Part shown: positions 1 to 20,747 of the stretch, one piece after another
Layout: each line of letters begins with the position of its first letter
Position numbering within the stretch: the first letter of the stretch is position 1
Origin: a virus
Length of the DNA: 20,747 nucleotides
Strand: one strand, 5' to 3'
Virus genome (UHGV): UHGV-0017034
Translations under genes and position numbers: made by a program
The notes under the pieces: generated by a model
Seen by the model: the letters and a program-made list of their open reading frames with translations, nothing else
What the model was told of the DNA's origin: nothing
The model's database searches: none

Positions 1-104
1 TGGTCAGAGATTCGCGTTTCGGAGAAAGTGCGGCTAACATTTCATTAATATTCATTATTGTTTCCTCTTAAGTTAATTAGATATGTTTATTTAGAATTGG
101 AAAC

Positions 105-129
105 AAAAAAGCCACCCCGAAGGATGGCT
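105..129 (-). terminator. Rho-independent terminator closing the tail-tube transcript
   Basis: Minus-strand RNA AGCCAUCC-UUCG-GGGUGGCU (8-bp stem with one G-U, UUCG tetraloop) followed by U6 (plus-strand A-run 105-110); lies 9 nt after the stop of the 138-608 CDS. Confidence 0.7.
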
Positions 130-137
130 AGATAATA

Positions 138-608
138 TTAGAGTTTCTGGAAAACAGCTTGTTTAACCGGAGCACCATCTACTACAAAGGTGAAGGTACG
201 GCCTACTACAGCATCCTCACCACCAGTCATGGTAGTTTTAGACAGGAAGCCGTTATAAGCGATATGTACACCAGATTTTTTCGTAGCGTCGATGTAGTAA
301 GCAATTTTAATCTGTACGCGCTTACCGTCTTCGGTTGCTTTAATCAGTTTTTCGTGTACTTCGTTACCCGGCATGTAGTTGATCGAAAGTTCGATATCCG
401 GTACAGACATACGACCAACCAGCTTACGGTTATACGGACCACCGAAGTTAGGAACATCGACAGTAGAACGTTCTACACCAGTTTCCGGGAAAGCCGCACA
501 TTCTGGAATTTCCAGATAGCTTTCACTGTCAAGATCGGTGTTAGTTACTTCTTCATGCAGAAACAGACCAACGAGGCCACCAGAAAAAATATCAAATTTA
601 GTAGTCAT
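138..608 (-). CDS. Major tail tube protein, lambda gpV-like N-terminal tube domain (156 aa)
   Basis: ORF with AAGGA RBS; motifs INYMPGNE...GKRVQIKI and YNGFLSKTTMTGGEDAVVGRTFTFVVDG resemble lambda gpV (AWMPGEQG...AYKIRF and FRGWVSS...TRTVKVTNVG) as recalled; last gene before a strong terminator, as expected for a highly expressed tube protein. Confidence 0.55.
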   Translation of the reverse strand: MTTKFDIFSGGLVGLFLHEEVTNTDLDSESYLEIPECAAFPETGVERSTVDVPNFGGPYNRKLVGRMSVPDIELSINYMPGNEVHEKLIKATEDGKRVQIKIAYYIDATKKSGVHIAYNGFLSKTTMTGGEDAVVGRTFTFVVDGAPVKQAVFQKL

Positions 609-662
609 TATTCTTTTCCTTCTATTTTAAACAATAGGGCACATACCCGTAATTCTATTTAT

Positions 663-965
663 TTAGCGGTTGCTCAAACGTCTATAACGAAGATGAGCGA
701 TCCCCCTATTTGTGCTAACGGTAATTACCGCCCCTTGCGGTGCAATACAAGAATGAATCTGTCCCCAATCATGACCCTTATGGCTTCCAGAAACACACAA
801 ACCATGAATAAGCAATTCAGAGTCACCACCGCCACCACCGGAAGAATGAGCACAGAATGAAATAGTCCCGAAAGCGTCGGCTGTCCAACCGTTAGGAATA
901 TCAAACCATCCTTGATTTGCTTTACCCGCCCTATTCCCCAAAGCGCCATCTACCCAAAATGCCAT
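663..965 (-). CDS. Small FDIPNGW-motif protein, paralog 3 of 3 (100 aa), function unknown
   Basis: ORF; start ATG overlaps the upstream stop (TAATG); shares M-x-(F/Y)-W, FDIPNGW, Gly/His-rich core and TVS motifs with the two upstream ORFs. Confidence 0.6.
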   Translation of the reverse strand: MAFWVDGALGNRAGKANQGWFDIPNGWTADAFGTISFCAHSSGGGGGDSELLIHGLCVSGSHKGHDWGQIHSCIAPQGAVITVSTNRGIAHLRYRRLSNR

Positions 966-1270
966 TAGTGCATTCTCCTGAATTTAAAATAATGCAAACT
1001 ACCTTTACCCAATGTAAAGCTAACGGTAGCACCAGCGCCAACTAAAGAACTAGCGCCCCAACTCCCAGCATCACCAGCATGATGACCTGATTCAATCAAT
1101 CCATTTACAGCCAATTCAGAATCAAGATCACCAGCACCGTTAATGGCTTCCATATGAGCAAAAACAATTCCGCATGAATCAGTAACCCAGCCGTTGGGGA
1201 TATCAAAATATCCACCATTAGCCCAAATACTAATAGCGTTTGACATTCTTTGATTTATCCATCCAGCCAT
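965..1270 (-). CDS. Small FDIPNGW-motif protein, paralog 2 of 3 (101 aa), function unknown
   Basis: ORF; 2-nt gap to the upstream stop; YFDIPNGW, GAGDLDSEL, WG and TVSFTLG...HYFKF motifs conserved with its neighbours. Confidence 0.6.
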   Translation of the reverse strand: MAGWINQRMSNAISIWANGGYFDIPNGWVTDSCGIVFAHMEAINGAGDLDSELAVNGLIESGHHAGDAGSWGASSLVGAGATVSFTLGKGSLHYFKFRRMH

Positions 1271-1272
1271 AA

Positions 1273-1569
1273 TTAAAACTCCATGAATTTAAAATATTCA
1301 ACACCACCTTCACCCCCTAAACCAAAGGAGACGGTGCAGCCAGCAGGAACAAACGAATTTATAGTAGATCCCCAATTGGTCCCACCACGACGACGAGCAA
1401 CGGTCAAACCATCTACGTTAATATGTGCATCAGACCACCCACCACCAGCATTATGACGCATTACAGCGACACCAGCACGAGCAGTACCATAGCCGTTAGG
1501 AATATCAAATACATGCCATTTTAAAGCATCGATTTTAGTATTAATTTCACTACTTACCCAATATCCCAT
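1273..1569 (-). CDS. Small FDIPNGY-motif protein, paralog 1 of 3 (98 aa), function unknown
   Basis: ORF with AAGGA RBS 7 nt upstream; VFDIPNGY, GGGWSD, NWG and TVSFGLG...EYFKF motifs. Confidence 0.6.
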   Translation of the reverse strand: MGYWVSSEINTKIDALKWHVFDIPNGYGTARAGVAVMRHNAGGGWSDAHINVDGLTVARRRGGTNWGSTINSFVPAGCTVSFGLGGEGGVEYFKFMEF

Positions 1570-1582
1570 ATAAGAATCCTTA

Positions 1583-1600
1583 GCGGAGATTTCTCCCCGC
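1583..1600 (-). promoter_or_regulatory. Intercistronic GNRA-tetraloop hairpin between the fiber gene and the paralog triplet
   Basis: Minus-strand RNA GCGGGGA-GAAA-UCUCCGC (7-bp stem with one G-U, GAAA loop), no U-tract, immediately upstream of the paralog-1 RBS. Confidence 0.4.
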
Positions 1601-1607
1601 TTTCCAA

Positions 1608-4600
1608 TTACCCTAATTTAGCTTCAATTGCAGCAAGACGTTCACGAAGAAGTTTATTTTCTTCGCTCATTTCTTGGACCGCTTTAATTAAAAGCGCGTT
1701 CACTGCGGAGTTTGAAATTGTTAAAATTTCTTCTGGGTTATCAAAACCACCAATTTTTGCGGTTTTAACAGCTTCCGGTAATACCTCTTGTAAATCCTGT
1801 GCGATAATACCAATCTCATGACCTATAACTTCTCGGTCATTAAGAGATTTAACTTTATCGTAGGTTTTAACTTTGAGTTTATTTACCTTATCCACCGCAT
1901 TTTCTTCGTAATCTTCAACATTAATTTTCAGACGACGATCGGAACGAATATAAACATCGTTAAAGTTTCCGTTACCAGTGGCATGAAATTCTCCACTTGC
2001 ATGGAATTGATAATCAGCACCCTGAACATGAAGAACCGCTGCCGCAGTATTATTACTATCACCGGGACAATGAACGTCCATAGCAGCGATGTAGTTACGC
2101 CCCCAATCAACCGCTTTCCAAATAGCATGAGCACTATCAACGCTTTGTTGACAGTCAACCAACAAACCAGCAGGTCGGTCTCTCCATGCAACATATGCAC
2201 CACCAGAAACCTCACCACGGATAAGTCCTTGATCTGCGGCATAAGGAACACGCCCTTCCAGTTTAATCATCGCGCCCTGGAAGTGATGTGTAAATTGTCC
2301 ACCGTGGTTATTGCGAATATGTAAAATACCCTCATCTGTAGCCCAGATAACAGCCTTTTCCGTATCGCTATCATCTCTAAACCAGACGTGGCGAGCACCA
2401 GCAGAGTTTTTGATAGTAATCCCGGAAGGTCCATGCACAGTAAAAGCGCCAGCAACATCAAACATCAAACTGTTATCTGTCCTACGTTCAGTATAGAAGT
2501 GATAACCTTTGGAATCACCGACTTCCATCACTGCCGCGCGACCAACTTCTGAATTTCCCCAATTATTAATAGAGAATCGTTCAGAGCTATTATTCATCTG
2601 ATTTAGGTATAATGTACCATCAGTGAATGTTTCGCCAAAGAATCTGGTTTTAACGCCGTTAGTACCCCCCACGCGTTCAAATTCAGCCAAGAAACCTTTG
2701 GAATCTCGCATACTCAAAACGTTATTGCGTCCTGTATTACTGTTACCCCAATGGATTAATTCAATATAGTCCATTGACTGACGAGACCCTGATCTAAACA
2801 CCATATTATCTTCGATGCGGGTGCTACCATCAATTCCCAGATGTAAACAGCGTGCGGTAGCTGTGCCACCTAGATCTAATCCACCTTCGGCGAAATCATA
2901 ACTAAATGGTCTACGAGTGTTCCACGTCCCAAAGGAATCTTTTAAATCGGTAGTAAGAATATGGAAGCTAGAACCATCATTACGAAGGATTAAACCATAG
3001 TTACCACCTTTGACAGCCAAACGAGCATTTTCAGATAATGCCACTTCGCTATTCATTACAATTTTCTGGCCTCTACCGCCAGTAATATGTAATTCACCGT
3101 CTTCAATCAGGTTTATAGAGTTTTGACCGTTGTCGTTCCACCAAATAAAATCTTTGGTCTGACCATCACCGAAGCCAAACCAGCCATTACGAACATCTTG
3201 TCCAGTGCGATAATCCATGAAATTAAAATGACTTGATTCGTTTGGTCCTCGACGAATATCAATACCAGAATTTCCAGTAACACCGCCATCCAATGTTAAT
3301 TTCTTGACATGTAACCCGGATGTTGCTGACAGCAATAATTCCTGATTTGTATCTTCGTATCCAGTAGCAAGACGATATGCGTTATCATCAACTGTCTCAT
3401 GCCAGATTGTAGCTGGTGCACAACTACGGAAGCGACGCAACATCTTTTTAGCATTTGTCGGTTGTTCGTTCAAATGCTCAATGTCATATTGGCCTTGATG
3501 ATTGCCAGCAAAATTTAATGTTCCACGGTTGCTAAAGTTATTGAACGATGAAATGTTAAGAGCATCAAAAATTTCGTCTGCAACAGGTTTTTCACCACCC
3601 AGATATTCAGGAGTATCCAACAGGTTTAAAGAAACACCACCGGAAGAAACTTGATATTCTGCTAAAACAAATCCTGTATGTGCACCGTAGTAAGCGTAAA
3701 GATCGTAATTGTCGCCATCGGTTGGAATAGCGCAAAAATGTTGTTCATAATGCCAAATAGTATAATACGCATTGAATACAACACCTTTCGGGCTATTGTT
3801 GCCGCATCGAATCACCAATTCGATAATATTGGCTTGTCCATTATGTCCTACGTTATAACCGTTACCACCAACCAAACGGATCTTAGCCGTGCGACCGTGT
3901 TGTTGTGGCATTGTCAAAGTGCCTAGTTTAAACCAACCACCCTCGATACCAAAATTAAGCGTCTTCTGGAACAGTCGGTCAATTTCTGCTTTCGAATATG
4001 CGCCAATTTCAGCCGGAGTAGGTTTATCACCTTCATGATACATGCGGTGAGAATATGCCAAATGTCCCAATTCATCATAGCCGTATGTTCTTACCGTATG
4101 AACCGGATTAGACCCATAAGTGAACTCAAAACCACGAGCATGATTAACGCCGGATGGGTGCGGAACATGCAAGATCATTGCAATATGACCCGCCAGGTCA
4201 TTCATGCGGAATGCACCAAAGTAGTCAAGATTACGCGCACTCGGATCATCAAAATAGTTTGCGGTCTTAGACAGCAAATAACCATCAGTGTAAGTGTTTA
4301 CGTGCTTTTTGATGTACTTGCCATCACTCGATCCATCGGCTGCATCAATACGGCTTTCTAAACGTGCCAGTTCGGAATCAGTGTAAGACTTGTTATTGTC
4401 AACTTTGCTATGAATTGCTGTATTTTTGGCTTCAACATCACGGGTTAATGCTGCGACGTTATCCGCTGCCTCTTGCTTATTGGCTGCAATCACACCAGTA
4501 AGGTTATTGTAGGTGTCAGTTAACTGATTTTCCGCATAGGCGTGATTTGCTGCGATAGTGCGGTCAGTTTCTGCCTTAATCAAATCAACTTTGTCATTGA

Positions 4601-5132
4601 TTGTTTTGTGATTGCTTGCGATGGTTGCATCGGTACGGGATTTAATATCATCAACTTTTTTATTGATGCGGGTGTCCAGTTCCTGAGTTGCTACAGCAGC
4701 CGCAATTTTATTAGCGTTGATGGTATCCGACAATTCAGCTTTAACACCAGCAAGATCGGAAGCAGCTTTATTTTTATTGGCATCGATTGTCGCGTCGGTT
4801 TCGCGTTTAATTACATCAACTTTATTGTTAATTTCTGCATGATTTGCTGCGATAGTAGAATCAGTAGTTTGTTTAATTTCATCTACTTTAGCGTGAATAT
4901 TGCGGTCATTTACTGCAATTGTGCTATCCAATTCTTGTTTGTTAGCATCAACTTTAGATTCTAGTGCCGCGTGAGTTTCAGGAGAAACAGAGATTTGAAC
5001 TACTTCATGATCTCGGTCTTTGGTGAAAATAACATGGTCTTTAAGGTTGATTGCTACCTCACCGACCTGTAATTGTTCCGGCGTTGGTTTTTTGCCAGAA
5101 ACATTTGTTCGTTTAAATTGGATCGACTGCAT
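1608..5132 (-). CDS. Fiber protein (1174 aa) with N-terminal coiled-coil repeats and C-terminal S74 intramolecular-chaperone autoprotease domain
   Basis: Long ORF with GAGGTGA RBS; residues ~50-260 are ~22-aa repeats (D-x-T-I-A-A-N-H...K-V-D-x-I-K); internal GYHFYTERRTDNSLMFDV resembles the P2 gpH / T4 gp37-type distal fiber region as recalled; C-terminus SDRRLKINVEDYEENAVDKVNKLKVKTYDK...LLRERLAAIEAKLG matches the S74 chaperone domain of endosialidase / T5 L-shaped fiber type. Confidence 0.85.
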   Translation of the reverse strand: MQSIQFKRTNVSGKKPTPEQLQVGEVAINLKDHVIFTKDRDHEVVQISVSPETHAALESKVDANKQELDSTIAVNDRNIHAKVDEIKQTTDSTIAANHAEINNKVDVIKRETDATIDANKNKAASDLAGVKAELSDTINANKIAAAVATQELDTRINKKVDDIKSRTDATIASNHKTINDKVDLIKAETDRTIAANHAYAENQLTDTYNNLTGVIAANKQEAADNVAALTRDVEAKNTAIHSKVDNNKSYTDSELARLESRIDAADGSSDGKYIKKHVNTYTDGYLLSKTANYFDDPSARNLDYFGAFRMNDLAGHIAMILHVPHPSGVNHARGFEFTYGSNPVHTVRTYGYDELGHLAYSHRMYHEGDKPTPAEIGAYSKAEIDRLFQKTLNFGIEGGWFKLGTLTMPQQHGRTAKIRLVGGNGYNVGHNGQANIIELVIRCGNNSPKGVVFNAYYTIWHYEQHFCAIPTDGDNYDLYAYYGAHTGFVLAEYQVSSGGVSLNLLDTPEYLGGEKPVADEIFDALNISSFNNFSNRGTLNFAGNHQGQYDIEHLNEQPTNAKKMLRRFRSCAPATIWHETVDDNAYRLATGYEDTNQELLLSATSGLHVKKLTLDGGVTGNSGIDIRRGPNESSHFNFMDYRTGQDVRNGWFGFGDGQTKDFIWWNDNGQNSINLIEDGELHITGGRGQKIVMNSEVALSENARLAVKGGNYGLILRNDGSSFHILTTDLKDSFGTWNTRRPFSYDFAEGGLDLGGTATARCLHLGIDGSTRIEDNMVFRSGSRQSMDYIELIHWGNSNTGRNNVLSMRDSKGFLAEFERVGGTNGVKTRFFGETFTDGTLYLNQMNNSSERFSINNWGNSEVGRAAVMEVGDSKGYHFYTERRTDNSLMFDVAGAFTVHGPSGITIKNSAGARHVWFRDDSDTEKAVIWATDEGILHIRNNHGGQFTHHFQGAMIKLEGRVPYAADQGLIRGEVSGGAYVAWRDRPAGLLVDCQQSVDSAHAIWKAVDWGRNYIAAMDVHCPGDSNNTAAAVLHVQGADYQFHASGEFHATGNGNFNDVYIRSDRRLKINVEDYEENAVDKVNKLKVKTYDKVKSLNDREVIGHEIGIIAQDLQEVLPEAVKTAKIGGFDNPEEILTISNSAVNALLIKAVQEMSEENKLLRERLAAIEAKLG
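1611..1943 (-). other. S74-type intramolecular chaperone domain (C-terminal ~111 aa of the fiber), predicted to be auto-cleaved
   Basis: Domain begins at SDRRLKINVED, with the conserved Ser-Asp-Arg-Arg-Leu-Lys start and a terminal coiled coil. Confidence 0.65.
4355..4985 (-). repeat. In-frame ~66-nt (22-aa) tandem repeats encoding the fiber coiled-coil shaft
   Basis: Successive units DSTIAANHAEINNKVDVIKRET, DATIASNHKTINDKVDLIKAET, DRTIAANHAYAENQL and others, read from the translation. Confidence 0.6.
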
Positions 5133-5161
5133 CGAATCACCTCACTATAAAACAGGAATAA

Positions 5162-5179
5162 GGGAGGCGTTAACCTCCC
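5162..5179 (-). terminator. Hairpin with U-rich tail between the 277-aa gene and the fiber gene (attenuator or weak terminator)
   Basis: Minus-strand RNA GGGAGG-UUAACG-CCUCCC followed by UUAUUCCUGUUUUAU. Confidence 0.4.
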
Positions 5180-5205
5180 GCGTCATGTTTTATTTAGAGA
5201 AGCAA

Positions 5206-6039
5206 TCAGTATTCCCCGAAGTCGATCCGGTCATGGATAGAAACGGCTTCAATCTCGGCTGGTGTCGGTTTTTCTTCTGTGGAATACACTTTCACCCATC
5301 CAGAATTACCGTCTTTCTGGACTGTGCGAACTCGTAAACGTGGTGCGCCGGAAGCGGTGCAAGTTAATTGCCATCCACCATCTTCATTAGGTTGAGCGTG
5401 AATTAGTGAAGTATCAGCACTAAATGGATTAGATGCGCTTGATCCCTGATAAGTTACGAAACGGTTTCCGGCTAACGCTTCGCTATCAATACCCCCTGTA
5501 AATGGAGATACGCCAGCACCAATACCAAAATCACCCTGACGTAAGATCCGGCCTTCGGTCGCGATACCCCTTGCAAGAATCCCGCCATCTGGTTCAAGTT
5601 TAAATTCCAGTGTTACCGCTTTGTTATCGCTACCACGGGTTTTATGTGATGTGACGTAAGCATCATAGATGACATAGTAACCAGTGTTAGCAGCACTATA
5701 ACCAGAGTTCACAACATAGAACATACGGAAGCGTAAAGGTGTTTTATCCTCTACCGCTTTCATCAACATGTCTTGATGTTCGTCATCCAGAACACGGTTT
5801 ACTACTAACGTAGTTGATTCAAGTTTACGATAGCCAGCCAACTTACCAGTAACATCATGGTCATATTCTTCTAACGTCTGGATCTCTGTGGATTCGGTGA
5901 TCGTAGGGAATGCTGCGATGTTCTCGATAGGACTAAATGCAGGATCGAAAAAGTCCGGCTGGTTATCCACCATAGTAGACACGGAGACTTCAACATGCGA
6001 CCCCGTGAAAATGTCTAAGTTATCTTGTGTAATATTCAT
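5206..6039 (-). CDS. Virion structural protein (277 aa) of uncertain role; C-terminus carries the KPTPAEI motif also present in the fiber
   Basis: ORF with AAGGGG RBS 6 nt upstream; C-terminal EEKPTPAEIEAVSIHDRIDF parallels fiber GDKPTPAEIGAYSKAEIDRLF; beta-rich composition. Confidence 0.6.
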   Translation of the reverse strand: MNITQDNLDIFTGSHVEVSVSTMVDNQPDFFDPAFSPIENIAAFPTITESTEIQTLEEYDHDVTGKLAGYRKLESTTLVVNRVLDDEHQDMLMKAVEDKTPLRFRMFYVVNSGYSAANTGYYVIYDAYVTSHKTRGSDNKAVTLEFKLEPDGGILARGIATEGRILRQGDFGIGAGVSPFTGGIDSEALAGNRFVTYQGSSASNPFSADTSLIHAQPNEDGGWQLTCTASGAPRLRVRTVQKDGNSGWVKVYSTEEKPTPAEIEAVSIHDRIDFGEY

Positions 6040-6048
6040 TATTACCCC

Positions 6049-6471
6049 TTAAAAACGCGCTAGATAAGAAAATTTAAGGCTAAGTGTCCCAACGATACCC
6101 CCATCACTAGAATCATCGTCATAATCGGTATTAGAAGCTACTGGAGTGATATCTGAAATAGAGAAGCCCAAATCTTTAAATCGTGGGTTATCCGGCTGAA
6201 TCTGGATTATCTGGCAAATACCCTCATGGATTTTTGTTTCATGAATCTGAGAATATAATTGCATTTCGATAACGCATTCAGCTTGCATTGCATTACCACC
6301 ACGGACCCTATTGTAAGTCTCATTCATTCCGGTAATCCAACAAACCACATCATCACTAAAGCCTTGCTGAGTTTGTTCTACGTTTAAAGCCAGACCTAAA
6401 TCTTGTTCGATAATATCCTGCAAGGCGCGTTTGATTTTCAGTCTAGGCATGTTATTAACGGTAGCGAGCAT
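6049..6471 (-). CDS. Head-tail connector / tail-completion-like protein (140 aa from the RBS-supported start)
   Basis: Start at 6471 (MLATVNN...) is preceded by AGGGGGTACAC, the same SD type as neighbouring late genes; the longer ORF to 6519 would overlap the upstream gene by 65 nt; function inferred from position between capsid and tail genes. Confidence 0.55.
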   Translation of the reverse strand: MLATVNNMPRLKIKRALQDIIEQDLGLALNVEQTQQGFSDDVVCWITGMNETYNRVRGGNAMQAECVIEMQLYSQIHETKIHEGICQIIQIQPDNPRFKDLGFSISDITPVASNTDYDDDSSDGGIVGTLSLKFSYLARF

Positions 6472-6745
6472 GTGTACCCCCTGCCAGAGTGATAAAGCAA
6501 TCAGTTGTATTGTCACCATTGCGCTTAACGTATTGAACTTTGAAACGCTGATTTTCTACAATGACAATATCCCCCTGCTTTAAGTCTCCCTCACGACAAA
6601 ATAAAAATTCTGTCTCTGTCATTACCCCTTGTTCGTCGGTAGTAGTAATTTCATGATAAGCACGAATTGATTTACCACCTTCCACCGAAAATACAGGAGC
6701 ACTTCGGAACATTCTTGATAATTGTGATTCTGATAATTTGAACAT
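6455..6745 (-). CDS. Head-tail adaptor / head-closure-like protein (96 aa)
   Basis: ORF with AAAGGGGGTAACT RBS; small mixed-charge protein directly downstream of the capsid gene; function inferred from synteny. Confidence 0.5.
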   Translation of the reverse strand: MFKLSESQLSRMFRSAPVFSVEGGKSIRAYHEITTTDEQGVMTETEFLFCREGDLKQGDIVIVENQRFKVQYVKRNGDNTTDCFITLAGGTHARYR

Positions 6746-6775
6746 AGTTACCCCCTTTATGGAGTATTTACATAC

Positions 6776-6803
6776 AAAAAAGCCCCACCGTTAGGCAGGG
6801 CTA
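6776..6803 (-). terminator. Rho-independent terminator downstream of the capsid gene (partial terminator raising capsid stoichiometry)
   Basis: Minus-strand RNA AGCCCUGCC-UAAC-GGUGGGGCU (9-bp stem with two G-U) followed by UUUUUUG. Confidence 0.65.
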
Positions 6804-6936
6804 ATTATTATTCTTTAGTTTTACGTTGTTTTTTAACTGTGGCTTTCGCCGTAACCGTCTGAGATTCTTCTTCCTGAGATGGAATCAGATTTTCTTCCCC
6901 CAAATCGGGGGAAGGTTCAGATGGTTCTACGTTAGT

Positions 6937-8943
6937 TCATTCAGCGGAGATGTGAAGAACTTTCAGAGCTTCCGGCTGGGTTACAACGTAATCCAGATCT
7001 ACCCAGATACGCGGAACGATAGCAGACTGTGCGCGGTAGGTAGTGTCATCAATGTCAAGTTCCAGACCACCCCATTCACCGATGGTAATAGCGTCGAACG
7101 ATCCCAGAACGATGTGGTCTACCGGAATAACACCAGAAGTAACTACGTCGTAACCAGCCAGTTTACCGTTTTCGATGATATAACCGGAAACACCGTTATC
7201 TTTCAGGGTAGATTCCAGTTCAGCAGCAGTTGCACCGCTCATTGCAAACTTGATCGCCTGAGCAGGAACGCCAGCGTCGGTCAGTTTAGCAATTTCTTTC
7301 AGGAAGTCTTTATAAGAGAAAGCAGCTTTCTTCTCTACGCGACCAGCATCTACCAGTTGTTTAATCACACCAGCCGGACCACGAGCATTTTCTTTATCAG
7401 ACAGAATCAGTTGTTCCAGTTTGATGCGAACAGCCTGGTTAATGTGATCAGTGATCAGAGTAGCGATGCCGGGTACGGTTTTTAGGCTCGCTCTGCTGAG
7501 CGGATTCCCACCAGCAAACGTCTTAGGAGACAGTTTCACGTTTGCAAATTCAGCTTTACCTTCCGGCGCAGCACCGTTTTCATCAACGAAGCCGAAAGAT
7601 TCAACGCTGGAAGCGGTCATTTTAGGAATAGCGGTCGGCGAAGTCAGACCAGACAGGACTTTCACACCAAGACGACCCAGAACGGATTCCGGCAACAGCA
7701 TCGCTACATAGGAATCATTCAGCAGTTTTTCGTCGGTTACAGCGGTCAGAGTAGCTTTGGTGTTACCATCAGCAGCAGCACGCATAGCAGCAGTCGGAAC
7801 GAATACAGAGCCACCGCGAGCAGCACGACCACGCTGCATAGTTGCAGTAGCAGCCATTGCAGAAAACTCGGCTTCGTGAGCACCCAGAGCTTCACCATCT
7901 ACCAGAGAGCGAATTACGTTGTTCAGGTCAAAAGTTTTTTCCATTTTAGAGTCCTTAATTTGTTGTTCGTTATTACGTTGAGCATTGACGAGATTATTTA
8001 GTGCCTTAGTGCGGAATGCTTCCGGCGTCATATCTTTAACTGCCAATGCGCGTTCTAATTCTTCGTCGTTAATATTTAGCTCGCGTGCAATTTCGCGAAT
8101 TTCTAATTCGTCTTCTTCGGAACGTTCAGCCACTTCCTCGATTTTTTCTTCTTCATCCGGAGCGGCTTCACGTTCTTCTTTTACTTCTTCTGCTTCCCGA
8201 ACAGTTGAACTATCATCATCAACACTTTCAGGATGTTCAGCGTCTTTTCCGTCTTCGAGATTTTCATCTTCTTTATTCTCTTCAACTTGGCGCTCTTGAG
8301 TTTCTTCAACTTCCGATTCTTTATTTTCTTCTACCGGAGCTTCTTCAACCGGAGCGGATTCTTGTTCTTCTTTGATTTCTTCGATTTGTTCTTTAGTCAT
8401 ATCGCGTTTAGCCTCCAAATTAACTGTGATAGTATTTAGAGAGCGATTTAAACCGACCGAATCGTCCGCCGGGACCGTCACAAATGAAATTTCGTGCGGA
8501 ATCCATTTAGAAACAATGAGTTGCGATTTAGCGTAATCGATGTGATATTCTTTAATGTCATAGCCGACAGAAATTTTTTCCATCGTACCTTCAATAACTT
8601 TATTACGAATATCATTAGCCAAAGTGCCATGTTTAGAGAATTTAACCAGAGCACGGCCTACGTTATCCGCATCGATTCGAGCGTCGCAGACTACACCTAA
8701 ATGATTATCGAAAATATGATTGAACAGCAACGGAGCGTTATTATTCAGACGAGACAGATCAACCGCTTCCGGTGTATGTACCAGAATTTCATCTAATACC
8801 ACCATTTCTTGATTTTGCTCATCCCAAAATTGGCGCTGATAAGGCTGTGTACTTGAGAAAGCAATTTCAAATTCGTATTGATCGTTATGCCCTTCGTTAA
8901 TAACTCCACCGTAACCGTTAAGATCGCGGCGAAATTTAAGCAT
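6937..8943 (-). CDS. Prohead protease - scaffold (delta domain) - HK97-fold major capsid protein encoded as one 668-aa ORF
   Basis: N-terminus has HK97-type protease motifs (PLLFNHIFDNHLG with His, KISVGYDI with Ser, HEISFVTVPADD); residues ~180-330 are an acidic coiled-coil linker; C-terminal ~340 aa has major-capsid character; AAGGTGA RBS. Confidence 0.85.
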   Translation of the reverse strand: MLKFRRDLNGYGGVINEGHNDQYEFEIAFSSTQPYQRQFWDEQNQEMVVLDEILVHTPEAVDLSRLNNNAPLLFNHIFDNHLGVVCDARIDADNVGRALVKFSKHGTLANDIRNKVIEGTMEKISVGYDIKEYHIDYAKSQLIVSKWIPHEISFVTVPADDSVGLNRSLNTITVNLEAKRDMTKEQIEEIKEEQESAPVEEAPVEENKESEVEETQERQVEENKEDENLEDGKDAEHPESVDDDSSTVREAEEVKEEREAAPDEEEKIEEVAERSEEDELEIREIARELNINDEELERALAVKDMTPEAFRTKALNNLVNAQRNNEQQIKDSKMEKTFDLNNVIRSLVDGEALGAHEAEFSAMAATATMQRGRAARGGSVFVPTAAMRAAADGNTKATLTAVTDEKLLNDSYVAMLLPESVLGRLGVKVLSGLTSPTAIPKMTASSVESFGFVDENGAAPEGKAEFANVKLSPKTFAGGNPLSRASLKTVPGIATLITDHINQAVRIKLEQLILSDKENARGPAGVIKQLVDAGRVEKKAAFSYKDFLKEIAKLTDAGVPAQAIKFAMSGATAAELESTLKDNGVSGYIIENGKLAGYDVVTSGVIPVDHIVLGSFDAITIGEWGGLELDIDDTTYRAQSAIVPRIWVDLDYVVTQPEALKVLHISAE

Positions 8944-8963
8944 TTAATCACCTTTAATTAATT

Positions 8964-8980
8964 GGGGGCATTGCGCCCCC
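8964..8980 (-). promoter_or_regulatory. GC hairpin between portal and capsid genes
   Basis: GGGGGC-N5-GCCCCC (6-bp GC stem), no U-tract, immediately upstream of the capsid RBS. Confidence 0.35.
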
Positions 8981-8988
8981 GTTGGTTA

Positions 8989-10500
8989 TTAGGGATCGGC
9001 TGGGGAATTTTTTTCTTCACCCTCGCCATCAACGATAATATTTAGTGCGCTCTTTTCGGCTTGAATCTCTGAGAATACTTTTTCAGGATCATCACCACGT
9101 TCAAGAATAACGGCAGTACGTGATTTAAGTCCTTTATCAATTAAAGCAATCTCGGCGCTTACGTCTTTAAATGGATCGACGGATTCAAAACGCGGACGAA
9201 TAATAGTTGTATTATCGATAATATGTGGAATTGCAGTAATACGAATCGGAACAATACCACGCGCGGAATAATGGCGTAGATATGCTTCGAAAATTGGCAA
9301 TACCACGGTTTCAATCAATTTGTTTTGCAGTGCTTTAACGCGCGTTCTTTGAAGTAATTCGCCGTAGCGTGCGGCGCTGTAATTTATTTGGCTAGTATCG
9401 CCAGTTAAGCCCTGATTGAACACGCCAAGACCCATCGCTATACTCGTGAACATACCAGCGTTAAAGGAATTGAAATCATCGCCGCTTTGCGTGGATTGAA
9501 TACTCTTGATCGTTGCCCCTTCCGGTAATTCCTGAATAGTACCTGGCGCGAAATCGTGAATAACTTCCGGCGCTTGATATTGTTCATCATCTTCACCAGT
9601 ATCAAAATCGTCACCAGAATCTTTCGGACGCTCGATGAACGCCATGCTACTAGCTGAAATTCGTTTCTGGACCAATACAGCTTCGCGGAATGCGTCTTGA
9701 TGTGCGATATCCTTAATCACTGGCAGGAAGTCAGTCACACCACGCAGAGATTCAGCCGCAAGTGGTTGATAATAATGACATACTTGCGAAGCATCTACGC
9801 GATAGTTATCACCTGTGTAAGTCTGAGTCAGTAGGTTGATTTTACGAAACCAGTATGCTACGGGCTTCATCGTCTCTACGTCATACTCCACACCTTGATA
9901 TATCGCACGGTCTTTGCTTACTTCACGGTTTAGCGACCAGTCGCATTTATCAGCAGACAGGATAGAAACATTTAACTCATTGTTTTCTTTGGTTAAAACG
10001 ATGAAGCACTCACCACCCATAACGCGCTCACGTTCAGCCATTACCAGCAGTTCACGGAAGTTAAAGCGACCGTTACGAGAGAAGCGTTTAGCATTCTGCG
10101 CCCACTTCCAGAAAGCATTCTCGATCTGCTTATTCAGTGCGCTATCAAGTTTGCCATTTGATTTAACGATTGATGGCTTCGGATCTAGGCCAGTACCAAC
10201 CACCATATCGGTGATGTATTGCGTGTAGCGACTGCCTACGGAAGTGTTTAAGGCCAGAGTACGACCCTGATCATAAAGGCGCTTACCGTTCGATTTGAGA
10301 GCCTTATTGAAGGTTCCTGTAATGGTGTCTTGTTGAAGTGATCCATCAATGCGATCACCAACCAGACCTAAACTACGTTTAGATAGGTCTTTCTGGAATT
10401 TTTCTACTTGCTTATCGATGAAAATTTTTGGTTGTTGCTGGCGGTGATTAGTTTTAACTGGAGTTTCTACCGCCTTTTTGCGTCGAAAAAGATTAAACAT
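8989..10500 (-). CDS. Portal protein (503 aa)
   Basis: Size, position between terminase and protease/capsid, acidic C-terminal tail; AAGGGG RBS overlapping the stop of the upstream gene. Confidence 0.75.
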   Translation of the reverse strand: MFNLFRRKKAVETPVKTNHRQQQPKIFIDKQVEKFQKDLSKRSLGLVGDRIDGSLQQDTITGTFNKALKSNGKRLYDQGRTLALNTSVGSRYTQYITDMVVGTGLDPKPSIVKSNGKLDSALNKQIENAFWKWAQNAKRFSRNGRFNFRELLVMAERERVMGGECFIVLTKENNELNVSILSADKCDWSLNREVSKDRAIYQGVEYDVETMKPVAYWFRKINLLTQTYTGDNYRVDASQVCHYYQPLAAESLRGVTDFLPVIKDIAHQDAFREAVLVQKRISASSMAFIERPKDSGDDFDTGEDDEQYQAPEVIHDFAPGTIQELPEGATIKSIQSTQSGDDFNSFNAGMFTSIAMGLGVFNQGLTGDTSQINYSAARYGELLQRTRVKALQNKLIETVVLPIFEAYLRHYSARGIVPIRITAIPHIIDNTTIIRPRFESVDPFKDVSAEIALIDKGLKSRTAVILERGDDPEKVFSEIQAEKSALNIIVDGEGEEKNSPADP

Positions 10501-10510
10501 GATTTACCCC

Positions 10511-11005
10511 TTATCGCGTAAGACGTAATTTGATATTTTTAATCGGGCTAATTCCCTGTTTACGTCGTTCGGCTTGAATTAATTTTGATAACTGACGTTC
10601 ATAATCAACTTTTAGAGTCTGGAGAACACCCAATGACTCATAAACGAAAGTATTCCCTTTCACTGTCATTTGAGATAATGCGGCTTCGTCCCCAGATAAA
10701 CGGGCGAAAATAACTTGTTCCAAAATGGCGATAGTTTCCCGCAGATATTCTTTTTTGGATTGTTTGGCGAATACTGGCAAAACAGTTAATTCCTGCATTG
10801 ATACCAGTTCTTCTTCAAAAGTTATTACGATGGTATATTTACCTTCGGCAAAATCTAAGGTTTTAATCTCATGATTAGCCGGAGTATCATCAACCTGATA
10901 AATGATACCTTTACTATTTCCTACCTGAATTGTTACACCCTCTTCATTCGCCAGCGTGATTTTTTCACCTTTACGAATTACTAAGGGAATTAGTTCTAAA
11001 CTCAT
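10511..11005 (-). CDS. Hypothetical protein (164 aa) with a gpW-like (head-tail joining) C-terminal half
   Basis: ORF with AAGGGG RBS; sits between large terminase and portal, where lambda W lies; C-terminal LRETIAILEQ...GNTFVYESLGVLQTLKVDYERQL loosely matches the gpW helix-strand-strand-helix pattern. Confidence 0.4.
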   Translation of the reverse strand: MSLELIPLVIRKGEKITLANEEGVTIQVGNSKGIIYQVDDTPANHEIKTLDFAEGKYTIVITFEEELVSMQELTVLPVFAKQSKKEYLRETIAILEQVIFARLSGDEAALSQMTVKGNTFVYESLGVLQTLKVDYERQLSKLIQAERRKQGISPIKNIKLRLTR

Positions 11006-11053
11006 AATTACCCCTTATTTAATTGTTATTGGATTAACAATATTTAGGAGTAA

Positions 11054-11072
11054 GCCGCCCCGAAGGACGGCG
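11054..11072 (-). promoter_or_regulatory. UUCG-tetraloop hairpin downstream of the large terminase gene (attenuator or RNA-stability element)
   Basis: Minus-strand RNA CGCCGUCC-UUCG-GGGCGGC; no clean U-tract. Confidence 0.35.
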
Positions 11073-11077
11073 AGTTA

Positions 11078-12982
11078 TTAGAACGATGTTATCCAGCTAC
11101 GGCCTCTATTTGGACGTCTGACGATGTTTTGACGTTGTGGTCGTGTGATTGGCTTAGTTTCTTCTATTTGCTCGTTAGATTGCGATTTAGGAGCTTTTAC
11201 GGGTTCTTCGACAACACGGTTTAAGCTGTCTTTCATTGCAATGAGTTTATCCCATGACATTTTTGAAAGAACGTAGCGAGAAGCCGCTGTAGCATACACT
11301 GCGCAGTCGAGCGCCTCGTTCCTAACGCCTGGGTTCTTTACCCATCTCACGCCAGTAGTAGTACGCTTGACAGATTCACTTAAAAGCTGATCGAGATAAT
11401 CATCAGGAACGGTTCCTGATATTTCTAAGCTAATGTGAGGATTGTCTTTCAGGTTTCTAACCAACATTTCACGAAATGCAGTTTTACCCACGTTAACACC
11501 CAACATAAGCAATTCATGACCACCTGTGCGGGTAGGTTTAACCGGAATGATCGGAGCGTTACCAGCAGAACTACCTTTGATAGCGTGTAAGTTCTTCCAC
11601 TTGCCGCAAATACGGTATCCAGCTTGAGTGAATCGACCGTTCGATGTATCAAGGAAGCTGGCGAGCATAGGAACACGATCACCCGATACAGTAGTAAATT
11701 TGGTTTTATGGAAGTTGATTAATCTATCCCATACAGGGGATTCATATCGTTCACAGTTATGATCGTAAAAGCTGCGATGATCCAGAATATAAATCTTATC
11801 CTTTGCCACGCCCATGATTGTAGTTTCTGCGCGATCTAATTGCTGGTCAGTACCCGCACACAAGAAAATCACGTCATCAGGGATATTCTCGATAGAAACA
11901 TCTGTTTTTAGTTGTTCCAGTTCATTTGCTTCTACTGCCGTGTCCTGATCGTCGTATACCTTGCCTAACACGGTGTTATAAAATGATTGTAAATCAAAGG
12001 ATTGCCACGCATGACTAAAATCAACCACACAAGCGCGGATCGTGCTGAAAGGTGAATACAGACGGCTGATCCAGAATCCTGCTACCTCACTTTCACGGGT
12101 TGCTCTCCACTCTCCTTGTGCCACCGCCCTGATCCGCTCTCCTTCTGTCCATGCGTTCTTACAGTGGGGGCAAATATAACGAGCGGTATCAGGATCGGGT
12201 AAGTTCTTACCATCAATGTTACGCCATTCAAACTGTACGTTTTCCCACTCGATCACCTGGTGTCTACCGCAATGAGGACACGGAACAAAAAACATACGCA
12301 TATCGCTTGATAACCATTGCTGGTTAATGCTTCCGAGCTTACTGGTCGGGGTACTGGATACGACTAATCGGCCTTCATCGCCAAAGGTAGTTAAACGGTT
12401 AGCAGCCAGTGCCACCGGATCACCTTCTTCTGAGGCTGTAGCAGCATCGATTTCGTCAAGCAGTCCGACCTTTGCTGTCTTACCGCGTAGGGTTGATGGA
12501 CTAGTAAGCGATACCATATAAAGGAAGTGGTTTGATTTGAGCTGGAGCTGATTGTTGTTATTAACAGAATTGCGATCATTCTTGTCTGTAACCACGTCTT
12601 TTAATGCATCACATGCTTCGATAGACGGTCGGATCTTACCCGCGAGATATTGAGACATTTCTTTAGCGGTTGATTGTCCGATAATCATATTGCATGGATC
12701 GTTAGCCATCTGGTTAAATAGGATGCCGTTCAAGATGGTAGTCTTTCCGATCTGCGCACTGGTCATCAGAACATACTTTTTCTTGTTCTCAAGGAAAGGA
12801 GCATCAATCATACCTTTCTGGAATGACAGCAATTTAACTTTATCCCCAGCTTGAGGACCATCTACCAGCACCATATTCGCTTCGCACCATTCAGAAGGAA
12901 GGAGCTTAGGCGGTGGCGTAATATATTTGGCTGCATTTTTGAGAATCTTTTTTAATTTGGCCTTATTTGAAATCAGTTTCAT
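11078..12982 (-). CDS. terL: Terminase large subunit, lambda GpA family (634 aa)
   Basis: Walker A-like [10 protein letters not shown]; motifs matching lambda gpA as recalled ([11 protein letters not shown] vs LTAGIDSQLDR; [11 protein letters not shown] vs RRNEALDCFVYA; CPHCG...YICPHC zinc-finger-like pairs); GAGGGT RBS. Confidence 0.9.
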
Positions 12983-13067
12983 GTAATTACCCTCATTACG
13001 AAATATGAAGGTATTTATTAAATTGTTGATATTTTGATAAATACGGGTATTAATTAAAGGGGGTTGT

Positions 13068-13670
13068 ATGCTAATTAATCAGCAACAAAGAGATGAATTA
13101 GAATTAGCCTTGTCTTGTACCGATCATGAATATCGTTTACCAGTTAAGCATAAGCATTTAAAAACCGACTACACTACATCTGGCTTTAGTCGTGAGGAAG
13201 CGAAAGAGATTTTAATAGAATTTTACCGCGATAATGGTTATACAGACGTTCACAACTTCTTTAAGAAGCATAGAACATCACATACAGAGTTTCGGAGAGT
13301 CCGAGATTGGTTTGATTTTGATATCAAGCGTTATTATCGAGTGGATGACGGTCCTATCTATCGGTTGCAGTGGAAGCCGATCCGAGAAGTGTTGAAACAG
13401 AAGAGATTGAATCACGCAATTACACGCTATCGTAACGAGGCTTTCAAGAAAGGCTATGGTGATACAAGGGAACTATTCGTTGAACTCGCTAACGTGCGTT
13501 ATAGCCACTATTACAACGATCCTAAAGGGTTCTTTGAAGTGCTTCGCAAGGTTGATATAAGTCGGGGTACATACTATTCACGGTTGAAGAAGTACGGGAT
13601 TAAGGCAGAGTTCTTTATGAGTATTGACGATGGAGAACTTTTTCCGATAAAATGTAAGTCCTCTAAATAA
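13068..13670 (+). CDS. Basic DNA-binding-like protein (200 aa) with a C-terminal HTH motif
   Basis: AAGGGGG RBS 4 nt upstream; C-terminal [16 protein letters not shown] resembles the HTH of the two small paralogs at 13705 and 17159; divergent from terL. Confidence 0.55.
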
Positions 13671-13704
13671 AGGTGAACATTCACTTTAATTTGGAGAAAT
13701 GACT

Positions 13705-13932
13705 ATGACTACTAAAGCTACTCGCGGTCGTCCTGCCCGTTTTAACGCTGAACAGATGGCTGATATTGCCTACGCTTACTATACAGCGGATCGTGGTAAG
13801 GAAGCGAAAGAACAGATTCTTAGTGAACATGGGATCTCAATCGCCCAATTCTATAAGAATATGAAGAAGTTAGACATTAAATTCTATGTTCAGATCGGTG
13901 ATGGTCAGATCGTAGAAGCAACAGGTTTTTGA
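13705..13932 (+). CDS. Small HTH protein (75 aa), paralog of the 17159-17338 product
   Basis: N-terminal ATRGRPARF; HGISIAQFYKNMKKLDIK HTH-like motif; GGAG RBS is correctly spaced for the ATG at 13705 rather than 13699. Confidence 0.55.
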   Translation: MTTKATRGRPARFNAEQMADIAYAYYTADRGKEAKEQILSEHGISIAQFYKNMKKLDIKFYVQIGDGQIVEATGF

Positions 13933-13947
13933 GTTTTGATTCTCTTT

Positions 13948-13972
13948 GCCACTCTTCGGAGTGGCTTTTTTG
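13948..13972 (+). terminator. Rho-independent terminator (plus strand)
   Basis: GCCACUC-UUCG-GAGUGGC perfect 7-bp stem, UUCG loop, followed by U6. Confidence 0.75.
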
Positions 13973-14034
13973 TATCCGCACAAAACTGAGCACATCTCTA
14001 TGATCTATAGATGCCAGCAAAAATGCTGTTATCT

Positions 14035-14071
14035 ATAAAAACAAAAAGCCCAGCGCAATTATGCGCCGGGC
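14035..14071 (-). terminator. Rho-independent terminator (minus strand), convergent with the previous one
   Basis: Minus-strand RNA GCCCGGCGC-AUAAUU-GCGCUGGGC (9-bp stem with one G-U) followed by UUUUUGUUUUUAU. Confidence 0.7.
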
Positions 14072-14077
14072 GATTAA

Positions 14078-14893
14078 TTACAGTCCGAAGTGTTCCAGTG
14101 ATCCAACATTCTGGCGGAGACGTTCAGCCGCTTTATTTTGAATCAGAATAGTGTTATTTGGCTGCGGCAGTTTAAGAGTTGCTTTCTGTTCTTCTTCCAG
14201 AACACCCAATTCCACCAACACCGGAAGCACATCAACAGTAAAAGAAAGCTGATAGTGAGTGTTCATGCTGCAAAACGGTAAAGCGGAATCATTAGCAACA
14301 TACCCACACGGCTTGTTATTTTCATCATAGACGCGTTCAATGTAGCCAGCAGTACGTAAGGCCGTCAGTGCTTCTTTAACCTTCGTAGCGCCCTTTTTAG
14401 CGCCTAACAGACGGGTCATTGAATGGCTATCAACGGATTTGCGATAATGAAGTTCAATCAGTTGTTTGTTTTCGCGAGTTTTCTTTAACGCCAGTTCGAT
14501 CCAGTCGGTTTCTTCAAAGTCTGCATACGGGTTAACGGCTAAACGTTCCTGCCGCAGTTTTTCATTTTCTTCTTTCAGTCGTTTCCATTCCTGAATAACA
14601 ACCATTCGACGCTTAACATCGTAACCAGTGACAAGAGTCAGCGTCATTTCTTCGTCTAAGTGATATTCGGTTTGTTCACGTCCACACTGATCAAGATAGG
14701 TGCGCTCAAAACTGAGCACATCTAATTCCAGAGCATCGAGCATGGATTTAATATCACGTTTAACGTTTTTGTGTTCTTTTCCGGTAAATTCAGCGATCTG
14801 ACGAGAAGACATGGTCAGTGGTTTGGTGTTATCAACAACCAGAGACACGGAAGCAGTTTTAACAGCAGTATTCATAGCAGTAACAGTATTCAT
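14078..14893 (-). CDS. Rha-family phage regulatory protein (antirepressor-like), 271 aa
   Basis: N-terminal LTMSSRQIAEFTGKEHKNVKRDIKSMLDALELD...FERTYLDQCGREQTEYHLDEEMTLTLVTGYD matches the Rha domain pattern as recalled; AAGGGG RBS. Confidence 0.6.
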   Translation of the reverse strand: MNTVTAMNTAVKTASVSLVVDNTKPLTMSSRQIAEFTGKEHKNVKRDIKSMLDALELDVLSFERTYLDQCGREQTEYHLDEEMTLTLVTGYDVKRRMVVIQEWKRLKEENEKLRQERLAVNPYADFEETDWIELALKKTRENKQLIELHYRKSVDSHSMTRLLGAKKGATKVKEALTALRTAGYIERVYDENNKPCGYVANDSALPFCSMNTHYQLSFTVDVLPVLVELGVLEEEQKATLKLPQPNNTILIQNKAAERLRQNVGSLEHFGL

Positions 14894-14981
14894 AATTAAA
14901 TTCCCCTTAAACGGTTTAGTGATTTGGTCCTCCTAGTTCCGGCAGCATCACCGGAACATTTTTATTTATGATAGAAATTTA

Positions 14982-15314
14982 TTACCAATCGATTTCTACT
15001 TGGTCTTCTTCATAATAAGGAATCGCATATTCATAACGCCAATTTTCGATGATTTCACGTTCTTCATTAGTAAGAAGGTGATTGTTAACTGGAGTCGCAT
15101 TGTGATTACCAGCTTCGAATTGCTCGCGAACTTCCAGCATTGCATGAATACCAGTTAAGGTCATCAGATCAAACGGAACATGCATACTACGGGAGATAGT
15201 TTCACGGGATACGCCCCAATCATTTTCTACATGGCTAGGGGTTACAGAAACGGTTTTGCCGGAGATTTTAACAGTCCAGTCATACAGGGATTTAGTGATG
15301 GTAAATTCTTTCAT
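14982..15314 (-). CDS. Hypothetical protein (110 aa)
   Basis: ORF with AGAGGA RBS 7 nt upstream; no recognisable family. Confidence 0.6.
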   Translation of the reverse strand: MKEFTITKSLYDWTVKISGKTVSVTPSHVENDWGVSRETISRSMHVPFDLMTLTGIHAMLEVREQFEAGNHNATPVNNHLLTNEEREIIENWRYEYAIPYYEEDQVEIDW

Positions 15315-15370
15315 GTTACATCCTCTTTACAAATCTAGGTCAAATATAATAAAAGTTGTCAAGTGCGATA

Positions 15371-15399
15371 ATCATAAAAAAGTCATAAATTTTTGTCAA
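15371..15399 (-). promoter_or_regulatory. Sigma70-type promoter (minus strand) TTGACA-17-TATGAT
   Basis: -35 at 15394-15399 and -10 at 15371-15376 read on the minus strand; lies ~50 nt upstream of the 14982-15314 gene. Confidence 0.55.
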
Positions 15400-15412
15400 T
15401 ATACCTTGACAA
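15393..15412. promoter_or_regulatory. Operator-like inverted repeat TTGTCAA-N6-TTGACAA overlapping the -35
   Basis: Perfect 7-bp inverted repeat; the 9-mer GTCAAGTGC nearby (15358-15366) recurs at 16778-16786. Confidence 0.4.
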
Positions 15413-15434
15413 GACGCCAAAGGGTTGACCTAAC

Positions 15435-15893
15435 TTACAGCATATCTAAGCCTTCATCGTAACCGTAGAAGCCACCGTGAGAAGAGAAAGCGATTGGTGC
15501 GTAGTCTTCGTCTTCCTCATCTTCTTCATCTTGTTCTGGGGCTTCCTGAGCGGTTTCTTTGCCGTAATCAGCCATAATCTGGTCAAGATCGGCGATCCCA
15601 TAGTAAGAGCCTAAATCAACGTCATATTCACGGACTTGAAACGGCAGATCATCACGAACAATAATTGCTGGAATATCGTTGTATTGAAGACGACCTTCAT
15701 CAGTAAAACAGTCGATGATCACAGTAGGACGACCATTTCGTTTTAAAGCGTAGAAAGCAGTTGAGTAGTTGGAGTCTTCGGAATGACGAATGATGTTATA
15801 ACCACGATTAGCGAAAACTTCTAGCATATGGAAGTTGCCATAGTTTTCAGAGTCCAGACCCAGAAGTACGAAAGGAGTTTTAGTATTGATCAT
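15435..15893 (-). CDS. Hypothetical protein (152 aa) with a strongly acidic C-terminal tail
   Basis: ORF with GAGGA RBS; C-terminus EAPEQDEEDEEDEDYAPIAFSSHGGFYGYDEGLDML; no recognisable family. Confidence 0.6.
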   Translation of the reverse strand: MINTKTPFVLLGLDSENYGNFHMLEVFANRGYNIIRHSEDSNYSTAFYALKRNGRPTVIIDCFTDEGRLQYNDIPAIIVRDDLPFQVREYDVDLGSYYGIADLDQIMADYGKETAQEAPEQDEEDEEDEDYAPIAFSSHGGFYGYDEGLDML

Positions 15894-16085
15894 AGTGGAA
15901 ATCCTCTAAAAGAAAGTGAATCAAGTAAGTTCACTATTATTTATAACGAGAATTTTTTATCTATTTGGAAGTGATTGGATTCAGTCGGGCTAAAGCCCTC
16001 CTTCATATATTTGATTAAATCATCATCAAAACGAAGAAGTATCTTTAGAATATAAGAATCTTTCTTTTGGAGAAATTATAATCAG

Positions 16086-16350
16086 GAAGCAATTTAGCAA
16101 CCGAAGGTTGCAATCCCGAAGGGATACCAATACCTTTCTAGAAAGTGATTGTTACTCACTTCGTTCGTTTACTAGAATCAGTTAGTAACTAGTATTAAAT
16201 CCCTTTCTAAGAAAATCCTTTCAAAAGCGAGTGAACGCCGTAGGCGTGAACGTGAGCGAAGCGAACTATCCAATCCCTTTCGAATCCTGCTTGCAGGTCT
16301 TAGAAGGTGTTGATGGGCGCTTCGCGCACGGCTACGCCGTATTCTTTTTG
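16086..16350 (+). ncRNA. Candidate structured noncoding RNA (hairpin-dense, ORF-free, ends at a terminator)
   Basis: Hairpins GCAACC-GAA-GGTTGC (16097-16111), ATCCC-GAA-GGGAT (16113-16125), palindrome CTTTCTAGAAAG (16134-16145), AGTGA/TCACT, ACGCC-GTA-GGCGT, CCTGC-TT-GCAGG; stops in all frames; weak TATAAT at ~16074; 5' end uncertain. Confidence 0.3.
16317..16350 (+). terminator. Rho-independent terminator (plus strand) with tandem hairpins
   Basis: GCGC-UUC-GCGC then ACGGC-UAC-GCCGU followed by AUUCUUUUUG; no protein-coding gene upstream on this strand. Confidence 0.6.
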
Positions 16351-16471
16351 CGAGATCTTTCTTGAACGTAGTGAGAGAAAACGAGCAAAAAGGAGAACGT
16401 TAGTTCGAATTTTATATTCTATGGTCTGTGGGGTGAAATGTCTTTCAAGATCATACACTTATGAGATTGAA

Positions 16472-16593
16472 GTGTAGGGTTAGTGTAGGTGTGTAGGTTT
16501 CATAGTGTAGGTTTGAGGGTGTTATAGTGTAGGTTTACTGACTAGTGTAGTGTAGGCCAATCCCTTTAAAGCGTAGGTTTGTAGTGTAGGTTT
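16472..16593. repeat. Iteron array: about 9 copies of GTGTAGG(TTT)
   Basis: Copies start at 16472, 16483, 16491, 16505, 16527, 16550, 16584, with a variant GCGTAGGTTT at 16571 and a half-site at 16545; spacing often 11 or 22-23 bp; flanked by an AT-rich tract (16594-16700). Confidence 0.7.
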
Positions 16594-16698
16594 TTCATCA
16601 AAAATTTTGATAGAAAATTCTTGTATATTATTTAACCGGAAAATCACCAAAAATCGCTGTAAATGCATGATTTAAAAAGAATTATCAAAAGGTCGCCG

Positions 16699-16707
16699 TG
16701 CTATAAT
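16699..16707 (+). promoter_or_regulatory. Extended -10 promoter element TGCTATAAT
   Basis: TG-n-TATAAT perfect match; -35 weak. Confidence 0.35.
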
Positions 16708-16787
16708 AGGTTATAAAGGTTGATAATCGTTATCCGCCATTTTCACACAAAAATTTTGATAGTCATTTCTCGCTTAGGTCAAGTGCA

Positions 16788-16816
16788 TTGACAACTGTCA
16801 AGGATTATTTTATACT
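16788..16816 (+). promoter_or_regulatory. Sigma70 consensus promoter TTGACA-17-TATACT with overlapping palindrome TTGACA-AC-TGTCAA
   Basis: -35 at 16788-16793, -10 at 16811-16816, exact 17-bp spacer; GTCAAGTGC 9-mer at 16778-16786 shared with the 15358 region. Confidence 0.6.
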
Positions 16817-17158
16817 TTTTCTCATTGGTAGGGGTTGAAATTTTCGAAACAATCCCCATATTGATGATAAACAAGATTTTTTCGTGTATAAATACATGCA
16901 TGAAATGATTGTTCACTTCTGAAAATCCCCTGATTCACTGTTAACACACACAGCACTGGTTAAACACACAGTGCCTTTTCGATTGAATAATGTACGAATT
17001 GATTAATTATTAATCTTCTCTTTAGCAATTCGTGCTCCCGCTGATCAGATATACAGTGGTTTTGCAGGGTTTTCTGAAATGACTTTTATAAATAGAAGTA
17101 TCGAGGGCGAAAAGCTCTTTTTATTGTCCTTATTAATCCACATTTGAGGAATCTACTT

Positions 17159-17338
17159 ATGGCTAGACCTGTTAAGTTTACTCGTGAAATGATTGTTGAT
17201 ATTGCTAAACGCTTTTATGGCGATACTGAACGAGGCGGCGAGAATTTCTTTAAGAAGGAAGGAATTGATAGAAGCGGATTCTATAAGCTAATGAAGAAAT
17301 ACGAAATTCAGATAAAGATTAACGTTCAAGTTTGTTAA
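17159..17338 (+). CDS. Small HTH protein (59 aa), paralog of the 13705-13932 product
   Basis: GAGGAA RBS 9 nt upstream of ATG 17159 (the track ORF begins at a TTG at 17144); MARPVKFTREMIVDIAKRFY...GIDRSGFYKLMKKYEIQ parallels the other paralog. Confidence 0.55.
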   Translation: MARPVKFTREMIVDIAKRFYGDTERGGENFFKKEGIDRSGFYKLMKKYEIQIKINVQVC

Positions 17339-17379
17339 TCCACTTTCACTGAGAATTATACGATGGCTTTAAAAATAAA

Positions 17380-17409
17380 AAGCCTCCCTTGTTGCAGCAA
17401 AGGAGGCTT
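17380..17409. promoter_or_regulatory. Long hairpin between the small HTH gene and the 333-aa gene; terminator-like only in minus orientation
   Basis: AAGCCUCC...GGAGGCUU with inner UUGC/GCAA pairing; plus-strand A-run upstream gives a U-tract only on the minus strand. Confidence 0.4.
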
Positions 17410-17454
17410 GAAATGAACAATTAAAACTAACACAGCATTCAGGAGTATTTATAA

Positions 17455-18456
17455 ATGAAAAATTCTAAGCGCATCACCTTCAACCTGTTTATTAAATCCA
17501 ACGGCAAACTGAACATTACCGTCATGGAAGGTAAAGCAAGCAAACAAGACAAATCCTTTGAAGTAGTATCCGGTAAGACTCTGACCGAAATGCGTCAGAA
17601 TGCTGGCATCAAAGACGGTGCTGAATGGCAGATCACTAACCGTTTCGACAAACGTCACGTTAAACCTACACTGGTAGAAGGTGAATCCGTTTATTGCTTC
17701 GCTCGTGCTGTTAAAGCCGATGAAACTTACTATCTCGCTGTTGTTAAAACTGCTTCCGGCTTCCGTGCTGTAATGCATCACAAGAGCAAGCGTAACGAAT
17801 ACGGCGTAGAGACCCAGGAAGTCGCAAAACGCTTCCGTACTGTTGCTACCGAATCCACTGTAAAGGATGTTTCTGGTACTGTTAACACCGTTAAAGGCGG
17901 TTCCTTCTACAACCACGCATTACAGGTTACTTCCTCCTTCTTCTGCAAAAAAGAAGCACAGAAAGAAGTTGCTCCGGTAGTAGTTGAAGAAGTTAAAGAA
18001 GAAGTTGCAGTGGTTGAATCTTCCGAAGTTGAAGCACTGAAAGCACGCATTGCTGAACTGGAAGCTGAAAACGCATCTCTGAAAGCTGAACTGGCAGCAC
18101 AGGAAACCACTTTCGAAGTAGCAGCGGTTGAAGTTGAAGCAGTTGAAGAAAAATCCATTGATGAAGAACTGGAAGAACTCCTTAACTATCGCTGGGGTAA
18201 CGGTGAAAAAGTAGAACAGGAAGAACAGAAAGAAGCTGATCCGGTAGTAGTTCCGGTTGAAGAAAAATCCGCACCTGTTACTAACTTTGAATCCCTGCGC
18301 AATAACTTTATGGCTAAATTCAAAACCACTTGGGAAGATACCGAAGAAGAACAAGAAGAGATTGAAGTAAACGAAGACGAGATCCGCGAAGCACAGATGG
18401 CACTGCATGACGCTATCTACGACACCAACTACAGCGCCTACGCATACGCAGCTTAA
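17455..18456 (+). CDS. Hypothetical abundant protein (333 aa): N-terminal globular domain plus acidic Glu/Val/Ala-rich coiled coil
   Basis: AGGAG RBS; codon usage visibly different from neighbours (CGT, CTG, GGT, TCC, ACC, GAA, AAA, TTC, TAC preferred), typical of highly expressed E. coli-type genes; leucine-zipper-like EALKARIAELEAENASLKAELAA. Confidence 0.8.
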   Translation: MKNSKRITFNLFIKSNGKLNITVMEGKASKQDKSFEVVSGKTLTEMRQNAGIKDGAEWQITNRFDKRHVKPTLVEGESVYCFARAVKADETYYLAVVKTASGFRAVMHHKSKRNEYGVETQEVAKRFRTVATESTVKDVSGTVNTVKGGSFYNHALQVTSSFFCKKEAQKEVAPVVVEEVKEEVAVVESSEVEALKARIAELEAENASLKAELAAQETTFEVAAVEVEAVEEKSIDEELEELLNYRWGNGEKVEQEEQKEADPVVVPVEEKSAPVTNFESLRNNFMAKFKTTWEDTEEEQEEIEVNEDEIREAQMALHDAIYDTNYSAYAYAA

Positions 18457-18471
18457 TAGAGGGGTGAATCT

Positions 18472-18714
18472 ATGATGAATCAAAACAAAGAATTTCTGGG
18501 TAATCTGATGTTAGAAATTACCAAAATGAAAGAAAGAATGGTAGCGATGGAATCAGAGATTAAAACACTTAAAGCTGATAATAAGGCGTTGAGAAAGTCC
18601 TTAAAGCTGATTGATGAGACTAATGCGGTTATGATGGATCATGTATTCCCTGAGTGGCGAAATGAAACTAAACCTACACAACATAAGAAACTTACACTTC
18701 GAATTGTTGCATAA
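18472..18714 (+). CDS. Small coiled-coil protein (80 aa)
   Basis: GAGGGG RBS; heptad-like MKERMVAMESEIKTLKADNKALRKSLKLI; starts 16 nt after the upstream stop. Confidence 0.55.
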   Translation: MMNQNKEFLGNLMLEITKMKERMVAMESEIKTLKADNKALRKSLKLIDETNAVMMDHVFPEWRNETKPTQHKKLTLRIVA

Positions 18715-18736
18715 AAAAAAGGACTCCGAAGAGTCC
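18713..18736 (-). terminator. Bidirectional-type terminator hairpin (U8 tract on the minus strand)
   Basis: GGACUC-CGAA/UUCG-GAGUCC perfect 6-bp stem; plus-strand A8 at 18713-18720 gives U8 after the stem on the minus strand; also lies immediately 3' of the plus-strand 80-aa gene. Confidence 0.65.
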
Positions 18737-18812
18737 CTAGTAAGTTTAGGTTAGGTTTGCACAACAAAGATGAGGTTATAATGAACATAATGCTACATTA
18801 TTCTTTAAAGCC

Positions 18813-18838
18813 AGAAAAATAACCGCCCCGAAGGGCGG
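18813..18838 (-). terminator. Rho-independent terminator (minus strand) ending the small-terminase transcript
   Basis: Minus-strand RNA CCGCCC-UUCG-GGGCGG followed by UUAUUUUUCU. Confidence 0.65.
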
Positions 18839-19000
18839 GAGGATTAATACTCAATCTATACTTGTTATGTTTTTATGTTGTATAGATCCTGACTATGAAA
18901 ACACTGTACTGGAAGTGTGTTTTTATGGCTTTTAATCGGGAATCCTCAAAGAAGATCCCCTGTTAATAACCATAAGGAGAAAAGGCAGATTACACTATTA

Positions 19001-19171
19001 TTTAGTATCCTTTTTACAGCAACTAAAAAGAATAAACAAAAAGAAGCATACCCAGCCGTAAGGCGTACCGATTAGAAATTTGAAAAACACCACCAGCGAT
19101 ATAAAAATCAATTTAATGCCAGCGACGATAGTCAAAAACAGCAGAGTAGCAAAGTAGACAAAAAGATCCAT
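19001..19171 (-). CDS. Small hydrophobic membrane protein (56 aa, about two TM segments), below the ORF-track cutoff
   Basis: AAGAGG RBS 7 nt upstream of ATG; hand translation MDLFVYFATLLFLTIVAGIKLIFISLVVFFKFLIGTPYGWVCFFLFILFSCCKKDTK. Confidence 0.5.
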
Positions 19172-19224
19172 AGATAATCCTCTTTGAAAACGACCATCAT
19201 CTATAGTTCAATTCATCGATTTAA

Positions 19225-19326
19225 TTAATGATACTTGAAAGCGTTACACAAAGTAGAAATGCCAATATGTGCCAGTGAATATACGATAGTTAATCCTACA
19301 GCCAGATAAATCAAAAATTCAACCAT
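19225..19326 (-). CDS. Possible 33-aa hydrophobic peptide
   Basis: GAGGA about 9 nt upstream; hand translation MVEFLIYLAVGLTIVYSLAHIGISTLCNAFKYH; very short, weakly supported. Confidence 0.3.
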   Translation of the reverse strand: MVEFLIYLAVGLTIVYSLAHIGISTLCNAFKYH

Positions 19327-19356
19327 AGGTAAATCCTCAAATAAGAAAAAGGTTAG

Positions 19357-19375
19357 CGGGGGATGTTCTCCCCCG
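19357..19375 (-). promoter_or_regulatory. Hairpin downstream of the small terminase gene
   Basis: CGGGGGA-N5-UCCCCCG perfect 7-bp stem; U-rich tract begins about 6 nt after the stem on the minus strand. Confidence 0.35.
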
Positions 19376-19426
19376 TAGACGTTGACCAGCTCAACATCCT
19401 TCACGTATATATTTAGTATCTAATTT

Positions 19427-19978
19427 TTAAGACACATCAAATTCATCGTCTTCTTCTGGTTCTTGTTCCGGTTCATCCATTAATGGTAATTCTTCTTCCT
19501 CGTCTTCTCCCAAATCTGCATTTTCGAACAAGTCCCCTACTTCATTTAAACGACGCTCGATAATCTCTCTTAGCTTATTCTTCAATGTTTTCTGGTCATT
19601 GGCAGATTCGAGAATTTCTAGGGCATCGATTGTGGCGATCTGCAAAATAGTCTGCTTCACTTTCCCGCAATATTCCGCTAGCTCCTGCTCCACATACCCG
19701 ACGGGAATCAGGAGATTCATCGCTTCCTGGTTCTCTCGTTCGGCTGCATCTGCTAATGCTCTCTCACGGCGTAATTTCTCTACGTCGATTTGTTCCTTGA
19801 CAGTAGTTTCTTTAAGCGGGTTGATGATATTTTTCAAGACCCATTCTGTTCCTTCTTTGGCTGGCACGCGGCGGGTATTGGTATTAAATGGCATTCCTCG
19901 TTCTTGCCATTTCTTAGCGGCGTTAATTGTATAGCCGTATAAACGGGAAATTTCTGTAAGGGTTAATTCTTCTTTCAT
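19427..19978 (-). CDS. terS: Terminase small subunit, lambda Nu1-like (183 aa from the RBS-supported start)
   Basis: LTLTEISRLYGYTINAAKKWQERGMPF parallels the lambda Nu1 N-terminal HTH (IFGASIRTIQNWQEQGMPV as recalled); acidic C-terminal tail; GGAGGA sits 8 nt upstream of Met-6 (19978), while the first ATG at 19993 has no SD. Confidence 0.65.
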   Translation of the reverse strand: MKEELTLTEISRLYGYTINAAKKWQERGMPFNTNTRRVPAKEGTEWVLKNIINPLKETTVKEQIDVEKLRRERALADAAERENQEAMNLLIPVGYVEQELAEYCGKVKQTILQIATIDALEILESANDQKTLKNKLREIIERRLNEVGDLFENADLGEDEEEELPLMDEPEQEPEEDDEFDVS

Positions 19979-20089
19979 CCGGTTATCCTCCATTAAATTT
20001 GCGTAAAATTATTTATCTGATCTGCGCATTCAGGAGAGCGCCTAAAACGCTTTATAACGAAGGGAAAGATCGAGGCATGGAAAGGGATT

Positions 20090-20140
20090 GGCGGGTGTTA
20101 ATAGTCGCGTAGCGACCGCGCTGGTGGGCTGCACTGCACC
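20090..20140. other. Candidate cos / packaging-initiation site
   Basis: GC-rich island in AT-rich DNA about 120 bp upstream of the Nu1-like gene, containing the perfect palindrome GTCGC-GTA-GCGAC (20104-20116); GGAAAGGGA-like repeats lie between it and the gene. Confidence 0.25.
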
Positions 20141-20217
20141 TGTTTTGAAATCTCACACGTACATCAAAAACCGGGGTGCCGAAAACTCCCTTTATTTCAT
20201 CCGTGGAACAGTACCTT

Positions 20218-20246
20218 TTGATTTGGTCAAGTCTTTTTTATAAATA
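20218..20246 (+). promoter_or_regulatory. Possible promoter for the 20278 gene (TTGATT, short spacer, TATAAA/ATAAAT)
   Basis: -35-like TTGATT at 20218-20223 and -10-like TATAAA at 20239-20244; spacer is 15-16 nt, so weak. Confidence 0.3.
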
Positions 20247-20277
20247 ATCGAAAATATTTTTCACGCGAGGGCAAATC

Positions 20278-20583
20278 ATGAAGACTAAAGATATTAAGAT
20301 TGAATTTGAAACTGTTGATGACGTTCGGGAACATCGCATTGATTCTACTGGCTGCATCTTCCAGCTTACTAACTCCCCTATTGGATTGATTATCTATGTA
20401 GCAGAAGATGACGTGTACGCTATATGGGATGGACAGGATGAGTTTAAAGGCGGGAATAGCCATCTGATCAATACTCATGAGGGATTTGATCCGACTCCTG
20501 TCTGTATGCTTGCTTATCACGTAACACTGGATGAACTACCGGAAGCAAGCGCGCGTATCCGTAGAATGAAAGACATTAAGTGA
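20278..20583 (+). CDS. Hypothetical protein (101 aa)
   Basis: GAGGG RBS 5 nt upstream of ATG; followed 20 nt later by a strong terminator; divergent from terS. Confidence 0.6.
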   Translation: MKTKDIKIEFETVDDVREHRIDSTGCIFQLTNSPIGLIIYVAEDDVYAIWDGQDEFKGGNSHLINTHEGFDPTPVCMLAYHVTLDELPEASARIRRMKDIK

Positions 20584-20602
20584 TGTAAGTGATTGATTCT
20601 AT

Positions 20603-20633
20603 AGCCCTGTCCTTGTGATGGGGCTTTTTTATT
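20603..20633 (+). terminator. Rho-independent terminator (plus strand)
   Basis: AGCCCUGUC-CUUGU-GAUGGGGCU (9-bp stem with two G-U) followed by UUUUUUAUU. Confidence 0.7.
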
Positions 20634-20649
20634 GGAAAATCGGGTGTTA

Positions 20650-20747
<98 letters not shown>

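What the first reader, a model, noticed from the sequence alone, without database searches (positions are those of the whole stretch)
663..1569. Three tandem, translationally coupled ~100-aa paralogs between the fiber and tail-tube genes
Three successive ORFs (98, 101, 100 aa) share an N-terminal M-x-(F/Y)-W, an invariant FDIPNG(W/Y) motif, a Gly/His-rich core (GGGGGDSEL, GAGDLDSEL, GGGWSDAH), a WG motif and a C-terminal TVS...(Y/R)(F/Y)(K/R)(F/R). Stop and start codons overlap or are 2 nt apart, suggesting equimolar co-expression and possibly a hetero-oligomer. I do not recognise the family. Their position next to the fiber gene and before the tube gene suggests a diversified structural or adhesin-like module, or fiber assembly factors. 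The His-rich segments could bind metal.
Basis: partly seen in the sequence, partly recalled or inferred. Interest (0 to 1): 0.7.

Follow-up and report, generated by a model that had tools for sequence, protein, structure and literature searches.

The report
Three-gene fibre-tip adhesin replacing gp38
Three small tandem paralogous genes just downstream of a phage tail-fibre gene belong to an unannotated family that swaps places with the well-known gp38 receptor-binding adhesin, so they are probably a new three-chain fibre-tip adhesin that sets host range.

Summary
On the minus strand, three translationally coupled paralogous ORFs (A 98 aa, B 101 aa, C 100 aa) lie between a 1174-aa tail fibre with a self-cleaving C-terminal chaperone domain (Peptidase_S74) and the tail-tube gene of an E. 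coli siphovirus prophage.

They are real genes (dN/dS 0.04-0.3) from a tiny enterobacterial family. No Pfam, PHROG, NCBIfam or PDB relative was found.

In all 14 loci examined they occur as an A-B-C triplet, in that order, directly after an S74-bearing fibre. These fibres sit in siphovirus prophages, T4-like Krischvirus myoviruses and on a T7-type fibre.

The triplet and the T2/S16-type gp38 adhesin are mutually exclusive, interchangeable cassettes:
- Sister prophages with a 91%-identical fibre carry gp38 plus a truncated C remnant.
- Krischviruses have either gp38 or an intact triplet.
- Tequatrovirus JE01 pairs a 96%-identical fibre tip with gp38.

AlphaFold models show an N-terminal helix plus an eight-stranded jelly roll, with C1q/TNF-like heads among the best matches.

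Best reading: a three-chain, probably heterotrimeric, receptor-binding cap on the processed fibre tip. Stoichiometry, virion presence and receptor are untested. This is a new variant of a known kind, and interesting.

The parts
1608..5132 (-). Tail fibre gene (1174 aa). It has an Mtd_N-like N-terminal anchor, a coiled-coil repeat region, a Gp34_trimer domain, a T2/S16-type gp37 distal part and a C-terminal Peptidase_S74 intramolecular chaperone.
   Evidence: Pfam PF21446 and PF13884. phrog_1699 'long tail fiber distal subunit', E 4e-137. 87-94% nt identity to gp37 of Krischvirus and Tequatrovirus phages.
1941..2645 (-). Mature distal tip of the fibre (about aa 830-1064, ending at the conserved YIRS|D cleavage motif). 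This is the proposed docking platform for the cap.
   Evidence: 96% aa identical to the gp37 tip of Tequatrovirus JE01 and 90% to RB3, both of which are followed by the gp38 adhesin. The pre-cleavage strand and S74 domain align to S16 gp37, PDB 6F45. Motif position.
1611..1940 (-). Intramolecular chaperone (Peptidase_S74) domain of the fibre, presumed to be auto-cleaved. Its removal would expose the tip.
   Evidence: Pfam PF13884, E 5e-15, aa 1064-1123. Cleavage is inferred from what is established for the family and was not tested here.
1582..1601 (-). Stem-loop (8 bp, -13.3 kcal/mol) between the fibre stop codon and the Shine-Dalgarno sequence of A. It may attenuate or stabilise the transcript and so set the fibre:cap expression ratio.
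   Evidence: Fold z-score -2.0. The position is conserved in nine loci, with a different stem sequence in L009 and L018. In G2248 the depositors annotated it as a putative terminator.
1273..1569 (-). Paralog A (98 aa). Its class signature is the C-terminal F-M-E-F.
   Evidence: ORF. Class-A orthologs occupy the first position in all loci. dN/dS 0.04-0.31.
965..1270 (-). Paralog B (101 aa). This class is always in the middle, and in Salmonella and metagenomic members it carries a 15-30 aa N-terminal extension.
663..965 (-). Paralog C (100 aa). Its class signature is GGGGDSEL and the C-terminal Y-R-R-L.

Best explanation
A, B and C are the three chains of a separately encoded receptor-binding cap (adhesin) for the tail fibre. 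They fill the role that the monomeric gp38 adhesin fills in T2/S16-type phages.

Proposed mechanism:
1. The fibre trimerises with the help of its own C-terminal S74 chaperone domain, which then cleaves itself off (inferred from the family).
2. A, B and C are made in equal amounts from the coupled genes. Each contributes one short N-terminal helix, usually with an apical Trp at position 4, and one eight-stranded jelly-roll domain.
3. One copy of each chain assembles into a pseudo-threefold, C1q/TNF-like head. This is inferred, not shown.
4. The head docks through the three N-terminal helices onto the three equivalent pockets at the base of the processed fibre. gp38 does the same with its three Trp-tipped helices. 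This is an analogy, not shown.
5. The variable loops at the far end of the jelly rolls contact the bacterial receptor, which is unknown.

Shown here: paralogy, coding status, strict linkage to S74 fibres, cassette exchange with gp38, and the predicted fold.
Inferred: virion location, 1:1:1 stoichiometry, docking mode and receptor binding.
For: (1) The triplet replaces gp38 by position in three independent settings.
- (a) Sister prophages L031 and L032 share the window's backbone (tube 93% aa; L032 fibre 91% aa over its full length, same tip). They carry a T2-type gp38 (Pfam Gp38_N + GP38; 84% identical to RB3 gp38) in place of A, B and the first 37 codons of C, leaving a 70-aa C remnant.
- (b) In Krischvirus, Cognac and KFS-EC keep gp38 at a remote locus and have no triplet or a frameshifted A/C chimera. 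G37-3, G2248 and UPWr_E1 have that locus empty (61-nt gap) and an intact triplet after gp37. The whole G37-3 genome has no gp38 by tblastn, and the positive control worked.
- (c) The tips of triplet-linked fibres are 96% (JE01), 90% (RB3) and 75-82% (JS10, UFV06, FL23) identical to gp37 tips that are followed by gp38.

(2) In 14 loci the genes always occur as A-B-C after an S74 fibre. This holds in siphovirus prophages of E. coli and Salmonella, in Krischvirus myoviruses and after a fibre with a Phage_T7_tail N-terminus.

(3) A/B alleles assort independently of tip type. Tips 4% identical carry A 100% and B 96% identical; tips 94% identical carry A 78% and B 75%. This is expected of a modular cap on a conserved docking surface.

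(4) Fold: an N-terminal helix plus a jelly roll. C1q/TNF heads, carbohydrate-binding modules and phage fibre or C1q-domain proteins are the best matches.

(5) Within-class variability is concentrated in three loops (beta3-4, beta5-6, beta7-8). These should lie at the end opposite the N- and C-termini (the strand-parity argument is inference).

(6) Between related prophages the triplet is far more diverged (dS 0.3-1.3) than the adjacent tube gene (dS 0.05-0.1), as is typical of host-range cassettes.

(7) gp38 attaches through three helices, each with an apical Trp (PMC6851490, section 2.7). A, B and C each start with a predicted helix carrying Trp4, one of only five invariant residues in the 27-sequence alignment.
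Against: - There is no experimental or proteomic evidence that A, B or C is in virions.
- The hetero-oligomer could not be modelled.
- There is no detectable sequence homology to gp38 (hhalign probability 0.3%).
- The resemblance between gp38's Trp-helices and the A/B/C N-termini is not statistically significant (shuffle p 0.02-0.5).
- Trp4 is replaced by L, Q, M or Y in classes A and C of the most distant loci.
- The triplet also follows fibres with tip types that were not checked for gp38 partners (L015, L018).
Confidence: 0.55

Rival explanations
1. There are three alternative homotrimeric caps. A, B and C each form their own homotrimer, and each homotrimer can dock on the threefold-symmetric fibre tip. 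A virion would then carry a mixture of three receptor specificities, which would broaden host range.
For: A homotrimer matches the threefold symmetry of the fibre tip most simply. TNF/C1q-like and phage fibre heads are usually homotrimers (hit lists). Each paralog has its own N-terminal helix. The three classes evolve at different rates, with C much more conserved than A and B.
Against: Independent, individually dispensable adhesins should show copy-number and presence/absence variation. Instead, all 14 loci keep exactly one member of each class in the same order. The only exceptions are decay products next to a gp38. A and B alleles co-segregate. The class-specific C-termini are charge-complementary, with acidic FMEF in A and basic FRRM / YRRL in B and C.
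Confidence: 0.17
2. They are fibre assembly or maturation factors that are not part of the virion. On this reading the proteins act like T4 gp38 or lambda/Mu Tfa chaperones, or they assist or regulate S74 cleavage, and are released after the fibre has folded.
For: Genes immediately downstream of fibre genes are often chaperones (established knowledge: T4 gp38, lambda Tfa, Mu gpU). The triplet always accompanies an S74-bearing fibre, the one feature common to all tip types. No virion data exist.
Against: The fibre already carries an intramolecular chaperone. The same tip (96% identical) folds in JE01 without the triplet. A/B alleles are uncoupled from tip sequence, whereas dedicated chaperones usually co-vary with their client. 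There is no similarity to Tfa or gp38-chaperone families. The element that replaces the triplet is the gp38 adhesin, a virion protein, not a chaperone.
Confidence: 0.15
3. They are neck or tail-completion proteins of the siphovirus, placed between the connector and tube genes and only coincidentally next to the fibre gene.
For: In the window they lie between head-tail joining genes and the tube gene, where small tail-completion proteins are often encoded.
Against: The same triplet sits between gp37 and the holin in T4-like Krischvirus and after a T7-type fibre. In neither place would siphovirus neck proteins have a role. Sister prophages lack the triplet and have gp38 instead.
Confidence: 0.03

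Closest known systems
gp38 adhesin of T2/T6/S16-type phages (Pfam Gp38_N PF21721 + GP38 PF05268; structure PDB 6F45)
   Same: It is encoded directly after an S74-bearing gp37-type fibre and pairs with the same fibre tips (up to 96% identical). It occupies the same slot in the same phage lineages and is mutually exclusive with the triplet. Total coding size is similar (about 260 aa against 3 x 100 aa). gp38 docks with three Trp-tipped N-terminal helices, and the triplet supplies three N-terminal helices, mostly with Trp at position 4.
   Different: There is no sequence homology. gp38 is one polypeptide with a beta-helix and a polyglycine-II sandwich, whereas the triplet is three polypeptides, each a jelly roll. 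gp38 is a monomer on a trimer, whereas the triplet could restore pseudo-threefold symmetry. The glycine-rich-motif and hypervariable-segment architecture is absent.
C1q globular head (heterotrimer of A, B and C chains from three tandem genes) and the TNF superfamily, including heterotrimeric lymphotoxin alpha1-beta2
   Different: There is no sequence membership. The triplet domains are shorter (about 80 aa against about 130 aa). They are not fused to the stalk but encoded separately. Trimerisation is untested.
Tail fibre assembly chaperones (T4 gp38, T4 gp57A, lambda Tfa / Mu gpU)
   Same: They are small proteins encoded immediately downstream of the fibre gene.
   Different: They show no sequence or predicted-fold similarity to the triplet. 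Their client fibres lack an intramolecular chaperone, whereas this fibre has one. They co-vary with the fibre tip, which the triplet alleles do not.
Trimeric jelly-roll head domains of phage receptor-binding proteins (e.g. lactococcal phage RBP heads, CDHS-1 RBP, PBSX XepA/YomS)
   Different: Those heads are C-terminal domains of the homotrimeric fibre protein itself. They are not three separate paralogous gene products.

Membership tests
T2/S16-type gp38 adhesin (Pfam Gp38_N / GP38) | Sequence match to the Gp38_N or GP38 profiles | tested here: not met
   No Pfam hit for A, B or C at E<=1. hhalign of the family profile against RB3 gp38 gave probability 0.3%. The same profiles do hit the gp38 of sister prophages.
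T2/S16-type gp38 adhesin (Pfam Gp38_N / GP38) | Encoded next to, and functionally paired with, an S74-processed gp37-type fibre | tested here: met
   The triplet follows an S74 fibre in all 14 loci. It exchanges with gp38 on the same fibres.
T2/S16-type gp38 adhesin (Pfam Gp38_N / GP38) | N-terminal three-helix attachment bundle with apical Trp residues (PMC6851490) | tested here: inconclusive
   Each paralog has one predicted N-terminal helix with Trp4. However, a PSSM built from gp38 helices does not score them above shuffles. Trp4 is also lost in some distant A and C members.
T2/S16-type gp38 adhesin (Pfam Gp38_N / GP38) | C-terminal polyglycine-II sandwich with glycine-rich motifs and hypervariable segments | tested here: not met
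   AF2 models are eight-stranded jelly rolls. Only one short Gly run is present (GGGGG in C).
T2/S16-type gp38 adhesin (Pfam Gp38_N / GP38) | Present in the virion at the fibre tip and determines the receptor | not testable with these tools
   This needs virion proteomics, cryo-EM and genetics.
C1q / TNF superfamily | Jelly-roll fold of the C1q/TNF type | tested here: inconclusive
C1q / TNF superfamily | Sequence match to the C1q or TNF profiles | tested here: not met
   No Pfam hit. The profile search of PDB sequences found no C1q or TNF chain; a collagen IV chain at E = 1 is noise.
C1q / TNF superfamily | Assembly into a (hetero)trimer around a threefold axis | not testable with these tools
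Tail fibre assembly chaperones (Tfa / T4 gp38 type) | Sequence match to known chaperone families | tested here: not met
   No Pfam, PHROG or NCBIfam hit.
Tail fibre assembly chaperones (Tfa / T4 gp38 type) | The client fibre depends on a trans-acting chaperone and co-varies with it | tested here: not met
   The fibre has its own S74 chaperone. A 96%-identical tip exists without the triplet. A/B alleles are uncoupled from tip type.

The most novel reading that the evidence does not exclude
The triplet encodes the first known heterotrimeric receptor-binding tip of a phage fibre. It would be a C1q-like head built from three paralogous chains, each giving one docking helix and one jelly roll. It would plug onto the same processed gp37 tip as gp38 and move as a cassette between siphoviruses, myoviruses and podoviruses. 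This implies a universal 'socket' at the end of S74-processed fibres that accepts structurally unrelated adhesins. It also implies three independently evolvable receptor-binding faces per fibre.
Probability: 0.4. Interest if true: 0.85.

Novelty: new variant of a known kind. Interest (0 to 1): 0.72.

Why it matters
Host range of T-even-like and many other coliphages is currently predicted and engineered through gp37 or gp38. Phages such as G37-3, G2248 and UPWr_E1 (the last is named in the abstract of a poultry phage-cocktail study) have no gp38, and their likely receptor-binding proteins are annotated only as 'hypothetical protein'.

Recognising the triplet as an alternative adhesin cassette would have four consequences:
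- It would close a gap in receptor-prediction pipelines.
- It would provide a second, non-homologous plug-in module for the same fibre socket, useful for host-range engineering.
- It would show that the processed end of S74 fibres is a general docking platform.
- If heterotrimeric, it would be a striking parallel to C1q, where three tandem paralogs build one head.

The isolates and lysogens already exist, so the idea can be tested directly.

Tried and rejected
- Profile-profile comparison with gp38 gave no homology.
- A PSSM of gp38's three Trp-helices was scored against the A/B/C N-termini. The best window is N-terminal in close members but is not significant against shuffles, so the analogy is kept as mechanistic only. 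An earlier version of the script timed out.
- The giant 'homologs' from the exhaustive search (P0042, P0052) are ankyrin and NHL repeat proteins, so they are spurious summed repeat hits. P0050 has no Pfam family, and P0054 is another repeat protein that was not checked further. The 'Pizza' designed-propeller hits in the PDB are likewise spurious.
- The idea that the triplet co-varies with one specific tip domain was rejected. It follows several tip types, and its alleles assort independently of the tip.
- Metal binding by His-rich segments: the His residues are mostly not conserved, so this was not pursued.
- Secreted, lipoprotein or superinfection-exclusion roles: no signal peptide or lipobox was seen on reading the N-termini.
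- Literature searches for the triplet, for G37-3, for UPWr_E1 and for heterotrimeric or C1q-like phage adhesins found no description of it.

Full report
**What is there**

The three ORFs are on the minus strand. A is 1569..1273 (98 aa), B is 1270..965 (101 aa) and C is 965..663 (100 aa).

They follow a 1174-aa fibre gene (5132..1608) and precede a 156-aa lambda-type tail-tube gene (608..138). A's stop and B's start are 2 nt apart. B's stop and C's start overlap as TAATG. Each start has its own Shine-Dalgarno sequence.

The proteins align over their whole length, with invariant M1, W4, FDIPNG, several Gly residues and WG. Local tblastn E-values between paralogs are 1e-8 to 7e-12.

The window is a prophage. 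The 1-kb region is 100% identical to the chromosomes of E. coli PK8568 and ETEC1703 and occurs in 24 of 5426 complete E. coli genomes. PGAP calls all three genes 'hypothetical protein'.

The remaining genes are terminase, portal, protease-capsid fusion, connector, tube, G/GT, tape measure, a pb9-like Dit and gpJ. Together they identify a temperate siphovirus.

**The fibre**

The fibre has a Gp34_trimer domain and a C-terminal Peptidase_S74 intramolecular chaperone. Its distal 1 kb is 88-94% nt identical to gp37 of Tequatrovirus phages, and about 3.4 kb including the triplet is 87% identical to Krischvirus G37-3. The strand just before the cleavage site and the S74 domain align to S16 gp37, PDB 6F45.

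**The family**

There is no Pfam, PHROG, NCBIfam or PDB-sequence relative.
- A word-indexed search of 5.8 billion proteins found 35 clusters. All are from E. coli, Shigella or Salmonella, and all are unnamed.
- An exhaustive HMM search of 1.84 billion representatives found 19 clusters. At least two of these are spurious repeat proteins.

The genes are under purifying selection (dN/dS 0.04-0.31). Between related prophages they are much more diverged (dS 0.3-1.3) than the neighbouring tube gene (dS 0.05-0.1).

**Context is invariant**

I examined 14 loci:
- E. coli prophages L003-L006;
- Salmonella prophages L007 and L008;
- Krischvirus G37-3, G2248 and UPWr_E1;
- metagenomic contigs L009/L010, L015/L016, L017 and L018.

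In each, the genes occur as a triplet of about 98, 101-132 and 98-110 aa directly after a large fibre that ends in S74. L009's fibre has a Phage_T7_tail N-terminus, so the module also serves T7-type fibres.

Every protein is most similar to the proteins at the same position in other loci. The triplication therefore predates all known members, and each class is retained.

**The key result: exchange with gp38**

In T2/S16-type phages, gp37 carries the S74 domain. After cleavage, a monomer of the gp38 adhesin caps the tip and recognises the receptor (PMC9569957; PMC6851490 section 2.7). Three comparisons show that the triplet and gp38 are alternative cassettes.

1. *Sister prophages.* L031 and L032 belong to the window's own lineage (tube 93% aa; L032 fibre 91% aa over 1168 residues, same tip).
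   - They carry a 259-aa protein with Pfam Gp38_N + GP38, 84% identical to RB3 gp38, exactly where A, B and the first 37 codons of C would be.
   - It is followed by a 70-aa remnant of C (P0026). DNA homology to the window resumes inside C.

2. *Krischvirus.*
   - Cognac is RB49-like, and its gp38 is the experimentally supported fibre adhesin (PMC9569957). It keeps gp38 at a remote locus between a 291-nt and a 222-nt gene and has nothing between gp37 and the small ORF before the holin.
   - KFS-EC has gp38 at that locus and a frameshifted A/C chimera after gp37.
   - G37-3, G2248 and UPWr_E1 have an empty remote locus (61-nt gap) and an intact triplet.
   - The entire G37-3 genome, except 1.3 kb inside gp34, has no gp38 by tblastn. 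The same query finds Cognac gp38 at E 1e-31.

3. *Shared fibre tips.* The last 200 residues of the window's mature fibre are 96% identical to JE01 gp37 and 90% to RB3 gp37, both followed by gp38. The second tip type found with the triplet (L004, G2248, UPWr_E1) is 75-82% identical to gp37 tips of JS10, UFV06 and FL23, which are also followed by gp38.

**Modularity**

A/B alleles assort independently of the tip:

| Pair | Tip identity | A identity | B identity |
|---|---|---|---|
| L005 vs L004 | 4% | 100% | 96% |
| window vs L005 | 94% | 78% | 75% |
| window vs G37-3 | 70% | 99% | 98% |

A and B alleles co-segregate, and C is more uniform. This fits a cap that uses a conserved docking surface. 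It argues against a chaperone tuned to the tip sequence.

**Predicted structure**

AF2 models of B (pLDDT 85.6) and C (80.1) show an N-terminal helix of low confidence followed by an eight-stranded beta-sandwich.

Foldseek against viral models returned tail-fibre, C1q-domain and collagen-repeat proteins at E 1e-4 to 1e-2.

The fold is therefore a small jelly roll of the kind used in fibre heads. 'C1q/TNF-like' is compatible with the data but not proven.

Within each class, variability is concentrated in three loops (beta3-4, beta5-6, beta7-8). The FDIPNG motif, the beta4-5 and beta6-7 turns and the C-terminal strand are conserved. By strand parity the variable loops lie at the end opposite both termini. 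This last point is inference.

**Mechanism proposed**

gp38 docks through three N-terminal helices whose apical Trp residues insert every 120 degrees into equivalent pockets on gp37 (PMC6851490). In RB3 and Cognac gp38 these helices read PGW-IGSS, QRW-MSQA and PCW/PAY-MSQ.

A, B and C each begin with a predicted helix reading M-x-x-W-(V/I). The simplest model is that the three chains together supply the three docking helices, and that their jelly rolls form a pseudo-threefold head.

I tested the helix resemblance with a PSSM, and it is not significant. Trp4 is replaced in classes A and C of the most distant loci. This step is therefore an analogy only.

The heterotrimer is supported indirectly by four observations:
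- the invariant one-of-each composition and gene order;
- translational coupling;
- co-segregating A/B alleles;
- charge-complementary class-specific C-termini (FMEF in A; FRRM and YRRL in B and C).

A direct prediction was not possible.

**Rivals**
- *Three alternative homotrimeric caps.* This remains possible (about 0.17). It predicts copy-number variation, which is not seen.
- *Non-virion assembly factors.* This is less likely (about 0.15). The fibre has its own chaperone, the same tip exists without the triplet, and the cassette that replaces the triplet is an adhesin.
- *Siphovirus neck proteins.* The distribution across morphotypes excludes this.

**Other feature**

A stem-loop (-13.3 kcal/mol) lies between the fibre stop codon and A's Shine-Dalgarno sequence. 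Its position is conserved, with different stem sequences in L009 and L018. It may tune the fibre:cap ratio. This was not tested.

**Comparison with the known, and novelty**

Functionally the triplet appears to work like gp38. It is not a member of that family: sequence and fold tests are not met.

I found no description of it in the searchable literature. Papers on Krischvirus fibres treat gp38 as the adhesin.

I rate it a new variant of a known kind, namely a separately encoded adhesin capping an S74-processed fibre, built from a new protein family in three chains.

Everything beyond genomics and predicted monomer folds is inference. Virion proteomics and multimer modelling would settle it quickly.

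Noticed in passing
window 5206..6039 (-), and the fibre at 1608..5132 (-): The fibre gene sits between the head-tail connector genes and the tube gene, an unusual place for a siphovirus side fibre. It is preceded by a 277-aa protein whose N-terminal ~150 aa match the tail-tube family phrog_158 (E 5e-9). This protein may be a tube-like collar or anchor that carries the fibre. The gene is conserved in all sister prophages (277/276 aa).
   Followed up: partly
window 1582..1601 (-): A conserved stem-loop lies between the fibre stop codon and the start of A. The position is the same in nine loci, with a different stem sequence in L009 and L018. In G2248 the depositors annotated it as a putative terminator. 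It may be an attenuator that sets the fibre:cap stoichiometry.
   Followed up: partly
L002 3839..4268 (Krischvirus KFS-EC, MH560358): After gp37 there is a chimeric pseudogene. Class A up to 'GLGGEGG' is fused to the middle of class C ('GDSELLL...'), followed by a frameshift. This indicates recombination between the paralogs and then decay, in a phage that has gp38 elsewhere.
   Followed up: yes
L031 5001..5213 and L032 5001..5213 (protein P0026): A 70-aa ORF joins the first nine residues of the small Krischvirus ORF that precedes the holin (MVYNIVIGA...) to residues 41-100 of class C. This marks the recombination joint through which a T-even gp38 cassette entered the siphovirus prophage.
   Followed up: yes
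L025 4486..5262 (Cognac), L026 6142..6918 (KFS-EC); empty site in L019 ~45918..45978, L027 6252..6312, L029 1475..1535: In Krischvirus the gp38 adhesin gene is not next to gp37. It sits about 55 kb away among small early-region genes, as a preprint also notes (10.64898/2026.04.02.716166). In triplet-bearing Krischviruses this site is a clean 61-nt gap.
   Followed up: yes
L027 7894..10038 (G2248_00084) and L030 4690..6837 (UPWr_E1): The two Krischviruses with triplet allele 2 also carry an extra ~715-aa gene near the vacant gp38 locus. It is absent from G37-3, KFS-EC and Cognac and has no Pfam match. Its function is unknown.
   Followed up: partly
Stx1a-converting phage Stx1_2409 (LC727903) 45232..45351: tblastn with RB3 gp38 hits an unannotated stretch that matches only the N-terminal attachment helices (aa 8-47, 47.5% identity, E 8e-4). 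This hints that gp38-type docking helices also occur in lambdoid Stx phages.
   Followed up: no
L013 / L014 gp37 C-termini versus window A and B C-termini: Tequatrovirus gp37 (RB3, JE01) and the gp38-linked prophage fibres end in ...KISKYFKF, while A ends ...EYFKFMEF and B ends ...HYFKFRRMH. The shared YFKF may be chance, or it may be a trace of the recombination history.
   Followed up: no
window 13068..20747: The far end of the window holds an anti-repressor-like gene (14078..14893, phrog_63) and several ORFs of 110-333 aa with no Pfam match. A stretch of about 1.5 kb (15894..17448) has no ORF of 90 aa or more. No tRNA genes were found.
   Followed up: no

Follow-up and report, generated by a model that had tools for sequence, protein, structure and literature searches.

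A tail-tube protein paralogue as the possible mount of a T-even-like receptor fibre in temperate siphophages

Introduction

Side fibres determine which strains a phage adsorbs to; atomic detail of their attachment to the tail exists for very few siphophages, the Escherichia coli examples considered here being T5 and Ur-lambda. In T5, side fibres are carried by a distally placed paralogue of the tail tube protein (TTP), whose gene adjoins the tube gene; the mount comprises the TTP-like ring p140, the collar p132 and the L-shaped fibre pb1, and pb9 has no fibre-docking function (PMC10038345). The authors of that work apply the collinearity of gene order and position to p140 (PMC10038345). In Ur-lambda, the collar formed by Stf lies at the gpV/gpM junction (PMC12617516). 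The receptor-binding fibres of T-even phages provide a further point of comparison, the DVYIR|SD site of the fPS phages being the gp38-docking tip of published T-even fibres (PMC7917993). Our literature search on neck fibres, tube paralogues and tube-domain fibre anchors returned only the T5 and lambda precedents. The mount discussed below, a tube paralogue bearing a fibre on a long-tailed phage, is apparently undescribed, and apparently common in uncultured relatives.

Here we analyse a stretch of 20,747 nucleotides from the viral genome UHGV-0017034, an E. coli prophage (the window), in which a 277-aa protein gene (5206..6039, minus strand), termed the anchor, is followed by a 1174-aa fibre gene (1608..5132, minus strand, ATG start) located 5' of the tail-tube gene.

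Results and discussion

Gene order in the window and in related loci

The features of the locus are collected in Table 1. The 156-aa protein is assigned as the major tube protein; its homologue in PK8568 carries the PGAP name 'phage tail tube protein', its gene directly precedes the chaperone and tape measure protein (TMP) genes, and it is followed by a strong terminator-like hairpin (129-110), as is the capsid gene. Past position 1 of the window, the best-matching complete genome encodes two chaperones, the TMP (809 aa), a distal tail protein, two further tail proteins and a 1248-aa tip protein, with no second fibre gene. From the fibre gene to the tip genes is about 6.5 kb, and this gene content therefore means that the fibre is not adjacent to the tip genes. 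The preliminary description had set the fibre apart from baseplate fibres by its place in the operon, and the genes past position 1 agree with it: no rearrangement of the tail module has placed the fibre beside the tip genes.

Table 1. Position and supporting evidence of features at the fibre locus, in window coordinates.
Feature	Coordinates	Strand	Evidence or remarks
Major tail tube protein, 156 aa	138..608	-	PHROG 158 (major tail protein) E 4e-20; lambda TTP Pfam match below cut-off
Block common with T4-like phages (fibre residues ~363-1174 and three small genes)	647..4046	-	blastn
Small paralogue C, 100 aa	663..965	-	
Small paralogue B, 101 aa	965..1270	-	
Small paralogue A, 98 aa	1273..1569	-	99% identical to G37-3 protein in gp38 position
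C-terminal intramolecular chaperone of fibre, residues 1064-1174	1611..1943	-	Pfam Peptidase_S74; SDRRLK at 1064; predicted cut after R1063
Fibre junction domain, residues 265-380, ends KPTPAEIGA	3993..4340	-	PHROG tail fibre domains at 268-381
Fibre helical rod (predicted), residues 55-262	4347..4970	-	periodicity, Pro/Gly depletion; apolipoprotein-like helical-repeat Pfam match below cut-off
Fibre N-terminal putative docking domain ('plug'), residues 1-50	4983..5132	-	motif IQFKRTxxxGxKPTxxxLxxGEIxINxKDxxIFTKD
Putative weak terminator-like hairpin between anchor and fibre genes	5162..5179	-	consensus scan only
Anchor C-terminal fibre stub (putative 'socket'), residues 161-277	5206..5559	-	GDFGIGAG, NRFVTY, KPTPAEI; terminates DRIDFGEY
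Anchor N-terminal tail-tube-like domain, residues 1-160	5560..6039	-	
Tail terminator, 140 aa	6049..6471	-	terminator fold found on testing
Possible lambda gpFII-like head-tail joining protein (stopper), 96 aa	6455..6745	-	Pfam Phage_attach E 1.3e-4, under curated cut-off

The terminator gene lies just 5' of the 277-aa gene, and thus the cassette stands between two tube-type genes, 3' of the complete neck set. This set, which appears complete without the anchor, consists of the portal, a 164-aa head-tail joining protein, the 96-aa protein and the terminator. The gpFII-like assignment of the 96-aa protein is weak; wherever its gene was detected among the related loci, it keeps a constant place behind that of the capsid protein. 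A role of the 277-aa protein as tail terminator was considered and ruled out, the 140-aa protein filling that role. All ORFs of the window are intact, and no part of the structural operon is missing; scans with Rfam and for tRNAs gave no match in the window, and a promoter scan was at chance level (20 found, 18.3 expected).

Roughly 50 related loci were compared, about 45 of them with readable cassettes. Wherever these genes were identified among the related loci (about 45 loci), their order is terminator-anchor-fibre-tube, down to about 21% anchor-domain identity, in agreement with the earlier proposal that fibre and 277-aa protein belong together as a unit in this interval. The fibre was also said to lie between connector and tube genes; it does lie upstream of the tube gene, but the interval holds the terminator and a TTP paralogue and not simply connectors. 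The terminator, the anchor N-domain, the tube and the tip genes are constant, and the anchor-tube cassette is hypervariable, encoding an S74 fibre with three small genes, an S74 fibre alone, an S74 fibre with a gp38-type adhesin, or two-protein fibres. Prophages of E. coli, Shigella, Salmonella, Serratia, Enterobacter, Proteus and others often carry the module; among isolated phages, tblastn found it only in the DCP80 record, which is probably chimeric.

A tube-protein paralogue carrying a fibre stub

The 277-aa ORF is conserved (84 homologues), and its family extends over hundreds of genomes with invariant motifs. On testing, the protein has the tube-protein fold, a beta-sandwich with one helix. 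It matches PHROG 158 (E 5e-9), as does the 156-aa tube protein, and BLASTP cross-matches between anchors and tube proteins of different loci reach 20-31% identity; within the window, direct BLASTP between anchor and tube protein gave no significant match. We regard the two as paralogues because of the fold, the common PHROG and the cross-locus matches. Searches of the PDB by sequence, with the single protein and as a profile, found nothing for the anchor, and none of anchor, terminator and small paralogues has a family in Pfam or NCBIfam.

The C-terminal stub, whose motifs are invariant throughout the anchor family, aligns with the fibre's own domain preceding KPTPAEIGA (hhalign E 3.4e-5, probability 72%), and by this profile comparison the C-domain of the anchor and a junction domain of the fibre are homologous. 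AF2 models the stub poorly (pLDDT < 50 for residues 162-220). Longer anchor relatives have additional fibre repeats inserted ahead of the identical C-terminus. The 277-aa protein is thus a TTP paralogue carrying a C-terminal fibre stub. With the anchor N-domain as a profile, 153 protein clusters were retrieved, the majority being fibres of 600-1560 aa with the tube-like domain at the N-terminus; of the newly retrieved clusters, 109 of 149 are at least 400 aa long, with the anchor domain spanning residues ~3-150 and followed by fibre domains. The four contexts checked all lie between terminator and tube genes. As encoded, anchor and fibre are a single fused chain in most relatives.

Where the two are separate, as in the window, the protein encoded directly after the anchor begins with the same ~45-residue N-terminal domain in all seven aligned loci. 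Loci of E. coli, Salmonella, Edwardsiella, Proteus (two proteins), metagenomes and DCP80 all have this plug at the start of their first cassette protein, and the remainder of these proteins differs; in one relative the plug has a weak Pfam match to Mtd_N. The plug and socket motifs are kept and everything between them varies, and in Proteus an extra 198-aa piece bears both. The conserved anchor end and the conserved N-terminus of the next protein suggest a plug-and-socket joint.

A fibre with a lineage-specific N-terminus and a T-even receptor module

The preliminary description had proposed a fibre with a long N-terminal coiled coil, a C-terminal chaperone and a receptor-binding-like distal region, and each of these parts is recovered. 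Residues 55-262 contain only two Pro/Gly residues. The hydrophobicity spectrum of this segment has maxima at 2.2 and 5.5, which are harmonics of an 11-residue repeat, and 5 of 500 shuffles reached as much in the 3.4-3.8 band. This pattern is consistent with a long helical coiled coil. The heptad-based coiled-coil score, obtained before the 11-residue period was recognised, had been unremarkable. At the C-terminal end, Peptidase_S74 (PF13884) scores 55.9 bits over residues 1064-1123 (gathering cut-off 22; E 5e-15). The predicted S74 site has a Ser-Lys dyad, S1064-D-R-R-L-K1069, with the Lys five residues on from the Ser and DVYIR in front; a cut NDVYIR|SDRRLK at S1064 is predicted to free exactly 111 aa.

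The distal two thirds of the fibre are a T-even long-tail-fibre receptor module, with a Pfam Gp34_trimer match at residues 644-745 and a match to PHROG 1699 'long tail fiber distal subunit' at residues 644-1169 (E 4e-137). A single blastn alignment relates the block in Table 1 to Krischvirus vB_EcoM_G37-3 (85.2% over 3419 nt), in which the counterpart is gp37 and three small genes in the gp38 position; other T-even gp37 genes are 85-94.5% identical across parts of the block. The DNA similarity to the T4-like phage begins at window position 4046 (about residue 362), within the junction domain whose KPTPAEIGA motif stands at residue 370. At about the same residue the gp37 similarity ends, so that the gp36-joining N-terminus of gp37 is absent, and the N-terminal third of the fibre is common only to prophage relatives. 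Since residues ~363-1174 and the three genes form one block with 85% DNA identity, they constitute an exchangeable host-range cassette. The small paralogues A, B and C have the motifs M-x-x-W and FDIPNG in common; paralogue A gave no Pfam match even at E 10, and no gp38 signature (Gp38_N, polyglycine receptor domain) was found in it, although Pfam does detect gp38 in relatives with a true gp38.

Proposed architecture and alternative readings

We propose, with a confidence somewhat short of even, that the 277-aa and 1174-aa proteins make up a side fibre mounted on the tail via a tube-type ring, with a slight lean to a distal one. The anchor would assemble as, or inside, one hexameric tube ring, whose six chains would yield two trimers of the stub, which requires a 6-to-2x3 arrangement. 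The N-terminal 45-50 residues of the fibre should dock non-covalently onto the anchor stub ending IDFGEY, much as successive T4 long tail fibre proteins join. From there the fibre would run through a rod of ~30 nm built of 11-residue repeats and the junction domain into a gp37-type distal shaft of roughly 700 residues. Once trimerised, the S74 chaperone is predicted to cleave itself at R1063|S1064, exposing the DVYIR tip, a probable binding site for the three small proteins of the gp38 slot, which would act as tip adhesins or as assembly factors. Such a fibre would serve primary, reversible host recognition and set the host range.

For the ring itself, we slightly favour the tube-tip junction, as in T5 and Ur-lambda. 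The order terminator-anchor-fibre-tube is collinear with a head-proximal ring, which counts against this lean. The competing placement makes the anchor ring the top tube ring, directly beneath the terminator, with neck or collar fibres at the 'shoulder' of the tail that bind receptors and are not whiskers; this is the reading of the preliminary description apart from the function, and it is a serious contender that we hold to be the less probable of the two. Gene order is the sole argument for a neck position of the fibre. The order is invariant over deep divergence wherever the genes were identified and, to our knowledge, the genes of tube-fold proteins are collinear with position along the tail in every known case; the side of the tube gene taken by a new duplicate is nevertheless close to a coin toss. 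The anchor N-domain diverges about as much as the terminator (21-60% identity) and faster than the tube protein, which fits the top-ring placement. A mirror-tree analysis of 12 loci gave the anchor domain partial r values of 0.73 with the terminator and 0.70 with the distal tail protein (permutation p 0.82), values that favour neither placement. Against a shoulder mount, the fibre measures ~85-95 nm by rough inference and the tail ~120 nm plus tip (TMP 809 aa), so neck-mounted fibres would miss the surface when the tip arrives. Both the T5 and the Ur-lambda side-fibre anchors are distal, and a special ring at the polymerisation end needs length sensing, whereas seeding on the distal tail protein does not.

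Other readings depart further from a single ring mount. The 277-aa protein might occupy several or many tube positions, or be the major tube protein, so that the tail is decorated along its length, as the frameshifted SPP1 gp17.1* and the lambda gpV Ig domain illustrate. C-terminal decorations are common on tube proteins, and stacking at any level of the tube is in principle open to a paralogue that has both tube-like faces; we nonetheless consider this improbable, because the 156-aa protein holds the canonical place before the chaperone and TMP genes, has the stronger PHROG match and is followed by the strong hairpin, and because a domain fused to a complete fibre of 700-1560 aa in most relatives is implausible at about 180 copies per tail. 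That a defective prophage carries the module as a decaying or non-functional insertion seems more improbable still. One relative (L009) does have an uncalled stretch of ~2 kb after the anchor and then a 407-aa S74 ORF, and IS insertions occur in some relatives, but the intact ORFs, the complete structural operon and anchor motifs invariant over hundreds of genomes speak against decay. The preliminary description compared the fibre with wac and the lactococcal neck passage structure (NPS), which would make it a whisker on connector proteins with a structural or environmental sensing function, the 277-aa protein being unrelated to attachment. Only the nearness to neck genes and the long coiled coil favour such a whisker. 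The fibritin foldon and repeats are not among the Pfam or PHROG matches, nor are NPS or collar-whisker families among those to Pfam, PHROG or the PDB; the fibre ends in an S74 domain, the anchor has a tail-tube and not a connector fold, distally the fibre is of the T-even receptor-binding kind and has an adhesin slot, the cassette turns over like a host-range locus, and anchor and fibre are fused in most relatives. These single-chain fusions already largely refute the whisker, and we give it the smallest chance of all.

The tube-ring mount also admits a bolder extension, which we offer as a speculation that is probably wrong in at least some respect. In a large group of uncultured temperate siphophages, the N-domains of two trimeric fibres would themselves be a tail-tube ring, making fibre and DNA conduit one assembly of a kind unseen in solved virions. 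The ring might be head-proximal, giving shoulder-mounted receptor fibres on a non-contractile tail; in the lineage of the window the fibre would be split at the plug-socket joint, and a heterotrimer of the three ~100-aa paralogues may cap its tip in place of monomeric gp38.

If the proposed mount is correct, the plug-socket joint and the recombination point at KPTPAEIGA would be a natural swap junction that brings T-even receptor modules onto a temperate chassis, useful for host-range engineering and for predicting the host range of prophages. For annotation, a second tube-like gene between terminator and tube should not be equated with a neck protein or a second tube protein.

Comparison with known systems

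T4 fibritin and the TP901-1 NPS are, like the present fibre, fibrous proteins with a long coiled coil and a gene near neck genes; similarity to them and the foldon are absent here, and the fibre has a receptor-binding distal part and a tube-fold attachment domain. The wac gene adjoins T4 genes 13-15. The NPS gene of TP901-1 is located at the end of the tail module and so offers no precedent by synteny. Among relatives with a solved virion structure, roseophage R4C (Cronusvirus) is the closest; nothing is annotated there between the head-tail joining and tube genes, and a side fibre annotation is also absent. It is the enterobacterial lineage that has added the anchor-fibre module.

With T-even gp37 of the S16/T2/fPS type, the fibre has in common residues ~363-1174 together with the small genes (85% DNA identity to G37-3), the predicted cleavage site DVYIR|SDRRLK and the construction of a fibre as a chain of proteins, like T4 gp34-37. 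It differs in its N-terminal 362 residues (plug, rod and junction), which are specific to the prophage lineage and stand in place of the gp36-binding end; in the gp38 slot, filled by three ~100-aa paralogues without detectable gp38 similarity; and in the mount, a myovirus baseplate there and a putative siphovirus tube ring here.

Like the fibre proposed here, Stf of Ur-lambda is a receptor fibre of the OmpC type, trimeric and T-even-related, borne by a temperate E. coli siphophage and fixed by a ring that the N-terminal domains of the fibre chains form themselves, with flexible linkers. The lambda domains, however, form a 12-mer collar outside the gpV/gpM junction, whereas the N-terminal domain here has the tube fold; lambda stf follows J at the end of the tail operon and relies on the Tfa chaperone, not on S74.

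T5 offers a close parallel in its duplicated tube protein encoded beside the tube gene, its special ring as a side-fibre platform (here a predicted one), its dispensable receptor-binding side fibres with a C-terminal intramolecular chaperone, and its pb9, which the distal tail protein in relatives of the window phage resembles. Each p140 chain of T5 contains two tube domains, each anchor chain one; relative to the tube gene, p140 is encoded towards the tip and the anchor towards the neck. T5 also places a separate Ig-like dodecameric collar, p132, between ring and fibre. By gene content the interval here, which consists of the anchor, the fibre, the three small paralogues and the tube gene, has no p132-type collar gene. 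Instead, the putative ring protein itself runs into a fibre stub or, in most relatives, into the whole fibre. A tube-protein domain serving as the fibre anchor would, if true, be a third solution beside those of T5 and Ur-lambda.

Gene order and prophage setting

The window is an E. coli prophage, at least 80% of which is covered by related prophages in 11 complete E. coli genomes; a truncated ycdX gene forms its right end. All of its structural genes lie on one strand. The preliminary description noted a fibre gene between connector genes and the tube gene and proposed from this position a possible neck or collar fibre. In the related prophage of PK8568, the genes beyond window position 1 encode two chaperones, an 809-aa tape measure protein (TMP), a distal tail protein and two tail proteins and, further on, a 1248-aa tip protein, lysis genes and a serine recombinase, with no second fibre gene among them. 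This order, with the TMP and tip genes on the far side of the tube gene, therefore bears out the observation: the fibre gene does sit upstream of the tube gene, away from the tip genes (about 6.5 kb separates fibre and tip genes), and its unusual placement is real.

Structural genes of the window
Feature	Position	Strand	Match
gpA-type large terminase	11078-12982	minus	
164-aa head-tail joining protein, lambda gpW position	10511-11005	minus	PHROG 5774
Lambda-family portal	8989-10500	minus	
S78 protease-capsid fusion	6937-8943	minus	
96-aa protein	6455-6745	minus	weak gpFII-type match
140-aa protein (tail terminator)	6049-6471	minus	
277-aa anchor protein	5206-6039	minus	
1174-aa fibre	1608-5132	minus	
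~100-aa paralogue A	1273-1569	minus	
~100-aa paralogue B	965-1270	minus	
~100-aa paralogue C	663-965	minus	
156-aa tube protein	138-608	minus	

Several other features of the prophage were recorded. At the prophage end, adjoining the truncated ycdX and 6.4 kb from the large terminase, is a small-terminase-like gene, which carries that name in the PGAP annotation of ETEC1739 (window 19427-19993 and 20227-20747). Related prophages in other strains occupy a different chromosomal site, the PK8568 copy lying beside hicB/yncJ; given these differing sites, the serine recombinase may use more than one target. Window 15894-17450 is an AT-rich, ORF-poor 1.5-kb stretch (GC 34-36%) with no Rfam match; within it, especially at 16481-16593, TAGTGTAGGT(T/G)T occurs in five to six iteron-like copies at 11-44-nt spacing, which could be an origin or operator array. 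PK8568 also carries a NUMOD3 homing-endonuclease-type gene (L002 9826-10596) between the 217-aa tail protein gene and DUF6950; the relatives with listed tail genes (Serratia, Proteus, Edwardsiella, Salmonella and metagenomic) showed no such insertion there.

The anchor is a tube-protein paralogue

The 277-aa protein (anchor), made up of a tail-tube-like N-terminal domain and a C-terminal fibre stub, is a tube-protein paralogue; its reading as a connector was rejected. No neck component seems to be missing when it is set aside, although the 96-aa protein is only weakly assigned as FII-like. Strong GC-rich terminator-like hairpins with T-runs stand directly 3' of the capsid and 156-aa tube genes (window 6781-6802 and 110-129, minus strand). 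They may be attenuators that keep the two major structural proteins at a high ratio, and the hairpin after the 156-aa gene is consistent with its product being the abundant tube subunit.

Fibre-type motifs are invariant in the last 117 residues of the anchor, which terminate in DRIDFGEY; by hhalign (E 3.4e-5), residues 219-269 share homology with the junction domain of the fibre itself. The C-terminus of anchors reads (I/V)D(F/L)G(E/T/L) with Y, F or E as the last residue (the socket). Across the E. coli, Salmonella, Edwardsiella, Proteus, metagenomic and DCP80 loci, the first protein after the anchor always opens with IQFKRTxxxGxKPTxxxLxxGEIxINxKDxxIFTKD (the plug), beyond which it varies from locus to locus. 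In Proteus the anchor is followed by a 198-aa protein and then a 675-aa fibre with a plug. The P. mirabilis 198-aa protein (L006 10882-11478) combines an N-terminal plug, a coiled coil and a C-terminal MDFGTF socket; it resembles a naturally occurring extender of the joint. This arrangement is as expected of a modular, non-covalent joint, in which plug would dock into socket.

The fibre is a chimera

The fibre matches Gp34_trimer (residues 644-745) and Peptidase_S74 (1064-1123) in Pfam and 'long tail fiber distal subunit' in PHROGs (E 4e-137). Residues 55-262 contain only two Pro/Gly and show strong 11-residue periodicity, suggesting a helical rod that would span roughly 30 nm if coiled-coil. 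Cleavage is predicted at S1064, between NDVYIR and SDRRLK, leaving a 111-aa chaperone; T-even fPS phages share this site, and their exposed DVYIR tip docks gp38 (PMC7917993). Window 647-4046 aligns with Krischvirus vB_EcoM_G37-3 in one DNA block at 85.2% identity, the counterpart there being gp37 with three small genes in the gp38 position, all ahead of the holin gene. The block starts at about fibre residue 362, adjoining a KPTPAEIGA motif (residue 370); thus the fibre is a chimera whose N-terminal third is particular to its lineage and whose remainder is a T-even receptor module exchanged horizontally along with the accessory genes.

The three small paralogues (window 663-1569) occupy the T-even gp38 slot and are also found at L010 14061-15005 and L003 6017-6923. 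All begin M-x-x-W and share FDIPNG and a C-terminal aromatic motif, FKF (LRY in C). They are kept one-to-one between E. coli and Salmonella prophages (52%, 47% and 65% identity for A, B and C), match no Pfam family and occur in only four distinct phages (five records) of the phage collection. One idea is that they cap the trimeric DVYIR tip as a heterotrimer, one Trp prong per chain, replacing monomeric gp38.

Distribution and variants of the module

Wherever these genes are identifiable in related loci, they run terminator, anchor, fibre cassette, tube, chaperones, TMP and distal tail protein. Cassettes hold either an S74 fibre, by itself, with the three small paralogues or with a gp38-type adhesin (whose gene lies before or, oddly, after the tube gene), or else a two-protein fibre. 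In a common E. coli variant (L036 13591-14739 and about 19 other E. coli loci among L023-L047) the order is fibre, tube gene and a 168-aa protein whose N-terminal attachment region is gp38-like and which lacks a polyglycine domain; the adhesin gene is therefore downstream of the tube gene. The tube gene here is about 60% identical to that of the window and appears to travel with the cassette. Recombination breakpoints fall within the anchor gene, between its N-terminal (88-92% identity) and C-terminal (72-76%) domains.

A profile of the anchor N-terminal domain, searched against 1.84 billion representative proteins, matched 153 clusters. Of the 149 newly retrieved clusters, 109 reach 400 aa or more and 90 reach 700 aa or more; their tube-like domain spans residues ~3-150 and is followed by G(D/N)xG(V/I/L)G in 85 of the 109 long members. 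Their further domains are S74, gp36, gp37_trimer or Phage_tail_C_2, and they are named 'tail fiber protein' (Serratia), 'tail fiber domain-containing protein' (Leclercia, E. coli) or 'hypothetical protein' (Pantoea). All four contexts checked run from terminator through a tube-domain::fibre fusion (1150-1563 aa) to the tube gene, with a second, 490-aa S74 fibre protein after the fusion in Serratia. From these clusters and contexts, therefore, the single-chain fusion is the common form, which the window's lineage has split in two.

Among 50,697 phage records, only Escherichia phage DCP80 (PQ671644), a 141-kb entry classed as T4-like Gaprivervirus, carries the module. Its first ~22 kb (L001 1-21560) are a complete siphovirus structural module of the window's prophage lineage that looks joined to a T4-like genome; chimeric assembly, or co-packaging of an induced prophage, is the probable explanation of the record.

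Position of the fibre on the virion

The proposed likeness to T4 wac or the lactococcal neck passage structure finds no support in homology or in the fold of the anchor. A neck position as such is a live but unproven possibility, and the conserved gene order, together with the general collinearity of tube-fold genes with axial position, would place the anchor ring at the head-proximal end; we regard this as plausible, if short of an even chance. Placement at the distal, tube-tip junction comes close to an even chance. Both E. coli siphophage side-fibre mounts examined are distal, namely the p140 ring, p132 collar and pb1 of T5 (PMC10038345) and the Stf collar at the gpV/gpM junction of Ur-lambda (PMC12617516), and the distal tail protein is T5 pb9-like in relatives. 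Also in favour of the tip end are the fibre's nature as a host-range receptor module, its roughly estimated length of 85-95 nm against a tail of ~120 nm plus tip, and the mechanism, since a special ring could be seeded on the distal tail protein more simply than one could be added at the precise moment polymerisation ends. A co-divergence test gave no separation between the two positions; other arrangements are unlikely.

Comparison with known systems

The fibre appears to be mounted through a tube-protein paralogue, an architecture that is widespread and unstudied; no description of it was found in the literature searched. Of the relatives whose virion is solved, roseophage R4C is the closest; it shares the window's backbone, but its annotation places no gene between the head-tail joining genes and the tube gene. 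Siphophage side fibres with a dedicated tube-type ring are already known, and the mount proposed for the window would be a variant of these.

What the first reader, a model, noticed from the sequence alone, without database searches (positions are those of the whole stretch)
3961..5280. Recurring (G/E)(D/E)KP(T/V)P(A/E)EI motif at module boundaries of the fiber and at the C-terminus of the 277-aa protein
The motif appears at fiber residue ~14 (GKKPTPEQLQVGEVAINL), ~370 (GDKPTPAEIGAYSKAEIDRLF) and ~520 (GEKPVADEIFDAL), and at the C-terminus of the neighbouring 277-aa protein (EEKPTPAEIEAVSIHDRIDF). Codons differ between copies, so conservation is at the protein level. It may mark docking or trimer-initiation segments, or recombination-tolerant linkers where receptor-binding modules are swapped, suggesting the fiber is a concatenation of exchangeable modules.
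Basis: seen in the sequence. Interest (0 to 1): 0.45.

Follow-up and report, generated by a model that had tools for sequence, protein, structure and literature searches.

The report
Tail-fibre module junction motif
The repeated "KPTPAEI" peptide is real, but only two of its four copies belong to a very common, uncatalogued phage tail-fibre junction motif that ends one folded module before the next; this is ordinary fibre architecture.

Summary
The four copies exist, at fibre residues 13-21, 368-376 and 513-521 and at residues 255-263 of the 277-aa protein. They are far above chance and are conserved only at protein level. They are not one family.

- **Copies 2 and 4** are true copies of a widespread tail-fibre motif, W-x-(R/K)-(V/I)-Y-x-x-G-x-K-P-(T/S)-x-x-(D/E)-(V/I/L)-G-A. 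An independent profile scores them at 40.6 and 26.7 bits. The motif is the last strand and exit turn of a knob-like beta domain. It occurs up to 9 times per fibre and joins many unrelated flanking modules.
- **Copy 3** is a different conserved "KP" near the end of the next domain.
- **Copy 1** lies in a T4 gp37-type N-terminal attachment segment.

The 277-aa protein has a tail-tube-fold domain, a knob, and a C-terminus like Krischvirus and T4 gp36 (…IDFGEY). In T4, gp36 binds the gp37 N-terminus, so copies 1 and 4 flank a probable adaptor-fibre joint.

Distant homologues do break at copies 2 and 3. Recent recombination breakpoints mostly lie elsewhere, and the DNA copies are too dissimilar to drive recombination. 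This is a new member of a known mosaic-fibre architecture.

The parts
1608..5132 (-). 1174-aa tail fibre, gp37-type. Layout: N-terminal joint, helical repeats, domain A, domain B, gp37-like distal shaft, and an S74 intramolecular chaperone at residues 1064-1123.
   Evidence: Pfam Gp34_trimer and Peptidase_S74. PHROG long tail fibre distal subunit. 76% aa identity over residues 285-1174 to Krischvirus G37-3 gp37.
4971..5132 (-). Fibre residues 1-54: gp37-type N-terminal attachment segment, containing copy 1 (GKKPTPEQL, window 5070-5096).
   Evidence: 44.7% identity over 47 aa to the T4 gp37 N-terminus, E 1.5e-12. 35.6% identity to G37-3 gp37, E 9e-10. Conserved together with the 277-aa protein in all prophage relatives. 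The canonical-motif profile scores it -2.2 bits.
4332..4970 (-). Fibre residues 55-267: helical repeat spacer, absent from Krischvirus gp37.
   Evidence: Weak Apolipoprotein Pfam hit at residues 120-249. The G37-3 gp37 alignment skips this region. Relative L007 shares residues 1-263 and then diverges.
4053..4331 (-). Fibre residues 268-360: domain A, a knob-like beta domain.
   Evidence: phrog_8378 at residues 268-381. Independent hits in representative proteins span about residues 268-380. hhalign links residues 333-382 to the knob of the 277-aa protein, E 1.5e-5.
3978..4052 (-). Copy 2, a canonical junction motif, fibre residues 361-385: SHRMYHEGDKPTPAEIGAYSKAEID (core at window 4005-4031).
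   Evidence: 40.6 bits, E 2e-12 against a profile built from distant fibres. Alignment ends and starts cluster here. The megablast alignment to G37-3 stops at residue 363.
3597..3977 (-). Fibre residues 386-512: domain B, a beta-sandwich module.
   Evidence: phrog_3299 at residues 382-496. More than 80 representative proteins match only this stretch. It is the only confidently folded block of the AF2 model, fibre 388-518, pLDDT 60-83. Weak Foldseek matches to N-terminal domains of Acinetobacter phage tailspikes.
3570..3596 (-). Copy 3 (GEKPVADEI, fibre residues 513-521). It is not a canonical copy. It is a conserved xKPxG position at the C-terminal edge of domain B.
   Evidence: Not detected by the motif profile. 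Aligns to xKPxG in 16 domain-B proteins, where the canonical motif follows about 18 residues later. 65 alignment ends fall at residues 510-519. Nucleotide identity to four Krischvirus gp37 genes jumps from about 70% to above 90% at about residues 533-541.
5206..6039 (-). 277-aa adaptor-like protein. Layout: tail-tube-fold domain (residues about 10-160, window 5560-6012), knob-like domain (about 165-244), copy 4, and a gp36-type C-terminal tail.
5236..5307 (-). Copy 4, a canonical junction motif, residues 245-268 of the 277-aa protein: NSGWVKVYSTEEKPTPAEIEAVSI (core at window 5251-5277).
   Evidence: 26.7 bits, E 4.5e-8. K257, P258 and T259 are invariant or nearly so in 54 homologues. Longer homologues carry the motif three times.
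5209..5235 (-). C-terminal tail HDRIDFGEY (residues 269-277), a gp36-type joint peptide.
   Evidence: Matches the G37-3 gp36 C-terminus ...KPTPAEVGAVPLNAVIDFGTF (46% over 28 aa, E 9.5e-5) and by eye the T4 gp36 ending ...KDSVQDFGYY (BLAST not significant). D273 and G275 are invariant. The same pairing with a gp37-type N-terminus in the next gene occurs in L012 and DCP80.

Best explanation
Copies 2 and 4 are canonical copies of a widespread structural junction element of trimeric phage tail fibres. Its consensus is W-x-(R/K)-(V/I)-Y-(H/T/S)-x-G-x-K-P-(T/S)-(A/P)-x-(D/E)-(V/I/L)-G-A.

**Shown**
- The first half of the motif is the last beta-strand of a knob-like beta domain.
- The motif sits exactly where sequence homology to one module ends and the next begins.
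- The same motif joins many unrelated upstream and downstream modules.

**Inferred**
- The G-x-K-P turn and the short T-x-x-D/E-I/V-G-A segment bring the three chains back to the fibre axis.
- This lets any next trimeric module start in register. The next module may be a GGTxTG-type beta structure or an SKxExDxxF-type helix.
- Such a standard interface would make modules interchangeable and would be retained by selection on chimeras. It would not act as a DNA recombination site.

**The other two copies**
- Copy 3 is a look-alike: a different conserved KP loop at the end of domain B.
- Copy 1 belongs to the gp37-type N-terminal attachment segment.

**The joint**
- The 277-aa protein is a tail-tube paralogue whose C-terminal arm ends in knob, motif and a gp36-like ...IDFGEY tail.
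- By homology with T4, where the gp36 trimer binds the gp37 N-terminus, this arm most likely docks the fibre's N-terminus onto the siphovirus tail.
- Copies 1 and 4 therefore flank a non-covalent joint, but are probably not its specificity element.
For: - The motif profile built from 164 copies in distant proteins scores copy 2 at 40.6 bits and copy 4 at 26.7 bits. These are the only significant hits in the six-frame window.
- In 182 copies collected by a [KR]P pattern, Y at -5 is present in 167, T/S at +2 in 177 and G at +7 in 131 (K/R and P are fixed by the search pattern). There are up to 9 copies per protein.
- hhalign extends the homology between copies 2 and 4 to 49 columns, including upstream strands (E 1.5e-5). 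BLASTP gives 81 aa at E 5e-4.
- Homologue alignments break at residues 360-399 and 510-519.
- Flanks are combinatorial: 54 upstream and 68 downstream clusters, with 120 pairings.
- The AF2 models place the motif after the last strand of the domain. In the fibre the strand is 358-364, coil 365-380, helix 381-388, and a confident domain B starts at 388. In the 277-aa protein the strand is 246-249, followed by coil.
- In T4 gp34 a degenerate copy at residues 1243-1260 follows the P5 beta-prism (1146-1238) and opens the short terminal beta-helix (PMC5537660 abstract).
- Knob domains in the R-pyocin fibre are joined by short helix-plus-turn connectors (PMC6116203).
- Joint: the fibre N-terminus matches the T4 gp37 N-terminus at E 1.5e-12. 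The 277-aa C-terminus matches the G37-3 gp36 C-terminus. The gp36 trimer binds the gp37 N-terminal region (PMC3004832).
- The adaptor gene is followed by a fibre gene with a gp37-type N-terminus in the E. coli prophage relatives, metagenomic L012, DCP80, Krischvirus and T4.
- The 277-aa protein and the first ~54 fibre residues are co-conserved while the rest of the fibre is swapped.
Against: - No trimer model or solved structure of the canonical motif was inspected, so its 3D role is inferred. Both AF2 monomer models have low confidence across the motif (pLDDT about 35-65).
- The representative proteins were selected by similarity to residues 256-570. The boundary and shuffling statistics are therefore biased towards fibres containing domain A, domain B or the motif.
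- Recent recombination breakpoints are mostly not at the motif. Its role in module exchange is visible only over deep evolutionary time.
- T4 gp36 has no canonical motif next to its C-terminal tail.
- The attachment site of the 277-aa protein on the virion is unknown.
Confidence: 0.7

Rival explanations
1. The motif is a DNA-level recombination site. Short conserved sequences would mediate homologous exchange of receptor-binding modules between phages, as proposed for the GxHxH 'His boxes' of T-even gp37 (Tetart et al. 1998, cited in the reference lists read).
For: - Modules flanking the motif are shuffled.
- The megablast alignment to G37-3 ends at residue 363, the first residue of the motif.
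- A sharp identity step, from about 70% to above 90% nt, lies 8-20 codons after copy 3.
Against: - The copies share only 18-23 of 36 nt, and synonymous positions differ in most codons.
- The identity step at copy 2 is small: 56% to 63-75% nt.
- Six other breakpoints in close relatives (residues about 54-66, 263, 820, 960, 1060) have no KP motif.
Confidence: 0.12
2. All four copies are one docking or trimer-initiation peptide. Each copy would nucleate trimerisation or bind a partner protein.
For: - Copies 1 and 4 lie in the two halves of a gp36-gp37-type joint.
- gp37-type N-termini in many lineages carry G-x-K/R-P-T-A/P-x-x-L/I.
- Buth et al. suggest that knob domains help trimer folding (PMC6116203).
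Against: - The profile rejects copies 1 and 3.
- Canonical copies occur up to 9 times inside single polypeptides, where no separate partner is needed.
- T4 gp36 lacks the motif next to its joint tail.
- The fibre has a C-terminal S74 intramolecular chaperone, which in related fibres is the element that drives trimer folding. That last point rests on established knowledge and was not tested here.
Confidence: 0.1
3. The recurrence is a chance resemblance of short peptides in compositionally similar fibre proteins.
For: - Copy 3 shares only KP with its domain-B homologues. Its ADEI is specific to its lineage.
- Copy 1 scores -2.2 bits.
- The regular expression was defined after seeing the data.
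Against: - Copies 2 and 4 are highly significant against an independent profile (E 2e-12 and 4.5e-8).
- Both are conserved in their homologues.
- Shuffles give 0.00035 matches against 4 observed.
Confidence: 0.05

Closest known systems
T4-type long tail fibre distal half: gp36 (hinge connector) joined to gp37; closest relatives are Krischvirus gp36 and gp37 (G37-3, phiS, KFS-EC, MIZ4)
   Same: - The fibre N-terminus is gp37-type (E 1.5e-12 to T4).
- Residues 285-1174 are 76% identical to G37-3 gp37, with segments 98-100% nt-identical to KFS-EC and phiS.
- The canonical motif occurs 4 times in G37-3 gp36 and once each in G37-3 gp37 and T4 gp36.
- The C-terminus of the 277-aa protein matches the G37-3 gp36 C-terminus and resembles the T4 gp36 ending.
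   Different: - The host element is a temperate siphovirus-like prophage with lambda-type terminase and portal, not a T4-like myovirus.
- The adaptor is not gp36. It gives no PF03903 hit and has a tail-tube fold at its N-terminus.
- No gp34 or gp35 equivalents were found in the window or in the annotated flank read.
- A 210-residue helical spacer is inserted after the N-terminal joint.
Knob (beta-prism) domains and helix-plus-turn connectors of R-type pyocin fibres and T4 gp34 P3-P5 (Buth et al. 2018, PMC6116203; Granell et al. 2017, PMC5537660)
   Same: - Both are strings of trimeric beta domains joined by short conserved connectors.
- The T4 gp34 degenerate copy (PPQPSDIGALP) sits at the exit of the P5 prism.
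- NCBI names some prophage relatives of this fibre 'pyocin knob domain-containing'.
   Different: - No sequence-level match of domain A or the 277-aa knob to solved knob structures.
- Membership of the knob fold was not established, because the monomer models are of low confidence there.
Phage Mu alternative tail fibre S' (gp52), PDB 8JU3
   Same: It carries a clear canonical copy, FEADWSEIYTTTRKPSAGDVGAYTQA, at residues 395-420 (30.2 bits for that stretch, 35.8 bits for the whole chain). It is the only solved chain found with the motif.
   Different: The fibre family is otherwise unrelated (Mu/P2 type with a separate assembly chaperone). The coordinates could not be inspected here.
Conserved-motif-mediated mosaicism of tail fibre genes (His boxes in T-even gp37, Tetart et al. 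1998; Sandmeier 1994, cited from my own knowledge)
   Same: A short conserved element separates exchangeable fibre segments.
   Different: His boxes were proposed to act through DNA homology. Here the DNA copies are dissimilar, and recent breakpoints avoid the motif.

Membership tests
Canonical tail-fibre junction motif (no curated name): W-x-(R/K)-(V/I)-Y-x-x-G-x-K-P-(T/S)-x-x-(D/E)-(V/I/L)-G-A | Significant score against a profile built from copies in distant, independent fibre proteins | tested here: met
   Met by copy 2 (40.6 bits, E 2e-12) and copy 4 (26.7 bits, E 4.5e-8). Not met by copy 1 (-2.2 bits) or copy 3 (no hit).
Canonical tail-fibre junction motif (no curated name) | Aromatic residue Y at -5 preceded by (R/K)(V/I), then K-P-T/S, an acidic residue at +5, an aliphatic residue at +6, and G-A at +7/+8 | tested here: met
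   Copy 2 (RMYHEGDKPTPAEIGA) has every feature. Copy 4 (KVYSTEEKPTPAEIEA) has all except G at +7. Copy 1 has no Y at -5 and QV in place of GA. Copy 3 has Y at -5, but its post-KP residues fit only in part (E at +4, I at +5, against acid at +5 and aliphatic at +6) and it has FD in place of GA.
Canonical tail-fibre junction motif (no curated name) | Located at the C-terminal edge of a beta domain, at a break in homology between modules | tested here: met
   Alignment ends and starts cluster at residues 360-399. The AF2 secondary structure places it after the last strand, at low confidence. hhalign shows shared upstream strands.
T4 gp37-type N-terminal attachment segment | At the extreme N-terminus; IQFKR...G-x-K/R-P...GE-(L/I/V)-A-x-N-x-x-D...TKD; significant similarity to the T4 gp37 N-terminus | tested here: met
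   Fibre residues 1-47 match T4 gp37 residues 4-50 at 44.7% identity, E 1.5e-12. The match to G37-3 gp37 has E 9e-10.
T4 gp37-type N-terminal attachment segment | Binds the C-terminal end of a gp36-type trimer | not testable with these tools
   Known for T4 (PMC3004832). Here it is only inferred, from gene adjacency and co-conservation.
T4 gp36 (Pfam PF03903 Phage_T4_gp36) | Match to the PF03903 profile | tested here: not met
   The 277-aa protein has no Pfam hit, whereas G37-3 gp36 reaches 27.6 bits against a 26-bit cut-off. Only the last ~28 residues resemble gp36. The protein may work like gp36 at its C-terminus, but it is not a gp36 family member.
Siphovirus tail tube protein (lambda gpV-like fold; phrog_158) | Tube-protein fold and a profile match | tested here: met
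Siphovirus tail tube protein (lambda gpV-like fold; phrog_158) | Is the major tube subunit, with its gene directly upstream of the tail chaperone and tape-measure genes | tested here: not met
   That position is held by the 156-aa gene at window 138-608 (phrog_158, E 3.7e-20). The 277-aa protein is a second paralogue.
Pyocin knob domain | Five- or six-stranded antiparallel sheet forming a trimeric beta-prism | tested here: inconclusive
   No sequence hit to solved knobs. The monomer AF2 models are of low confidence in these regions. Some relatives are named 'pyocin knob domain-containing' by NCBI.

The most novel reading that the evidence does not exclude
The non-covalent adaptor-fibre joint may be a split version of the covalent inter-module junction. 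On this reading, a siphovirus tail-tube paralogue has acquired a knob, the motif and a gp36-like tail. The fibre's gp37-type N-terminus carries G-x-K-P-T-x-x-x-L/I in many lineages. It would complete that junction in trans. This would let a temperate siphovirus mount fibres exchanged almost intact with virulent T4-like Krischvirus phages. It would also give a portable, sequence-defined plug-and-socket for fibre engineering.
Probability: 0.2. Interest if true: 0.55.

Novelty: new member of a known kind. Interest (0 to 1): 0.3.

Why it matters
- **Domain delimiter.** No model in the three general libraries scanned (Pfam-A, NCBIfam, PHROGs; PADLOC was not scanned) delimits the motif. I found no description of it in the searchable literature. 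It nevertheless marks domain ends in a large share of tail fibres, so a profile for it would be a cheap, accurate delimiter for annotating receptor-binding proteins and for choosing splice points in engineered chimeras.
- **Adaptor-fibre pairing.** The pairing of a tube paralogue ending in ...IDFGEY with a gp37-type N-terminus suggests how a siphovirus prophage can carry a T4-type fibre. It also documents very recent exchange, up to 100% nt identity, between a prophage and lytic Krischvirus phages. This is relevant to host-range evolution and to phage therapy.
- **Limits.** None of this overturns current understanding. Tail-fibre mosaicism and the gp36-gp37 joint are textbook.

Tried and rejected
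- **Word-indexed protein search with fibre residues 270-568.** It returned only 16 short, close relatives and was not useful. The exhaustive representative search replaced it.
- **PDB sequence searches with the fibre N-terminus and the 277-aa knob.** These gave only spurious beta-trefoil designs and one weak hit to the XM1 collar spike protein (E 0.74). No T4 gp36 or gp37 N-terminal structure is available.
- **AF2 monomer models.** They are confident only for the tube domain and domain B. The knob and motif regions have low confidence, so the 3D role remains inferred. Foldseek on the second model gave only weak tailspike N-domain matches.
- **Literature string searches for the motif.** No phage paper was found. 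Papers on gp36, gp37 and 'conserved motif' do not describe it.
- **Search for a fused adaptor-fibre protein, with an internal gp37-type N-terminus.** None was found in the 250 proteins held.
- **tRNA, Rfam and tandem-repeat scans of the window.** Nothing relevant was found.
Full report
**Context**

The window is a low-GC (about 42%) siphovirus-like prophage of E. coli, inserted near yncJ/rlhA/ydcO. On the minus strand it encodes, in order:
- lambda-type large terminase, a head-tail joining protein, a lambda-type portal and a protease-capsid fusion;
- two small head-tail proteins;
- a 277-aa protein (5206-6039);
- a 1174-aa tail fibre (1608-5132);
- three small ORFs;
- a 156-aa tail tube protein (138-608).

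Tail chaperones, the tape measure and the tail tip lie beyond the window start.

**The observation**

All four peptides are present:

| Copy | Sequence | Protein residues | Window |
|---|---|---|---|
| 1 | GKKPTPEQL | fibre 13-21 | 5070-5096 |
| 2 | GDKPTPAEI | fibre 368-376 | 4005-4031 |
| 3 | GEKPVADEI | fibre 513-521 | 3570-3596 |
| 4 | EEKPTPAEI | 277-aa protein 255-263 | 5251-5277 |

- Copy 3 lies outside the finding's stated range.
- These are the only KP dipeptides in the two proteins.
- They are the only matches to a loose pattern in the six-frame translation of the whole window.
- Shuffles give 0.00035 matches against 4 observed. The pattern was defined after the fact.
- The DNA copies share 18-23 of 36 bases, so conservation is at protein level.

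**Are the four copies one thing?**

No. An exhaustive HMMER search of fibre residues 256-570 against 1.84 billion representative proteins found 233 relatives.

In the best 150, the pattern KP[TSAV]..[DEQ][ILVFM] occurs 206 times, up to 9 times in one protein. Its context is strongly conserved: W-x-(R/K)-(V/I)-Y-(H/T/S)-x-G-x-K-P-(T/S)-(A/P)-x-(D/E)-(V/I/L)-G-A. Y at -5 is present in 167 of 182 distinct copies.

I built a profile from 164 copies, excluding the four closest relatives. It scored the window copies as follows:

| Copy | Score | E-value (six-frame window) |
|---|---|---|
| 2 | 40.6 bits | 2e-12 |
| 4 | 26.7 bits | 4.5e-8 |
| 1 | -2.2 bits | not significant |
| 3 | no hit | - |

Profile-profile comparison extends the similarity between copies 2 and 4 to 49 columns, including upstream beta-strands (E 1.5e-5; BLASTP 81 aa, E 5e-4). 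These two copies are therefore the C-terminal ends of homologous knob-like domains.

Copy 3 aligns with a different conserved xKPxG near the end of 'domain B'. In other domain-B proteins the canonical motif follows about 18 residues later (...DGTVYVIYSSHIKPTATDVGALP...). In this fibre and its Krischvirus relatives that later copy is absent.

Copy 1 lies in a gp37-type N-terminus. It is 44.7% identical over 47 residues to T4 gp37, E 1.5e-12.

**Module boundaries**

I aligned the full fibre against the 150 representatives, excluding the six closest.
- Alignment ends cluster at residues 360-399 (47 ends) and 510-519 (65 ends).
- Alignment starts cluster at 260-269, 360-369 (hits to the motif alone) and 380-399 (82 starts).
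- tblastn against phage genomes splits in the same way.
- The AF2 model of residues 256-570 is confident only for residues 388-518, the block between copies 2 and 3.
- That model places copy 2 as last strand (358-364), coil (365-380) and short helix (381-388), at low confidence.

Across 227 canonical copies in 103 proteins, upstream flanks fall into 54 clusters and downstream flanks into 68. The 204 copies with both flanks give 120 distinct pairings. One upstream cluster is joined to 22 different downstream clusters. This sample is biased by how it was retrieved.

**Recombination**

The motif is unlikely to act at DNA level.
- Codon-aligned identity to four Krischvirus gp37 genes steps from about 70% to above 90% nt at residues 533-541. 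That is 8-20 codons after copy 3, and is where other fibres carry the canonical motif.
- Further steps occur at about residues 820, 960 and 1060, with no motif nearby.
- The step at copy 2 is small, although the megablast alignment to G37-3 stops exactly at residue 363.
- Among E. coli prophage relatives, the 277-aa protein and the first ~54-66 fibre residues stay constant. The rest of the fibre is replaced, with junctions at about residues 54-66 and 263.

**The joint**

Krischvirus G37-3 encodes gp35, gp36 (Pfam PF03903) and gp37 in T4 order.
- Its gp36 has four canonical copies and ends ...YHEGHKPTPAEVGAVPLNAVIDFGTF.
- The 277-aa protein ends ...VYSTEEKPTPAEIEAVSIHDRIDFGEY.
- T4 gp36 ends ...KDSVQDFGYY, with no canonical motif just before it.

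In T4 the gp36 trimer binds the N-terminal region of gp37 (PMC3004832).

The same pairing recurs in three other settings. In each, an adaptor ending in (I/V)D(F/L)G-x-x is followed by a fibre beginning ...FKR...G-x-K/R-P...GE...N..D:
- a 40%-identical metagenomic relative, whose adaptor is 482 aa with three motif copies;
- the DCP80 record, whose adaptor is 698 aa;
- all the prophage relatives examined.

**Mechanism**

Shown:
- the conservation of the motif;
- its position at the end of a beta domain;
- its position at homology breaks;
- the combinatorial nature of its flanks.

Inferred:
- The W-x-R/K-V/I-Y strand packs into the trimeric knob.
- The G-x-K-P turn and the T-x-x-D/E-I/V-G-A segment return the chains to the axis, so that any next trimeric module can start in register.
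- This is analogous to the helix-plus-turn connectors between pyocin knobs (PMC6116203), and to the exit of the T4 gp34 P5 prism, where a degenerate copy lies (PMC5537660).
- Selection for foldable chimeras, not DNA homology, would then keep the motif at junctions.

The only solved chain with a clear copy is Mu gp52 (8JU3, residues 395-420). I could not inspect its coordinates.

**Comparison and novelty**

Tail-fibre mosaicism, conserved-motif junctions and the gp36-gp37 joint are established. No model in Pfam-A, NCBIfam or PHROGs delimits the motif itself, and I found no description of it in the literature I could search. It is nonetheless ubiquitous in databases.

The fibre is a new member of the gp37-type family. 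The tube-paralogue adaptor is the less usual element.

Overall interest is modest.

Noticed in passing
window 647-1569 (ORFs 1273-1569, 965-1270, 663-965, minus strand): Three small ORFs (98, 101 and 100 aa) with no family hit lie downstream of the fibre. They are 95% nt-identical to three ORFs that follow gp37 in Krischvirus G37-3. Prophage relatives with other fibre tips lack them (L007, L008). They travel with the fibre's C-terminal module and may be fibre accessory or assembly genes.
   Followed up: partly
window 5206-6039 and 138-608: There are two tail-tube-fold paralogues in one siphovirus prophage, both matching phrog_158. The 156-aa one sits at the canonical position before the chaperone and tape-measure genes. 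The 277-aa one carries a fibre-like C-terminal arm. Homologues of the latter are 277, 465-482 or 698 aa long, with more knob-and-motif units.
   Followed up: partly
window 1611-1950 (fibre residues 1061-1174) and about 2673-2852 (residues 761-820): Some fibre segments are 98-100% nt-identical to lytic Krischvirus phages (KFS-EC and phiS respectively), while neighbouring segments are 40-70% identical. This indicates very recent mosaic exchange between a prophage and virulent T4-like phages.
   Followed up: partly
window 4332-4970 (fibre residues 55-267): A roughly 210-residue helical repeat region (KVDxIKxxTDxTIxAN..., period about 22) with a weak Apolipoprotein Pfam hit is inserted between the N-terminal joint and domain A. 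Krischvirus gp37 lacks it. It is shared with prophage relative L007 up to residue 263.
   Followed up: no
L011 (GenBank PQ671644, 'Escherichia phage DCP80'), bases 1-18560: This record is labelled a 141-kb Gaprivervirus (T4-like). It begins with an 18-kb siphovirus-type module (lambda-type terminase, portal, capsid, tube-paralogue adaptor, fibre, tube, tape measure) syntenic to this prophage. It may be a chimeric assembly.
   Followed up: no
L009 2688-5162 and L010 2684-5161 (E. coli prophage relatives): In these relatives the fibre at the same locus carries an NCBIfam GTA_spike_fiber domain (NF048003, 'phage head spike fiber') at residues 460-661. It is followed by a 92-aa ORF and a second 349-aa fibre protein. 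The same anchor therefore mounts very different tips.
   Followed up: no
window 15900-17400: This stretch of about 1.5 kb has no ORF of 60 aa or more on either strand. It has the lowest GC in the window (0.36) and several short tandem repeats (16481-16536, 16936-16971). It may be a regulatory or origin region of the prophage.
   Followed up: no

What the first reader, a model, noticed from the sequence alone, without database searches (positions are those of the whole stretch)
6937..8943. Prohead protease, scaffold and major capsid protein fused in one reading frame
HK97-type protease motifs, an acidic coiled-coil scaffold-like linker and a major capsid C-terminal domain are all in one 668-aa ORF with no internal start or frameshift signal. 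This implies the protease is delivered on every capsid subunit and removes itself and the scaffold. Fusions of this kind exist but are not the usual arrangement, so this is a compact assembly solution worth confirming.
Basis: partly seen in the sequence, partly recalled or inferred. Interest (0 to 1): 0.45.

Follow-up and report, generated by a model that had tools for sequence, protein, structure and literature searches.

The report
Fused protease-scaffold-capsid gene with inner start
This E. coli prophage gene really does join the head-maturation protease, a scaffold segment and the major capsid protein in one reading frame, which is a common and already catalogued arrangement, but a conserved internal ribosome-binding site suggests most capsid subunits are made without the protease.

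Summary
The 668-aa ORF (6937..8943, minus strand) is real and is not an assembly artefact. More than 120 distinct near-identical proteins of 667-670 aa carry both domains, and about 55 complete E. coli genomes hold a matching region. It has four parts:
- An S78 (HK97 gp4-type) protease, aa 21-168. His76 and Ser125 align to gp4 H65 and S114.
- A disordered acidic linker, aa 169-270.
- A helical scaffold-like domain, aa 271-395.
- An HK97-fold capsid domain, aa ~396-668.

The architecture is already known. [quoted passage not shown] It is widespread in prophages of many phyla. In the homologue R4C, the solved capsid chain is only the C-terminal 268 residues.

An in-frame ATG at Met182 follows a GGAGG motif 11 nt upstream, just after the protease domain. 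An equivalent ATG with a Shine-Dalgarno-like motif occurs in 65 of 66 non-redundant relatives (pairing-energy test p ~1e-20; synonymous-codon resampling p 3e-7).

The likely result is two nested products, protease-scaffold-capsid and scaffold-capsid, as with lambda C/Nu3 or herpesvirus UL26/UL26.5. So the protease is probably not on every subunit. This is an ordinary member of a known kind, with a modestly interesting inferred expression strategy that I could not find described.

The parts
6937..8943 (-). Full ORF, 668 aa (73.5 kDa, pI 4.6): protease, acidic linker, helical scaffold-like domain and HK97-fold capsid protein. The stop codon is 6937..6939.
   Evidence: RefSeq annotates the same 2007-nt CDS in E. 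coli PK8568.
8947..8955 (-). Ribosome-binding site of the full-length product (AAAGGTGAT, 3 nt before the ATG).
   Evidence: Sequence read. Function is inferred.
8440..8883 (-). Prohead serine protease domain (aa 21-168; Pfam S78 match aa 40-162). Putative catalytic His76 (8716..8718) and Ser125 (8569..8571), plus invariant Glu151 (8491..8493).
   Evidence: Pfam above the gathering score. AF2 pLDDT is 88-98. H76, S125 and E151 are invariant in 121 diverse fusions. hhalign places H76 on HK97 gp4 H65 and S125 on S114. dN/dS is 0.15.
8412..8416 (-). Internal Shine-Dalgarno-like motif GGAGG, 11 nt upstream of Met182.
   Evidence: Duplex energy with the anti-SD is -9.3 kcal/mol. It is retained as GGAGG (28) or GGGGG (5) in 33 close copies.
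8398..8400 (-). Putative internal in-frame start codon, Met182. The predicted product is aa 182-668 (487 aa, 52.9 kDa): scaffold plus capsid without the protease.
   Evidence: An equivalent SD+ATG is present in 65 of 66 non-redundant relatives. Translation from it is inferred, not shown.
8134..8439 (-). Acidic, predicted disordered linker (aa 169-270; 42 D+E, 12 K+R).
   Evidence: AF2 pLDDT is below 50. Composition is. dN/dS is about 0.9 with a very low dS.
7759..8133 (-). Helical scaffold-like (delta-domain-like) segment, aa 271-395. Boundaries are approximate.
   Evidence: AF2 helices 276-288, 293-301, 307-337, 340-349 and 355-370, with pLDDT 83-97. No Pfam family matches it. The scaffold role is inferred from its position and from HK97 gp5.
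7942..7944 (-). Second, weaker candidate internal start, Met334 (upstream AAGGA). The product would be 335 aa (35.3 kDa).
   Evidence: -5.8 kcal/mol. An SD-bearing equivalent exists only in the closest clade, and the family-wide Met at this position has no SD. Low confidence.
6940..7758 (-). HK97-fold major capsid domain (aa ~396-668; Pfam Phage_capsid aa 410-664). The mature N-terminus is not determined and lies at or before about aa 404.
8963..8981 (-). GC-rich hairpin (GGGGGC-GCAAU-GCCCCC) between the portal gene and this ORF, with no T-run on the coding strand.
   Evidence: HK97 has a putative terminator annotated at the analogous portal/protease junction. Function is unknown.
6781..6802 (-). 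Terminator-like hairpin followed by TTTTTT, about 135 nt downstream of the ORF stop.
   Evidence: HK97 has a putative terminator right after gp5.

Best explanation
This is the head-assembly gene of a temperate E. coli/Shigella siphophage-type prophage. The surrounding order is large terminase, W-like head-tail joining protein, lambda-family portal, then this gene. One reading frame encodes an HK97 gp4-type (S78) serine protease, a disordered acidic linker, a helical scaffold-like domain and an HK97-fold capsid protein.

I propose that it is expressed as two nested in-frame products. The full-length 73.5-kDa protease-scaffold-capsid protein starts at the first ATG. A 52.9-kDa scaffold-capsid protein starts at Met182, which has its own GGAGG ribosome-binding site.

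Both products would co-assemble on the portal through their identical scaffold and capsid parts. The covalent link would place a limited number of protease domains inside the procapsid. It would replace the C-terminal targeting tail that free HK97 gp4 uses. The protease would then cut away itself, the linker and the scaffold domain, leaving a capsid subunit of about 28-29 kDa that expands and is filled with DNA.

Shown here: the domain composition, intact catalytic residues, the conserved architecture and the conserved SD+ATG. Shown in a homologue: only the C-terminal capsid domain is present in the solved mature capsid. Inferred: use of the internal start, the ratio of the two products, the cleavage sites and the scaffold role of aa 271-395.

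For: Protease: H76, S125 and E151 are invariant in 121 diverse fusions. H76 aligns to gp4 H65 and S125 to S114. The protease domain is under purifying selection, dN/dS 0.15.

Real gene.

Processing: the R4C capsid chain is gp6 residues 362-629 only.

Nested start in this window: GGAGG lies 11 nt before Met182 and pairs at -9.3 kcal/mol, the strongest of the 12 in-frame ATGs of the ORF.

Nested start in 66 non-redundant relatives from many phyla:
- In 65, the first in-frame ATG lies 18-106 codons after the E.S.V..PAD motif (median for all 66: 37). The exception, L075, has it at codon 154.
- Median anti-SD pairing is -5.6 kcal/mol. It is -2.2 for 872 other in-frame ATGs and -2.2 for 8383 other linker positions (Mann-Whitney p 9e-21 and 6e-20).
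- An SD core at 5-12 nt spacing is present in 54 of 66.
- Pairing is stronger than synonymous-codon resampling predicts (-5.77 vs -4.07, p 2.6e-7), whereas other ATGs show SD avoidance.
- The amino acids upstream of the Met are not conserved.
Against: No expression data exist for this or any related gene in what I could search, so translation from Met182 is an inference.

The 11-nt spacing in this window is at the long end of the functional range. Five of 33 close copies have GGGGG instead of GGAGG.

The linker is Lys/Glu-rich, so AAGGA-type motifs arise easily. The composition-matched and synonymous controls reduce this concern but do not eliminate it. A conserved internal Met in the capsid domain (window position ~550) also shows moderately SD-like upstream codons that come from conserved residues, so such patterns can arise without being starts.

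One lineage (L075 group) has no start codon for about 150 codons after the protease.

The protease match to HK97 gp4 is weak (hhalign probability 9%). TIGR01543 is below its cut-off. No solved protease structure was recovered by sequence search or seen in the listed fold-search hits.
Confidence: 0.7

Rival explanations
1. Obligate polyprotein. Only the full-length 668-aa protein is made, every capsid subunit carries its own protease, and the SD+ATG after the protease is a relic of an ancestral gene boundary or a by-product of the Lys/Glu/Gly-rich sequence.
For: There is a single uninterrupted frame. The L075 lineage lacks any start codon for about 150 codons after the protease, yet keeps the fusion. 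SD-like motifs can arise from conserved residues. Annotators call a single CDS.
Against: A relic should have decayed in proteins that are only 23-30% identical with unalignable linkers. Instead, 65 of 66 lineages keep an ATG, mostly with an SD-like motif at proper spacing. Codon choice favours the SD beyond what the amino acids require. On established knowledge of HK97, far fewer proteases than capsid subunits are packed into each procapsid, so one protease per subunit would crowd the interior. This last point is an argument, not a test.
Confidence: 0.2
2. Three nested products. Besides Met1 and Met182, Met334 (AAGGA 7 nt upstream) starts a 35-kDa capsid protein with only a short N-terminal extension. 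Under this model the ORF is a fused protease-scaffold gene plus capsid gene that kept both old starts.
For: Met334 has the second-best SD pairing in the ORF (-5.8). The five closest lineages (window, DCP80, L070, L071, L075) all have an ATG with pairing of -5.2 or better at the equivalent place. In L075 it is the first ATG after the protease.
Against: Across the wider family, the Met at this alignment position sits in a conserved 'IGM[TS][DE]' motif with no SD (energies near 0). The AAGGA here comes from a conserved Lys-Asp dipeptide. A capsid protein lacking the scaffold domain might not assemble.
Confidence: 0.2
3. Artefact or decaying pseudogene. Under this reading, two genes were joined by a sequencing or assembly error, or the prophage is defective and the fusion is non-functional.
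For: The window is a metagenome contig. One related IMG/VR copy is broken at aa 393.
Against: The 120 listed independent near-identical proteins, and 32 of 33 viral contigs, keep the same 666-670-aa frame. Complete genomes agree. Purifying selection acts on the protease, helical and capsid domains. Isolated, viable phages (R4C, phiHAP-1, RcCronus, FoX2, ep3, Arya, Mica, Persinger) match the query on both sides of the linker within one annotated capsid gene.
Confidence: 0.01

Closest known systems
[quoted passage not shown]
   Same: The order is the same: S78 protease, then a linker/scaffold, then an HK97-fold capsid in one ORF after the portal gene. There is a full-length PHROG 617 match. [quoted passage not shown]
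   Different: The score against NF045541 is 125 bits against a cut-off of 525, so this is a different sub-lineage. None of the papers I could read mentions an internal start.
Dinoroseobacter phage vB_DshS-R4C gp6 (capsid structure PDB 8GTA; PMC10276861)
   Same: It has the same fused architecture (629 aa), 29% identity, the same module order (terminase, head-tail joining protein, portal, fused gene), and its own GGAGG+ATG right after the protease. It is the best structural match.
   Different: Its linker is Pro/Ala-rich rather than acidic, and its host is an alphaproteobacterium. The paper's main text has no occurrence of 'protease', 'cleav-' or 'truncat-'.
HK97 gp4 (protease) and gp5 (delta domain plus capsid)
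   Same: The protease family and catalytic His/Ser spacing match (H65/S114 against H76/S125, 49 residues apart in both). The capsid fold matches. Both have an N-terminal scaffold-like domain on the capsid protein that is removed by the protease. Hairpins sit before the protease gene and after the capsid gene in both.
   Different: HK97 has two separate genes, and its protease is targeted non-covalently. Here the stop codon between them is absent. The HK97 crosslink residues are not conserved here: K169 aligns to A459, N356 to S640 and E363 to W647.
Nested in-frame protease-scaffold / scaffold genes: lambda C/Nu3, Mu I/Z, herpesvirus UL26/UL26.5
   Same: The logic is the same: a minor long product carries the protease and a more abundant short product starts in-frame downstream, so the protease co-assembles by sharing the scaffold. 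For herpesviruses, PMC11565193 reports full-length transcripts about 10-fold lower than scaffold transcripts. The lambda and Mu cases rest on my own knowledge.
   Different: In those systems the capsid protein is a separate gene. Here the nested products would both extend through the capsid protein. The herpes and lambda proteases also belong to other families (S21, S49).

Membership tests
Peptidase S78 (HK97 gp4-type prohead protease) | Match to Pfam PF04586 above its gathering score | tested here: met
   37.1 bits against a cut-off of 21, over aa 40-162.
Peptidase S78 (HK97 gp4-type prohead protease) | Catalytic His and Ser equivalent to HK97 gp4 H65 and S114 (the residue identities come from my knowledge of the HK97 literature) | tested here: met
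   hhalign places H76 on H65 and S125 on S114. Both are invariant in 121 diverse fusions.
Peptidase S78 (HK97 gp4-type prohead protease) | NCBIfam TIGR01543 equivalog cut-off | tested here: not met
   31.2 bits against a cut-off of 59. The protein is a distant member of the Pfam family, not an HK97 gp4 equivalog.
Peptidase S78 (HK97 gp4-type prohead protease) | Proteolytic activity on the capsid precursor | not testable with these tools
   It is only implied by the C-terminal-only capsid chain of the homologue R4C.
HK97-fold major capsid protein (Pfam PF05065) | Profile match above the gathering score, and an HK97 fold | tested here: met
HK97-fold major capsid protein (Pfam PF05065) | HK97-type isopeptide chainmail residues (K169, N356, E363) | tested here: not met
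   The aligned residues are A459, S640 and W647. This rests on a profile alignment, so reliability is moderate.
Protease-capsid fusion proteins (NCBIfam NF045541, PHROG 617/4523) | Protease and capsid domains in one ORF, conserved in relatives | tested here: met
Protease-capsid fusion proteins (NCBIfam NF045541, PHROG 617/4523) | NF045541 curated cut-off | tested here: not met
   124.9 bits against 525, and only aa 22-346 are matched. The architecture is the same but the sub-family differs.
Nested in-frame protease-scaffold / scaffold gene pairs (lambda C/Nu3 type) | In-frame start codon with a ribosome-binding site just downstream of the protease domain | tested here: met
   Met182 with GGAGG at 11 nt.
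Nested in-frame protease-scaffold / scaffold gene pairs (lambda C/Nu3 type) | The internal start is conserved beyond chance in relatives | tested here: met
   65 of 66 lineages, p about 1e-20 against two controls. The synonymous-resampling test gives p 2.6e-7.
Nested in-frame protease-scaffold / scaffold gene pairs (lambda C/Nu3 type) | The shorter protein is actually made, and in excess | not testable with these tools
   This needs Ribo-seq, western blotting or N-terminal proteomics.

The most novel reading that the evidence does not exclude
Fused protease-scaffold-capsid genes, which are common in prophages across bacterial phyla, may be two-product genes as a rule. A conserved internal ribosome-binding site just after the protease domain would yield a protease-less scaffold-capsid protein that sets the protease:capsid ratio. 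This would extend the lambda C/Nu3 and herpesvirus UL26/UL26.5 strategy to the capsid protein itself.
Probability: 0.35. Interest if true: 0.55.

Novelty: new member of a known kind. Interest (0 to 1): 0.35.

Why it matters
The fusion itself is ordinary and already has names in NCBIfam, PHROGs and SEA-PHAGES. Near-identical proteins are annotated in dozens of complete E. coli and Shigella genomes, and in hundreds of contigs overall.

The useful point is a correction. The conserved internal start suggests that the covalent link is a targeting device for a minority of subunits, while the bulk of the shell is built from a shorter nested product.

If confirmed, this would:
- add a missing CDS to many phage and prophage annotations;
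- explain how these phages control protease dosage without a separate protease gene;
- strengthen the parallel between phage and herpesvirus capsid-maturation modules.

It is directly testable in E. coli.

Tried and rejected
- Single-sequence AlphaFold gave an unusable model (mean pLDDT 39). It was replaced by the alignment-based run.
- A sequence search of the PDB with the protease domain alone found nothing. The listed hits of both fold searches were all capsid proteins, so the protease fold was not confirmed against a solved structure.
- The search for related loci with the 121-sequence alignment failed because no stretch was conserved enough. A 14-sequence alignment worked.
- A DNA-level search of the phage collection with the ORF found no match, so relatives among isolated phages are visible only at protein level.
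- Literature searches for an internal start in capsid-protease fusions found nothing.
- Two possibly relevant papers could not be opened: Liu & Mushegian 2004, and an HFTV1 ribosome-profiling preprint.
- The Stx2-phage, Cluster J, 7-7-1 and CBASS papers turned out not to concern capsid-protease fusions.
- Met334 as a family-wide second start was rejected. The conserved Met at that position lacks an SD outside the closest clade.
- A cluster of SD-like ATGs at window position ~550 was traced to a conserved T[WY]xExVxxME motif and is not a start.
- I considered the very low synonymous divergence of the linker as a sign of an RNA element. GAA/AAA codon bias in a Glu/Lys-rich segment is a simpler partial explanation, so I left it open.
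Full report
**1. The observation**

The window holds one uninterrupted ORF at exactly 6937..8943 on the minus strand, 668 aa, starting at the first possible start codon after an upstream stop. A plausible ribosome-binding site, AAAGGTGAT, ends 3 nt before the ATG.

Profile searches support both end domains above curated thresholds:
- Pfam Peptidase_S78 matches aa 40-162 (37.1 bits, gathering score 21).
- Pfam Phage_capsid matches aa 410-664 (79.1 bits, gathering score 24.2).

PHROG 617 ('major head protein', a 626-position profile) matches end to end. PHROG 4523 is literally named 'major head and protease protein'. The segment between the two domains is strongly acidic.

**2. It is not an artefact**

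- The window is a metagenome contig, but the 120 listed distinct proteins at 95-100% identity, mostly from E. coli and Shigella, are all 667-670 aa and carry both Pfam domains.
- The surrounding 7.8 kb matches 55 of 5426 complete E. coli genomes. In 27 of them at least 80% is covered, at 92-94% nt identity. RefSeq annotates the same 2007-nt CDS as 'phage major capsid protein'.
- Of 33 IMG/VR copies, 32 keep the frame.
- Among 32 of these copies, dN/dS is 0.15 for the protease domain, 0.31 for the helical domain and 0.23 for the capsid domain. All three folded parts are therefore under purifying selection.

**3. Context**

The gene sits in a typical head module read on the minus strand:
- large terminase candidate (11078..12982; RefSeq annotates the homologous gene as 'terminase gpA endonuclease subunit');
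- a head-tail joining (W-like) protein (10511..11005);
- a lambda-family portal (8989..10500; TIGR01539 209.6 bits against a cut-off of 172.7);
- this gene;
- head-tail attachment and tail tube candidates.

In E. coli PK8568 the element continues with a tail fibre, tail tube, a probable tape-measure gene and a tail tip protein, and it lies in the chromosome as a prophage.

**4. Anatomy**

An AlphaFold model built on an alignment of 121 diverse fusions has mean pLDDT 82.5 and divides the protein into four parts:

| Part | Residues | pLDDT |
|---|---|---|
| Beta-rich protease domain | 21-168 | 88-98 |
| Disordered acidic linker | 169-270 | below 50 |
| Helical segment (helices 276-288, 293-301, 307-337, 340-349, 355-370) | 271-~395 | 83-97 |
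| HK97-fold domain | ~405-668 | above 90 |

The helical domain occupies the place of the HK97 delta (scaffold) domain.

- A profile alignment to HK97 gp5 has probability 94.8%.
- The HK97 crosslinking residues are not conserved. K169, N356 and E363 align to A459, S640 and W647.

**5. The protease**

Across the 121 diverse fusions only seven columns are invariant, and they include His76, Ser125 and Glu151.

A profile alignment to HK97 gp4 is weak overall (probability 9%). It nevertheless places His76 on gp4 His65 and Ser125 on gp4 Ser114, which are the catalytic residues as I know them from the HK97 literature. The 49-residue spacing is identical in both proteins, and 'HEISFVTVPAD' aligns to 'REISVCTFPAN'.

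The NCBIfam equivalog model TIGR01543 is below its cut-off (31 against 59 bits). No solved protease was recovered by sequence search or seen in the listed fold-search hits. I therefore file this domain as a distant member of Pfam S78, not as an HK97 gp4 equivalog.

**6. Fate of the N-terminal part**

The closest solved structure is the capsid of roseophage R4C. Its gene 6 has the same fused architecture (629 aa, 29% identity) and the same neighbours.

The deposited capsid chain (8gta_A, 268 residues) corresponds to gp6 residues 362-629. I established this by an exact match of a 38-residue stretch and by the chain length. So at most the C-terminal ~270 residues are ordered in the mature shell.

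The R4C paper's main text has no occurrence of 'protease', 'cleav-' or 'truncat-'. By alignment, the mature subunit here would start at or before about aa 404, giving roughly 28-29 kDa. The exact cleavage sites are unknown.

**7. The internal start**

There is one.

Met182 (ATG 8398..8400) lies 31 codons after the invariant Glu151, in the disordered region just after the protease domain. It is preceded by GGAGG (8412..8416) at 11 nt. Its predicted pairing with the 16S anti-SD (-9.3 kcal/mol) is the strongest of all 12 in-frame ATGs of the ORF.

The same feature appeared in the first divergent relatives I read:
- DCP80 (45% identity): AAGGA, then ATG, at the same alignment column.
- R4C (29% identity): GGAGG, 5 nt, then ATG.
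- Several IMG/VR lineages also show it.

I then tested this systematically. I collected the window, DCP80, R4C, 17 IMG/VR loci and 80 loci from species-representative genomes of many phyla. Removing redundancy left 66 genes. The results were:
- In 65, the first in-frame ATG lies 18-106 codons after the conserved E.S.V..PAD motif, and in 62 of 66 it lies 27-62 codons after it (median 37).
- Its upstream pairing energy has a median of -5.6 kcal/mol. The median is -2.2 for 872 other in-frame ATGs of the same ORFs, and -2.2 for 8383 other codon positions of the same linkers.
- Pairing is -5 or stronger in 72% of candidates, against 13% and 15.5% of the two controls (Mann-Whitney p 9e-21 and 6e-20).
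- A recognisable SD core is present in 54 of 66, at 5-12 nt spacing with a mode of 7-8.
- The residue after the Met is Pro, Thr, Glu, Lys, Asn, Ser, Asp or Ala in 65 of 66.
- The amino acids upstream of the Met are not conserved.
- Resampling synonymous codons shows that the observed codons pair better than the amino-acid sequence requires (-5.77 against -4.07, Wilcoxon p 2.6e-7). Other in-frame ATGs show the opposite, which is SD avoidance.
- Mapped on an alignment, strong-SD ATGs cluster in the linker. There they are at least as SD-endowed as the annotated gene starts.

**8. Caveats**

- The linker is Lys/Glu/Gly-rich, which favours AAGGA-like strings.
- A conserved Met inside the capsid domain (position ~550) also has moderately SD-like upstream codons that come from conserved residues. 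Such signals can therefore arise without being starts.
- One lineage (L075 group) has a Met-free acidic linker. Its first ATG comes 154 codons after the motif, with AAGGA upstream.
- In the window and its four closest lineages, a second ATG with a weaker SD exists (Met334 here). The family-wide Met at that column has no SD. I treat it as a low-confidence extra.
- No expression data were available.

**9. Mechanism proposed**

I propose two nested in-frame products: protease-scaffold-capsid (73.5 kDa) and scaffold-capsid (52.9 kDa). Both carry the same helical scaffold-like domain and capsid domain, and so would co-assemble.

The covalent link delivers a limited number of protease domains to the procapsid interior. 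This replaces the non-covalent C-terminal targeting tail of free HK97 gp4, a point that rests on my knowledge of the HK97 literature. The disordered acidic tether gives the protease reach. Proteolysis then removes the protease, the tether and the scaffold domain.

This is the logic of lambda C/Nu3, Mu I/Z and herpesvirus UL26/UL26.5. For the herpesvirus case, a paper I read reports the long transcript at about 10-fold lower level than the scaffold transcript (PMC11565193).

I give the obligate-polyprotein model about 0.2.

**10. Comparison with what is known, and novelty**

The fused architecture is catalogued and common:
- NCBIfam NF045541 is 'prohead protease/major capsid protein fusion protein'. 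This protein scores 125 bits against a cut-off of 525, so it belongs to another sub-lineage.
- PHROGs 617 and 4523 cover it.
[quoted passage not shown] One preprint describes a protease, scaffold and capsid triple fusion in five actinobacteriophage clusters.
- All but one of the best 150 representatives of 50%-identity clusters are of fused length, 562-893 aa.
- At least 575 of the first 600 motif hits in GTDB species genomes are relatives.

The object is thus a new member of a known kind.

I did not find the nested start described for capsid-protease fusions in ten literature searches (among them).

**11. Verdict**

The interpretation needs correcting on one point, the internal start. That point is a modestly interesting, directly testable hypothesis about how these phages dose their protease.

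Noticed in passing
window 647..5132 (minus-strand ORFs 1608..5132, 1273..1569, 965..1270, 663..965): The 1174-aa tail-fibre gene shares 79-94% nucleotide identity with long-tail-fibre distal-subunit genes of T-even phages (KFS-EC, RB3, JE01). In G37-3 the match also covers part of the small ORFs downstream of it. The rest of the element is a lambda-portal/HK97-capsid type temperate prophage. This looks like recent exchange of a receptor-binding module between very different phage types.
   Followed up: partly
L001 (GenBank PQ671644.1, Escherichia phage DCP80) 1..16000: This 141-kb record is filed under Straboviridae/Gaprivervirus. It begins with a terminase, 486-nt gene, 1.5-kb portal-position gene and fused-capsid gene in the same order as the prophage in this window, and all but the terminase are annotated 'hypothetical protein'. 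It may be a chimeric assembly or an unusual hybrid genome.
   Followed up: no
window 6781..6802 (-) and 8963..8981 (-): A terminator-like hairpin with a T-run lies about 135 nt after the capsid ORF. A GC-rich hairpin without a T-run lies between the portal gene and the ORF. HK97 has putative terminators annotated at both analogous junctions. The 190-nt gap after the ORF is otherwise unexplained.
   Followed up: partly
window 8134..8460 (aa 161-270 of the ORF): Among 32 E. coli-clade copies, synonymous differences drop to about 0-0.03 per codon here, against mostly 0.05-0.28 in the rest of the ORF; aa 1-70 is also low. dS is 0.033 against 0.16-0.33, while amino-acid changes continue (dN/dS about 0.9). 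Strong GAA/AAA codon bias in a Glu/Lys-rich segment may explain part of this. Constraint on the mRNA around the internal start, or a separate recombination history, remains possible.
   Followed up: partly
L036 / L068 (IMGVR_UViG_2877285697_000006): In this one related viral contig, the fused ORF is interrupted after 393 aa. The cause is a frameshift, a stop codon or an assembly error.
   Followed up: no
window 7942..7944 (Met334) and equivalents in L001, L070, L071, L075: A second in-frame ATG with an AAGGA-type motif lies ahead of the 'FDL..V.RSL' helix. It is conserved with an SD only in the closest clade. In the L075 group, which lacks the first internal start, it is the first ATG after the protease.
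   Followed up: partly
window 6940..7758 (capsid domain): The residues that form the HK97 isopeptide chainmail (K169, N356, E363) align to Ala459, Ser640 and Trp647. No decoration-protein gene is evident between the capsid gene and the head-tail attachment gene, so how this capsid is stabilised is open.
   Followed up: no

Follow-up and report, generated by a model that had tools for sequence, protein, structure and literature searches.

The packaging module of phage lambda (cos, Nu1, A, W, B, C) has several counterparts in the locus described here, which lies in a 20,747-nucleotide stretch of viral DNA, UHGV-0017034 (the window). As in lambda, there is a small terminase subunit (TerS) assigned to the Nu1 family (phrog_57) and a gpA-family large subunit (TerL) with both Pfam domains, together with a gpW-like gene, a gpB-type portal (Phage_portal_2) and a protease/capsid gene in the lambda order. 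A further likeness is the GC-rich, partly palindromic element that precedes terS. In contrast to lambda, however, 6.4 kb with what appears to be the whole early region lies between terS and terL, which would be separate transcription units without translational linkage. In addition, the lysis genes come after the tail genes, and integration is by a large serine recombinase, with attP approximately 0.7 kb upstream of terS.

P2/186-type phages, with gpM as the small and gpP as the large terminase, are cos phages whose terminase genes are non-adjacent and in different transcription units. The P2 genes are divergent, with scaffold and capsid genes between them, whereas here both genes are on the same strand and non-structural, regulatory/replication DNA intervenes. 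Extra genes are also found between terS and terL in T7 (genes 18 and 19, with 18.5 and 18.7 between) and in Xanthomonas phage FoX1 (one 190-aa ORF), but these are just one or two co-transcribed genes on the same strand, with no promoter-terminator architecture or origin-like region between. The closest deposited sequence is a siphovirus-like segment of GenBank PQ671644 ('Escherichia phage DCP80'), with identities of 45% for TerL, 32% for the TerS-like protein and 36% for the portal. Its Nu1-like gene is also not adjacent upstream of terL, and a 1.2-kb non-coding region with a TGAAGG-hairpin-GACTGAA element precedes the terL cluster. Unlike the window, the DCP80 record is chimeric with T4-like DNA and lacks early genes and an integrase, and its true circular order is unreadable. 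Across 50,697 deposited phage records, TerL identity reaches at most 45%, and the comparisons point to a temperate-phage lineage (in E. coli, Salmonella and Proteus) that lacks a cultured or sequenced representative and for whose lysogeny and replication machinery there are no recognisable homologs.

Prophage arm and terminase genes

The window is the right arm of an approximately 35-kb prophage in ycdX. The prophage-host junction lies at approximately 20666, and the last ~80 bp of the window (20666-20747) are host ycdX; 5396 of 5426 E. coli genomes match this end only. The prophage family itself is present in about 56-63 of the 5426 complete E. coli genomes (~1%), always on the chromosome. 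The att arm GGGTTGACTAC(G/A)TTCGGGTT is common to the prophage of the window and a hicB-integrated relative, which has a different, LprI-like gene in the moron slot. On the complete prophage map the integrase is a large serine recombinase (phrog_95, 7e-53). The rest of the complete ETEC1739 prophage map consists of the serine integrase, lysis and structural genes, with no other early region, and the terS-terL block together with the integrase corner accounts for all the non-structural DNA of the ~35-kb prophage. The features of the window, in coding-strand order, are as follows.

20278-20665, plus strand: moron-like ORF (101 aa), terminator (20603-20625) and phage att arm
19979-20277: intergenic region upstream of terS with GC-rich patch, candidate cos
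19427-19978, minus strand: terS, putative Nu1-family small terminase, 183 aa from M6 (phrog_57, architecture)
18998-19171 and 19225-19404, minus strand: two small hydrophobic (membrane) peptides, 57 and 59 aa
18838-18823 and 18738-18719, minus strand: two terminator-like hairpins ending the terS transcription unit
17144-18714, plus strand: unit of o17144, hairpin (17380-17409), o17455 and o18472
15894-17143: non-coding control region of conserved length, 1250 bp
14078-15893, minus strand: unit of o15435 (152 aa, acidic C-terminus), o14982 (110 aa) and a Rha/Ant-family regulator (14078-14893)
13948-13965 (plus strand, after o13699) and 14071-14048 (minus strand, after rha): convergent terminator-like hairpins
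13699-13932, plus strand: o13699, 77 aa, one copy of a 3-helix and beta-hairpin domain
13068-13670, plus strand: o13068, 200 aa, two copies of the same domain
12983-13067: 85-bp AT-rich gap between terL and the divergent o13068
11078-12982, minus strand: terL, gpA-family large terminase, 634 aa (Pfam and PHROG profiles)
10511-11005, 8989-10500 and 6937-8943, minus strand: gpW-like gene, portal and protease-capsid fusion, then tail genes

The two terminase genes are both on the minus strand and are separated by 6444 bp. TerL carries the Pfam domains GpA_ATPase (2e-56; 191.8 bits, cut-off 25.6) and GpA_nuclease (4e-45; 154.6 bits, cut-off 22.5), matches phrog_15 at 2e-138, and is encoded by the first gene of a long minus-strand late cluster. 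The terS ORF spans 19427-19993, with its start set at M6 (19978) from an alignment with 19 homologs. A previous sequence-only reading of the window had proposed the same start, and had described a Nu1-type terS and a gpA-type terL as lying on one strand but not adjacent, which the profiles and coordinates confirm. The content that it gave for the gap was also found: two terminators, two membrane-peptide genes, a plus-strand unit, a 1.25-kb control region and a minus-strand unit. Its suggestion that a genuine terS might have been overlooked beside terL fails. The ORF list has no ORF of at least 80 aa on the terL strand abutting terL, and the 85-bp gap contains neither a terS-sized ORF nor a consensus sigma-70 promoter facing terL.

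Terminator-like sites are over-represented in the region (17 found versus 6.2 +/- 2.8 expected), and no consensus promoter was found for terS or terL. Given the terminators and opposite-strand genes between them, terS and terL would be separate transcription units, and co-transcription or translational coupling of the two would be impossible as laid out; independent expression, and with it the independent regulation of the subunits proposed earlier, may therefore reasonably be inferred. It is envisaged that terS is expressed from its own short unit, which would end at the terminators, that terL heads a separate late cluster, and that TerS and TerL have to assemble in trans, lacking the kind of translational linkage found in lambda. 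The two hydrophobic-peptide genes stay beside terS in relatives and are apparently co-transcribed with it.

Assignment of the small terminase

The assignment of TerS draws on a PHROG profile and on the predicted architecture of the protein. TerS matches phrog_57, 'terminase small subunit', at 7e-16, with residues 2-173 on profile positions 5-190 of 199; lambda Nu1 matches the same profile at 1e-76. In BLASTP the similarity of TerS to lambda Nu1 covers the N-terminal 27 aa (E 4e-5), and a WQExGMP motif is present in both. The AF2 model predicts a winged HTH (8-45), long coiled-coil helices (45-157) and a disordered acidic tail. The match to Pfam Phage_Nu1 is confined to residues 14-36 and reaches 15.2 bits, below the cut-off of 30. 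TerS has no sequence match in the PDB, and its best PDB fold neighbour is a 72-residue chain, 6hn7_B (prob 0.97 but E 0.23), an entry from the study of E. coli pathogenicity islands redirecting helper-phage packaging. The fold matches are weak, and MerR and excisionase HTHs match too.

It is unlikely that the Nu1-like protein is instead a MerR/excisionase-type DNA-binder, serving as the recombination directionality factor (RDF) of the integrase or as an attP-side regulator, with the real TerS elsewhere, for example among the HTH-like paralogs beside terL. Although the protein falls short of the Pfam Nu1 threshold, it matches phrog_57 over its full length, which places it in the same family as lambda Nu1. 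The fold neighbours do include excisionases (RdfS, 8dgl), BldC and MerR proteins, but no excisionase PHROG reached 0.01, and the combination of winged HTH, coiled coil and acidic tail resembles the Nu1 domain plan. In the excised circle the gene would lie near attP and the integrase, and no other RDF was identified; against this, in two distant prophages the family HMM matches ORFs at the canonical place of terS, and the DCP80 homolog comes after lysis genes, like the terS of the cultured phage Persinger. The proteins o13068 and o13699 are conserved, are probably DNA-binding and directly flank terL, but o13068 is on the opposite strand and has no TerS-like family or fold match.

Regulatory block, iterons and candidate packaging site

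The block encodes three paralogs, o13068, o13699 and o17144, with cross-matches among the paralogs. The plus-strand pair o13068/o13699, divergent from terL, forms a unit that was not listed in the earlier account of the window. The most conserved block gene is o13068 (90-100% identity in E. coli loci, 68% in Proteus). The AF2 model of this tandem-domain unit has a pLDDT of 76, and no PDB neighbour was found for it; o13068 and o13699 are probably DNA-binding regulators. The third paralog, o17144, is an HTH-like protein of 64 aa, and is followed by o17455 (333 aa), with an N-terminal domain of ~170 aa, an acidic coiled coil and a C-terminal domain, and by o18472, an 80-aa coiled coil. On the minus strand, the Rha-family regulator matches Pfam Phage_pRha (1e-13) and phrog_63 (3e-19); alleles of its unit are mosaic across relatives, and an 11/12 sigma-70 consensus site lies within it (15399-15371). 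Apart from Rha, no block protein, including the o13068/o13699 pair and the products of the plus-strand unit, has a family in Pfam, PHROG, NCBIfam or PADLOC, and the two hydrophobic peptides have no PHROG match. No recognisable repressor, Cro, initiator or helicase-loader homologs were found in the block, the Rha-family protein being the only recognisable regulator.

The non-coding region (15894-17143) contains no credible ORF and is 1245-1389 bp long in 19 loci and 1.46 kb in Proteus. Eight direct repeats, or iterons (seven GTGTAGG and one GCGTAGG), occur at 16472-16590, and the iteron count in the window is nine versus 1.2 expected. The region also has the AATCCCTTT motif at 16198, 16272 and 16559, two cUUCGg hairpins in the minus-strand sense (16095-16130), and a single-copy TGAAGGA-hairpin-GACTGAA element on the minus strand (16006-15980), of which hairpin variants exist. 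An 11/12 sigma-70 consensus on the plus strand (16788-16816) faces o17144; this site and that in the Rha unit are candidate promoters. RNA folding of the minus strand of the region gave z = -3.9. No Rfam family was found there, and DnaA boxes showed no enrichment.

Three iteron types were distinguished, each with a distinct N-domain of a protein of ~310-340 aa; the three protein types have a common architecture, and iteron type agrees with the o17455 N-domain type in 21/21 loci. This pairing is maintained despite reassortment of the o17144 alleles, which lie between the iterons and o17455. The covariation suggests that o17455 is an iteron-binding protein and that the iterons act as an origin or as an immunity site, and the non-coding region is probably an origin and switch. 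As in iteron/initiator modules (lambda O-ori, SaPI/PICI Rep-ori and plasmid Rep-iterons), the array here, of 5-13 direct repeats, changes in sequence with the N-terminal domain of the neighbouring protein. In contrast to these modules, the o17455-type protein lacks a recognisable Rep, helicase or winged-helix initiator family, and its replication role is putative; moreover, the repeats lie ~0.9 kb from its gene, with another gene between.

The site of packaging is likely to be upstream of terS, where the conserved GC-rich palindrome GTCGC-NNN-GCGAC (20105-20117) is a candidate cos. E. coli and Salmonella loci with a TerS identity of 74% or more retain the core GCGGTCGCTACGCGAC, and loci of the 53-72% TerS type have another sequence in its place. 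Of the cultured relatives, FoX1 has a deposited record that begins 73 bp upstream of terS, and Persinger has its lysis genes immediately ahead of terS. If cos lay instead within the block, at or close to the non-coding region of 1.25 kb, terS and terL would be at opposite ends of the virion DNA, and the split would simply represent the genome termini in a circular or prophage map. This is decidedly improbable. Metagenomic contigs L001, L004 and L011 break inside the non-coding region, but repeats and mosaic junctions are expected places for contigs to break. The DCP80 siphovirus-like segment opens with a similar non-coding region of 1.2 kb and stops just past terS, but T4-like DNA has been mis-joined to it in that record. 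The CCAATCCCTTTC motif, present once next to terS (20080-20091) and three times in the non-coding region, would fit a cos inside the block. Against this, iteron type tracks the o17455-type protein and is uncoupled from TerS type, since locus L003 (TerS 99% identical) has type B and L019 (TerS 100%) type A. The FoX1 and Persinger arrangements and the conserved palindrome also argue against cos inside the block and for a position upstream of terS.

Conservation and origin of the split

The same split is found in 12/12 IMG/VR E. coli provirus loci with both genes (L003, L005-L010, L014, L015 and L019-L021), in the complete ETEC1739 prophage, in three Salmonella loci (TerS ~70-75% identical) and in Proteus columbae (TerL 54% and TerS 56% identical). 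In every related locus that spans terS-terL (17 loci, three genera) the block is in the same order and measures 5.6-7 kb. Among distant gpA-type prophages used as an outgroup, an ORF abuts terL in 64/64, and two of these 64 ORFs match the TerS-family HMM; in Persinger and FoX1, terS is adjacent to terL or one gene off. The terL-abutting ORF in all 64 suggests that the split is derived. The comparison with related genomes proposed earlier gives adjacency in the outgroup and a split in all related loci that span both genes.

Adjacency as the outgroup rule implies that a rearrangement occurred at some point, and the sequence-only reading had suggested that a mobile accessory module might have been inserted into the packaging operon. 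The alleles of rha, o15435 and o17144 and the iteron/o17455 module are indeed exchanged among relatives, but mosaic early regions are ordinary in temperate phages. The GC content of the block is slightly lower than that of the structural genes (0.39 versus 0.43 for the block, 0.41 versus 0.43 for block genes), which does not amount to a compositional break; the E. coli chromosome has a GC content of roughly 0.51, and both the block and the structural genes are far below this. Repeats do not bound the block (flank against flank, the longest matches are 10-14 nt, E >= 0.68), no recombinase, transposase or integrase family was found in it, and no presence/absence polymorphism was seen in the 17 loci of E. 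coli, Salmonella and Proteus. Moreover, the phage has no other early region to run it without the block. Insertion of all or part of the block into an ancestral terS-terL operon is refuted for recent events by this conservation, and overall is most improbable. On these comparisons, the split would be an unusual but stable layout of the prophage family and not a recent or mobile insertion. Of the earlier suggestion of a replication module, the part that stands is functional: a replication role is plausible, given the iteron array and the covarying protein, for the phage's own early region, but not for an insert.

A likely explanation of the whole is that the phage's own early region lies between separately transcribed terS and terL genes. 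The window would be the right arm of a temperate siphovirus prophage put into ycdX by a large serine recombinase, with a fixed coding-strand order of att, moron slot, probable cos, terS and the two membrane peptides, the 6.4-kb early region, terL, head, tail and lysis genes, integrase and att. It is from this fixed family gene order that the block is taken to be the phage's own control and replication region; the term early/replication region reflects position, iterons and exclusion, all block proteins but Rha being without a family. Its parts would be divergent transcription units around the iteron-bearing non-coding region, a cognate iteron-binding protein of the o17455 type, a Rha-type regulator and the three paralogous HTH-like proteins. 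A bolder proposal, which is tentative and rather doubtful, is that the block is an undescribed, mostly ORFan kind of early region controlling replication, immunity and late transcription. It would combine an exchangeable iteron/binding-protein cassette, tandem-domain DNA-binding paralogs and the RNA/hairpin element TGAAGGA-hairpin-GACTGAA, kept by compensatory change as far as the DCP80 lineage, while cos-terS would be an autonomous packaging-recognition cassette beside attP, maybe on a different schedule from terL.

The prophage family offers a natural system in which to ask whether the subunits of a lambda-type holoterminase must be synthesised in a coupled fashion. The practical impact is modest, non-adjacent terminase genes being already known in P2-like phages. 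For terS-finding heuristics and annotation pipelines, which presume that terS lies just upstream of terL, the family provides a conserved counter-example from well-studied hosts. Most of the records examined, of complete genomes and of homologs, carry the PGAP label 'hypothetical protein' for TerS.

The terminase genes and the gap between them

The packaging genes of the window are lambda-type by family, but lack the terS-terL adjacency of the lambda module. The two terminase genes are placed as follows.

11078-12982, minus strand: terL, with both gpA domains (Pfam 2e-56 and 4e-45; phrog_15, 2e-138)
19427-19993, minus strand: terS open reading frame, with the start at M6 (19978) from an alignment of 19 homologs

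Downstream of terL come genes for a gpW-like protein, a portal of the lambda type and a protease-capsid fusion, then the tail genes. For TerS, the family phrog_57 ('terminase small subunit') covers the product end to end (7e-16), and lambda Nu1 matches this family at 1e-76. An N-terminal helix-turn-helix carrying WQExGMP is common to the window TerS and lambda Nu1 (BLASTP E 4e-5). The Pfam Nu1 score of the protein is sub-threshold, and a PDB sequence search returned chance matches only. The AF2 model (pLDDT 77) comprises a winged helix-turn-helix, long helices and an acidic disordered tail, and its top PDB neighbour is 6hn7_B, a 72-residue chain (probability 0.97, E 0.23) from work on E. coli pathogenicity islands which redirect the packaging of helper phages; in the fold ranking, helix-turn-helix domains of MerR proteins and excisionases come close behind. 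The phrog_57 and Nu1 matches, weighed against the sub-threshold Pfam score, the empty PDB search and these shared folds, leave the TerS assignment of 19427-19978 well supported but not proven, and it is unlikely that the Nu1-like protein is instead a recombination directionality factor or a regulator. In the homolog search, TerS relatives were limited to E. coli, Shigella and Salmonella and mostly labelled 'hypothetical'. A profile scan of genome contigs with the TerS alignment gave no matches, and a contig look-up for terS returned a 1.5-kb contig only.

The ORF map and family scans confirmed that terS and terL are non-adjacent, together with every feature that the sequence-only reading had listed for the ~6.4-kb block between them (two terminators, two small membrane-peptide genes, a plus-strand operon, a 1.25-kb control region and a minus-strand regulatory operon). 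There is in addition a further pair of plus-strand genes, 85 bp away from terL and divergent from it. The suggestion that a genuine terS might be hidden directly upstream of terL was not borne out, as no terL-strand ORF of at least 80 aa adjoins terL. The region has more terminator-like hairpins than expected (17 versus 6.2); they follow the pair of small membrane-peptide genes downstream of terS, the Rha-family gene rha (14078-14893) and the ORF o13699. With these hairpins and the opposite-strand genes in between, terS and terL belong to separate transcription units. Lambda-style translational linkage of the two is impossible, and the subunits must meet in trans. A promoter scan found no consensus promoter for either gene; a conserved TTGAC(A/C) ~245 nt upstream of terS was rejected as a promoter because it has no properly spaced -10 element.

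Origin of the split order

In a tblastn survey of 21 loci with all window proteins, the order terS-block-terL was found in 12/12 IMG/VR loci containing both genes. The same order is kept in the complete relative in strain ETEC1739, in three Salmonella loci (TerS ~70-75% identical, spacing ~6.3 kb) and in Proteus columbae (TerL 54%, TerS 56%, spacing 5.6 kb), where the prophage is likewise integrated in a PHP/ycdX gene. The earlier proposal of a mobile module inserted in the packaging operon is contradicted by this constant order in all loci with both genes, by the lack of repeats bounding the block and by the lack of a recombinase encoded within it; as an event of recent time, such an insertion is essentially excluded. 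No compositional break sets the block apart either, its genes having a GC content of 0.41 versus 0.43 for structural genes.

Relatives at 27-32% identity, obtained from a contig scan with the TerL alignment, served as the outgroup. A same-strand ORF of at least 80 aa adjoins terL in all 64 of the distant gpA-type prophages with enough upstream sequence, and an HMM of the window's TerS family matches two of these 64 ORFs. In Pseudomonas phage Persinger terS overlaps terL, and in Xanthomonas phage FoX1 one ORF separates them. Adjacency is ancestral in the wider gpA clade, and the conserved order in relatives, taken with adjacency in the outgroup, means that the split is derived, but old and fixed in this lineage. 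Likeness to P2-type phages is limited to the terminase genes being split, as is the small degree of likeness to T7 and FoX1.

A probable early region and a candidate cos site

An arrangement that puts an entire early region between the two terminase genes, and that is kept in three genera, is to our knowledge undescribed, and literature searches found no description of it; the ORFan early region is itself of more interest than the terminase split. On the ETEC1739 map, the block is the sole non-structural DNA of the phage besides the integrase corner. Its layout is fixed and its content mosaic, with alleles of rha, o15435 and o17144 reassorting among relatives. The Rha-family regulator is the only recognisable block protein. 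Three paralogous genes, o13068, o13699 and o17144, are built on a 3-helix plus beta-hairpin domain with no family or PDB match; o13068 has it twice. Together (13068-13932, 17144-17338) the three genes hold four copies of this ~60-aa domain, with the motif FFKK.GIS...FY..MKKY.I. For o13068, the most conserved block gene, the AF2 model has no meaningful PDB neighbour. Homolog searches with o17455 and o13068 returned unnamed 'hypothetical' proteins only, the named matches being all Enterobacterales, and PADLOC detected no defence system in the block. In ETEC1739 (locus L025, 40095-41091) two separate ORFs of 177 and 146 aa make up the o17455 homolog, which suggests a frameshift and possible decay of this copy.

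The non-coding region (15894-17143, 1250 bp) ranges from 1245 to 1389 bp over 19 loci, and reaches 1.46 kb in Proteus. Within 120 bp of it, the window has eight same-strand repeats (seven GTGTAGG and one GCGTAGG), and nine GTGTAGG sites occur in the whole window versus 1.2 expected. Three repeat types are found among relatives, one per locus (TAGTGTAGGTTT, TTTCAGGGGCAAAA and GCTAGGGAT), and in 21/21 loci the type agrees with that of the N-terminal domain of a ~310-340-aa protein, o17455 in the window. The gene for this protein lies ~0.9 kb from the repeats, and the gene between them (o17144) reassorts independently. Such agreement is typical of a DNA-protein pair with cognate specificity, and points to a putative origin/initiator or immunity module. 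DnaA boxes are not enriched. The repeats were rejected as TerS (cosB-like) sites, since repeat type does not vary with TerS type.

A GC-rich patch in the 300 bp upstream of terS includes the palindrome GTCGC-NNN-GCGAC (20105-20117). The patch is conserved between E. coli and Salmonella loci of one TerS type and replaced where the TerS type changes. In lambda, cos lies upstream of Nu1; in the deposited genome of the cultured relative FoX1, 73 bp precede terS, and in Persinger terS comes directly after the lysis genes. By analogy with lambda, the patch is the best cos candidate, and its covariation with TerS could be explained by simple linkage too. Contig breaks and the boundaries of a chimeric segment in the phage record DCP80 would favour a cos inside the non-coding region, but repeat type is discordant with TerS type and this location is very unlikely.

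In Rfam searches at gathering and permissive thresholds, neither the window nor the non-coding region matched a credible family. The predicted RNA fold of 15894-16480 (minus-strand sense) beats shuffles (z = -3.9, 0/100 as good), and where the non-coding region is best conserved it has two adjacent cUUCGg tetraloop hairpins (16095-16130). Upstream of the o15435 operon (15980-16006, minus strand) there is a single-copy element, [A/G]TGAAGG(A)-hairpin-GACTGAA, which is also present at 1207 in the DCP80 locus L022 and at the same position in loci L001-L029. It has seven sequence variants over 24 loci, the stem being kept by compensatory changes (GGC/GCC, GGGC/GCCC, GTGC/GCAC in Salmonella and CCC/GGG in DCP80). 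The DCP80 copy lies ~80 nt upstream of small ORFs leading into terL, and the element may act in late transcription as a structural signal, at the RNA or DNA level. Four copies of the motif AATCCCTTT (CCAATCCCTTTC in its extended form) are present versus 0.33 expected.

16198, 16272 and 16559, plus strand: AATCCCTTT in the non-coding region
20081, minus strand: AATCCCTTT just upstream of terS

Neither form shows clear covariation with any protein type, and CCAATCCCTTTC was rejected on this ground as a link between terS and the non-coding region.

The prophage family and its variable parts

Host ycdX makes up the last ~80 bp of the window, and in 5396/5426 complete E. coli genomes only 20666-20747 is matched. 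The ETEC1739 relative is a 35.1-kb prophage splitting ycdX, in the order ycdX', two small genes, large serine recombinase (phrog_95, 7e-53), lysis genes, tail, head, terL, block, terS, one small gene and 'ycdX. The family is carried, always chromosomally, by ~56-63 of the 5426 genomes. Megablast of 10.2 kb against deposited phage genomes gave zero matches, and among 50,697 such genomes the one counterpart is a 45%-identical TerL in the record PQ671644. Literature searches on a ycdX prophage and on split terminase genes yielded nothing relevant to the family.

A relative integrated in hicB (L014) has the same end structure as the window with a different moron between att and terS. This slot is variable (20278-20665 in the window, 350-1320 in L014), holding a 101-aa ORF in ycdX-integrated phages and a 264-aa secreted protein in hicB-integrated ones; in complete genomes that carry this hicB insertion, RefSeq annotates the latter as LprI-family. 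Although their host target genes differ, the two groups have the att arm GGGTTGACTAC(G/A)TTCGGGTT in common. With the head-completion genes on one side and the tail-tube gene (138-608) on the other, a 1174-aa tail-fibre-like gene (1608-5132) and a 277-aa major-tail-protein-like gene (5206-6039) occupy an unusual position, and tail-fibre alleles diverge strongly among relatives (37% to 96% identity). PQ671644.1 ('Escherichia phage DCP80'; loci L022, L023 and L030) is a 141-kb record with the classification T4-like Gaprivervirus. It appears to be a chimeric assembly, in which late genes from a siphovirus related to the present prophage family make up nt ~75-26290 and the remainder is T4-like.

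Follow-up and report, generated by a model that had tools for sequence, protein, structure and literature searches.

What role do three small, basic and unannotated proteins play in an Escherichia coli prophage for which no recognisable repressor, of the CI/Cro type or any other, was found either in the annotated prophage of strain UTME-9 or in scans of its small proteins against known families? The genes in question, here called A, B and C, lie in a stretch of 20,747 nucleotides (the window) belonging to an uncharacterised prophage of 37 kb, which is inserted at ycdX, carries a separate gene for a large serine recombinase of 559 amino acids, is present in 63 of 5,426 complete E. coli genomes and has relatives in both Salmonella and Proteus. 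An original prediction had described three helix-turn-helix (HTH) domains sharing a (F/Y)Y-x-x-(L/M)KK-x-x-I motif and had proposed that they form a dedicated circuit acting on GTGTAGG iterons or on palindromic sites nearby. The reading favored here, to which we give a probability of roughly 55%, is that A, B and C are sequence-specific DNA-binding phage regulators which arose from one duplicated module of ~60-65 residues. The features discussed are listed in Table 1.

Table 1. Positions in the window of the genes, modules, motif peptides and candidate control elements.
Feature	Position	Strand	Basis and description
Divergent control region	12983..13067	.	sequence; 85-bp TerL-A interval, presumed A-B promoter region
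Outward-facing TAAATAC boxes	13011-13018; 13037-13044	minus; plus	within 12983..13067
Gene A	13068..13670	+	ORF; 200 aa, pI 9.4
A module 1 (~residues 36-100)	13173..13367	+	AF2, hhalign, BLASTP
A module 2 (~residues 128-196)	13449..13655	+	AF2, hhalign, BLASTP; carries the motif
Motif peptide of A (residues 164-179)	13557-13604	+
Gene B	13705..13932	+	ORF, ATG 13705; 75 aa, pI 9.0
Motif peptide of B, ISIAQFYKNMKKLDIK	13834-13881	+	in gene B
Terminator-like hairpin, end of A-B operon	13948..13965	+	terminator scan; intrinsic type
Candidate target region at best leftward promoter	15336..15431	-	promoter scan; 15399 to 15371, TTGACA-17-TATGAT, 11/12 match
Candidate target at best rightward promoter	16778..16816	+	promoter scan; sigma-70-like, TTGACA-17-TATACT, 11/12 match
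Conserved hairpin + T-run	17103..17125	+	terminator scan; ~35-55 nt upstream of C start
Gene C	17159..17338	+	ORF, ATG 17159; 59 aa, pI 9.6
Motif peptide of C, IDRSGFYKLMKKYEIQ	17264-17311	+	in gene C
Strong GC hairpin, A-run and T-run flanks	17380..17409	.	terminator scan, minus-strand call only; directly downstream of C

The motif, searched as [FY]Y..[LM]KK..I, occurs exactly three times in the 41,490 six-frame codons of the window, each time in one of the three named ORFs and within the peptides originally described, compared to a shuffle expectation of 0.0015 (three or more matches in 0 of 2000 shuffles). The likeness extends beyond this motif over the whole domain: BLASTP aligns B with C at 35% identity over 57 amino acids (E 2e-9), residues 133-179 and 40-87 of A with C (E 5e-5 and 5e-4, respectively) and residues 40-97 of A with B (E 4e-4), and hhalign connects a B/C profile with module 1 (97.0%, E 9e-11) and module 2 of A (96.8%, E 2.6e-10). 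The four modules are homologous, and the proteins are as clearly related as had been claimed; the predicted HTH-type paralogues are indeed present, but they number four rather than three, A holding two of them in tandem, of which only the C-terminal one had been noticed. Common to all four are an F/D-T/S-R-E cap in front of helix 1 and, at the C-terminus, a β-strand or hairpin, and all three proteins are basic (pI 9.0-9.6). The lengths previously given for B and C also hold, the starts matching the RefSeq annotation and every homologue; for B, the ATG at 13705 is preferred, because the one at 13699 lies too close to GGAG.

The AF2 models show the module of B as three helices followed by a hairpin, a unit which A carries twice. 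In A (pLDDT 73.9), an N-terminal helix precedes module 1 (helices 42-56, 61-67 and 72-82, strands 86-92 and 97-99) and, after a linker of ~30 residues, module 2 (helices 134-147, 152-161 and 166-175, strand 180-186), both modules being devoid of an N-terminal G-R-P arm. B (pLDDT 80.6) consists of an RGRP arm, helices 15-27, 32-41 and 46-55 and a β-hairpin (61-64/68-71), with its arm, T-R-G-R-P-A-R, lying in a disordered or low-confidence segment (pLDDT <50 for residues 1-8), while C combines an ARP arm and three helices with a single C-terminal β-strand. The N-terminal basic arm that had been pointed out in B and C is a constant feature, with R-P invariant in 31 B/C homologues: RGRP is invariant in B, and the arm of C reads ARP or AKP, with GRP in type IV and only A-R-P in type I, all C homologues beginning with MARPVKF or MAKPVRF. 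The helix-3 sequence of B, GISIAQFYK, is almost invariant among its homologues. Among the C types, helix 3 varies at positions 1, 3 and 5 with its hydrophobic positions fixed, a pattern to be expected of a DNA-reading surface.

Direct comparison with curated families gave no significant match to A, B or C in Pfam, PHROGs or NCBIfam. In Pfam, A and C remained without match at E values up to 1 and B found only unrelated sub-threshold matches, none of the three reaching the gathering scores of HTH_7, HTH_23, HTH_28 or HTH_Tnp_1, and the HTH_3, Arc, HTH_17, Xis and Cox families of Pfam and PHROGs were not matched either. A distant B homologue from the relative L071 comes to E 0.02-0.045 only with HTH_Tnp_1, HTH_7 and HTH_23, and a C-like singleton (P0117) comes close to the HTH_Tnp_1 cut-off (22.9 vs 24.1 bits). 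In an exhaustive search with the family profile over 1.84 billion representatives, the matches outside the family were nearly all multi-repeat proteins. Nine of these were compared with Pfam, and all of them consist of HTH_7, HTH_23, HTH_28 and HTH_Tnp_1 domains; the scores per repeat are weak (at most 21 bits). When the B/C profile was aligned with ten such repeats by hhalign (95.8%, E 6.8e-9, 54 columns), the two GRP arms coincided and all three helices were in register, compared to at most 1% and E values of at least 0.055 in reversed and 30 column-shuffled controls, and two of the ten repeats, scanned singly, exceed the HTH_7 cut-off (38 and 29 vs 23.8 bits). By this profile-profile comparison, the modules are divergent members of the Hin/resolvase-type HTH_7 class, the link being a transitive one that rests on repeats retrieved with the family's own profile; the three-helix fold of that class is present in the AF2 models. 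Profile searches, named beforehand as the check on the HTH class, have thus placed the proteins, which are unannotated (all 43 homologues of A are called hypothetical) but of an ordinary kind. The N-terminal GRP arm of Hin lies in the minor groove of DNA, and since the GRP arm is a minor-groove element in this class, AT-hook-like may be a fair label for the RGRP arm of B.

A view on the relatives shows that A, B and C always co-occur and are syntenic in nearly all of them. The order TerL (minus strand), A and B (plus), and further on ~1.3-1.7 kb of non-coding DNA followed by C and a p333-like gene (both plus) is shared by relatives from E. coli, Salmonella, Proteus and metagenomes with identities of A down to 43%; in the distant relative L071, the three genes form a cluster that immediately precedes the p333-like gene and is not near TerL. 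The interval between TerL and A presumably represents the promoter or operator region of an A-B operon. Its TAAATAC boxes are conserved in the E. coli, Salmonella and Proteus relatives with spacers of 18-38 bp, and their non-coding enrichment is no greater than that of generic AT-rich promoter words. The hairpin behind B has equivalents in the relatives L004 and L006. C behaves as an exchangeable cassette, bounded upstream by a hairpin which is found in all C types and whose stems differ yet stay complementary (GAGC/GCTC, GAGCG/CGCTC, GGGC/GCCC), and downstream by the strong GC hairpin, which is conserved in all relatives.

We infer DNA binding, its mode and the regulatory roles from these features. 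The module comprises an N-terminal arm in extended form (RGRP in B and ARP in C; neither module of A has retained it), a predicted three-helix Hin/resolvase bundle (Pfam HTH_7, homeodomain-like) with the helix-3 signature G-I-S/D-x-x-x-F/Y-Y/H-K/R-x-L/M-K-K, and a C-terminal β-strand or hairpin that is absent from typical HTH_7 domains. By analogy to Hin, helix 3 would enter the major groove and the arm the adjacent AT-rich minor groove. A may act as a covalent pseudo-dimer on a bipartite site, whereas B and C would bind either as monomers or as dimers held together by the β-strand. The three proteins would then be the regulators of a prophage that otherwise looks repressor-less. C, a tiny cistron that is enclosed by two terminator-like hairpins and opens the rightward operon encoding p333, may be a Cro-like early regulator, as judged from gene position. 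A-B is an operon of its own, with a separate control region and terminator, and runs divergently from the late (terminase-head-tail) operon; by the same criterion it may provide the second component of a switch, acting as a repressor that maintains lysogeny or as a late-switch factor.

Candidate targets are seen at the two best sigma-70-like promoters of the window, both of which are overlapped by GTCAA/TTGAC palindromes. At the rightward one, ~340 nt upstream of C, GTCAA/TTGAC/GTCAA half-sites are spaced 9-10 bp apart; the leftward one, which would drive p110 and Rha, lies among five GTCAA/TTGAC half-sites, including the palindrome at 15393-15412, whose arms the Salmonella and E. coli relatives have retained. 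The palindrome TTGAC-N4-GTCAA occurs in 19 of 36 loci independently of the type of A, B or C. Assigning operators by co-variation yielded no non-coding element tracking the types of A, B or C, and no non-coding 9-mer outside the genes was associated with the type of C or B. The allelic type of each of the three genes is independent of those of the other two and of all neighboring elements, every combination of A, B and C types being found across 42 loci. Co-replacement as an immunity module, apparent in one relative (L011), failed across the same 42 loci. The single dedicated circuit of the original prediction is not borne out as stated, the three genes recombining independently even though they are always present together and are clustered in one distant relative.

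Ordinary phage gene regulation remains the most likely function when other uses of such proteins are considered. In size, basic charge and HTH-plus-wing layout, the three proteins are similar to Xis and Cox/Apl, the GTCAA half-sites with their phasing of ~10 bp are reminiscent of Cox/Apl arrays, and the large serine recombinase of the prophage needs a directionality factor, all of which would suit small architectural proteins of the winged-HTH type (Xis, Cox/Apl, Fis-like) that bend DNA in support of excision, replication or packaging. This is nonetheless unlikely: a distance of ~10-30 kb separates the genes from both the recombinase gene and the attachment sites, the sequences do not match those of the HTH_17, Xis or Cox families, and the directionality factors known for large serine integrases work through protein contact, none of them being an HTH protein.

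A role in packaging, with A (with or without B) serving as small terminase or cos-recognition accessory of the gpA-type TerL, is quite unlikely, because a full-length Nu1-like small terminase is encoded elsewhere: p188, which lies at 19427-19993 on the minus strand, aligns with the phrog_57 profile (terminase small subunit) over its full length (E 7e-16), and its counterpart in L071 weakly matches Pfam Phage_Nu1 (E 1.3e-5). The idea draws on the lack of a Nu1-type gene before TerL, from which A diverges across only 85 bp, on the conservation of the first 16 TerL codons across TerL types, and on the occurrence of arm-plus-HTH domains of this class in Sf6-type small terminases, one related repeat protein being matched by PF20901. 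However, small-terminase families of Pfam and PHROGs gave no match to A, B or C, and the AF2 model of A is devoid of the oligomerisation domain typical of these proteins. The types of A and TerL also assort independently, with A at 100% identity beside TerL at 58% in KSC64 and TerL at 94% beside A at 53% in L011, and in L071 A is not adjacent to TerL.

It is very unlikely that the modules bind the replication origin by recognizing the GTGTAGG iterons, which had been suggested as targets; A, with its two winged-helix-like modules, would then act like a plasmid Rep (WH1+WH2) initiator. The genes do flank the iteron region, A has two tandem helix-plus-hairpin modules in its AF2 model, and gene A of L071 begins directly after an iteron-like repeat array. 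Among 36 related loci, however, an array of 6-9 copies is found in all 15 with a type-I p333 (333-aa protein), whereas the other 21 have only 0-3 copies each, independently of the types of A, B or C: both iteron states are found with a single A type (at least 89% identity), an A of 53% identity (L011) lies beside nine iterons, and full arrays accompany the B types as well as C types I, II and III. Further copies lie both within the p333 operon and behind it. A, B and C probably do not target the replication iterons, and p333 is the probable iteron-binding initiator. Finally, a chance resemblance or non-functional ORFs, which the missing database annotation and the shortness of B and C might suggest, are refuted by the motif count, profile-profile E values of ~1e-10, confident AF2 models and the fact that the ORFs, at 43-70% identity, keep intact frames and conserved starts in E. 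coli, Salmonella and Proteus alike.

Taken as phage regulators, A, B and C are best compared with Hin invertase and the gamma-delta/Tn3 resolvases (HTH_7, PF02796), in which a G/A-R-P arm is likewise followed by three helices and which share the helix-3 signature G-I/V-S-x-x-T/F-L/F-Y-R/K-x-L. Unlike these, they are stand-alone modules without the catalytic resolvase domain, carry an extra C-terminal β-strand or hairpin, occur in A as a tandem without arms, and are too divergent for any Pfam threshold. The search of 1.84 billion representatives brought up no other remote relatives than the HTH domains of IS3/IS911-type and related transposases (HTH_Tnp_1, HTH_23, HTH_28), together with the multi-repeat proteins built from them, but the transposase context is absent here and the β extension present. 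A joins two tri-helical modules, as do the bipartite binders represented by the paired domain, the N-terminus of Tc3/Tc1 transposase, CENP-B and archaeal Cbp2 (2LVS); the best PDB sequence match is indeed a two-HTH protein (2lvs_A), at a non-significant E value of 0.25, but sequence and structure matches to this group are not significant, and each module of A has a β-hairpin.

Similar size, basic charge and a position at the head of an early operon are known from lambda Cro/CI, P22 Arc/Mnt, P2 Cox and 186 Apl, to which A, B and C are not homologous, with HTH_3, Arc and HTH_17 unmatched. As with such small switch proteins, the paralogous modules could in principle share operators, and the C-terminal β-strand may serve in dimerisation as it does in Cro; the types of A, B and C do not, however, co-vary as a lambdoid immunity module would. 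The Sf6 gp1-type domain (PF20901) and Mu Mor/C (PF08765) belong to the same broad arm-plus-HTH class, and both match related repeat proteins. A, B and C themselves match neither family, they are devoid of a Mor-type dimerisation domain, and the prophage has its separate Nu1-like small terminase, but Mor/C shows that an HTH of this type is able to serve as an activator of phage late genes.

The three related peptides of the original prediction lie exactly where it had placed them, in the small prophage proteins A (200 aa), B (75 aa, from ATG 13705) and C (59 aa, from ATG 17159), the last two taken with their shorter starts because RefSeq and all homologues use these, while the longer ORF-lister versions begin at less plausible codons. 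The common motif [FY]Y..[LM]KK..I has three occurrences among the 41,490 codons of the six-frame translation, all of them in these ORFs, against an expectation of 0.0015 from shuffling. By pairwise comparison, B and C are 35% identical over nearly their full length (E 2e-9), C matches two places in A (residues 133-179, E 5e-5; residues 40-87, E 5e-4), and B matches residues 40-97 of A (E 4e-4). Family profiles give a much stronger signal: the B/C profile matches both A module 1 (residues ~36-100; 97.0%, E 9e-11) and A module 2 (residues ~128-196; 96.8%, E 2.6e-10), which also match each other (80.7%, E 1.3e-5). The proposed family of three domains is therefore correct in its relatedness, but not in its count, since A represents an internal tandem duplication and brings the number of modules to four. 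A MAFFT alignment shows that each of the four has a cap (F-T/S/N-R/A-E) in front of helix 1, carries the helix-3 motif, and has a stretch of the pattern I-K/Q-x-alternating-hydrophobic toward its C-terminus. C occurs in five allelic types, in which positions 1, 3 and 5 of helix 3 vary around fixed core residues. Helix 3 of B and of A module 2 is almost invariant in all relatives, which points to a conserved target.

Searches of Pfam, PHROGs and NCBIfam returned nothing significant for A, B or C, and the best match of a sequence-profile search of the PDB had an E value of 0.25. The AlphaFold2 model of B, calculated from family alignments, is confident (pLDDT 80.6); residues 1-8 form a disordered arm, three helices span 15-27, 32-41 and 46-55, and a β-hairpin follows (61-64 / 68-71). 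The model of A (pLDDT 73.9) contains an N-terminal helix followed by two copies of a three-helix-plus-strands unit, joined by a linker of low confidence, and C ends with a single β-strand. An exhaustive HMMER search of 1.84 billion representatives with a profile that combines B, C and the two A modules yielded only 33 proteins at E values up to 1e-3. Once members of the family and a handful of C-like singletons are set aside, the hits are multi-repeat proteins, and all nine of those scanned against Pfam are made up of tandem HTH_7, HTH_23, HTH_28 and HTH_Tnp_1 domains; the matches are weak for each repeat (at most 21 bits) and reach significance as a sum over the repeats. Ten repeats from two of these proteins served as comparison set, and two of the ten, scanned singly, exceed the Pfam HTH_7 threshold (38 and 29 bits vs 23.8). 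In hhalign, the B/C profile matches these repeats over 54 columns (95.8%, E 6.8e-9), with G-R-P arm aligned to G-R-P arm and the three helices in register, although the comparison with HTH_7 is not unbiased, the repeats having been reached via the family's own profile. Reversed and 30 column-shuffled controls stayed at or below 1% probability (E of at least 0.055). As judged from this match and the clean controls, the module can be placed in the resolvase/Hin-type group as a putative divergent (homeodomain-like) HTH family with an added β extension, a refinement of the HTH assignment made before. The arm of Hin, GRPR, lies in the minor groove, and the earlier description as AT-hook-like is thus apt for the invariant RGRP of B; it fits the ARP of C only in part. 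Homology, predicted fold and charge (pI 9.0-9.6) indicate that the module is most likely a sequence-specific DNA-binding domain.

The genes belong to a temperate prophage, most of which lies inside the window. Among 5,426 complete E. coli genomes, 63 match the DNA from 12900 to 18800, in each case on the chromosome, whereas no plasmid or deposited phage does; carriers of A, B and C make up ~1% of complete E. coli genomes, in addition to Salmonella and Proteus prophages. The element of strain UTME-9 comprises ~37 kb, interrupts ycdX and codes for a large serine recombinase of 559 aa, named "recombinase family protein", and the same PHP-domain (ycdX) and ghrA genes border the related loci of E. 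coli and Salmonella. The closest proteins of isolated phages show 45% (TerL) and 36% (portal) identity, while protein A has no phage match whatsoever, no similar phage record was found by DNA either, and the collection searched contains no isolated phage relative of the lineage. A literature search for ycdX and prophage gave nothing relevant to this element. The nearest phage match to the packaging genes is a block of lambda-type terminase, W-like and portal genes at 1-7557 of the 141-kb record of Escherichia phage DCP80 (PQ671644.1), which is classed as T4-like Straboviridae and may represent a chimeric assembly or an unusual module. Mosaicism is extreme, each gene from portal to p188 (a small-terminase-like protein) existing in several deeply divergent, freely recombining alleles.

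The gene order is TerL (-), A and B (+) with a terminator, variable genes including Rha (-), a 150-163-aa acidic protein (-), 1.25-1.7 kb of non-coding DNA, C (+) and a 309-331-aa protein (+). Relatives from E. coli, Salmonella, Proteus and metagenomes share it, with A identities down to 43%, and A-B appears in it as an autonomous operon equipped with a control region and a terminator. A different order is found in the most distant relative identified (L071), where A, B, a 66-aa ORF, C and a p333-like gene follow each other on one strand just after an iteron-like array and TerL is located elsewhere; the three genes therefore belong together, and A need not be a neighbour of TerL. The array preceding this cluster (TTCAAATGCTACTTT) differs from that of the window, and gene A of L071 (5554-6354 of IMGVR_UViG_2823530352_000002) contains an in-frame TGA in helix 3 of module 1, which could reflect a pseudogene, a sequencing error or read-through.

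A function of A as small terminase subunit is unlikely, none being needed in the presence of p188, whose L071 counterpart has a weak Pfam Phage_Nu1 match, and the types of A and TerL assorting independently. Compared with window positions 11240-12930, E. coli KSC64 has a swapped TerL body (58% identity), with the first 16 TerL codons, the 85-bp control region and gene A 100% identical; conversely, the related locus L011 combines 53% identity in A with 94% in TerL. The genes for p188 and TerL are ~6.4 kb apart, separated by the whole regulatory and replication region, part of which is on the opposite strand, an unusual split for a terminase; a cos or pac site was not located.

C forms a self-contained cistron between two hairpins; upstream of it come a strong rightward promoter and ~300 nt of structured leader (fold z = -3.5), and downstream p333, the 333-aa protein next to C. 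The rightward operon (16788-17454) runs from promoter and leader through a hairpin plus T-run, C and a terminator-like hairpin to p333, which has no space for a promoter of its own. Such a succession of terminators points to antitermination or read-through as the mode of control; no antiterminator was found.

Features of the prophage region (window coordinates unless L071 is named)
Feature	Position	Strand	Remarks
Lambda-gpA-type large terminase (TerL)	11078-12982	-	followed by portal, protease-capsid fusion and tail genes on the same strand
TAAATAC boxes (often TATAAATAC)	13011-13044, 16888-16895, 17445-17452, 6764-6770		
TAAATAC boxes in L071	614, 2587, 3507, 4554		
Leftward sigma-70-like promoter	15399-15371	-	11/12 matches
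p152, 152 aa	15435-15893	-	conserved in all relatives
Rightward sigma-70-like promoter	16788-16816	+	11/12 matches
Conserved hairpin plus T-run, upstream of C	17103-17125		stems vary among relatives but remain complementary
Strong terminator-like hairpin, downstream of C	17380-17409		
p333	17455-18456		coiled-coil/acidic protein
p188	19427-19993	-	full-length match to PHROG 57 "terminase small subunit", E 7e-16

The iterons had been proposed as one possible target of the three HTH proteins, an assignment that is discarded because the array co-varies with p333 instead. The sequence AGTGTAGGTTT is strongly over-represented, with 22 matches at up to two mismatches vs 5.4 expected and a cluster of seven or more copies at 16471-16593. 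Among the 36 loci in which C could be located, several of them near-duplicates so that the counts are not independent, 6-9 copies of GTGTAGG occur in all 15 with a p333 at least 93% identical to that of the window, and just 0-3 in the other 21, independently of the type of A, B or C. Pure linkage of array and p333 is unlikely, since the exchangeable C cassette lies between them. From this co-variation, the iterons probably belong to p333, the probable replication initiator. p333 itself has no family match. Further copies are found at 17662-17672 (-), 18670-18698 (-) and 18743-18758 (+), inside the p333 gene and after the operon.

The other proposed targets, the GTCAA/TTGAC palindromes, remain candidates only and are not assignable to A, B or C. 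Such half-sites overlap the two best sigma-70-like promoters of the region, five at the leftward and three at the rightward one, at spacings near multiples of 9-10 bp, and Salmonella and E. coli relatives retain the arms of the leftward palindrome, TTGTCAA-N5/6-TTGACAA. When 9-mers were tested for association with the type of C or of B, words perfectly tied to type lay only within those genes and their immediate flanks. A split immunity module, in which A/B and a P_R-leader-C block are replaced together, was first inferred from L011, which is ~95% identical to the window except for A+B and 16580-17420. It was abandoned with a larger sample (42 loci plus E. coli genome searches), where A, B and C types are found in every combination and the leader upstream of C is mosaic and not linked to C type.

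A further box, T(T)ATAAATA(C), recurs at several places: the 85-bp TerL-A region contains a pair of copies that face outward, copies precede C by ~70 and ~270 nt, and others are found at the ribosome-binding site of p333 and close to the start of p152. Most transcription units have such a box 20-60 nt ahead of them, also in the rearranged L071, and nearly every relative shares it, pointing at the gene that follows; in many copies a good -35 is missing. Like the palindromes, the box is not assignable to A, B or C. The boxes GTATTTAT/ATAAATAC are enriched ~8-fold in non-coding DNA (rank 27 of 3603 7-mers), no differently from generic TATAAA-like words, and were rejected as a specific operator; the box may accordingly be a plain promoter -10 element, and is probably a family-specific promoter element.

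The non-coding DNA of the region shows additional features. Positions 16040-16400 (plus strand) are highly structured (MFE -112.5 kcal/mol, z = -4.8), with a long inverted repeat (16243-16263 / 16318-16338) and several GNRA-like small hairpins; there is no Rfam match, and the segment may be a phage ncRNA or part of an origin. The surrounding 15320-16580 is ~90-95% conserved between the mosaic relatives compared. A short repeat, AATCCCTTT/AAGGGATT, occurs at 16198, 16272 and 16559, and each of the seven loci compared has it in its large non-coding region; the related words TAGGGAT and AGGGATG are the most non-coding-enriched 7-mers of the family (34 non-coding vs 3 coding). p152, encoded beside this origin-like region, combines a strongly acidic tail (EEDEEDEDY...) with an aromatic C-terminus; it has no family match and might act in replication or against the host.

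A, B and C are the sole obvious regulator candidates besides the Rha-family protein in this compact prophage lineage. Judged by its cistron position, C would be a Cro-like early regulator, and A-B could tentatively be a second switch component, either a maintenance repressor or a late-switch factor, a low-confidence proposal based on gene position and on the lack of any other recognisable repressor in the UTME-9 prophage annotation and in family scans of the small proteins. In the most far-reaching reading, to which we would give roughly one chance in five, the three proteins would form the complete lysis-lysogeny switch of a previously unstudied, widespread enterobacterial ycdX prophage lineage without a CI/Cro-type repressor, built entirely from recombinase-type HTH paralogues, with the tandem protein A serving as maintenance repressor, "dimeric" within a single chain, and the one-module proteins B and C in competition for the same half-sites. 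If true, this would represent a new architecture of phage genetic switches and a new Pfam-level family.

Three "hypothetical" proteins absent from current domain libraries have now been given a fold and a class, and the question of binding shifts to the promoter regions for A, B and C and to the iterons for p333. The family merits a domain-family entry of its own. It is unannotated and lineage-restricted but belongs to the well-known class of small phage HTH proteins and should not surprise the specialist, its biology being otherwise that expected for small phage DNA-binding proteins.

Follow-up and report, generated by a model that had tools for sequence, protein, structure and literature searches.

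Conserved TTGAC(A/C) boxes at two near-consensus promoters and a co-varying iteron-protein pair in an uncharacterised temperate E. coli prophage

Results

Organization of the region

The analyzed window, a stretch of 20,747 nt, is the right arm of a temperate E. coli prophage of about 37 kb. About 1% of the complete E. coli genomes carry a member of the prophage family, which was also found in Shigella, Salmonella, and Proteus. It is an uncharacterised family in which genes for a repressor, Cro, replication, or antitermination could not be recognised; the control region itself is ordinary in kind. A literature search retrieved no description of this prophage. No relatives were found among the species-representative genomes that were scanned, and the noncoding region had no match in the plasmid collection. 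Comparison with Rfam yielded nothing at the gathering thresholds and only chance-level matches by E-value, and no tRNA genes were found. The comparisons described below comprise 47 related E. coli-type loci for the region around the leftward promoter (region A) and 24 E. coli loci for the region around the rightward promoter (region B), and in addition two Salmonella relatives (L057 and L058) and a Proteus relative.

Two sigma-70-type promoters were found at the positions that had been assigned to them in a sequence-only reading of this DNA. P_A is located on the minus strand (15371–15399) and consists of TTGACA (15399 to 15394), a spacer of 17 nt, and TATGAT (15376 to 15371). P_B is located on the plus strand (16788–16816), with TTGACA at 16788–16793, a spacer of likewise 17 nt, and TATACT at 16811–16816. 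In the promoter scan both matched the consensus at 11 of 12 positions, and the sole further match of this quality in the window lies antisense within the tail-fibre gene and has a spacer of 18 nt. Both P_A and P_B are intergenic, lie upstream of a gene, and have spacers within the range of 16–18 nt. From the positions of the −10 hexamers, transcription is predicted to start near 15364 for P_A and near 16823–16824 for P_B. The hexamers of P_A are conserved in the 47 related loci, and P_B is conserved in the type-1 relatives.

The first gene downstream of P_A is orf110 (14982–15314, minus strand), which had no family match and the start codon of which lies 57 nt downstream of the promoter. It is followed by a gene for a Rha-family, anti-repressor-like regulator (14078–14893, minus strand), the product of which matched PF09669 (E 1e-13) and the PHROG "anti-repressor Ant" (E 3e-19). 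Region A turned out to be a mosaic junction. In several relatives an unrelated 48-aa ORF takes the place of orf110, the exchange beginning at 15318, and the upstream gene is only 62% identical, with the promoter cassette unchanged.

The P_B operon begins with an untranslated leader of about 300 nt (16823–17127, plus strand; 335 nt when counted up to the following gene), which extends from the promoter to just before the ribosome-binding site of a 59-aa gene, and continues with genes for proteins of 59, 333, and 80 amino acids. The leader had a folding z-score of −4.56 and contained four base pairs with changes on both sides. The terminator scan revealed an intrinsic terminator at its end (17103–17127, plus strand), which is conserved in all leader types, with differing stems. 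The 59-aa protein (17159–17338, plus strand) has a helix-turn-helix-like motif and is paralogous to a 77-aa protein and to each half of a 200-aa protein. Among the relatives, the P_B promoter cassettes are swapped independently of the neighbouring genes.

P_A and P_B had been viewed as promoters of two divergently placed units that flank a control region. The arrangement is not that of a compact divergent control region: the promoters are about 1.39 kb apart, and between them lie the gene for a 152-aa orphan protein with an acidic C-terminal tail (15435–15893, minus strand), a stretch rich in hairpins, and an iteron array. An element of 84 nt at 16002–16085 is shared with RB49-like phages. Modelling of the 152-aa protein with AlphaFold2 gave no usable structure (pLDDT 37). 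Searches of Pfam, PHROGs, NCBIfam, PADLOC, and the PDB sequences retrieved nothing for the proteins of 152, 110, 333, 200, 77, 59, and 80 amino acids.

Co-variation of the iterons with the 333-aa protein

The iteron array consists of nine copies of (A)GTGTAGG(TTT) in the same orientation (16472–16594, plus strand). It is adjoined by an AT-rich stretch with a GC content of 28% (16595–16700), after which an extended −10 motif, TGcTATAAT, is found (16699–16707). Repeats of CAAAAATTTTGATAG at 16599–16621 and 16748–16770 flank the AT-rich stretch. DnaA boxes were not clearly enriched in the region between the promoters.

The type of the iteron was found to co-vary with the downstream protein of 309–333 amino acids, in this prophage a 333-aa orphan protein (17455–18456, plus strand). 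Four types were distinguished across three genera (E. coli, Salmonella, and Proteus), and the arrays of GTGTAGG, CAGGGGCAA, CGGGGA, and CTAGGGAT each occurred together with one type of the N-terminal domain of the protein. This pairing is independent of the promoter type and of the type of the 59-aa protein. The co-variation, which was read from sequence, is the firmest new result of this study. It suggests that the 333-aa protein binds the iterons, and the protein may be a replication initiator.

The 333-aa protein was represented by only 6 clusters among 1.84 billion representatives, and it had no similarity to an initiator family, a solved sequence, or a solved fold. Its N-terminal domain was modelled moderately well, and the best Foldseek match in the PDB had an E-value of 0.21. 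In summary, a direct-repeat array with an adjacent AT-rich region is present, co-variation points to a specific iteron-binding protein nearby, and resemblance to known initiators was not found. The fourfold match of iteron and protein types makes the two a clear candidate for an origin-initiator pair of orphan proteins.

A bipartite direct repeat at both promoters

What the two promoter regions have in common is the bipartite direct repeat CTTGACA-N13-TTGACCTA, of which three exact copies were found. Element A1 (15405–15432, plus strand) directly follows the stop codon of the 152-aa gene and corresponds to about −41 to −68 of P_A. Element A2 (15336–15363, minus strand) is inverted relative to A1 and corresponds to about +2 to +29, so the inverted pair, with an interval of 41 nt, brackets P_A. 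Element B (15 matching positions like the others; 16775–16802, minus strand) extends from about −49 to −22 and covers the −35 hexamer and the spacer of P_B. The gap is constantly 13 nt, and the spacer sequences of the three copies are unrelated. A fourth copy with up to three mismatches was absent from the window (0.62 expected), an alternative gap length was not observed, and the whole 37-kb UTME-9 prophage contained no bipartite site beyond these three positions.

The boxes were conserved to different degrees. A1 was conserved in 45 of the 47 E. coli-type loci; in Salmonella, it is present with an altered N13 in L058, and its box 2 is lost in L057. Box 1 of A2 was identical in each of the 47 loci. 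Its box 2 was identical in 43 and read TTGACCTG in the remaining four, and the N13 between the boxes varied widely (ACTTTTATTATAT, ACTTTGAACCTAT, ACATTAACCCGAT, and others). In the Salmonella relatives, box 1 alone of A2 is conserved. At element B, box 1 was conserved in 23 of 24 loci and box 2 was exact in 15, with ATGA[CT]CTA, TTGATCTA, or TTGACCCA in the others and loss in both Salmonella relatives. The TTGACA hexamers at P_A (about −47 to −42 in inverted orientation, at −35, and at +3 to +8) are conserved in the Salmonella relatives despite differing surroundings. Inheritance of the two sites is not coupled: relatives with other promoter cassettes (the L004 type and L018) have the leftward site without the rightward one, and the leftward site is missing in L039 and in the Proteus relative.

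Taken together, direct boxes at a fixed distance were found at several promoters, with conserved boxes and a free spacer, as expected for a bipartite direct-repeat operator, with the limit that box 2 is less constant, both at site B and among the Salmonella relatives. The boxes exist, they are non-random, and they are conserved. The earlier proposal that one regulator controls both promoters is plausible in so far as the two regions have an element in common beyond chance; this element is neither the shared 9-mer nor the palindromes as such.

The shared 9-mer is at chance level

The 9-mer GTCAAGTGC is indeed present at both positions that had been reported for it. The first copy (15358–15366, plus strand) comprises box 1 of A2, read on the plus strand, and TGC, and the second copy (16778–16786, plus strand) comprises box 2 of element B, again on the plus strand, and part of the N13. 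When one mismatch was allowed, the window contained 4 matches versus 3.55 expected. The number of distinct 9-mers that recur in the window was 1553, and some 9-mer was common to both regions in 15% of composition-matched shuffles. The second copy was exact in 11 of 24 loci of the relatives, and 5 of its 9 positions change. With its chance frequency, its register out of step with the bipartite element, and its variability at site B, the 9-mer was rejected as an operator.

Palindromes at the −35 hexamers

Palindrome A, TTGTCAA-N6-TTGACAA (15393–15412), and palindrome B, TTGACA-AC-TGTCAA (16788–16801), which is equivalent to TTGAC-N4-GTCAA, lie where they had been described, and each includes a −35 hexamer. 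The left arm of palindrome A is the −35 hexamer of P_A and is combined with the inner box of element A1; the left arm of palindrome B is the −35 hexamer of P_B and is combined with box 1 of element B. The center of palindrome B is near −29. Neither palindrome sequence was found in any paper by the literature search.

The arms of palindrome A were conserved in 43 of 47 loci. Its spacer occurred as TATACC, TACCCC, or CACCCC, and it was an N7 in three E. coli loci and both Salmonella relatives. The arms TTGAC and GTCAA of palindrome B were identical in the 24 E. coli loci and the two Salmonella relatives, with six kinds of centers (AACT, AAGT, TTCT, ATGT, GGCT, and TCCT), and they remained constant even when the sixth base of the −35 hexamer was altered (TTGACT, TTGACG). 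Promoter spacers are not usually subject to such a constraint.

The hexamers TTGACA and TGTCAA together occurred 15 times in the window versus 14.6 times by chance, and five of the 15 are located at the two promoters. Four of the 15 belong, as one arm, to a perfect inverted repeat (6+6, gap of at most 8 nt); in 100 dinucleotide shuffles this applied to 8 of 1450 hexamers, which is about 50 times rarer. The densest clusters of TTGAC/GTCAA in the window are also in these two regions (five within 92 bp and three within 24 bp), and elsewhere in the window there are at most two per 110 nt. The outcome that had been named as speaking against shared operators, chance frequency of 9-mer and palindromes, was found by window counts and shuffles for the 9-mer and not for the palindromes.

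A perfect inverted repeat (6+6 or 7+7) with dyad symmetry is present on each −35 hexamer. The geometry of the half-sites is opposite, TGTCAA-N6/7-TTGACA in palindrome A versus TTGACA-N2-TGTCAA in palindrome B, with the half-site centers 12–13 bp apart in A versus 8 bp in B, and therefore one rigid dimer could not read both alike. The uniform orientation and spacing of half-sites that characterize operators of dimeric repressors of the lambda/P22 type were not found in these two palindromes. The palindromes are by-products that arise where box 1 of the bipartite element is inverted beside a real −35 hexamer.

Several other assignments were rejected. The partner hexamers are not −35 elements of promoters on the opposite strand, as a usable −10 hexamer is absent. 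By-eye comparison with the consensus sequences of LexA, CRP, IHF, PhoB, sigma-32, and sigma-E revealed none that fits. The P2 Ogr motif (TGT-N12-ACA) occurs trivially within palindrome A, where it is wrongly positioned and is not preserved in the N7 variants.

Discussion

Temperate phages typically silence lytic and accessory operons via repeated protein-binding boxes that overlap promoters, and positions over the −35 hexamer and spacer and just after the transcription start are classic sites for the blocking of RNA polymerase. We tentatively favor the interpretation that the boxes are operators of one phage-encoded DNA-binding protein that represses both P_A and P_B. The clusters of TTGAC(A/C) boxes, which in the E. 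coli members take the form of one bipartite direct repeat, would be bound by this protein, and RNA polymerase would be excluded from both promoters. Repression would silence the operon of orf110 and the antirepressor-like Rha gene, and it would damp the operon of the leader and the 59-aa, 333-aa, and 80-aa genes beside the origin-like iteron array. With a near-consensus promoter in front of it, an operon of the Rha/Ant type would presumably have to be kept silent in the lysogen. Relatives with other P_B cassettes have consensus promoters without the element and are apparently viable prophages, and therefore repression at P_B would be dispensable. The resemblance to an immunity or early-late switch that had been suggested before was not supported, and no repressor gene was identified.

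No match to a DNA-binding family was found for any of the proteins of the module. The candidate binder of the bipartite element, proposed with low confidence, is the 200-aa protein (13068–13670, plus strand), which contains two tandem copies of the domain of the 59-aa and 77-aa proteins (hhalign; N-terminal half 65% probability, E 6e-5; C-terminal half 92%, E 5e-7). The assignment of this domain to the helix-turn-helix type is based on sub-threshold matches (E 0.45–0.5). The protein is 84–100% identical across the E. coli-type relatives; in L059 the boxes are unchanged although it is only 52% identical, and there was no signal of co-variation. Co-variation of the operators was also not observed with the orf110, 59-aa, 333-aa, or 152-aa proteins. 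A more specific version, in which the boxes are read by the orphan small helix-turn-helix-like proteins of 59, 77, and 200 amino acids that are exclusive to this prophage group, with the tandem protein binding the bipartite repeat as a monomer, is rather unlikely in our view. Since box 1 copies the −35 hexamer of sigma-70, its six bases would be contested between such a repressor and sigma region 4. Together with the iterons, the 333-aa protein matched to them, and the structured, terminator-ended leader, these proteins and their boxes would then constitute a previously undescribed minimal module for the control of lysogeny and replication.

A dedicated regulator could also be absent. The additional TTGACA and TTGACC sequences would then be additional or competing contacts for region 4 of sigma-70, and the cassettes would be homology patches for the modular swapping of genes, similar to the PeSLs of T4-type phages, which consist of strong sigma-70 promoters and stem-loops and mediate shuffling (PMC2839356). 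In favor of this view, box 1 and the −35 consensus have the same sequence, region A is located exactly at a mosaic junction, the P_B cassettes are exchanged independently of their neighbors, and the 84-nt element is shared with RB49-like phages. Nevertheless, the conserved positions exceed the −35 hexamer, with C before TTGACA, CTA after TTGACC, and the fixed 13-nt gap, and the partner hexamers have no −10 hexamer. Moreover, the GTCAA arm in the P_B spacer is constant across genera, whereas hitch-hiking should allow drift, and regions A and B had no counterpart among 50,697 phage records. Of the features of PeSLs, the promoter and the position at a junction were found, and a stem-loop terminator in the window and a matching phage cassette were not. 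We consider it improbable that the boxes can be explained in this way.

Still less probable is the explanation that palindrome B is recognised by a regulator of the host from the CRP/FNR family, E. coli FNR, which would bind near −29 and switch P_B off without oxygen, with palindrome A and the other boxes being unrelated. The FNR box is TTGAT-N4-ATCAA (TTGATnnnnATCAA), and TTGAC-N4-GTCAA is the box of the FNR-like HcpR (consensus TTGACnnnnGTCAA) and of Anr (TTGac-N4-gtCAA) (PMC1274295, PMC4974557). Palindrome B has exactly this 5-4-5 layout, with fixed arms and a free center in 26 loci, and no gene of the phage module co-varies as its binder, which fits a host factor. However, it matches the E. 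coli FNR consensus at only 8 of 10 positions, with both inner positions off, its position is not the activating one (−41.5), and it is absent from the Proteus relative and from the cassettes of types 2 and 3. The clusters at P_A and the presence of the bipartite element in three exact copies would remain unexplained, and the TTGAY-N4-RTCAA pattern is found in palindrome B only, palindrome A being a misfit. No gene of the CRP/FNR type was found among the prophage genes scanned.

It is very unlikely that the palindromes act as RNA hairpins, palindrome A terminating or attenuating the transcript of the 152-aa gene and palindrome B transcripts from the upstream TGcTATAAT promoter. Palindrome A begins 23 nt past the stop codon of the 152-aa gene and has conserved arms with a variable loop, and Salmonella L057 has CCCCC-TTGACA-GGGGG at this site. 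The stems are weak (z-scores of −1.9, −0.07, and −0.01), and the minimum-free-energy fold of region A omits the palindrome. Neither stem precedes a U-tract or was called by the terminator scan, and no compensatory changes of the arms were seen in the 47 loci. Pure chance in two AT-rich promoter regions would suit the 9-mer by itself, but the shuffle statistics and the conservation across genera make it a very improbable origin of the bipartite element, the clusters, and the palindromes.

The sequences 15336–15363, 15405–15432, and 16775–16802 would be suitable as three DNA probes for retrieving the regulator.

Comparison with known systems

In the immI region of phage P22, Pant-arc-ant is controlled via operators for Arc and Mnt. 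The P_A operon resembles P22 immI in that a strong promoter is followed by a small first gene and an anti-repressor-type gene, Rha/Ant behind orf110, and in that repeats resembling operators extend over the promoter core and the start of transcription. In contrast to P22, no ribbon-helix-helix domain of the Arc/Mnt type was found in orf110, in the 48-aa ORF that substitutes for it, or in the adjacent genes; exchange of the first gene leaves the operator region unchanged, and the boxes are direct and inverted repeats of the TTGACA type instead of Arc/Mnt operators.

The operators of the phage P2 C repressor consist of two half-sites in direct orientation, separated by about two helical turns, that span the early promoter. 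The element described here is likewise bipartite, with two similar direct boxes, 19 bp from start to start, over or next to the promoter core. The box sequences are unrelated, a C-like repressor was not found here, and two of the elements also form an inverted pair around one promoter, unlike in P2.

With FNR/CRP-family boxes, palindrome B has the exact 5-4-5 arrangement with fixed arms and a free center in common, but it lies near −29 over a consensus promoter, and palindrome A has the inverse arrangement (GTCAA-N6/7-TTGAC). PeSL cassettes (PMC2839356, PMC4122927) are similar in their near-consensus sigma-70 promoters and in being conserved short cassettes that border swapped orphan genes, and the neighbouring 84-nt element provides a link to RB49-like phages. 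They differ in that they belong to T4-type phages, whereas the present locus is part of a temperate, siphovirus-like prophage, and in the window neither P_A nor P_B has a GGGG...CCCC terminator stem in front of it.

The last comparison concerns iteron origins, such as lambda ori with O, P1 oriR with RepA, and those of iteron plasmids. The 333-aa protein, unlike their initiators, has no detectable similarity to initiator families or solved folds, and its role in replication is putative. Nevertheless, nine repeats of the same orientation lie beside an AT-rich stretch and strong promoters, and, as in iteron origins, the type of the repeat changes together with one nearby protein.

The prophage and its regulatory module

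The window has a GC content of 42% and consists of phage DNA with the late genes on the minus strand, which encode a lambda-type large terminase (11078-12982), a portal protein, a protease-capsid fusion, tail tube proteins, and a T4-like long tail fibre. Among 5426 complete E. coli genomes, 58 carry the same DNA, which is chromosomal in every case. In strain UTME-9, a prophage of about 37 kb splits ycdX and carries a large serine recombinase at its far end, and further copies adjoin yncJ/hicAB or ghrA. These insertions identify the window as the right arm of a temperate prophage that has not been characterised before. Among 50,697 phage records, the best identity of the terminase protein was 45%, and the region around the two promoters yielded zero Megablast matches.

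A Nu1-like small terminase (19427-19993, PHROG 57) is encoded 6.4 kb from the large terminase, and the entire regulatory module lies between the two genes. It comprises, in order, the plus-strand genes for a 200-aa and a 77-aa protein, the minus-strand Rha-family gene (14078-14893), orf110, and 152-aa gene, a gene-free stretch of 1.25 kb, and the plus-strand genes for a 59-aa, a 333-aa, and an 80-aa protein. Apart from Rha, no module protein matched a protein family. Upstream of the small terminase gene, a GC-rich stretch (20080-20150, GGGATTGGCGGGTG...GCGACCGCGCTGGTGGGC) may represent the cos site. A 101-aa ORF near the prophage end (20278-20583) and parts of the tail-fibre gene (1659-1975, 4015-4269) have 67-74% DNA identity to phage JSE, which points to an exchange of genes between this temperate prophage and virulent T4-type phages.

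A bipartite element is common to both promoters

The leftward promoter P_A (15371-15399, minus strand) and the rightward promoter P_B (16788-16816, plus strand) agree with the consensus at 11 of 12 positions and have a spacer of 17 nt; the only other 11/12 match in the window is antisense, within the tail-fibre gene. The coordinates and sequences of the sequence-only reading were all correct, including those of palindrome A (TTGTCAA-N6-TTGACAA, 15393-15412) and palindrome B (TTGACA-AC-TGTCAA, 16788-16801), which overlap the respective -35 elements. Both palindromes are real and exceed chance. The window contains 15 TTGACA-type hexamers versus 14.6 expected; 4 of these 15 form one half of a perfect inverted repeat versus 8 of 1450 in 100 shuffles, and the two densest TTGAC clusters of the whole window are the two promoter regions. 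Reading the palindromes as hairpins is disfavoured by the weak energies and the absence of U-tracts.

A 28-nt similarity between the regions was first hinted at by a repeat search (D3). The common element turned out to be a bipartite direct repeat, CTTGACA-N13-TTGACCTA (box 1 and box 2, respectively), with three exact copies, namely A1 (15405-15432, plus strand) and A2 (15336-15363, minus strand) at P_A, and B (16775-16802, minus strand) at P_B. Their 13-nt spacers are mutually unrelated. No further copy with up to three mismatches was found in the window (0.62 expected), the looser form TTGAC-N14-TTGAC with one mismatch gave no additional copy, other gap lengths do not occur, and the whole UTME-9 prophage has no bipartite site beyond the three positions. 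Relative to the inferred +1 of P_A (15364), A1 is located at -41 to -68 and A2 at +2 to +29, forming an inverted pair 41 nt apart. With the +1 of P_B taken as about 16824, B is located at -49 to -22.

The bipartite element explains both palindromes, each of which consists of the true -35 hexamer and an inverted neighbouring box 1, 6 nt upstream at P_A and 2 nt downstream at P_B. The identical 9-mer at 15358-15366 and 16778-16786 is not special and is at chance level: with one mismatch allowed, it has 4 matches versus 3.55 expected, 1553 distinct 9-mers recur in the window, and some 9-mer is common to both regions in 15% of their composition-matched shuffles. Its copies, too, are accounted for by the bipartite element: they fall on different boxes (box 1 plus TGC at A, box 2 plus GTGC at B), are out of register, and agree by accident.

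Conservation of the boxes in relatives

Two viral-contig searches with the 152-aa protein and the terminase as queries yielded 41 loci, and exact protein matches contributed further loci from genomes of E. coli, Salmonella, and Proteus. Region A was found in 47 loci. Box 1 of A2 is identical in all of them and box 2 in 43, with TTGACCTG in the other four, while the N13 is variable. A1 is retained in 45 of the 47 loci, and palindrome A keeps its arms around a variable spacer, which is N7 in three loci. In the 24 loci with region B, the arms TTGAC/GTCAA of palindrome B are invariant, the centre is AACT, AAGT, TTCT, or ATGT, and variation extends to box 2 of B and to the 9-mer. In UTME-9 (prophage positions 31370-31400), A2 and B are intact and both boxes of A1 have degenerated (CCTGACA...CTGATCTA), which may reflect decay of that prophage copy.

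The Salmonella relatives, with 200-aa proteins 47-56% identical, have diverged flanking DNA and retained hexamers: TGTCAA-N7-TTGACA(-35), a -10, and TTGACA at about +3 to +8 at P_A, and TTGAC-GGCT-GTCAA and TTGAC-TCCT-GTCAA at P_B. Box 2 remains only at A1 of one locus (L058). Because the hexamers persist in Salmonella and box 2 is mostly lost, deep conservation is confined to the box-1 hexamers and the palindromes, and the full bipartite element is characteristic of the E. coli lineage.

One regulator or two sites

P_A and P_B share operator-like boxes, most likely those of one putative repressor. The earlier proposal of one regulator for both promoters holds in part: the common bipartite element supports a single regulon, but the opposite geometry of the palindromes and the independent inheritance of the sites count against it, and the regulon would be loose. 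At P_B, type-2 cassettes (L004 and others) carry a tandem pair of perfect consensus promoters that lack any inverted box, and L018 has a third cassette type; region A is unchanged in all of these loci. Conversely, L039 has kept region B without region A, and the Proteus relative lacks both. Neither the immunity switch nor the early-late switch that had been envisaged was borne out.

For palindrome B, the main alternative would be binding by a host factor; FNR-like regulators have TTGACnnnnGTCAA as their published consensus (PMC1274295, PMC4974557). Autoregulation by the first gene is disfavoured, as an unrelated 48-aa ORF can replace orf110 from 15318 on with region A unaltered.

As to a putative phage-encoded repressor, the 59-aa protein has a paralogue in the 77-aa protein, and each half of the 200-aa protein matches the profile of these two (hhalign 65%, E 6e-5; 92%, E 5e-7). 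A helix-turn-helix-like domain of about 60 aa occurs once in the 59-aa protein (17159-17338), once in the 77-aa protein (13699-13932), and as a tandem pair in the 200-aa protein (13068-13670). The domain matched no described family, and outside these proteins it resembled only helix-turn-helix segments of the Fis/NtrC and SorC types, at a sub-threshold level (E 0.45-0.5). We infer that two dissimilar boxes in direct order would fit a protein whose two DNA-binding domains are dissimilar as well. In L059, the boxes are unchanged although the 200-aa protein is only 52% identical.

The P_B leader and other noncoding DNA

The predicted untranslated P_B leader of about 300 nt (16823-17127) folds well (z -4.56), and an intrinsic terminator closes it directly ahead of the 59-aa gene's ribosome-binding site. 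The relatives have three leader types with the motifs CTTTAGCAATTCGTGCT, TTAACAC repeats, and GGGGTTGAAA...CAATCCCC in common, and all three have a terminator at this position, with differing stems. The structured leader and the retained terminator suggest that the P_B operon is also controlled after transcription start, and the leader may act by attenuation or as a small RNA.

Just upstream of P_B, two copies of CAAAAATTTTGATAG (16599-16621 and 16748-16770, 87% identical) flank an extended -10 promoter, TGcTATAAT (16699-16707). The first contains the palindrome ATCAAA-AAT-TTTGAT, and the two could be a further operator pair. An 84-nt intergenic element (16002-16085) is 75-86% identical to an element with four intergenic copies in phage JSE and is also present in other RB49-like (Krischvirus) phages; its stem-loop has compensatory arm changes between copies (TTGAT...ATCAA versus TTGGTTA...TAACCAA). 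The noncoding stretch 16040-16400 is rich in hairpins, with several short G/C stems whose loops are CUUCGG on the minus strand (e.g., 16097-16111 and 16113-16123) and long-range complementarity between 16243-16263 and 16318-16338. Its conservation between module types is partial, and it matched no Rfam family. All five copies of TATAAATA, the T4 late-promoter consensus, are intergenic in the regulatory module (15938, 16887, 17087, 17446, 20239), versus none in 13 kb of structural genes; this placement may merely reflect AT-rich spacers.

Iterons and their matching protein

Nine copies of the iteron GTGTAGG, all in one orientation, are located at 16472-16594 and are followed by a stretch of 28% GC. 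In the window and its relatives from E. coli, Salmonella, and Proteus, the iterons fall into four types, each strictly tied to its own N-terminal domain type of the 309-333-aa protein encoded downstream: GTGTAGG in the window (protein gene 17455-18456), CAGGGGCAA in L004, L059, and Salmonella L057, CGGGGA in L011, and CTAGGGAT in Proteus L056 and Salmonella L058. The pairing persists despite independent exchange of the intervening promoter cassette and 59-aa gene. Only 6 clusters among 1.84 billion representatives make up this tiny protein family, which had no fold match. Judged by this pairing, iterons and protein probably represent a putative origin with its initiator.

The promoter/operator arrangement is of the ordinary phage kind; new here are a hitherto uncharacterised prophage family with its orphan proteins and the pairing of iterons with matching proteins.

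Follow-up and report, generated by a model that had tools for sequence, protein, structure and literature searches.

Background

Among the transcripts associated with replication origins are lambda oop and the PR-driven transcription that activates lambda ori, ColE1 RNA II, and the R-loop primers of T4 oriF and oriG. To our knowledge, RB49-like phages of the T4 type are without MotA-type origin promoters, and the mini-hairpin motif that recurs in this work is known to date from no more than a handful of priming and promoter sites.

Mini-hairpins of the d(GCGAAGC) type are exceptionally stable as DNA, and are known at the complementary-strand origin (oric) of phage G4, in ssiA of plasmid RSF1010, the core of which reads CCGAAGG, and in the promoters of the N4 virion polymerase (PMC13037366). 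PeSL cassettes of T4-type phages are arranged in the order stem-loop, AT-rich region, promoter-like element (PMC2839356, PMC4122927); they are defined by a near-consensus TTGACA-N17-TATAAT promoter (PMC4122927) and have been linked by their authors to hoc (PMC2839356). The put element of HK022 measures ~70 nt; it contains a triplex and two stems that are long and bulged, and acts on the zinc-binding domain of the RNA polymerase beta' subunit (PMC9378689).

Here we describe a hairpin-dense region of UHGV virus genome UHGV-0017034 and compare it with these systems. Throughout, "the window" denotes the whole stretch of 20,747 nucleotides that was analysed.

Genomic setting

The window represents an E. 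coli prophage of ~35 kb that has hicB as its insertion site and is carried by 58 of 5426 complete genomes; its 1.56-kb intergenic region (15894-17454) is likewise matched in 58 of the 5426 complete E. coli genomes, chromosomal every time. Further homologs of the element were found in 29 IMG/VR contigs and in 11 metagenome contigs, the latter being the true homologs left after filtering of a scan of metagenomes and genomes with short DNA patterns, most hits of which were chance matches. In strain DEC5A (NZ_CP038394) the ~35-kb prophage splits hicB, encodes a large serine recombinase, and is annotated with lysis, tail and head genes; neither a replication gene nor a phage primase is annotated in the prophage in this record. 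The terminase genes and a Rha/Ant-like gene of the window are listed in Table 1. The window does not represent a T4-type phage; its nucleotide matches in the phage collection are to tail-fibre genes only.

The intergenic region gave no megablast match in phages or plasmids, a terL-based search of GTDB species representatives returned no relative, and literature queries with the exact sequence and with the hicB prophage gave nothing relevant. The prophage family is uncharacterised, and the element marks a control or candidate origin region that has escaped annotation. It outdoes the flanking genes in conservation: at several loci its identity is 100%, against only about 60% for the neighbouring 152-aa gene.

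Table 1. Features of the hairpin element and its surroundings (positions in the window)
Feature	Position	Strand	Remarks
Large terminase, lambda-type	11078-12982	minus	PF05876/PF20454
Rha/Ant-like protein	14078-14893		profile match
GC stem-loop GGGC-TAAA-GCCC	15986-15997	plus	precedes the AT-rich upstream element
AT-rich upstream element	16002-16085	plus
Palindrome TTTGAT-N9-ATCAAA	16010-16031	plus	within the AT-rich upstream element
-10-like hexamers TAGAAT and TATAAT	16046-16051 and 16077-16082	plus	within the AT-rich upstream element
H1, GCAACC-GAA-GGTTGC	16097-16111	plus	core CCGAAGG
H2, ATCCC-GAA-GGGAT	16113-16125	plus	core CCGAAGG; in tandem with H1
Module 2a, imperfect CTAG palindrome	16125-16161	plus	overlaps the next hairpin
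12-bp palindrome CTTTCTAGAAAG	16134-16145		part of a longer, imperfect palindrome with CTAG at its centre
Hairpin AAGTGA-TTGTTAC-TCACTT	16143-16161	plus	7-nt loop
Module 3	16170-16224	plus	conserved
TACTAG/CTAGTA stem of module 3	16170-16175 with 16189-16194	plus
Pyrimidine motifs of module 3	16198, 16215	plus	AATCCCTTTC, then AATCCTTTC
Module 4a	16225-16316	plus	start of the type-specific part
Hairpin ACGCC-GTA-GGCGT	16235-16247	plus	module 4a
Mini-hairpin GC-GAA-GC	16256-16262	plus	module 4a
Second copy of AATCCCTTTC	16272	plus	module 4a
Hairpin CCTG-CTTG-CAGG	16286-16297	plus	module 4a
Hairpin GCGC-TTC-GCGC	16317-16327	plus	minus-strand loop reads GAA
Hairpin ACGGC-TAC-GCCGT, then ATTCTTTTTG	16328-16340 (with tail to 16349)	plus	minus-strand loop reads GTA
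Iterons, about nine (8-9) direct repeats	16468-16593	plus	consensus TAGTGTAGGTTT; type-specific
AT-rich segment, 27% GC	16597-16700		directly right of the iterons; begins with palindrome ATCAAAAATTTTGAT
333-aa orphan protein, then 80-aa coiled-coil protein	17455-18714	plus	type co-varies with the iterons
Small terminase (terS), Nu1-like	19427-19993	minus	phrog_57

Anatomy of the hairpin element

The region 16086-16350 is non-coding, carries eight to ten short hairpins and ends on the right in a hairpin with a T-tract. An earlier note on this DNA, made from the sequence alone, had counted at least six perfect short hairpins; the hairpin finder lists eight, among them the two adjacent GAA-triloop stems (16097-16125) and the 12-bp palindrome described there. 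The same note placed a rho-independent terminator, composed of tandem hairpins and a U-tract, at 16317-16350, with no plus-strand CDS for more than 2 kb upstream. Both statements hold for the window: the last hairpin and its tail (16328-16349) are flagged by the terminator scan and show the GC-rich stem, 3-8-nt loop and U-run directly 3' of the stem by which such terminators are recognised, and, going upstream, the first plus-strand ORF, whatever its length, ends at 13932. The motif AATCCCTTT was said to recur at 16198, 16276 and 16559; the first and last positions are correct, the middle copy actually lies at 16272, and a further copy is present at 20081 on the minus strand. Four copies compare with 0.33 expected (12-fold), a number reached in none of 100 shuffles, and the copy at 20081 is not conserved among homologs.

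A covariance-model search against Rfam, which the earlier note had proposed, yielded no match at the gathering threshold anywhere in the window; with permissive filters the best hits had E = 1.4-8, far under gathering scores, and none lay on the plus strand within 16086-16350. ARAGORN detected no tRNA or tmRNA in the window. The hairpin element belongs to no described RNA family.

Comparison across alleles

Alignment of the homologs, including distant relatives identified via the few homologs of the downstream 333-aa protein (loci L042 and L043) or by sensitive BLAST (L276 and L277), reveals a modular element. Module 1, comprising H1 and H2, is near-invariant; module 2 comes as allele 2a or 2b, which carry different hairpins in the same position; module 3 is conserved; and module 4, from about 16225 on, exists in at least four unrelated versions, all of them with short GC-rich hairpins. 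The prophage element is a mosaic, the recombination breakpoints of which coincide with the module borders.

The hairpins are retained at equivalent positions despite sequence replacement, in at least five lineages. H1 is represented by four stems (GCAACC-GAA-GGTTGC, GCCCC-GTA-GGGGC, TGCAGC-TTC-GCTGCA and GACGCTC-CCT-GAGCGTC), and H2, H5, H6, H8 and the mini-hairpin by two to four stem versions each, all of them base-paired. For instance, H2 appears in other alleles as TGC-GAA-GCA, the mini-hairpin GC-GAA-GC as AC-GAA-GT in L042 and L043, CCTG..CAGG as CCAGC..GCTGG in L042, and the type B counterpart of CGCC-GTA-GGCG is CGTC-GCA-GACG. In L034 the site of module 2 is occupied by a perfect 46-nt hairpin with a 21-bp stem and a CTAG loop. 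The natural variants of the TACTAG/CTAGTA stem amount to one U.G and one A.C pair. In six type-A-like sequences the model of local hairpins leaves 98.3% of cells paired, compared with 14-50% for slid controls, a modest statistic in that most pairs are invariant within class A and the score is reached by 31 of 500 shuffles. The array of local hairpins is conserved and has been kept through changes on both arms. Since G.U pairs are nearly absent from the conserved stems, the stems themselves point to neither strand.

Folding and transcription signals

Folding of 16086-16350 gives -90.2 kcal/mol for the plus strand, at a z-score of -6.2 compared with -2.9 for the minus strand, and in six of seven alleles the plus strand out-folds the minus strand relative to shuffles. 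The minimum-free-energy structure pairs 16243-16263 with 16318-16338. This long-range fold receives a penalising covariation term from RNAalifold (+1.34), with compensatory change in one of 37 pairs, and several of its pairs are broken in L018, L042 and L043 by changes that suit the local model, namely a loop change from TTC to TAC and the paired changes G to A and C to U inside the mini-hairpin. As the strong z-score is largely due to the long-range fold, the solid better-than-chance observation is the density of local hairpins. A conserved global RNA fold is thus not supported by the comparison, which indicates that only local, near-perfect palindromes have been kept. The reading of the region as a structured regulatory RNA or an RNA-protein scaffold, given in the earlier note, is supported in part: the local hairpins are conserved, but a long-range fold specific to RNA fails the covariation test, and the hairpins that are kept are strand-symmetric palindromes with loops that suit the DNA mini-hairpin rule on either strand. 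An RNA as the functional molecule is thus putative.

Upstream of the array, the GC stem-loop at 15986-15997 recurs in homologs with other sequences (GGGC-AAA-GCCC, GGC-TTC-GCC, GCCCC-GTA-GGGGC), and the palindrome of the AT-rich element is inverted in L212. The AT-rich element contains no -35 box and its best promoter score is 8/12; no sigma-70 promoter of 9/12 or better was found for the window's copy of the hairpin element. Nearly all alleles have -10-like hexamers at a distance of 40-53 nt upstream of H1, and L277 alone possesses a promoter TTGACA-17-AAGAAT (10/12 to sigma-70), located 17 nt upstream of the first hairpin and aimed at the hairpins. Past the last hairpin, a plus-strand T-rich tail, ATATC(C)TTT(T)G, is present in types A, B, C and D, in L043 and in the copies from RB49-like phages described below. 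Only allele class A and L043 possess the canonical terminator: in type B none is flagged and the T-run begins 11 nt past the stem, and L042 has no T-run after its last hairpin. The terminator argument of the earlier note thus applies to the window's allele and does not extend across alleles. Because of the T-rich tail, the -10-like hexamers together with the L277 promoter, and the better folding of the plus strand, we infer that the hairpin module is probably transcribed rightward.

Iterons and the co-varying 333-aa protein

About 120 bp to the right of the hairpin element lies an array of direct repeats, the place of which is taken in other types by repeats of GGGGCAA, CGGGGA, GGAATCTTGGGGATTT or TAGTGCAGGG. 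The repeats are followed by an AT-rich segment, a candidate DNA-unwinding region, and further right by a conserved stretch of ~850 nt with two good promoters and a 59-aa gene, which leads up to the gene of the 333-aa protein, 1.1 kb downstream of the hairpin element. Analysis of 34 loci (18 of type A, 15 of type B and one of type C) shows that, without exception, a change of iteron type is matched by a change of module 4 and of the N-terminal type of the 333-aa protein, while the ~850 nt between the repeats and the 333-aa gene are 87% identical across types; for module 4 and the iterons, which have no conserved DNA between them, the co-variation can be mere linkage. Variants of terS and of the 152-aa, 59-aa, 77-aa and Rha-like proteins do not follow the iteron type. 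The iteron array and the co-varying orphan protein, which are the context that matters most, had been missed by the earlier note.

The 333-aa protein has no match in Pfam or PHROGs, a profile search of the PDB gave coiled-coil matches only, and tblastn against plasmids and phages was empty. An exhaustive HMMER search found six relatives among 1.84 billion representative proteins, and a word-indexed homology search only near-identical proteins of E. coli and Shigella; the single-sequence AlphaFold model, with a pLDDT of 45, is unusable.

The hallmarks of an iteron-type origin are at least three direct repeats, AT-rich DNA next to them and an initiator that belongs to the repeats. Here eight to nine repeats, a flank of 27% GC and a co-varying protein are seen; homology to Rep proteins is absent and DnaA boxes are not enriched. 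The pairing of repeats with the 333-aa protein follows the pattern of iteron/initiator specificity known from the O/ori types of lambdoid phages, and no other candidate for replication is seen among the annotated genes of the prophage. On the strength of the architecture and the co-variation, we give the iteron array perhaps an equal chance of being or not being the phage replication origin, and regard the 333-aa and 80-aa proteins as a candidate pair of iteron-binding initiators.

A proposed transcribed module beside a probable origin

The explanation that we prefer, tentatively and at somewhat less than an even chance, is that of a transcribed hairpin module flanking an iteron-type origin. 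The module would be part of an early-right control region, between divergent early promoters and the iterons. Host RNA polymerase would start in the AT-rich element (16002-16085) and transcribe rightward, producing an RNA of about 270-300 nt that would fold into a string of short local hairpins and, in the window's allele, would end at the tandem hairpins and U-tract (16317-16349), about 120 bp before the iterons. Transcription could thereby open and supercoil the origin flank without crossing the iteron-protein complex, combining activation with insulation in the manner of lambda ori. Where the flank is single-stranded, the palindromes may form C-GNA-G mini-hairpins of very high stability, of which the plus strand has four and the minus strand two, and these could act as SSB-resistant landmarks for priming or helicase loading.

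The predicted transcript would share with lambda oop, ColE1 RNA II and the T4 oriF and oriG primers a promoter aimed at or beside the origin and the nature of a structured non-coding RNA of a few hundred nucleotides. It differs from them in that the prophage terminator separates the transcript from the iterons, and there is no sequence similarity. Because the terminator intervenes, the prophage RNA would not itself be an R-loop primer at the repeats, unless the terminator is read through.

Resemblance to antiterminators is limited. As in HK022 put and the boxB hairpins of lambda nut, two adjacent stem-loops would lie near the start of an early transcript, and the GAA loops recall the GNRA-like loop of boxB; however, the prophage H1 and H2 are perfect and measure 15 and 13 nt, there is no boxA near them (the sole boxA-like sequence lies 900 nt downstream), and no N-like protein was found. 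We rejected an antiterminator of the put/nut kind for the misfit in size and shape and the lack of a nearby boxA. A cos or TerS-binding site was also considered, as AATCCCTTTC resembles the lambda R sites and has a copy upstream of terS, and was rejected, as that copy is not conserved and terS co-varies with nothing. Retrons, CRISPR-like arrays and type III antitoxins were rejected as well, no reverse transcriptase, Cas or ToxN-like gene being annotated in the prophage.

Mini-hairpins and the possibility of a purely DNA element

The loops of the array exhibit a common signature. Triloops are almost all GNA, or TNC (which is GNA on the other strand), closed by C:G; across alleles this applies to 15 of about 17. 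Both strands of the 20.7-kb window contain 39 C-GNA-G cores, seven of which fall within 16086-16350, where 0.5 would be expected (about 14-fold enrichment, Poisson p = 3e-7), making this the window's densest 260-nt stretch. In the left part the cores lie on the plus strand (16101, 16116, 16238, 16256), and the strong right-hand cores on the minus strand (16319, 16331). The core of both H1 and H2 is exactly that of RSF1010 ssiA.

These features raise the possibility, to which we assign a clearly lower probability than an even one and which we consider on balance unlikely, that the array functions only as DNA, its hairpins acting as single-stranded priming or primosome-assembly signals of the ssi type, or as cruciforms, on both strands of the origin flank, with any transcript being incidental. 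The enrichment of C-GNA-G cores and their switch from the plus to the minus strand speak for this, as does the failure of the long-range RNA fold. Moreover, the H1 loop, which lies on the opposite strand in L042, the 46-nt hairpin of L034 and the perfect Watson-Crick palindromes of the stems fit hairpins selected as DNA more naturally than as RNA. The arrangement also resembles RSF1010 oriV, in which iterons are accompanied by ssiA and ssiB on opposite strands and ssiA contains CCGAAGG (PMC13037366). As in the ssi sites of RSF1010 oriV and in G4 oric, the prophage hairpins are short, GC-rich and capped by C-GNA-G, and as in RSF1010 they occur on both strands beside iterons; the prophage array differs in having eight to ten hairpins instead of two, in lacking a cognate primase (RepB'), and, from both RSF1010 and G4, in being bracketed by a promoter-like element and a T-tract. 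At the level of sequence, then, the array looks ssi-like, with C-GNA-G cores in hairpins beside a candidate origin, and a role in priming is putative.

A purely DNA element leaves unexplained the plus-strand T-rich tail, conserved in almost every allele as well as in the copies from the T4-like phages, and we count this tail in favour of an RNA because a strand-neutral function of DNA does not predict it. Equally unexplained are the promoter-like element and the canonical L277 promoter aimed at the hairpins; in addition, the prophage has no annotated primase, and the plus strand folds better in six of the seven alleles.

The possibility of a free-standing small RNA

We judge it improbable that the element encodes a free-standing, trans-acting small RNA, that is, a terminated RNA of ~265 nt that base-pairs with mRNAs of phage or host (the one for the 333-aa protein, for example) or sequesters a protein by means of its AAUCCCUUUC repeats. 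The terminator with its U-tail in the window agrees with such an RNA, and so does the repeated pyrimidine motif, which looks single-stranded and is 12-fold enriched, with A-rich spacers; but the fourth copy of the motif is not conserved, and neither is the terminator across alleles. The best lead to a target is a perfect 13-nt complementarity between 16332-16344 and 17797-17809, corresponding to codons 115-119 of the 333-aa gene, which extends to 14 nt at the same codons in L043, where the homolog is 66% identical, and module 4 does co-vary with the 333-aa protein. However, this complementarity is absent from L042 and from types B and C, lies inside the terminator hairpin, and was noticed post hoc, and the two lineages that possess it share local sequence and hence are not independent. 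Duplex energies with all translation-initiation regions were no better than background, in an RNAduplex scan that was uninformative in that the energies were dominated by huge internal loops.

Relatives in RB49-like phages and likeness to PeSLs

Positions 16002-16085 of the window match unannotated intergenic DNA of 58 Krischvirus genomes with 76-85% identity. In these RB49-like phages the copies are located after a gene terminator near hoc, where RB49 has two in tandem, and between the tail-fibre genes 35 and 36. After the element, these phages too have GC-rich hairpins, two or three in number, whose triloops are GNA or TNC (ACTCC-GTA-GGAGT, TCGC-GAA-GCGA, GTGCC-TAC-GGCAC, CCGC-TAC-GCGG), and then the T-rich tail. 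The upstream palindrome exhibits a compensatory change, TTGAT/ATCAA versus TTGGTT/AACCAA.

The likeness to PeSLs suggests a further alternative, to which we attach even less weight than to the small RNA: the element could be a promoter/stem-loop cassette reduced to its stem-loops, a mobile regulatory or recombination module that provides termination or insulation as well as homology for shuffling. The stem-loop at 15986-15997, the AT-rich region and the promoter-like element come in the PeSL order (PMC2839356, PMC4122927), and about 80 nt of actual sequence are common to the prophage and the RB49-like phages. The sites near hoc and between tail-fibre genes are among those that the PeSL authors call plastic; both kinds of element are associated with mosaic, shuffled regions, as is evident in the prophage from the breakpoints at module borders and the inverted L212 palindrome. 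Unlike the PeSLs of RB49 and phi1, the prophage element is without a near-consensus sigma-70 promoter: TTGACA-N17-TATAAT is absent from the window's element and from the RB49-like copies read, the best promoter scores 8/12, and 10/12 is attained only in L277. The element leads into hairpins and a terminator, not into an ORFan or any other ORF, and resides in a temperate prophage. Furthermore, the hairpins occupy fixed positions across old, diverged alleles, which argues for selection on the array rather than for a scar. Because the defining promoter is missing, we file the element as PeSL-like, not as a PeSL.

Finally, a degenerate coding remnant, which the earlier note had named as an outcome that would refute it, or an unannotated small ORF is extremely improbable: mechanical ORFs do exist at 16231-16365 (44 aa, GTG start) and 16307-16477 (56 aa), but their DNA is type-specific and types B and C have not kept them, stops are present in every one of the six frames of 16086-16350 (2-9 per frame, in line with the earlier note), homologs are separated by frame-breaking indels of 1, 3 and 7 nt within the ORFs so that no reading frame is kept, and PGAP annotates nothing at the locus in the records examined. 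Preserved in E. coli genomes, IMG/VR and metagenome contigs alike, with hairpins that survive sequence replacement, the element is by its sequence neither spacer DNA, as the earlier note had also held, nor a decayed gene.

Implications

It is conceivable, if rather doubtful, that the upstream element, the GNA-capped hairpins and the T-rich tail constitute a portable cassette in which an origin or priming function is coupled to transcription, and which passes between temperate prophages of E. coli and lytic phages of the RB49 kind, having been expanded in the prophage and joined to an iteron/initiator specificity module of at least five interchangeable types. A bolder variant, in which an infecting RB49-like phage fires the prophage copy, is speculative. 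Should the element turn out to be merely a terminated leader or an insulator of the PeSL type, it would be ordinary.

If the transcribed module beside an iteron-type origin is the right reading, the locus would control a phage replicon that annotation has missed altogether. Such a replicon would join an orphan initiator, with specificity types numbering at least five, to a cassette built of mini-hairpins, and would have no helicase, loader or primase that can be recognised. The recruitment of the host replisome by a temperate phage of 35 kb would become open to experiment, and the alleles would provide a ready-made natural collection of exchangeable modules for origin and initiator. The cassette common to the RB49-like phages ties temperate to lytic regulatory DNA, and may give a hint of where the origins of that group, as yet unmapped, are located.

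Organization of the control region

At least five unrelated sequence types of the iteron array occupy the same position in related prophages, and the orphan 333-aa protein, a candidate iteron-binding initiator, together with the 80-aa coiled-coil protein encoded directly after it (17455-18714), co-varies perfectly with the iteron type. The array and these co-varying genes are separated by 850 nt of conserved DNA.

Features of the prophage control region and related loci (window coordinates unless a locus is named)
Feature	Position	Strand	Description
AT-rich element copies	16002-16085; L011 1490-1790; L012 1500-1625
Iteron array	16468-16593		~9 repeats of TAGTGTAGGTTT
Palindrome, two copies	16597-16611, 16746-16760		(A)TCAAAAATTTTGAT, flanking the promoter sites
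Extended -10 promoter	16706-16714		TGCTATAAT
Sigma-70 promoter	16788-16816		TTGACA-17-TATACT, 11/12
Terminator-like hairpins	~16958-16985, 17103-17119		leader of the 59-aa/333-aa operon
boxA-like sequence	17016-17028		TTCTCTTTAGCAA, same long leader
Intrinsic terminator, strong	17380-17409	minus	AAGCCTCCTTTGCTGCAACAAGGGAGGCTT, then T-rich sequence; between the 59-aa and 333-aa genes
Promoter-like site	17462-17491	minus	just within the start of the 333-aa gene
GC-rich stretch	~20100-20130		GTCGC-TAC-GCGAC hairpin, upstream of terS
L034 hairpin			46 nt; 21-bp stem CGAAGGGATACCAATCACTTT, CTAG loop

Hairpin element and its AT-rich neighbor

The AT-rich element to the left of the hairpin-dense stretch, about 80 nt long, is common to 58 genomes of RB49-like phages (Krischvirus); in it, a palindrome precedes ACGAAGAA, GATCTTTAGAAT and TAATCA. 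The Krischvirus copies, which are unannotated and in some cases arranged in tandem, likewise lead into hairpins with GNA/TNC triloops and a tail rich in T. Within the hairpin element, 13 nt of the terminator region (16332-16344) are perfectly complementary to 17797-17809 in the 333-aa gene, at codons 115-119 (NEYGV); the complementarity to the same codons extends to 14 nt in the related locus L043, and is absent from L042 (another relative) and from types B and C. In a further relative, L034 (IMGVR_UViG_2778260996_000020), the homolog of 16117-16162 carries a perfect hairpin in place of the imperfect palindrome of module 2a (16125-16161), a change that points to template-switch conversion of the DNA itself.

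Terminases, tail fibre and integration site

The genes for the large (gpA-type, 11078-12982) and small (Nu1-like, 19427-19993) terminase subunits are not adjacent, and the 6.4 kb between them is filled with regulatory and early genes. The GC-rich stretch upstream of the small-subunit gene, terS, may represent a cos site. The tail-fibre gene (1608-5132, 1174 aa) exhibits 79-94% nucleotide identity to gp37-like distal long-tail-fibre genes of T4-type phages, to which the prophage is otherwise unrelated. A 559-aa serine recombinase is used for insertion into the antitoxin gene hicB of a hicAB toxin-antitoxin locus (L010 27655-30985; L001 25465-25773; NZ_CP038394.1), leaving hicA intact next to the truncated hicB.

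Putative early promoters and a candidate antisense RNA

The stretch to the right of the iterons that holds the two promoters and the paired palindrome is conserved in all types and has the appearance of an early-right promoter region under operator control; the -35 box of its sigma-70 promoter lies within the palindrome TTGACAACTGTCAA. Further downstream, the boxA-like sequence, which differs from the rrn boxA (TGCTCTTTAACAA) at two positions, is invariant across types and occurs twice in L042. A repeated motif, G/ARPxxF and then YxxxKKY-I, is common to three small proteins encoded on the plus strand (200, 77 and 59-64 aa; 13068-13932 and 17144-17338); the 77-aa protein has an AT-hook-like RGRP core. 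None of them has a match in Pfam or PHROG, and we regard them as candidate regulators of this region.

On the minus strand, the hairpin of the intrinsic terminator is retained across types. Together with the promoter-like site, this terminator would define a predicted antisense RNA of ~80 nt that covers the 333-aa gene's ribosome-binding site, an arrangement resembling plasmid copy-number control.
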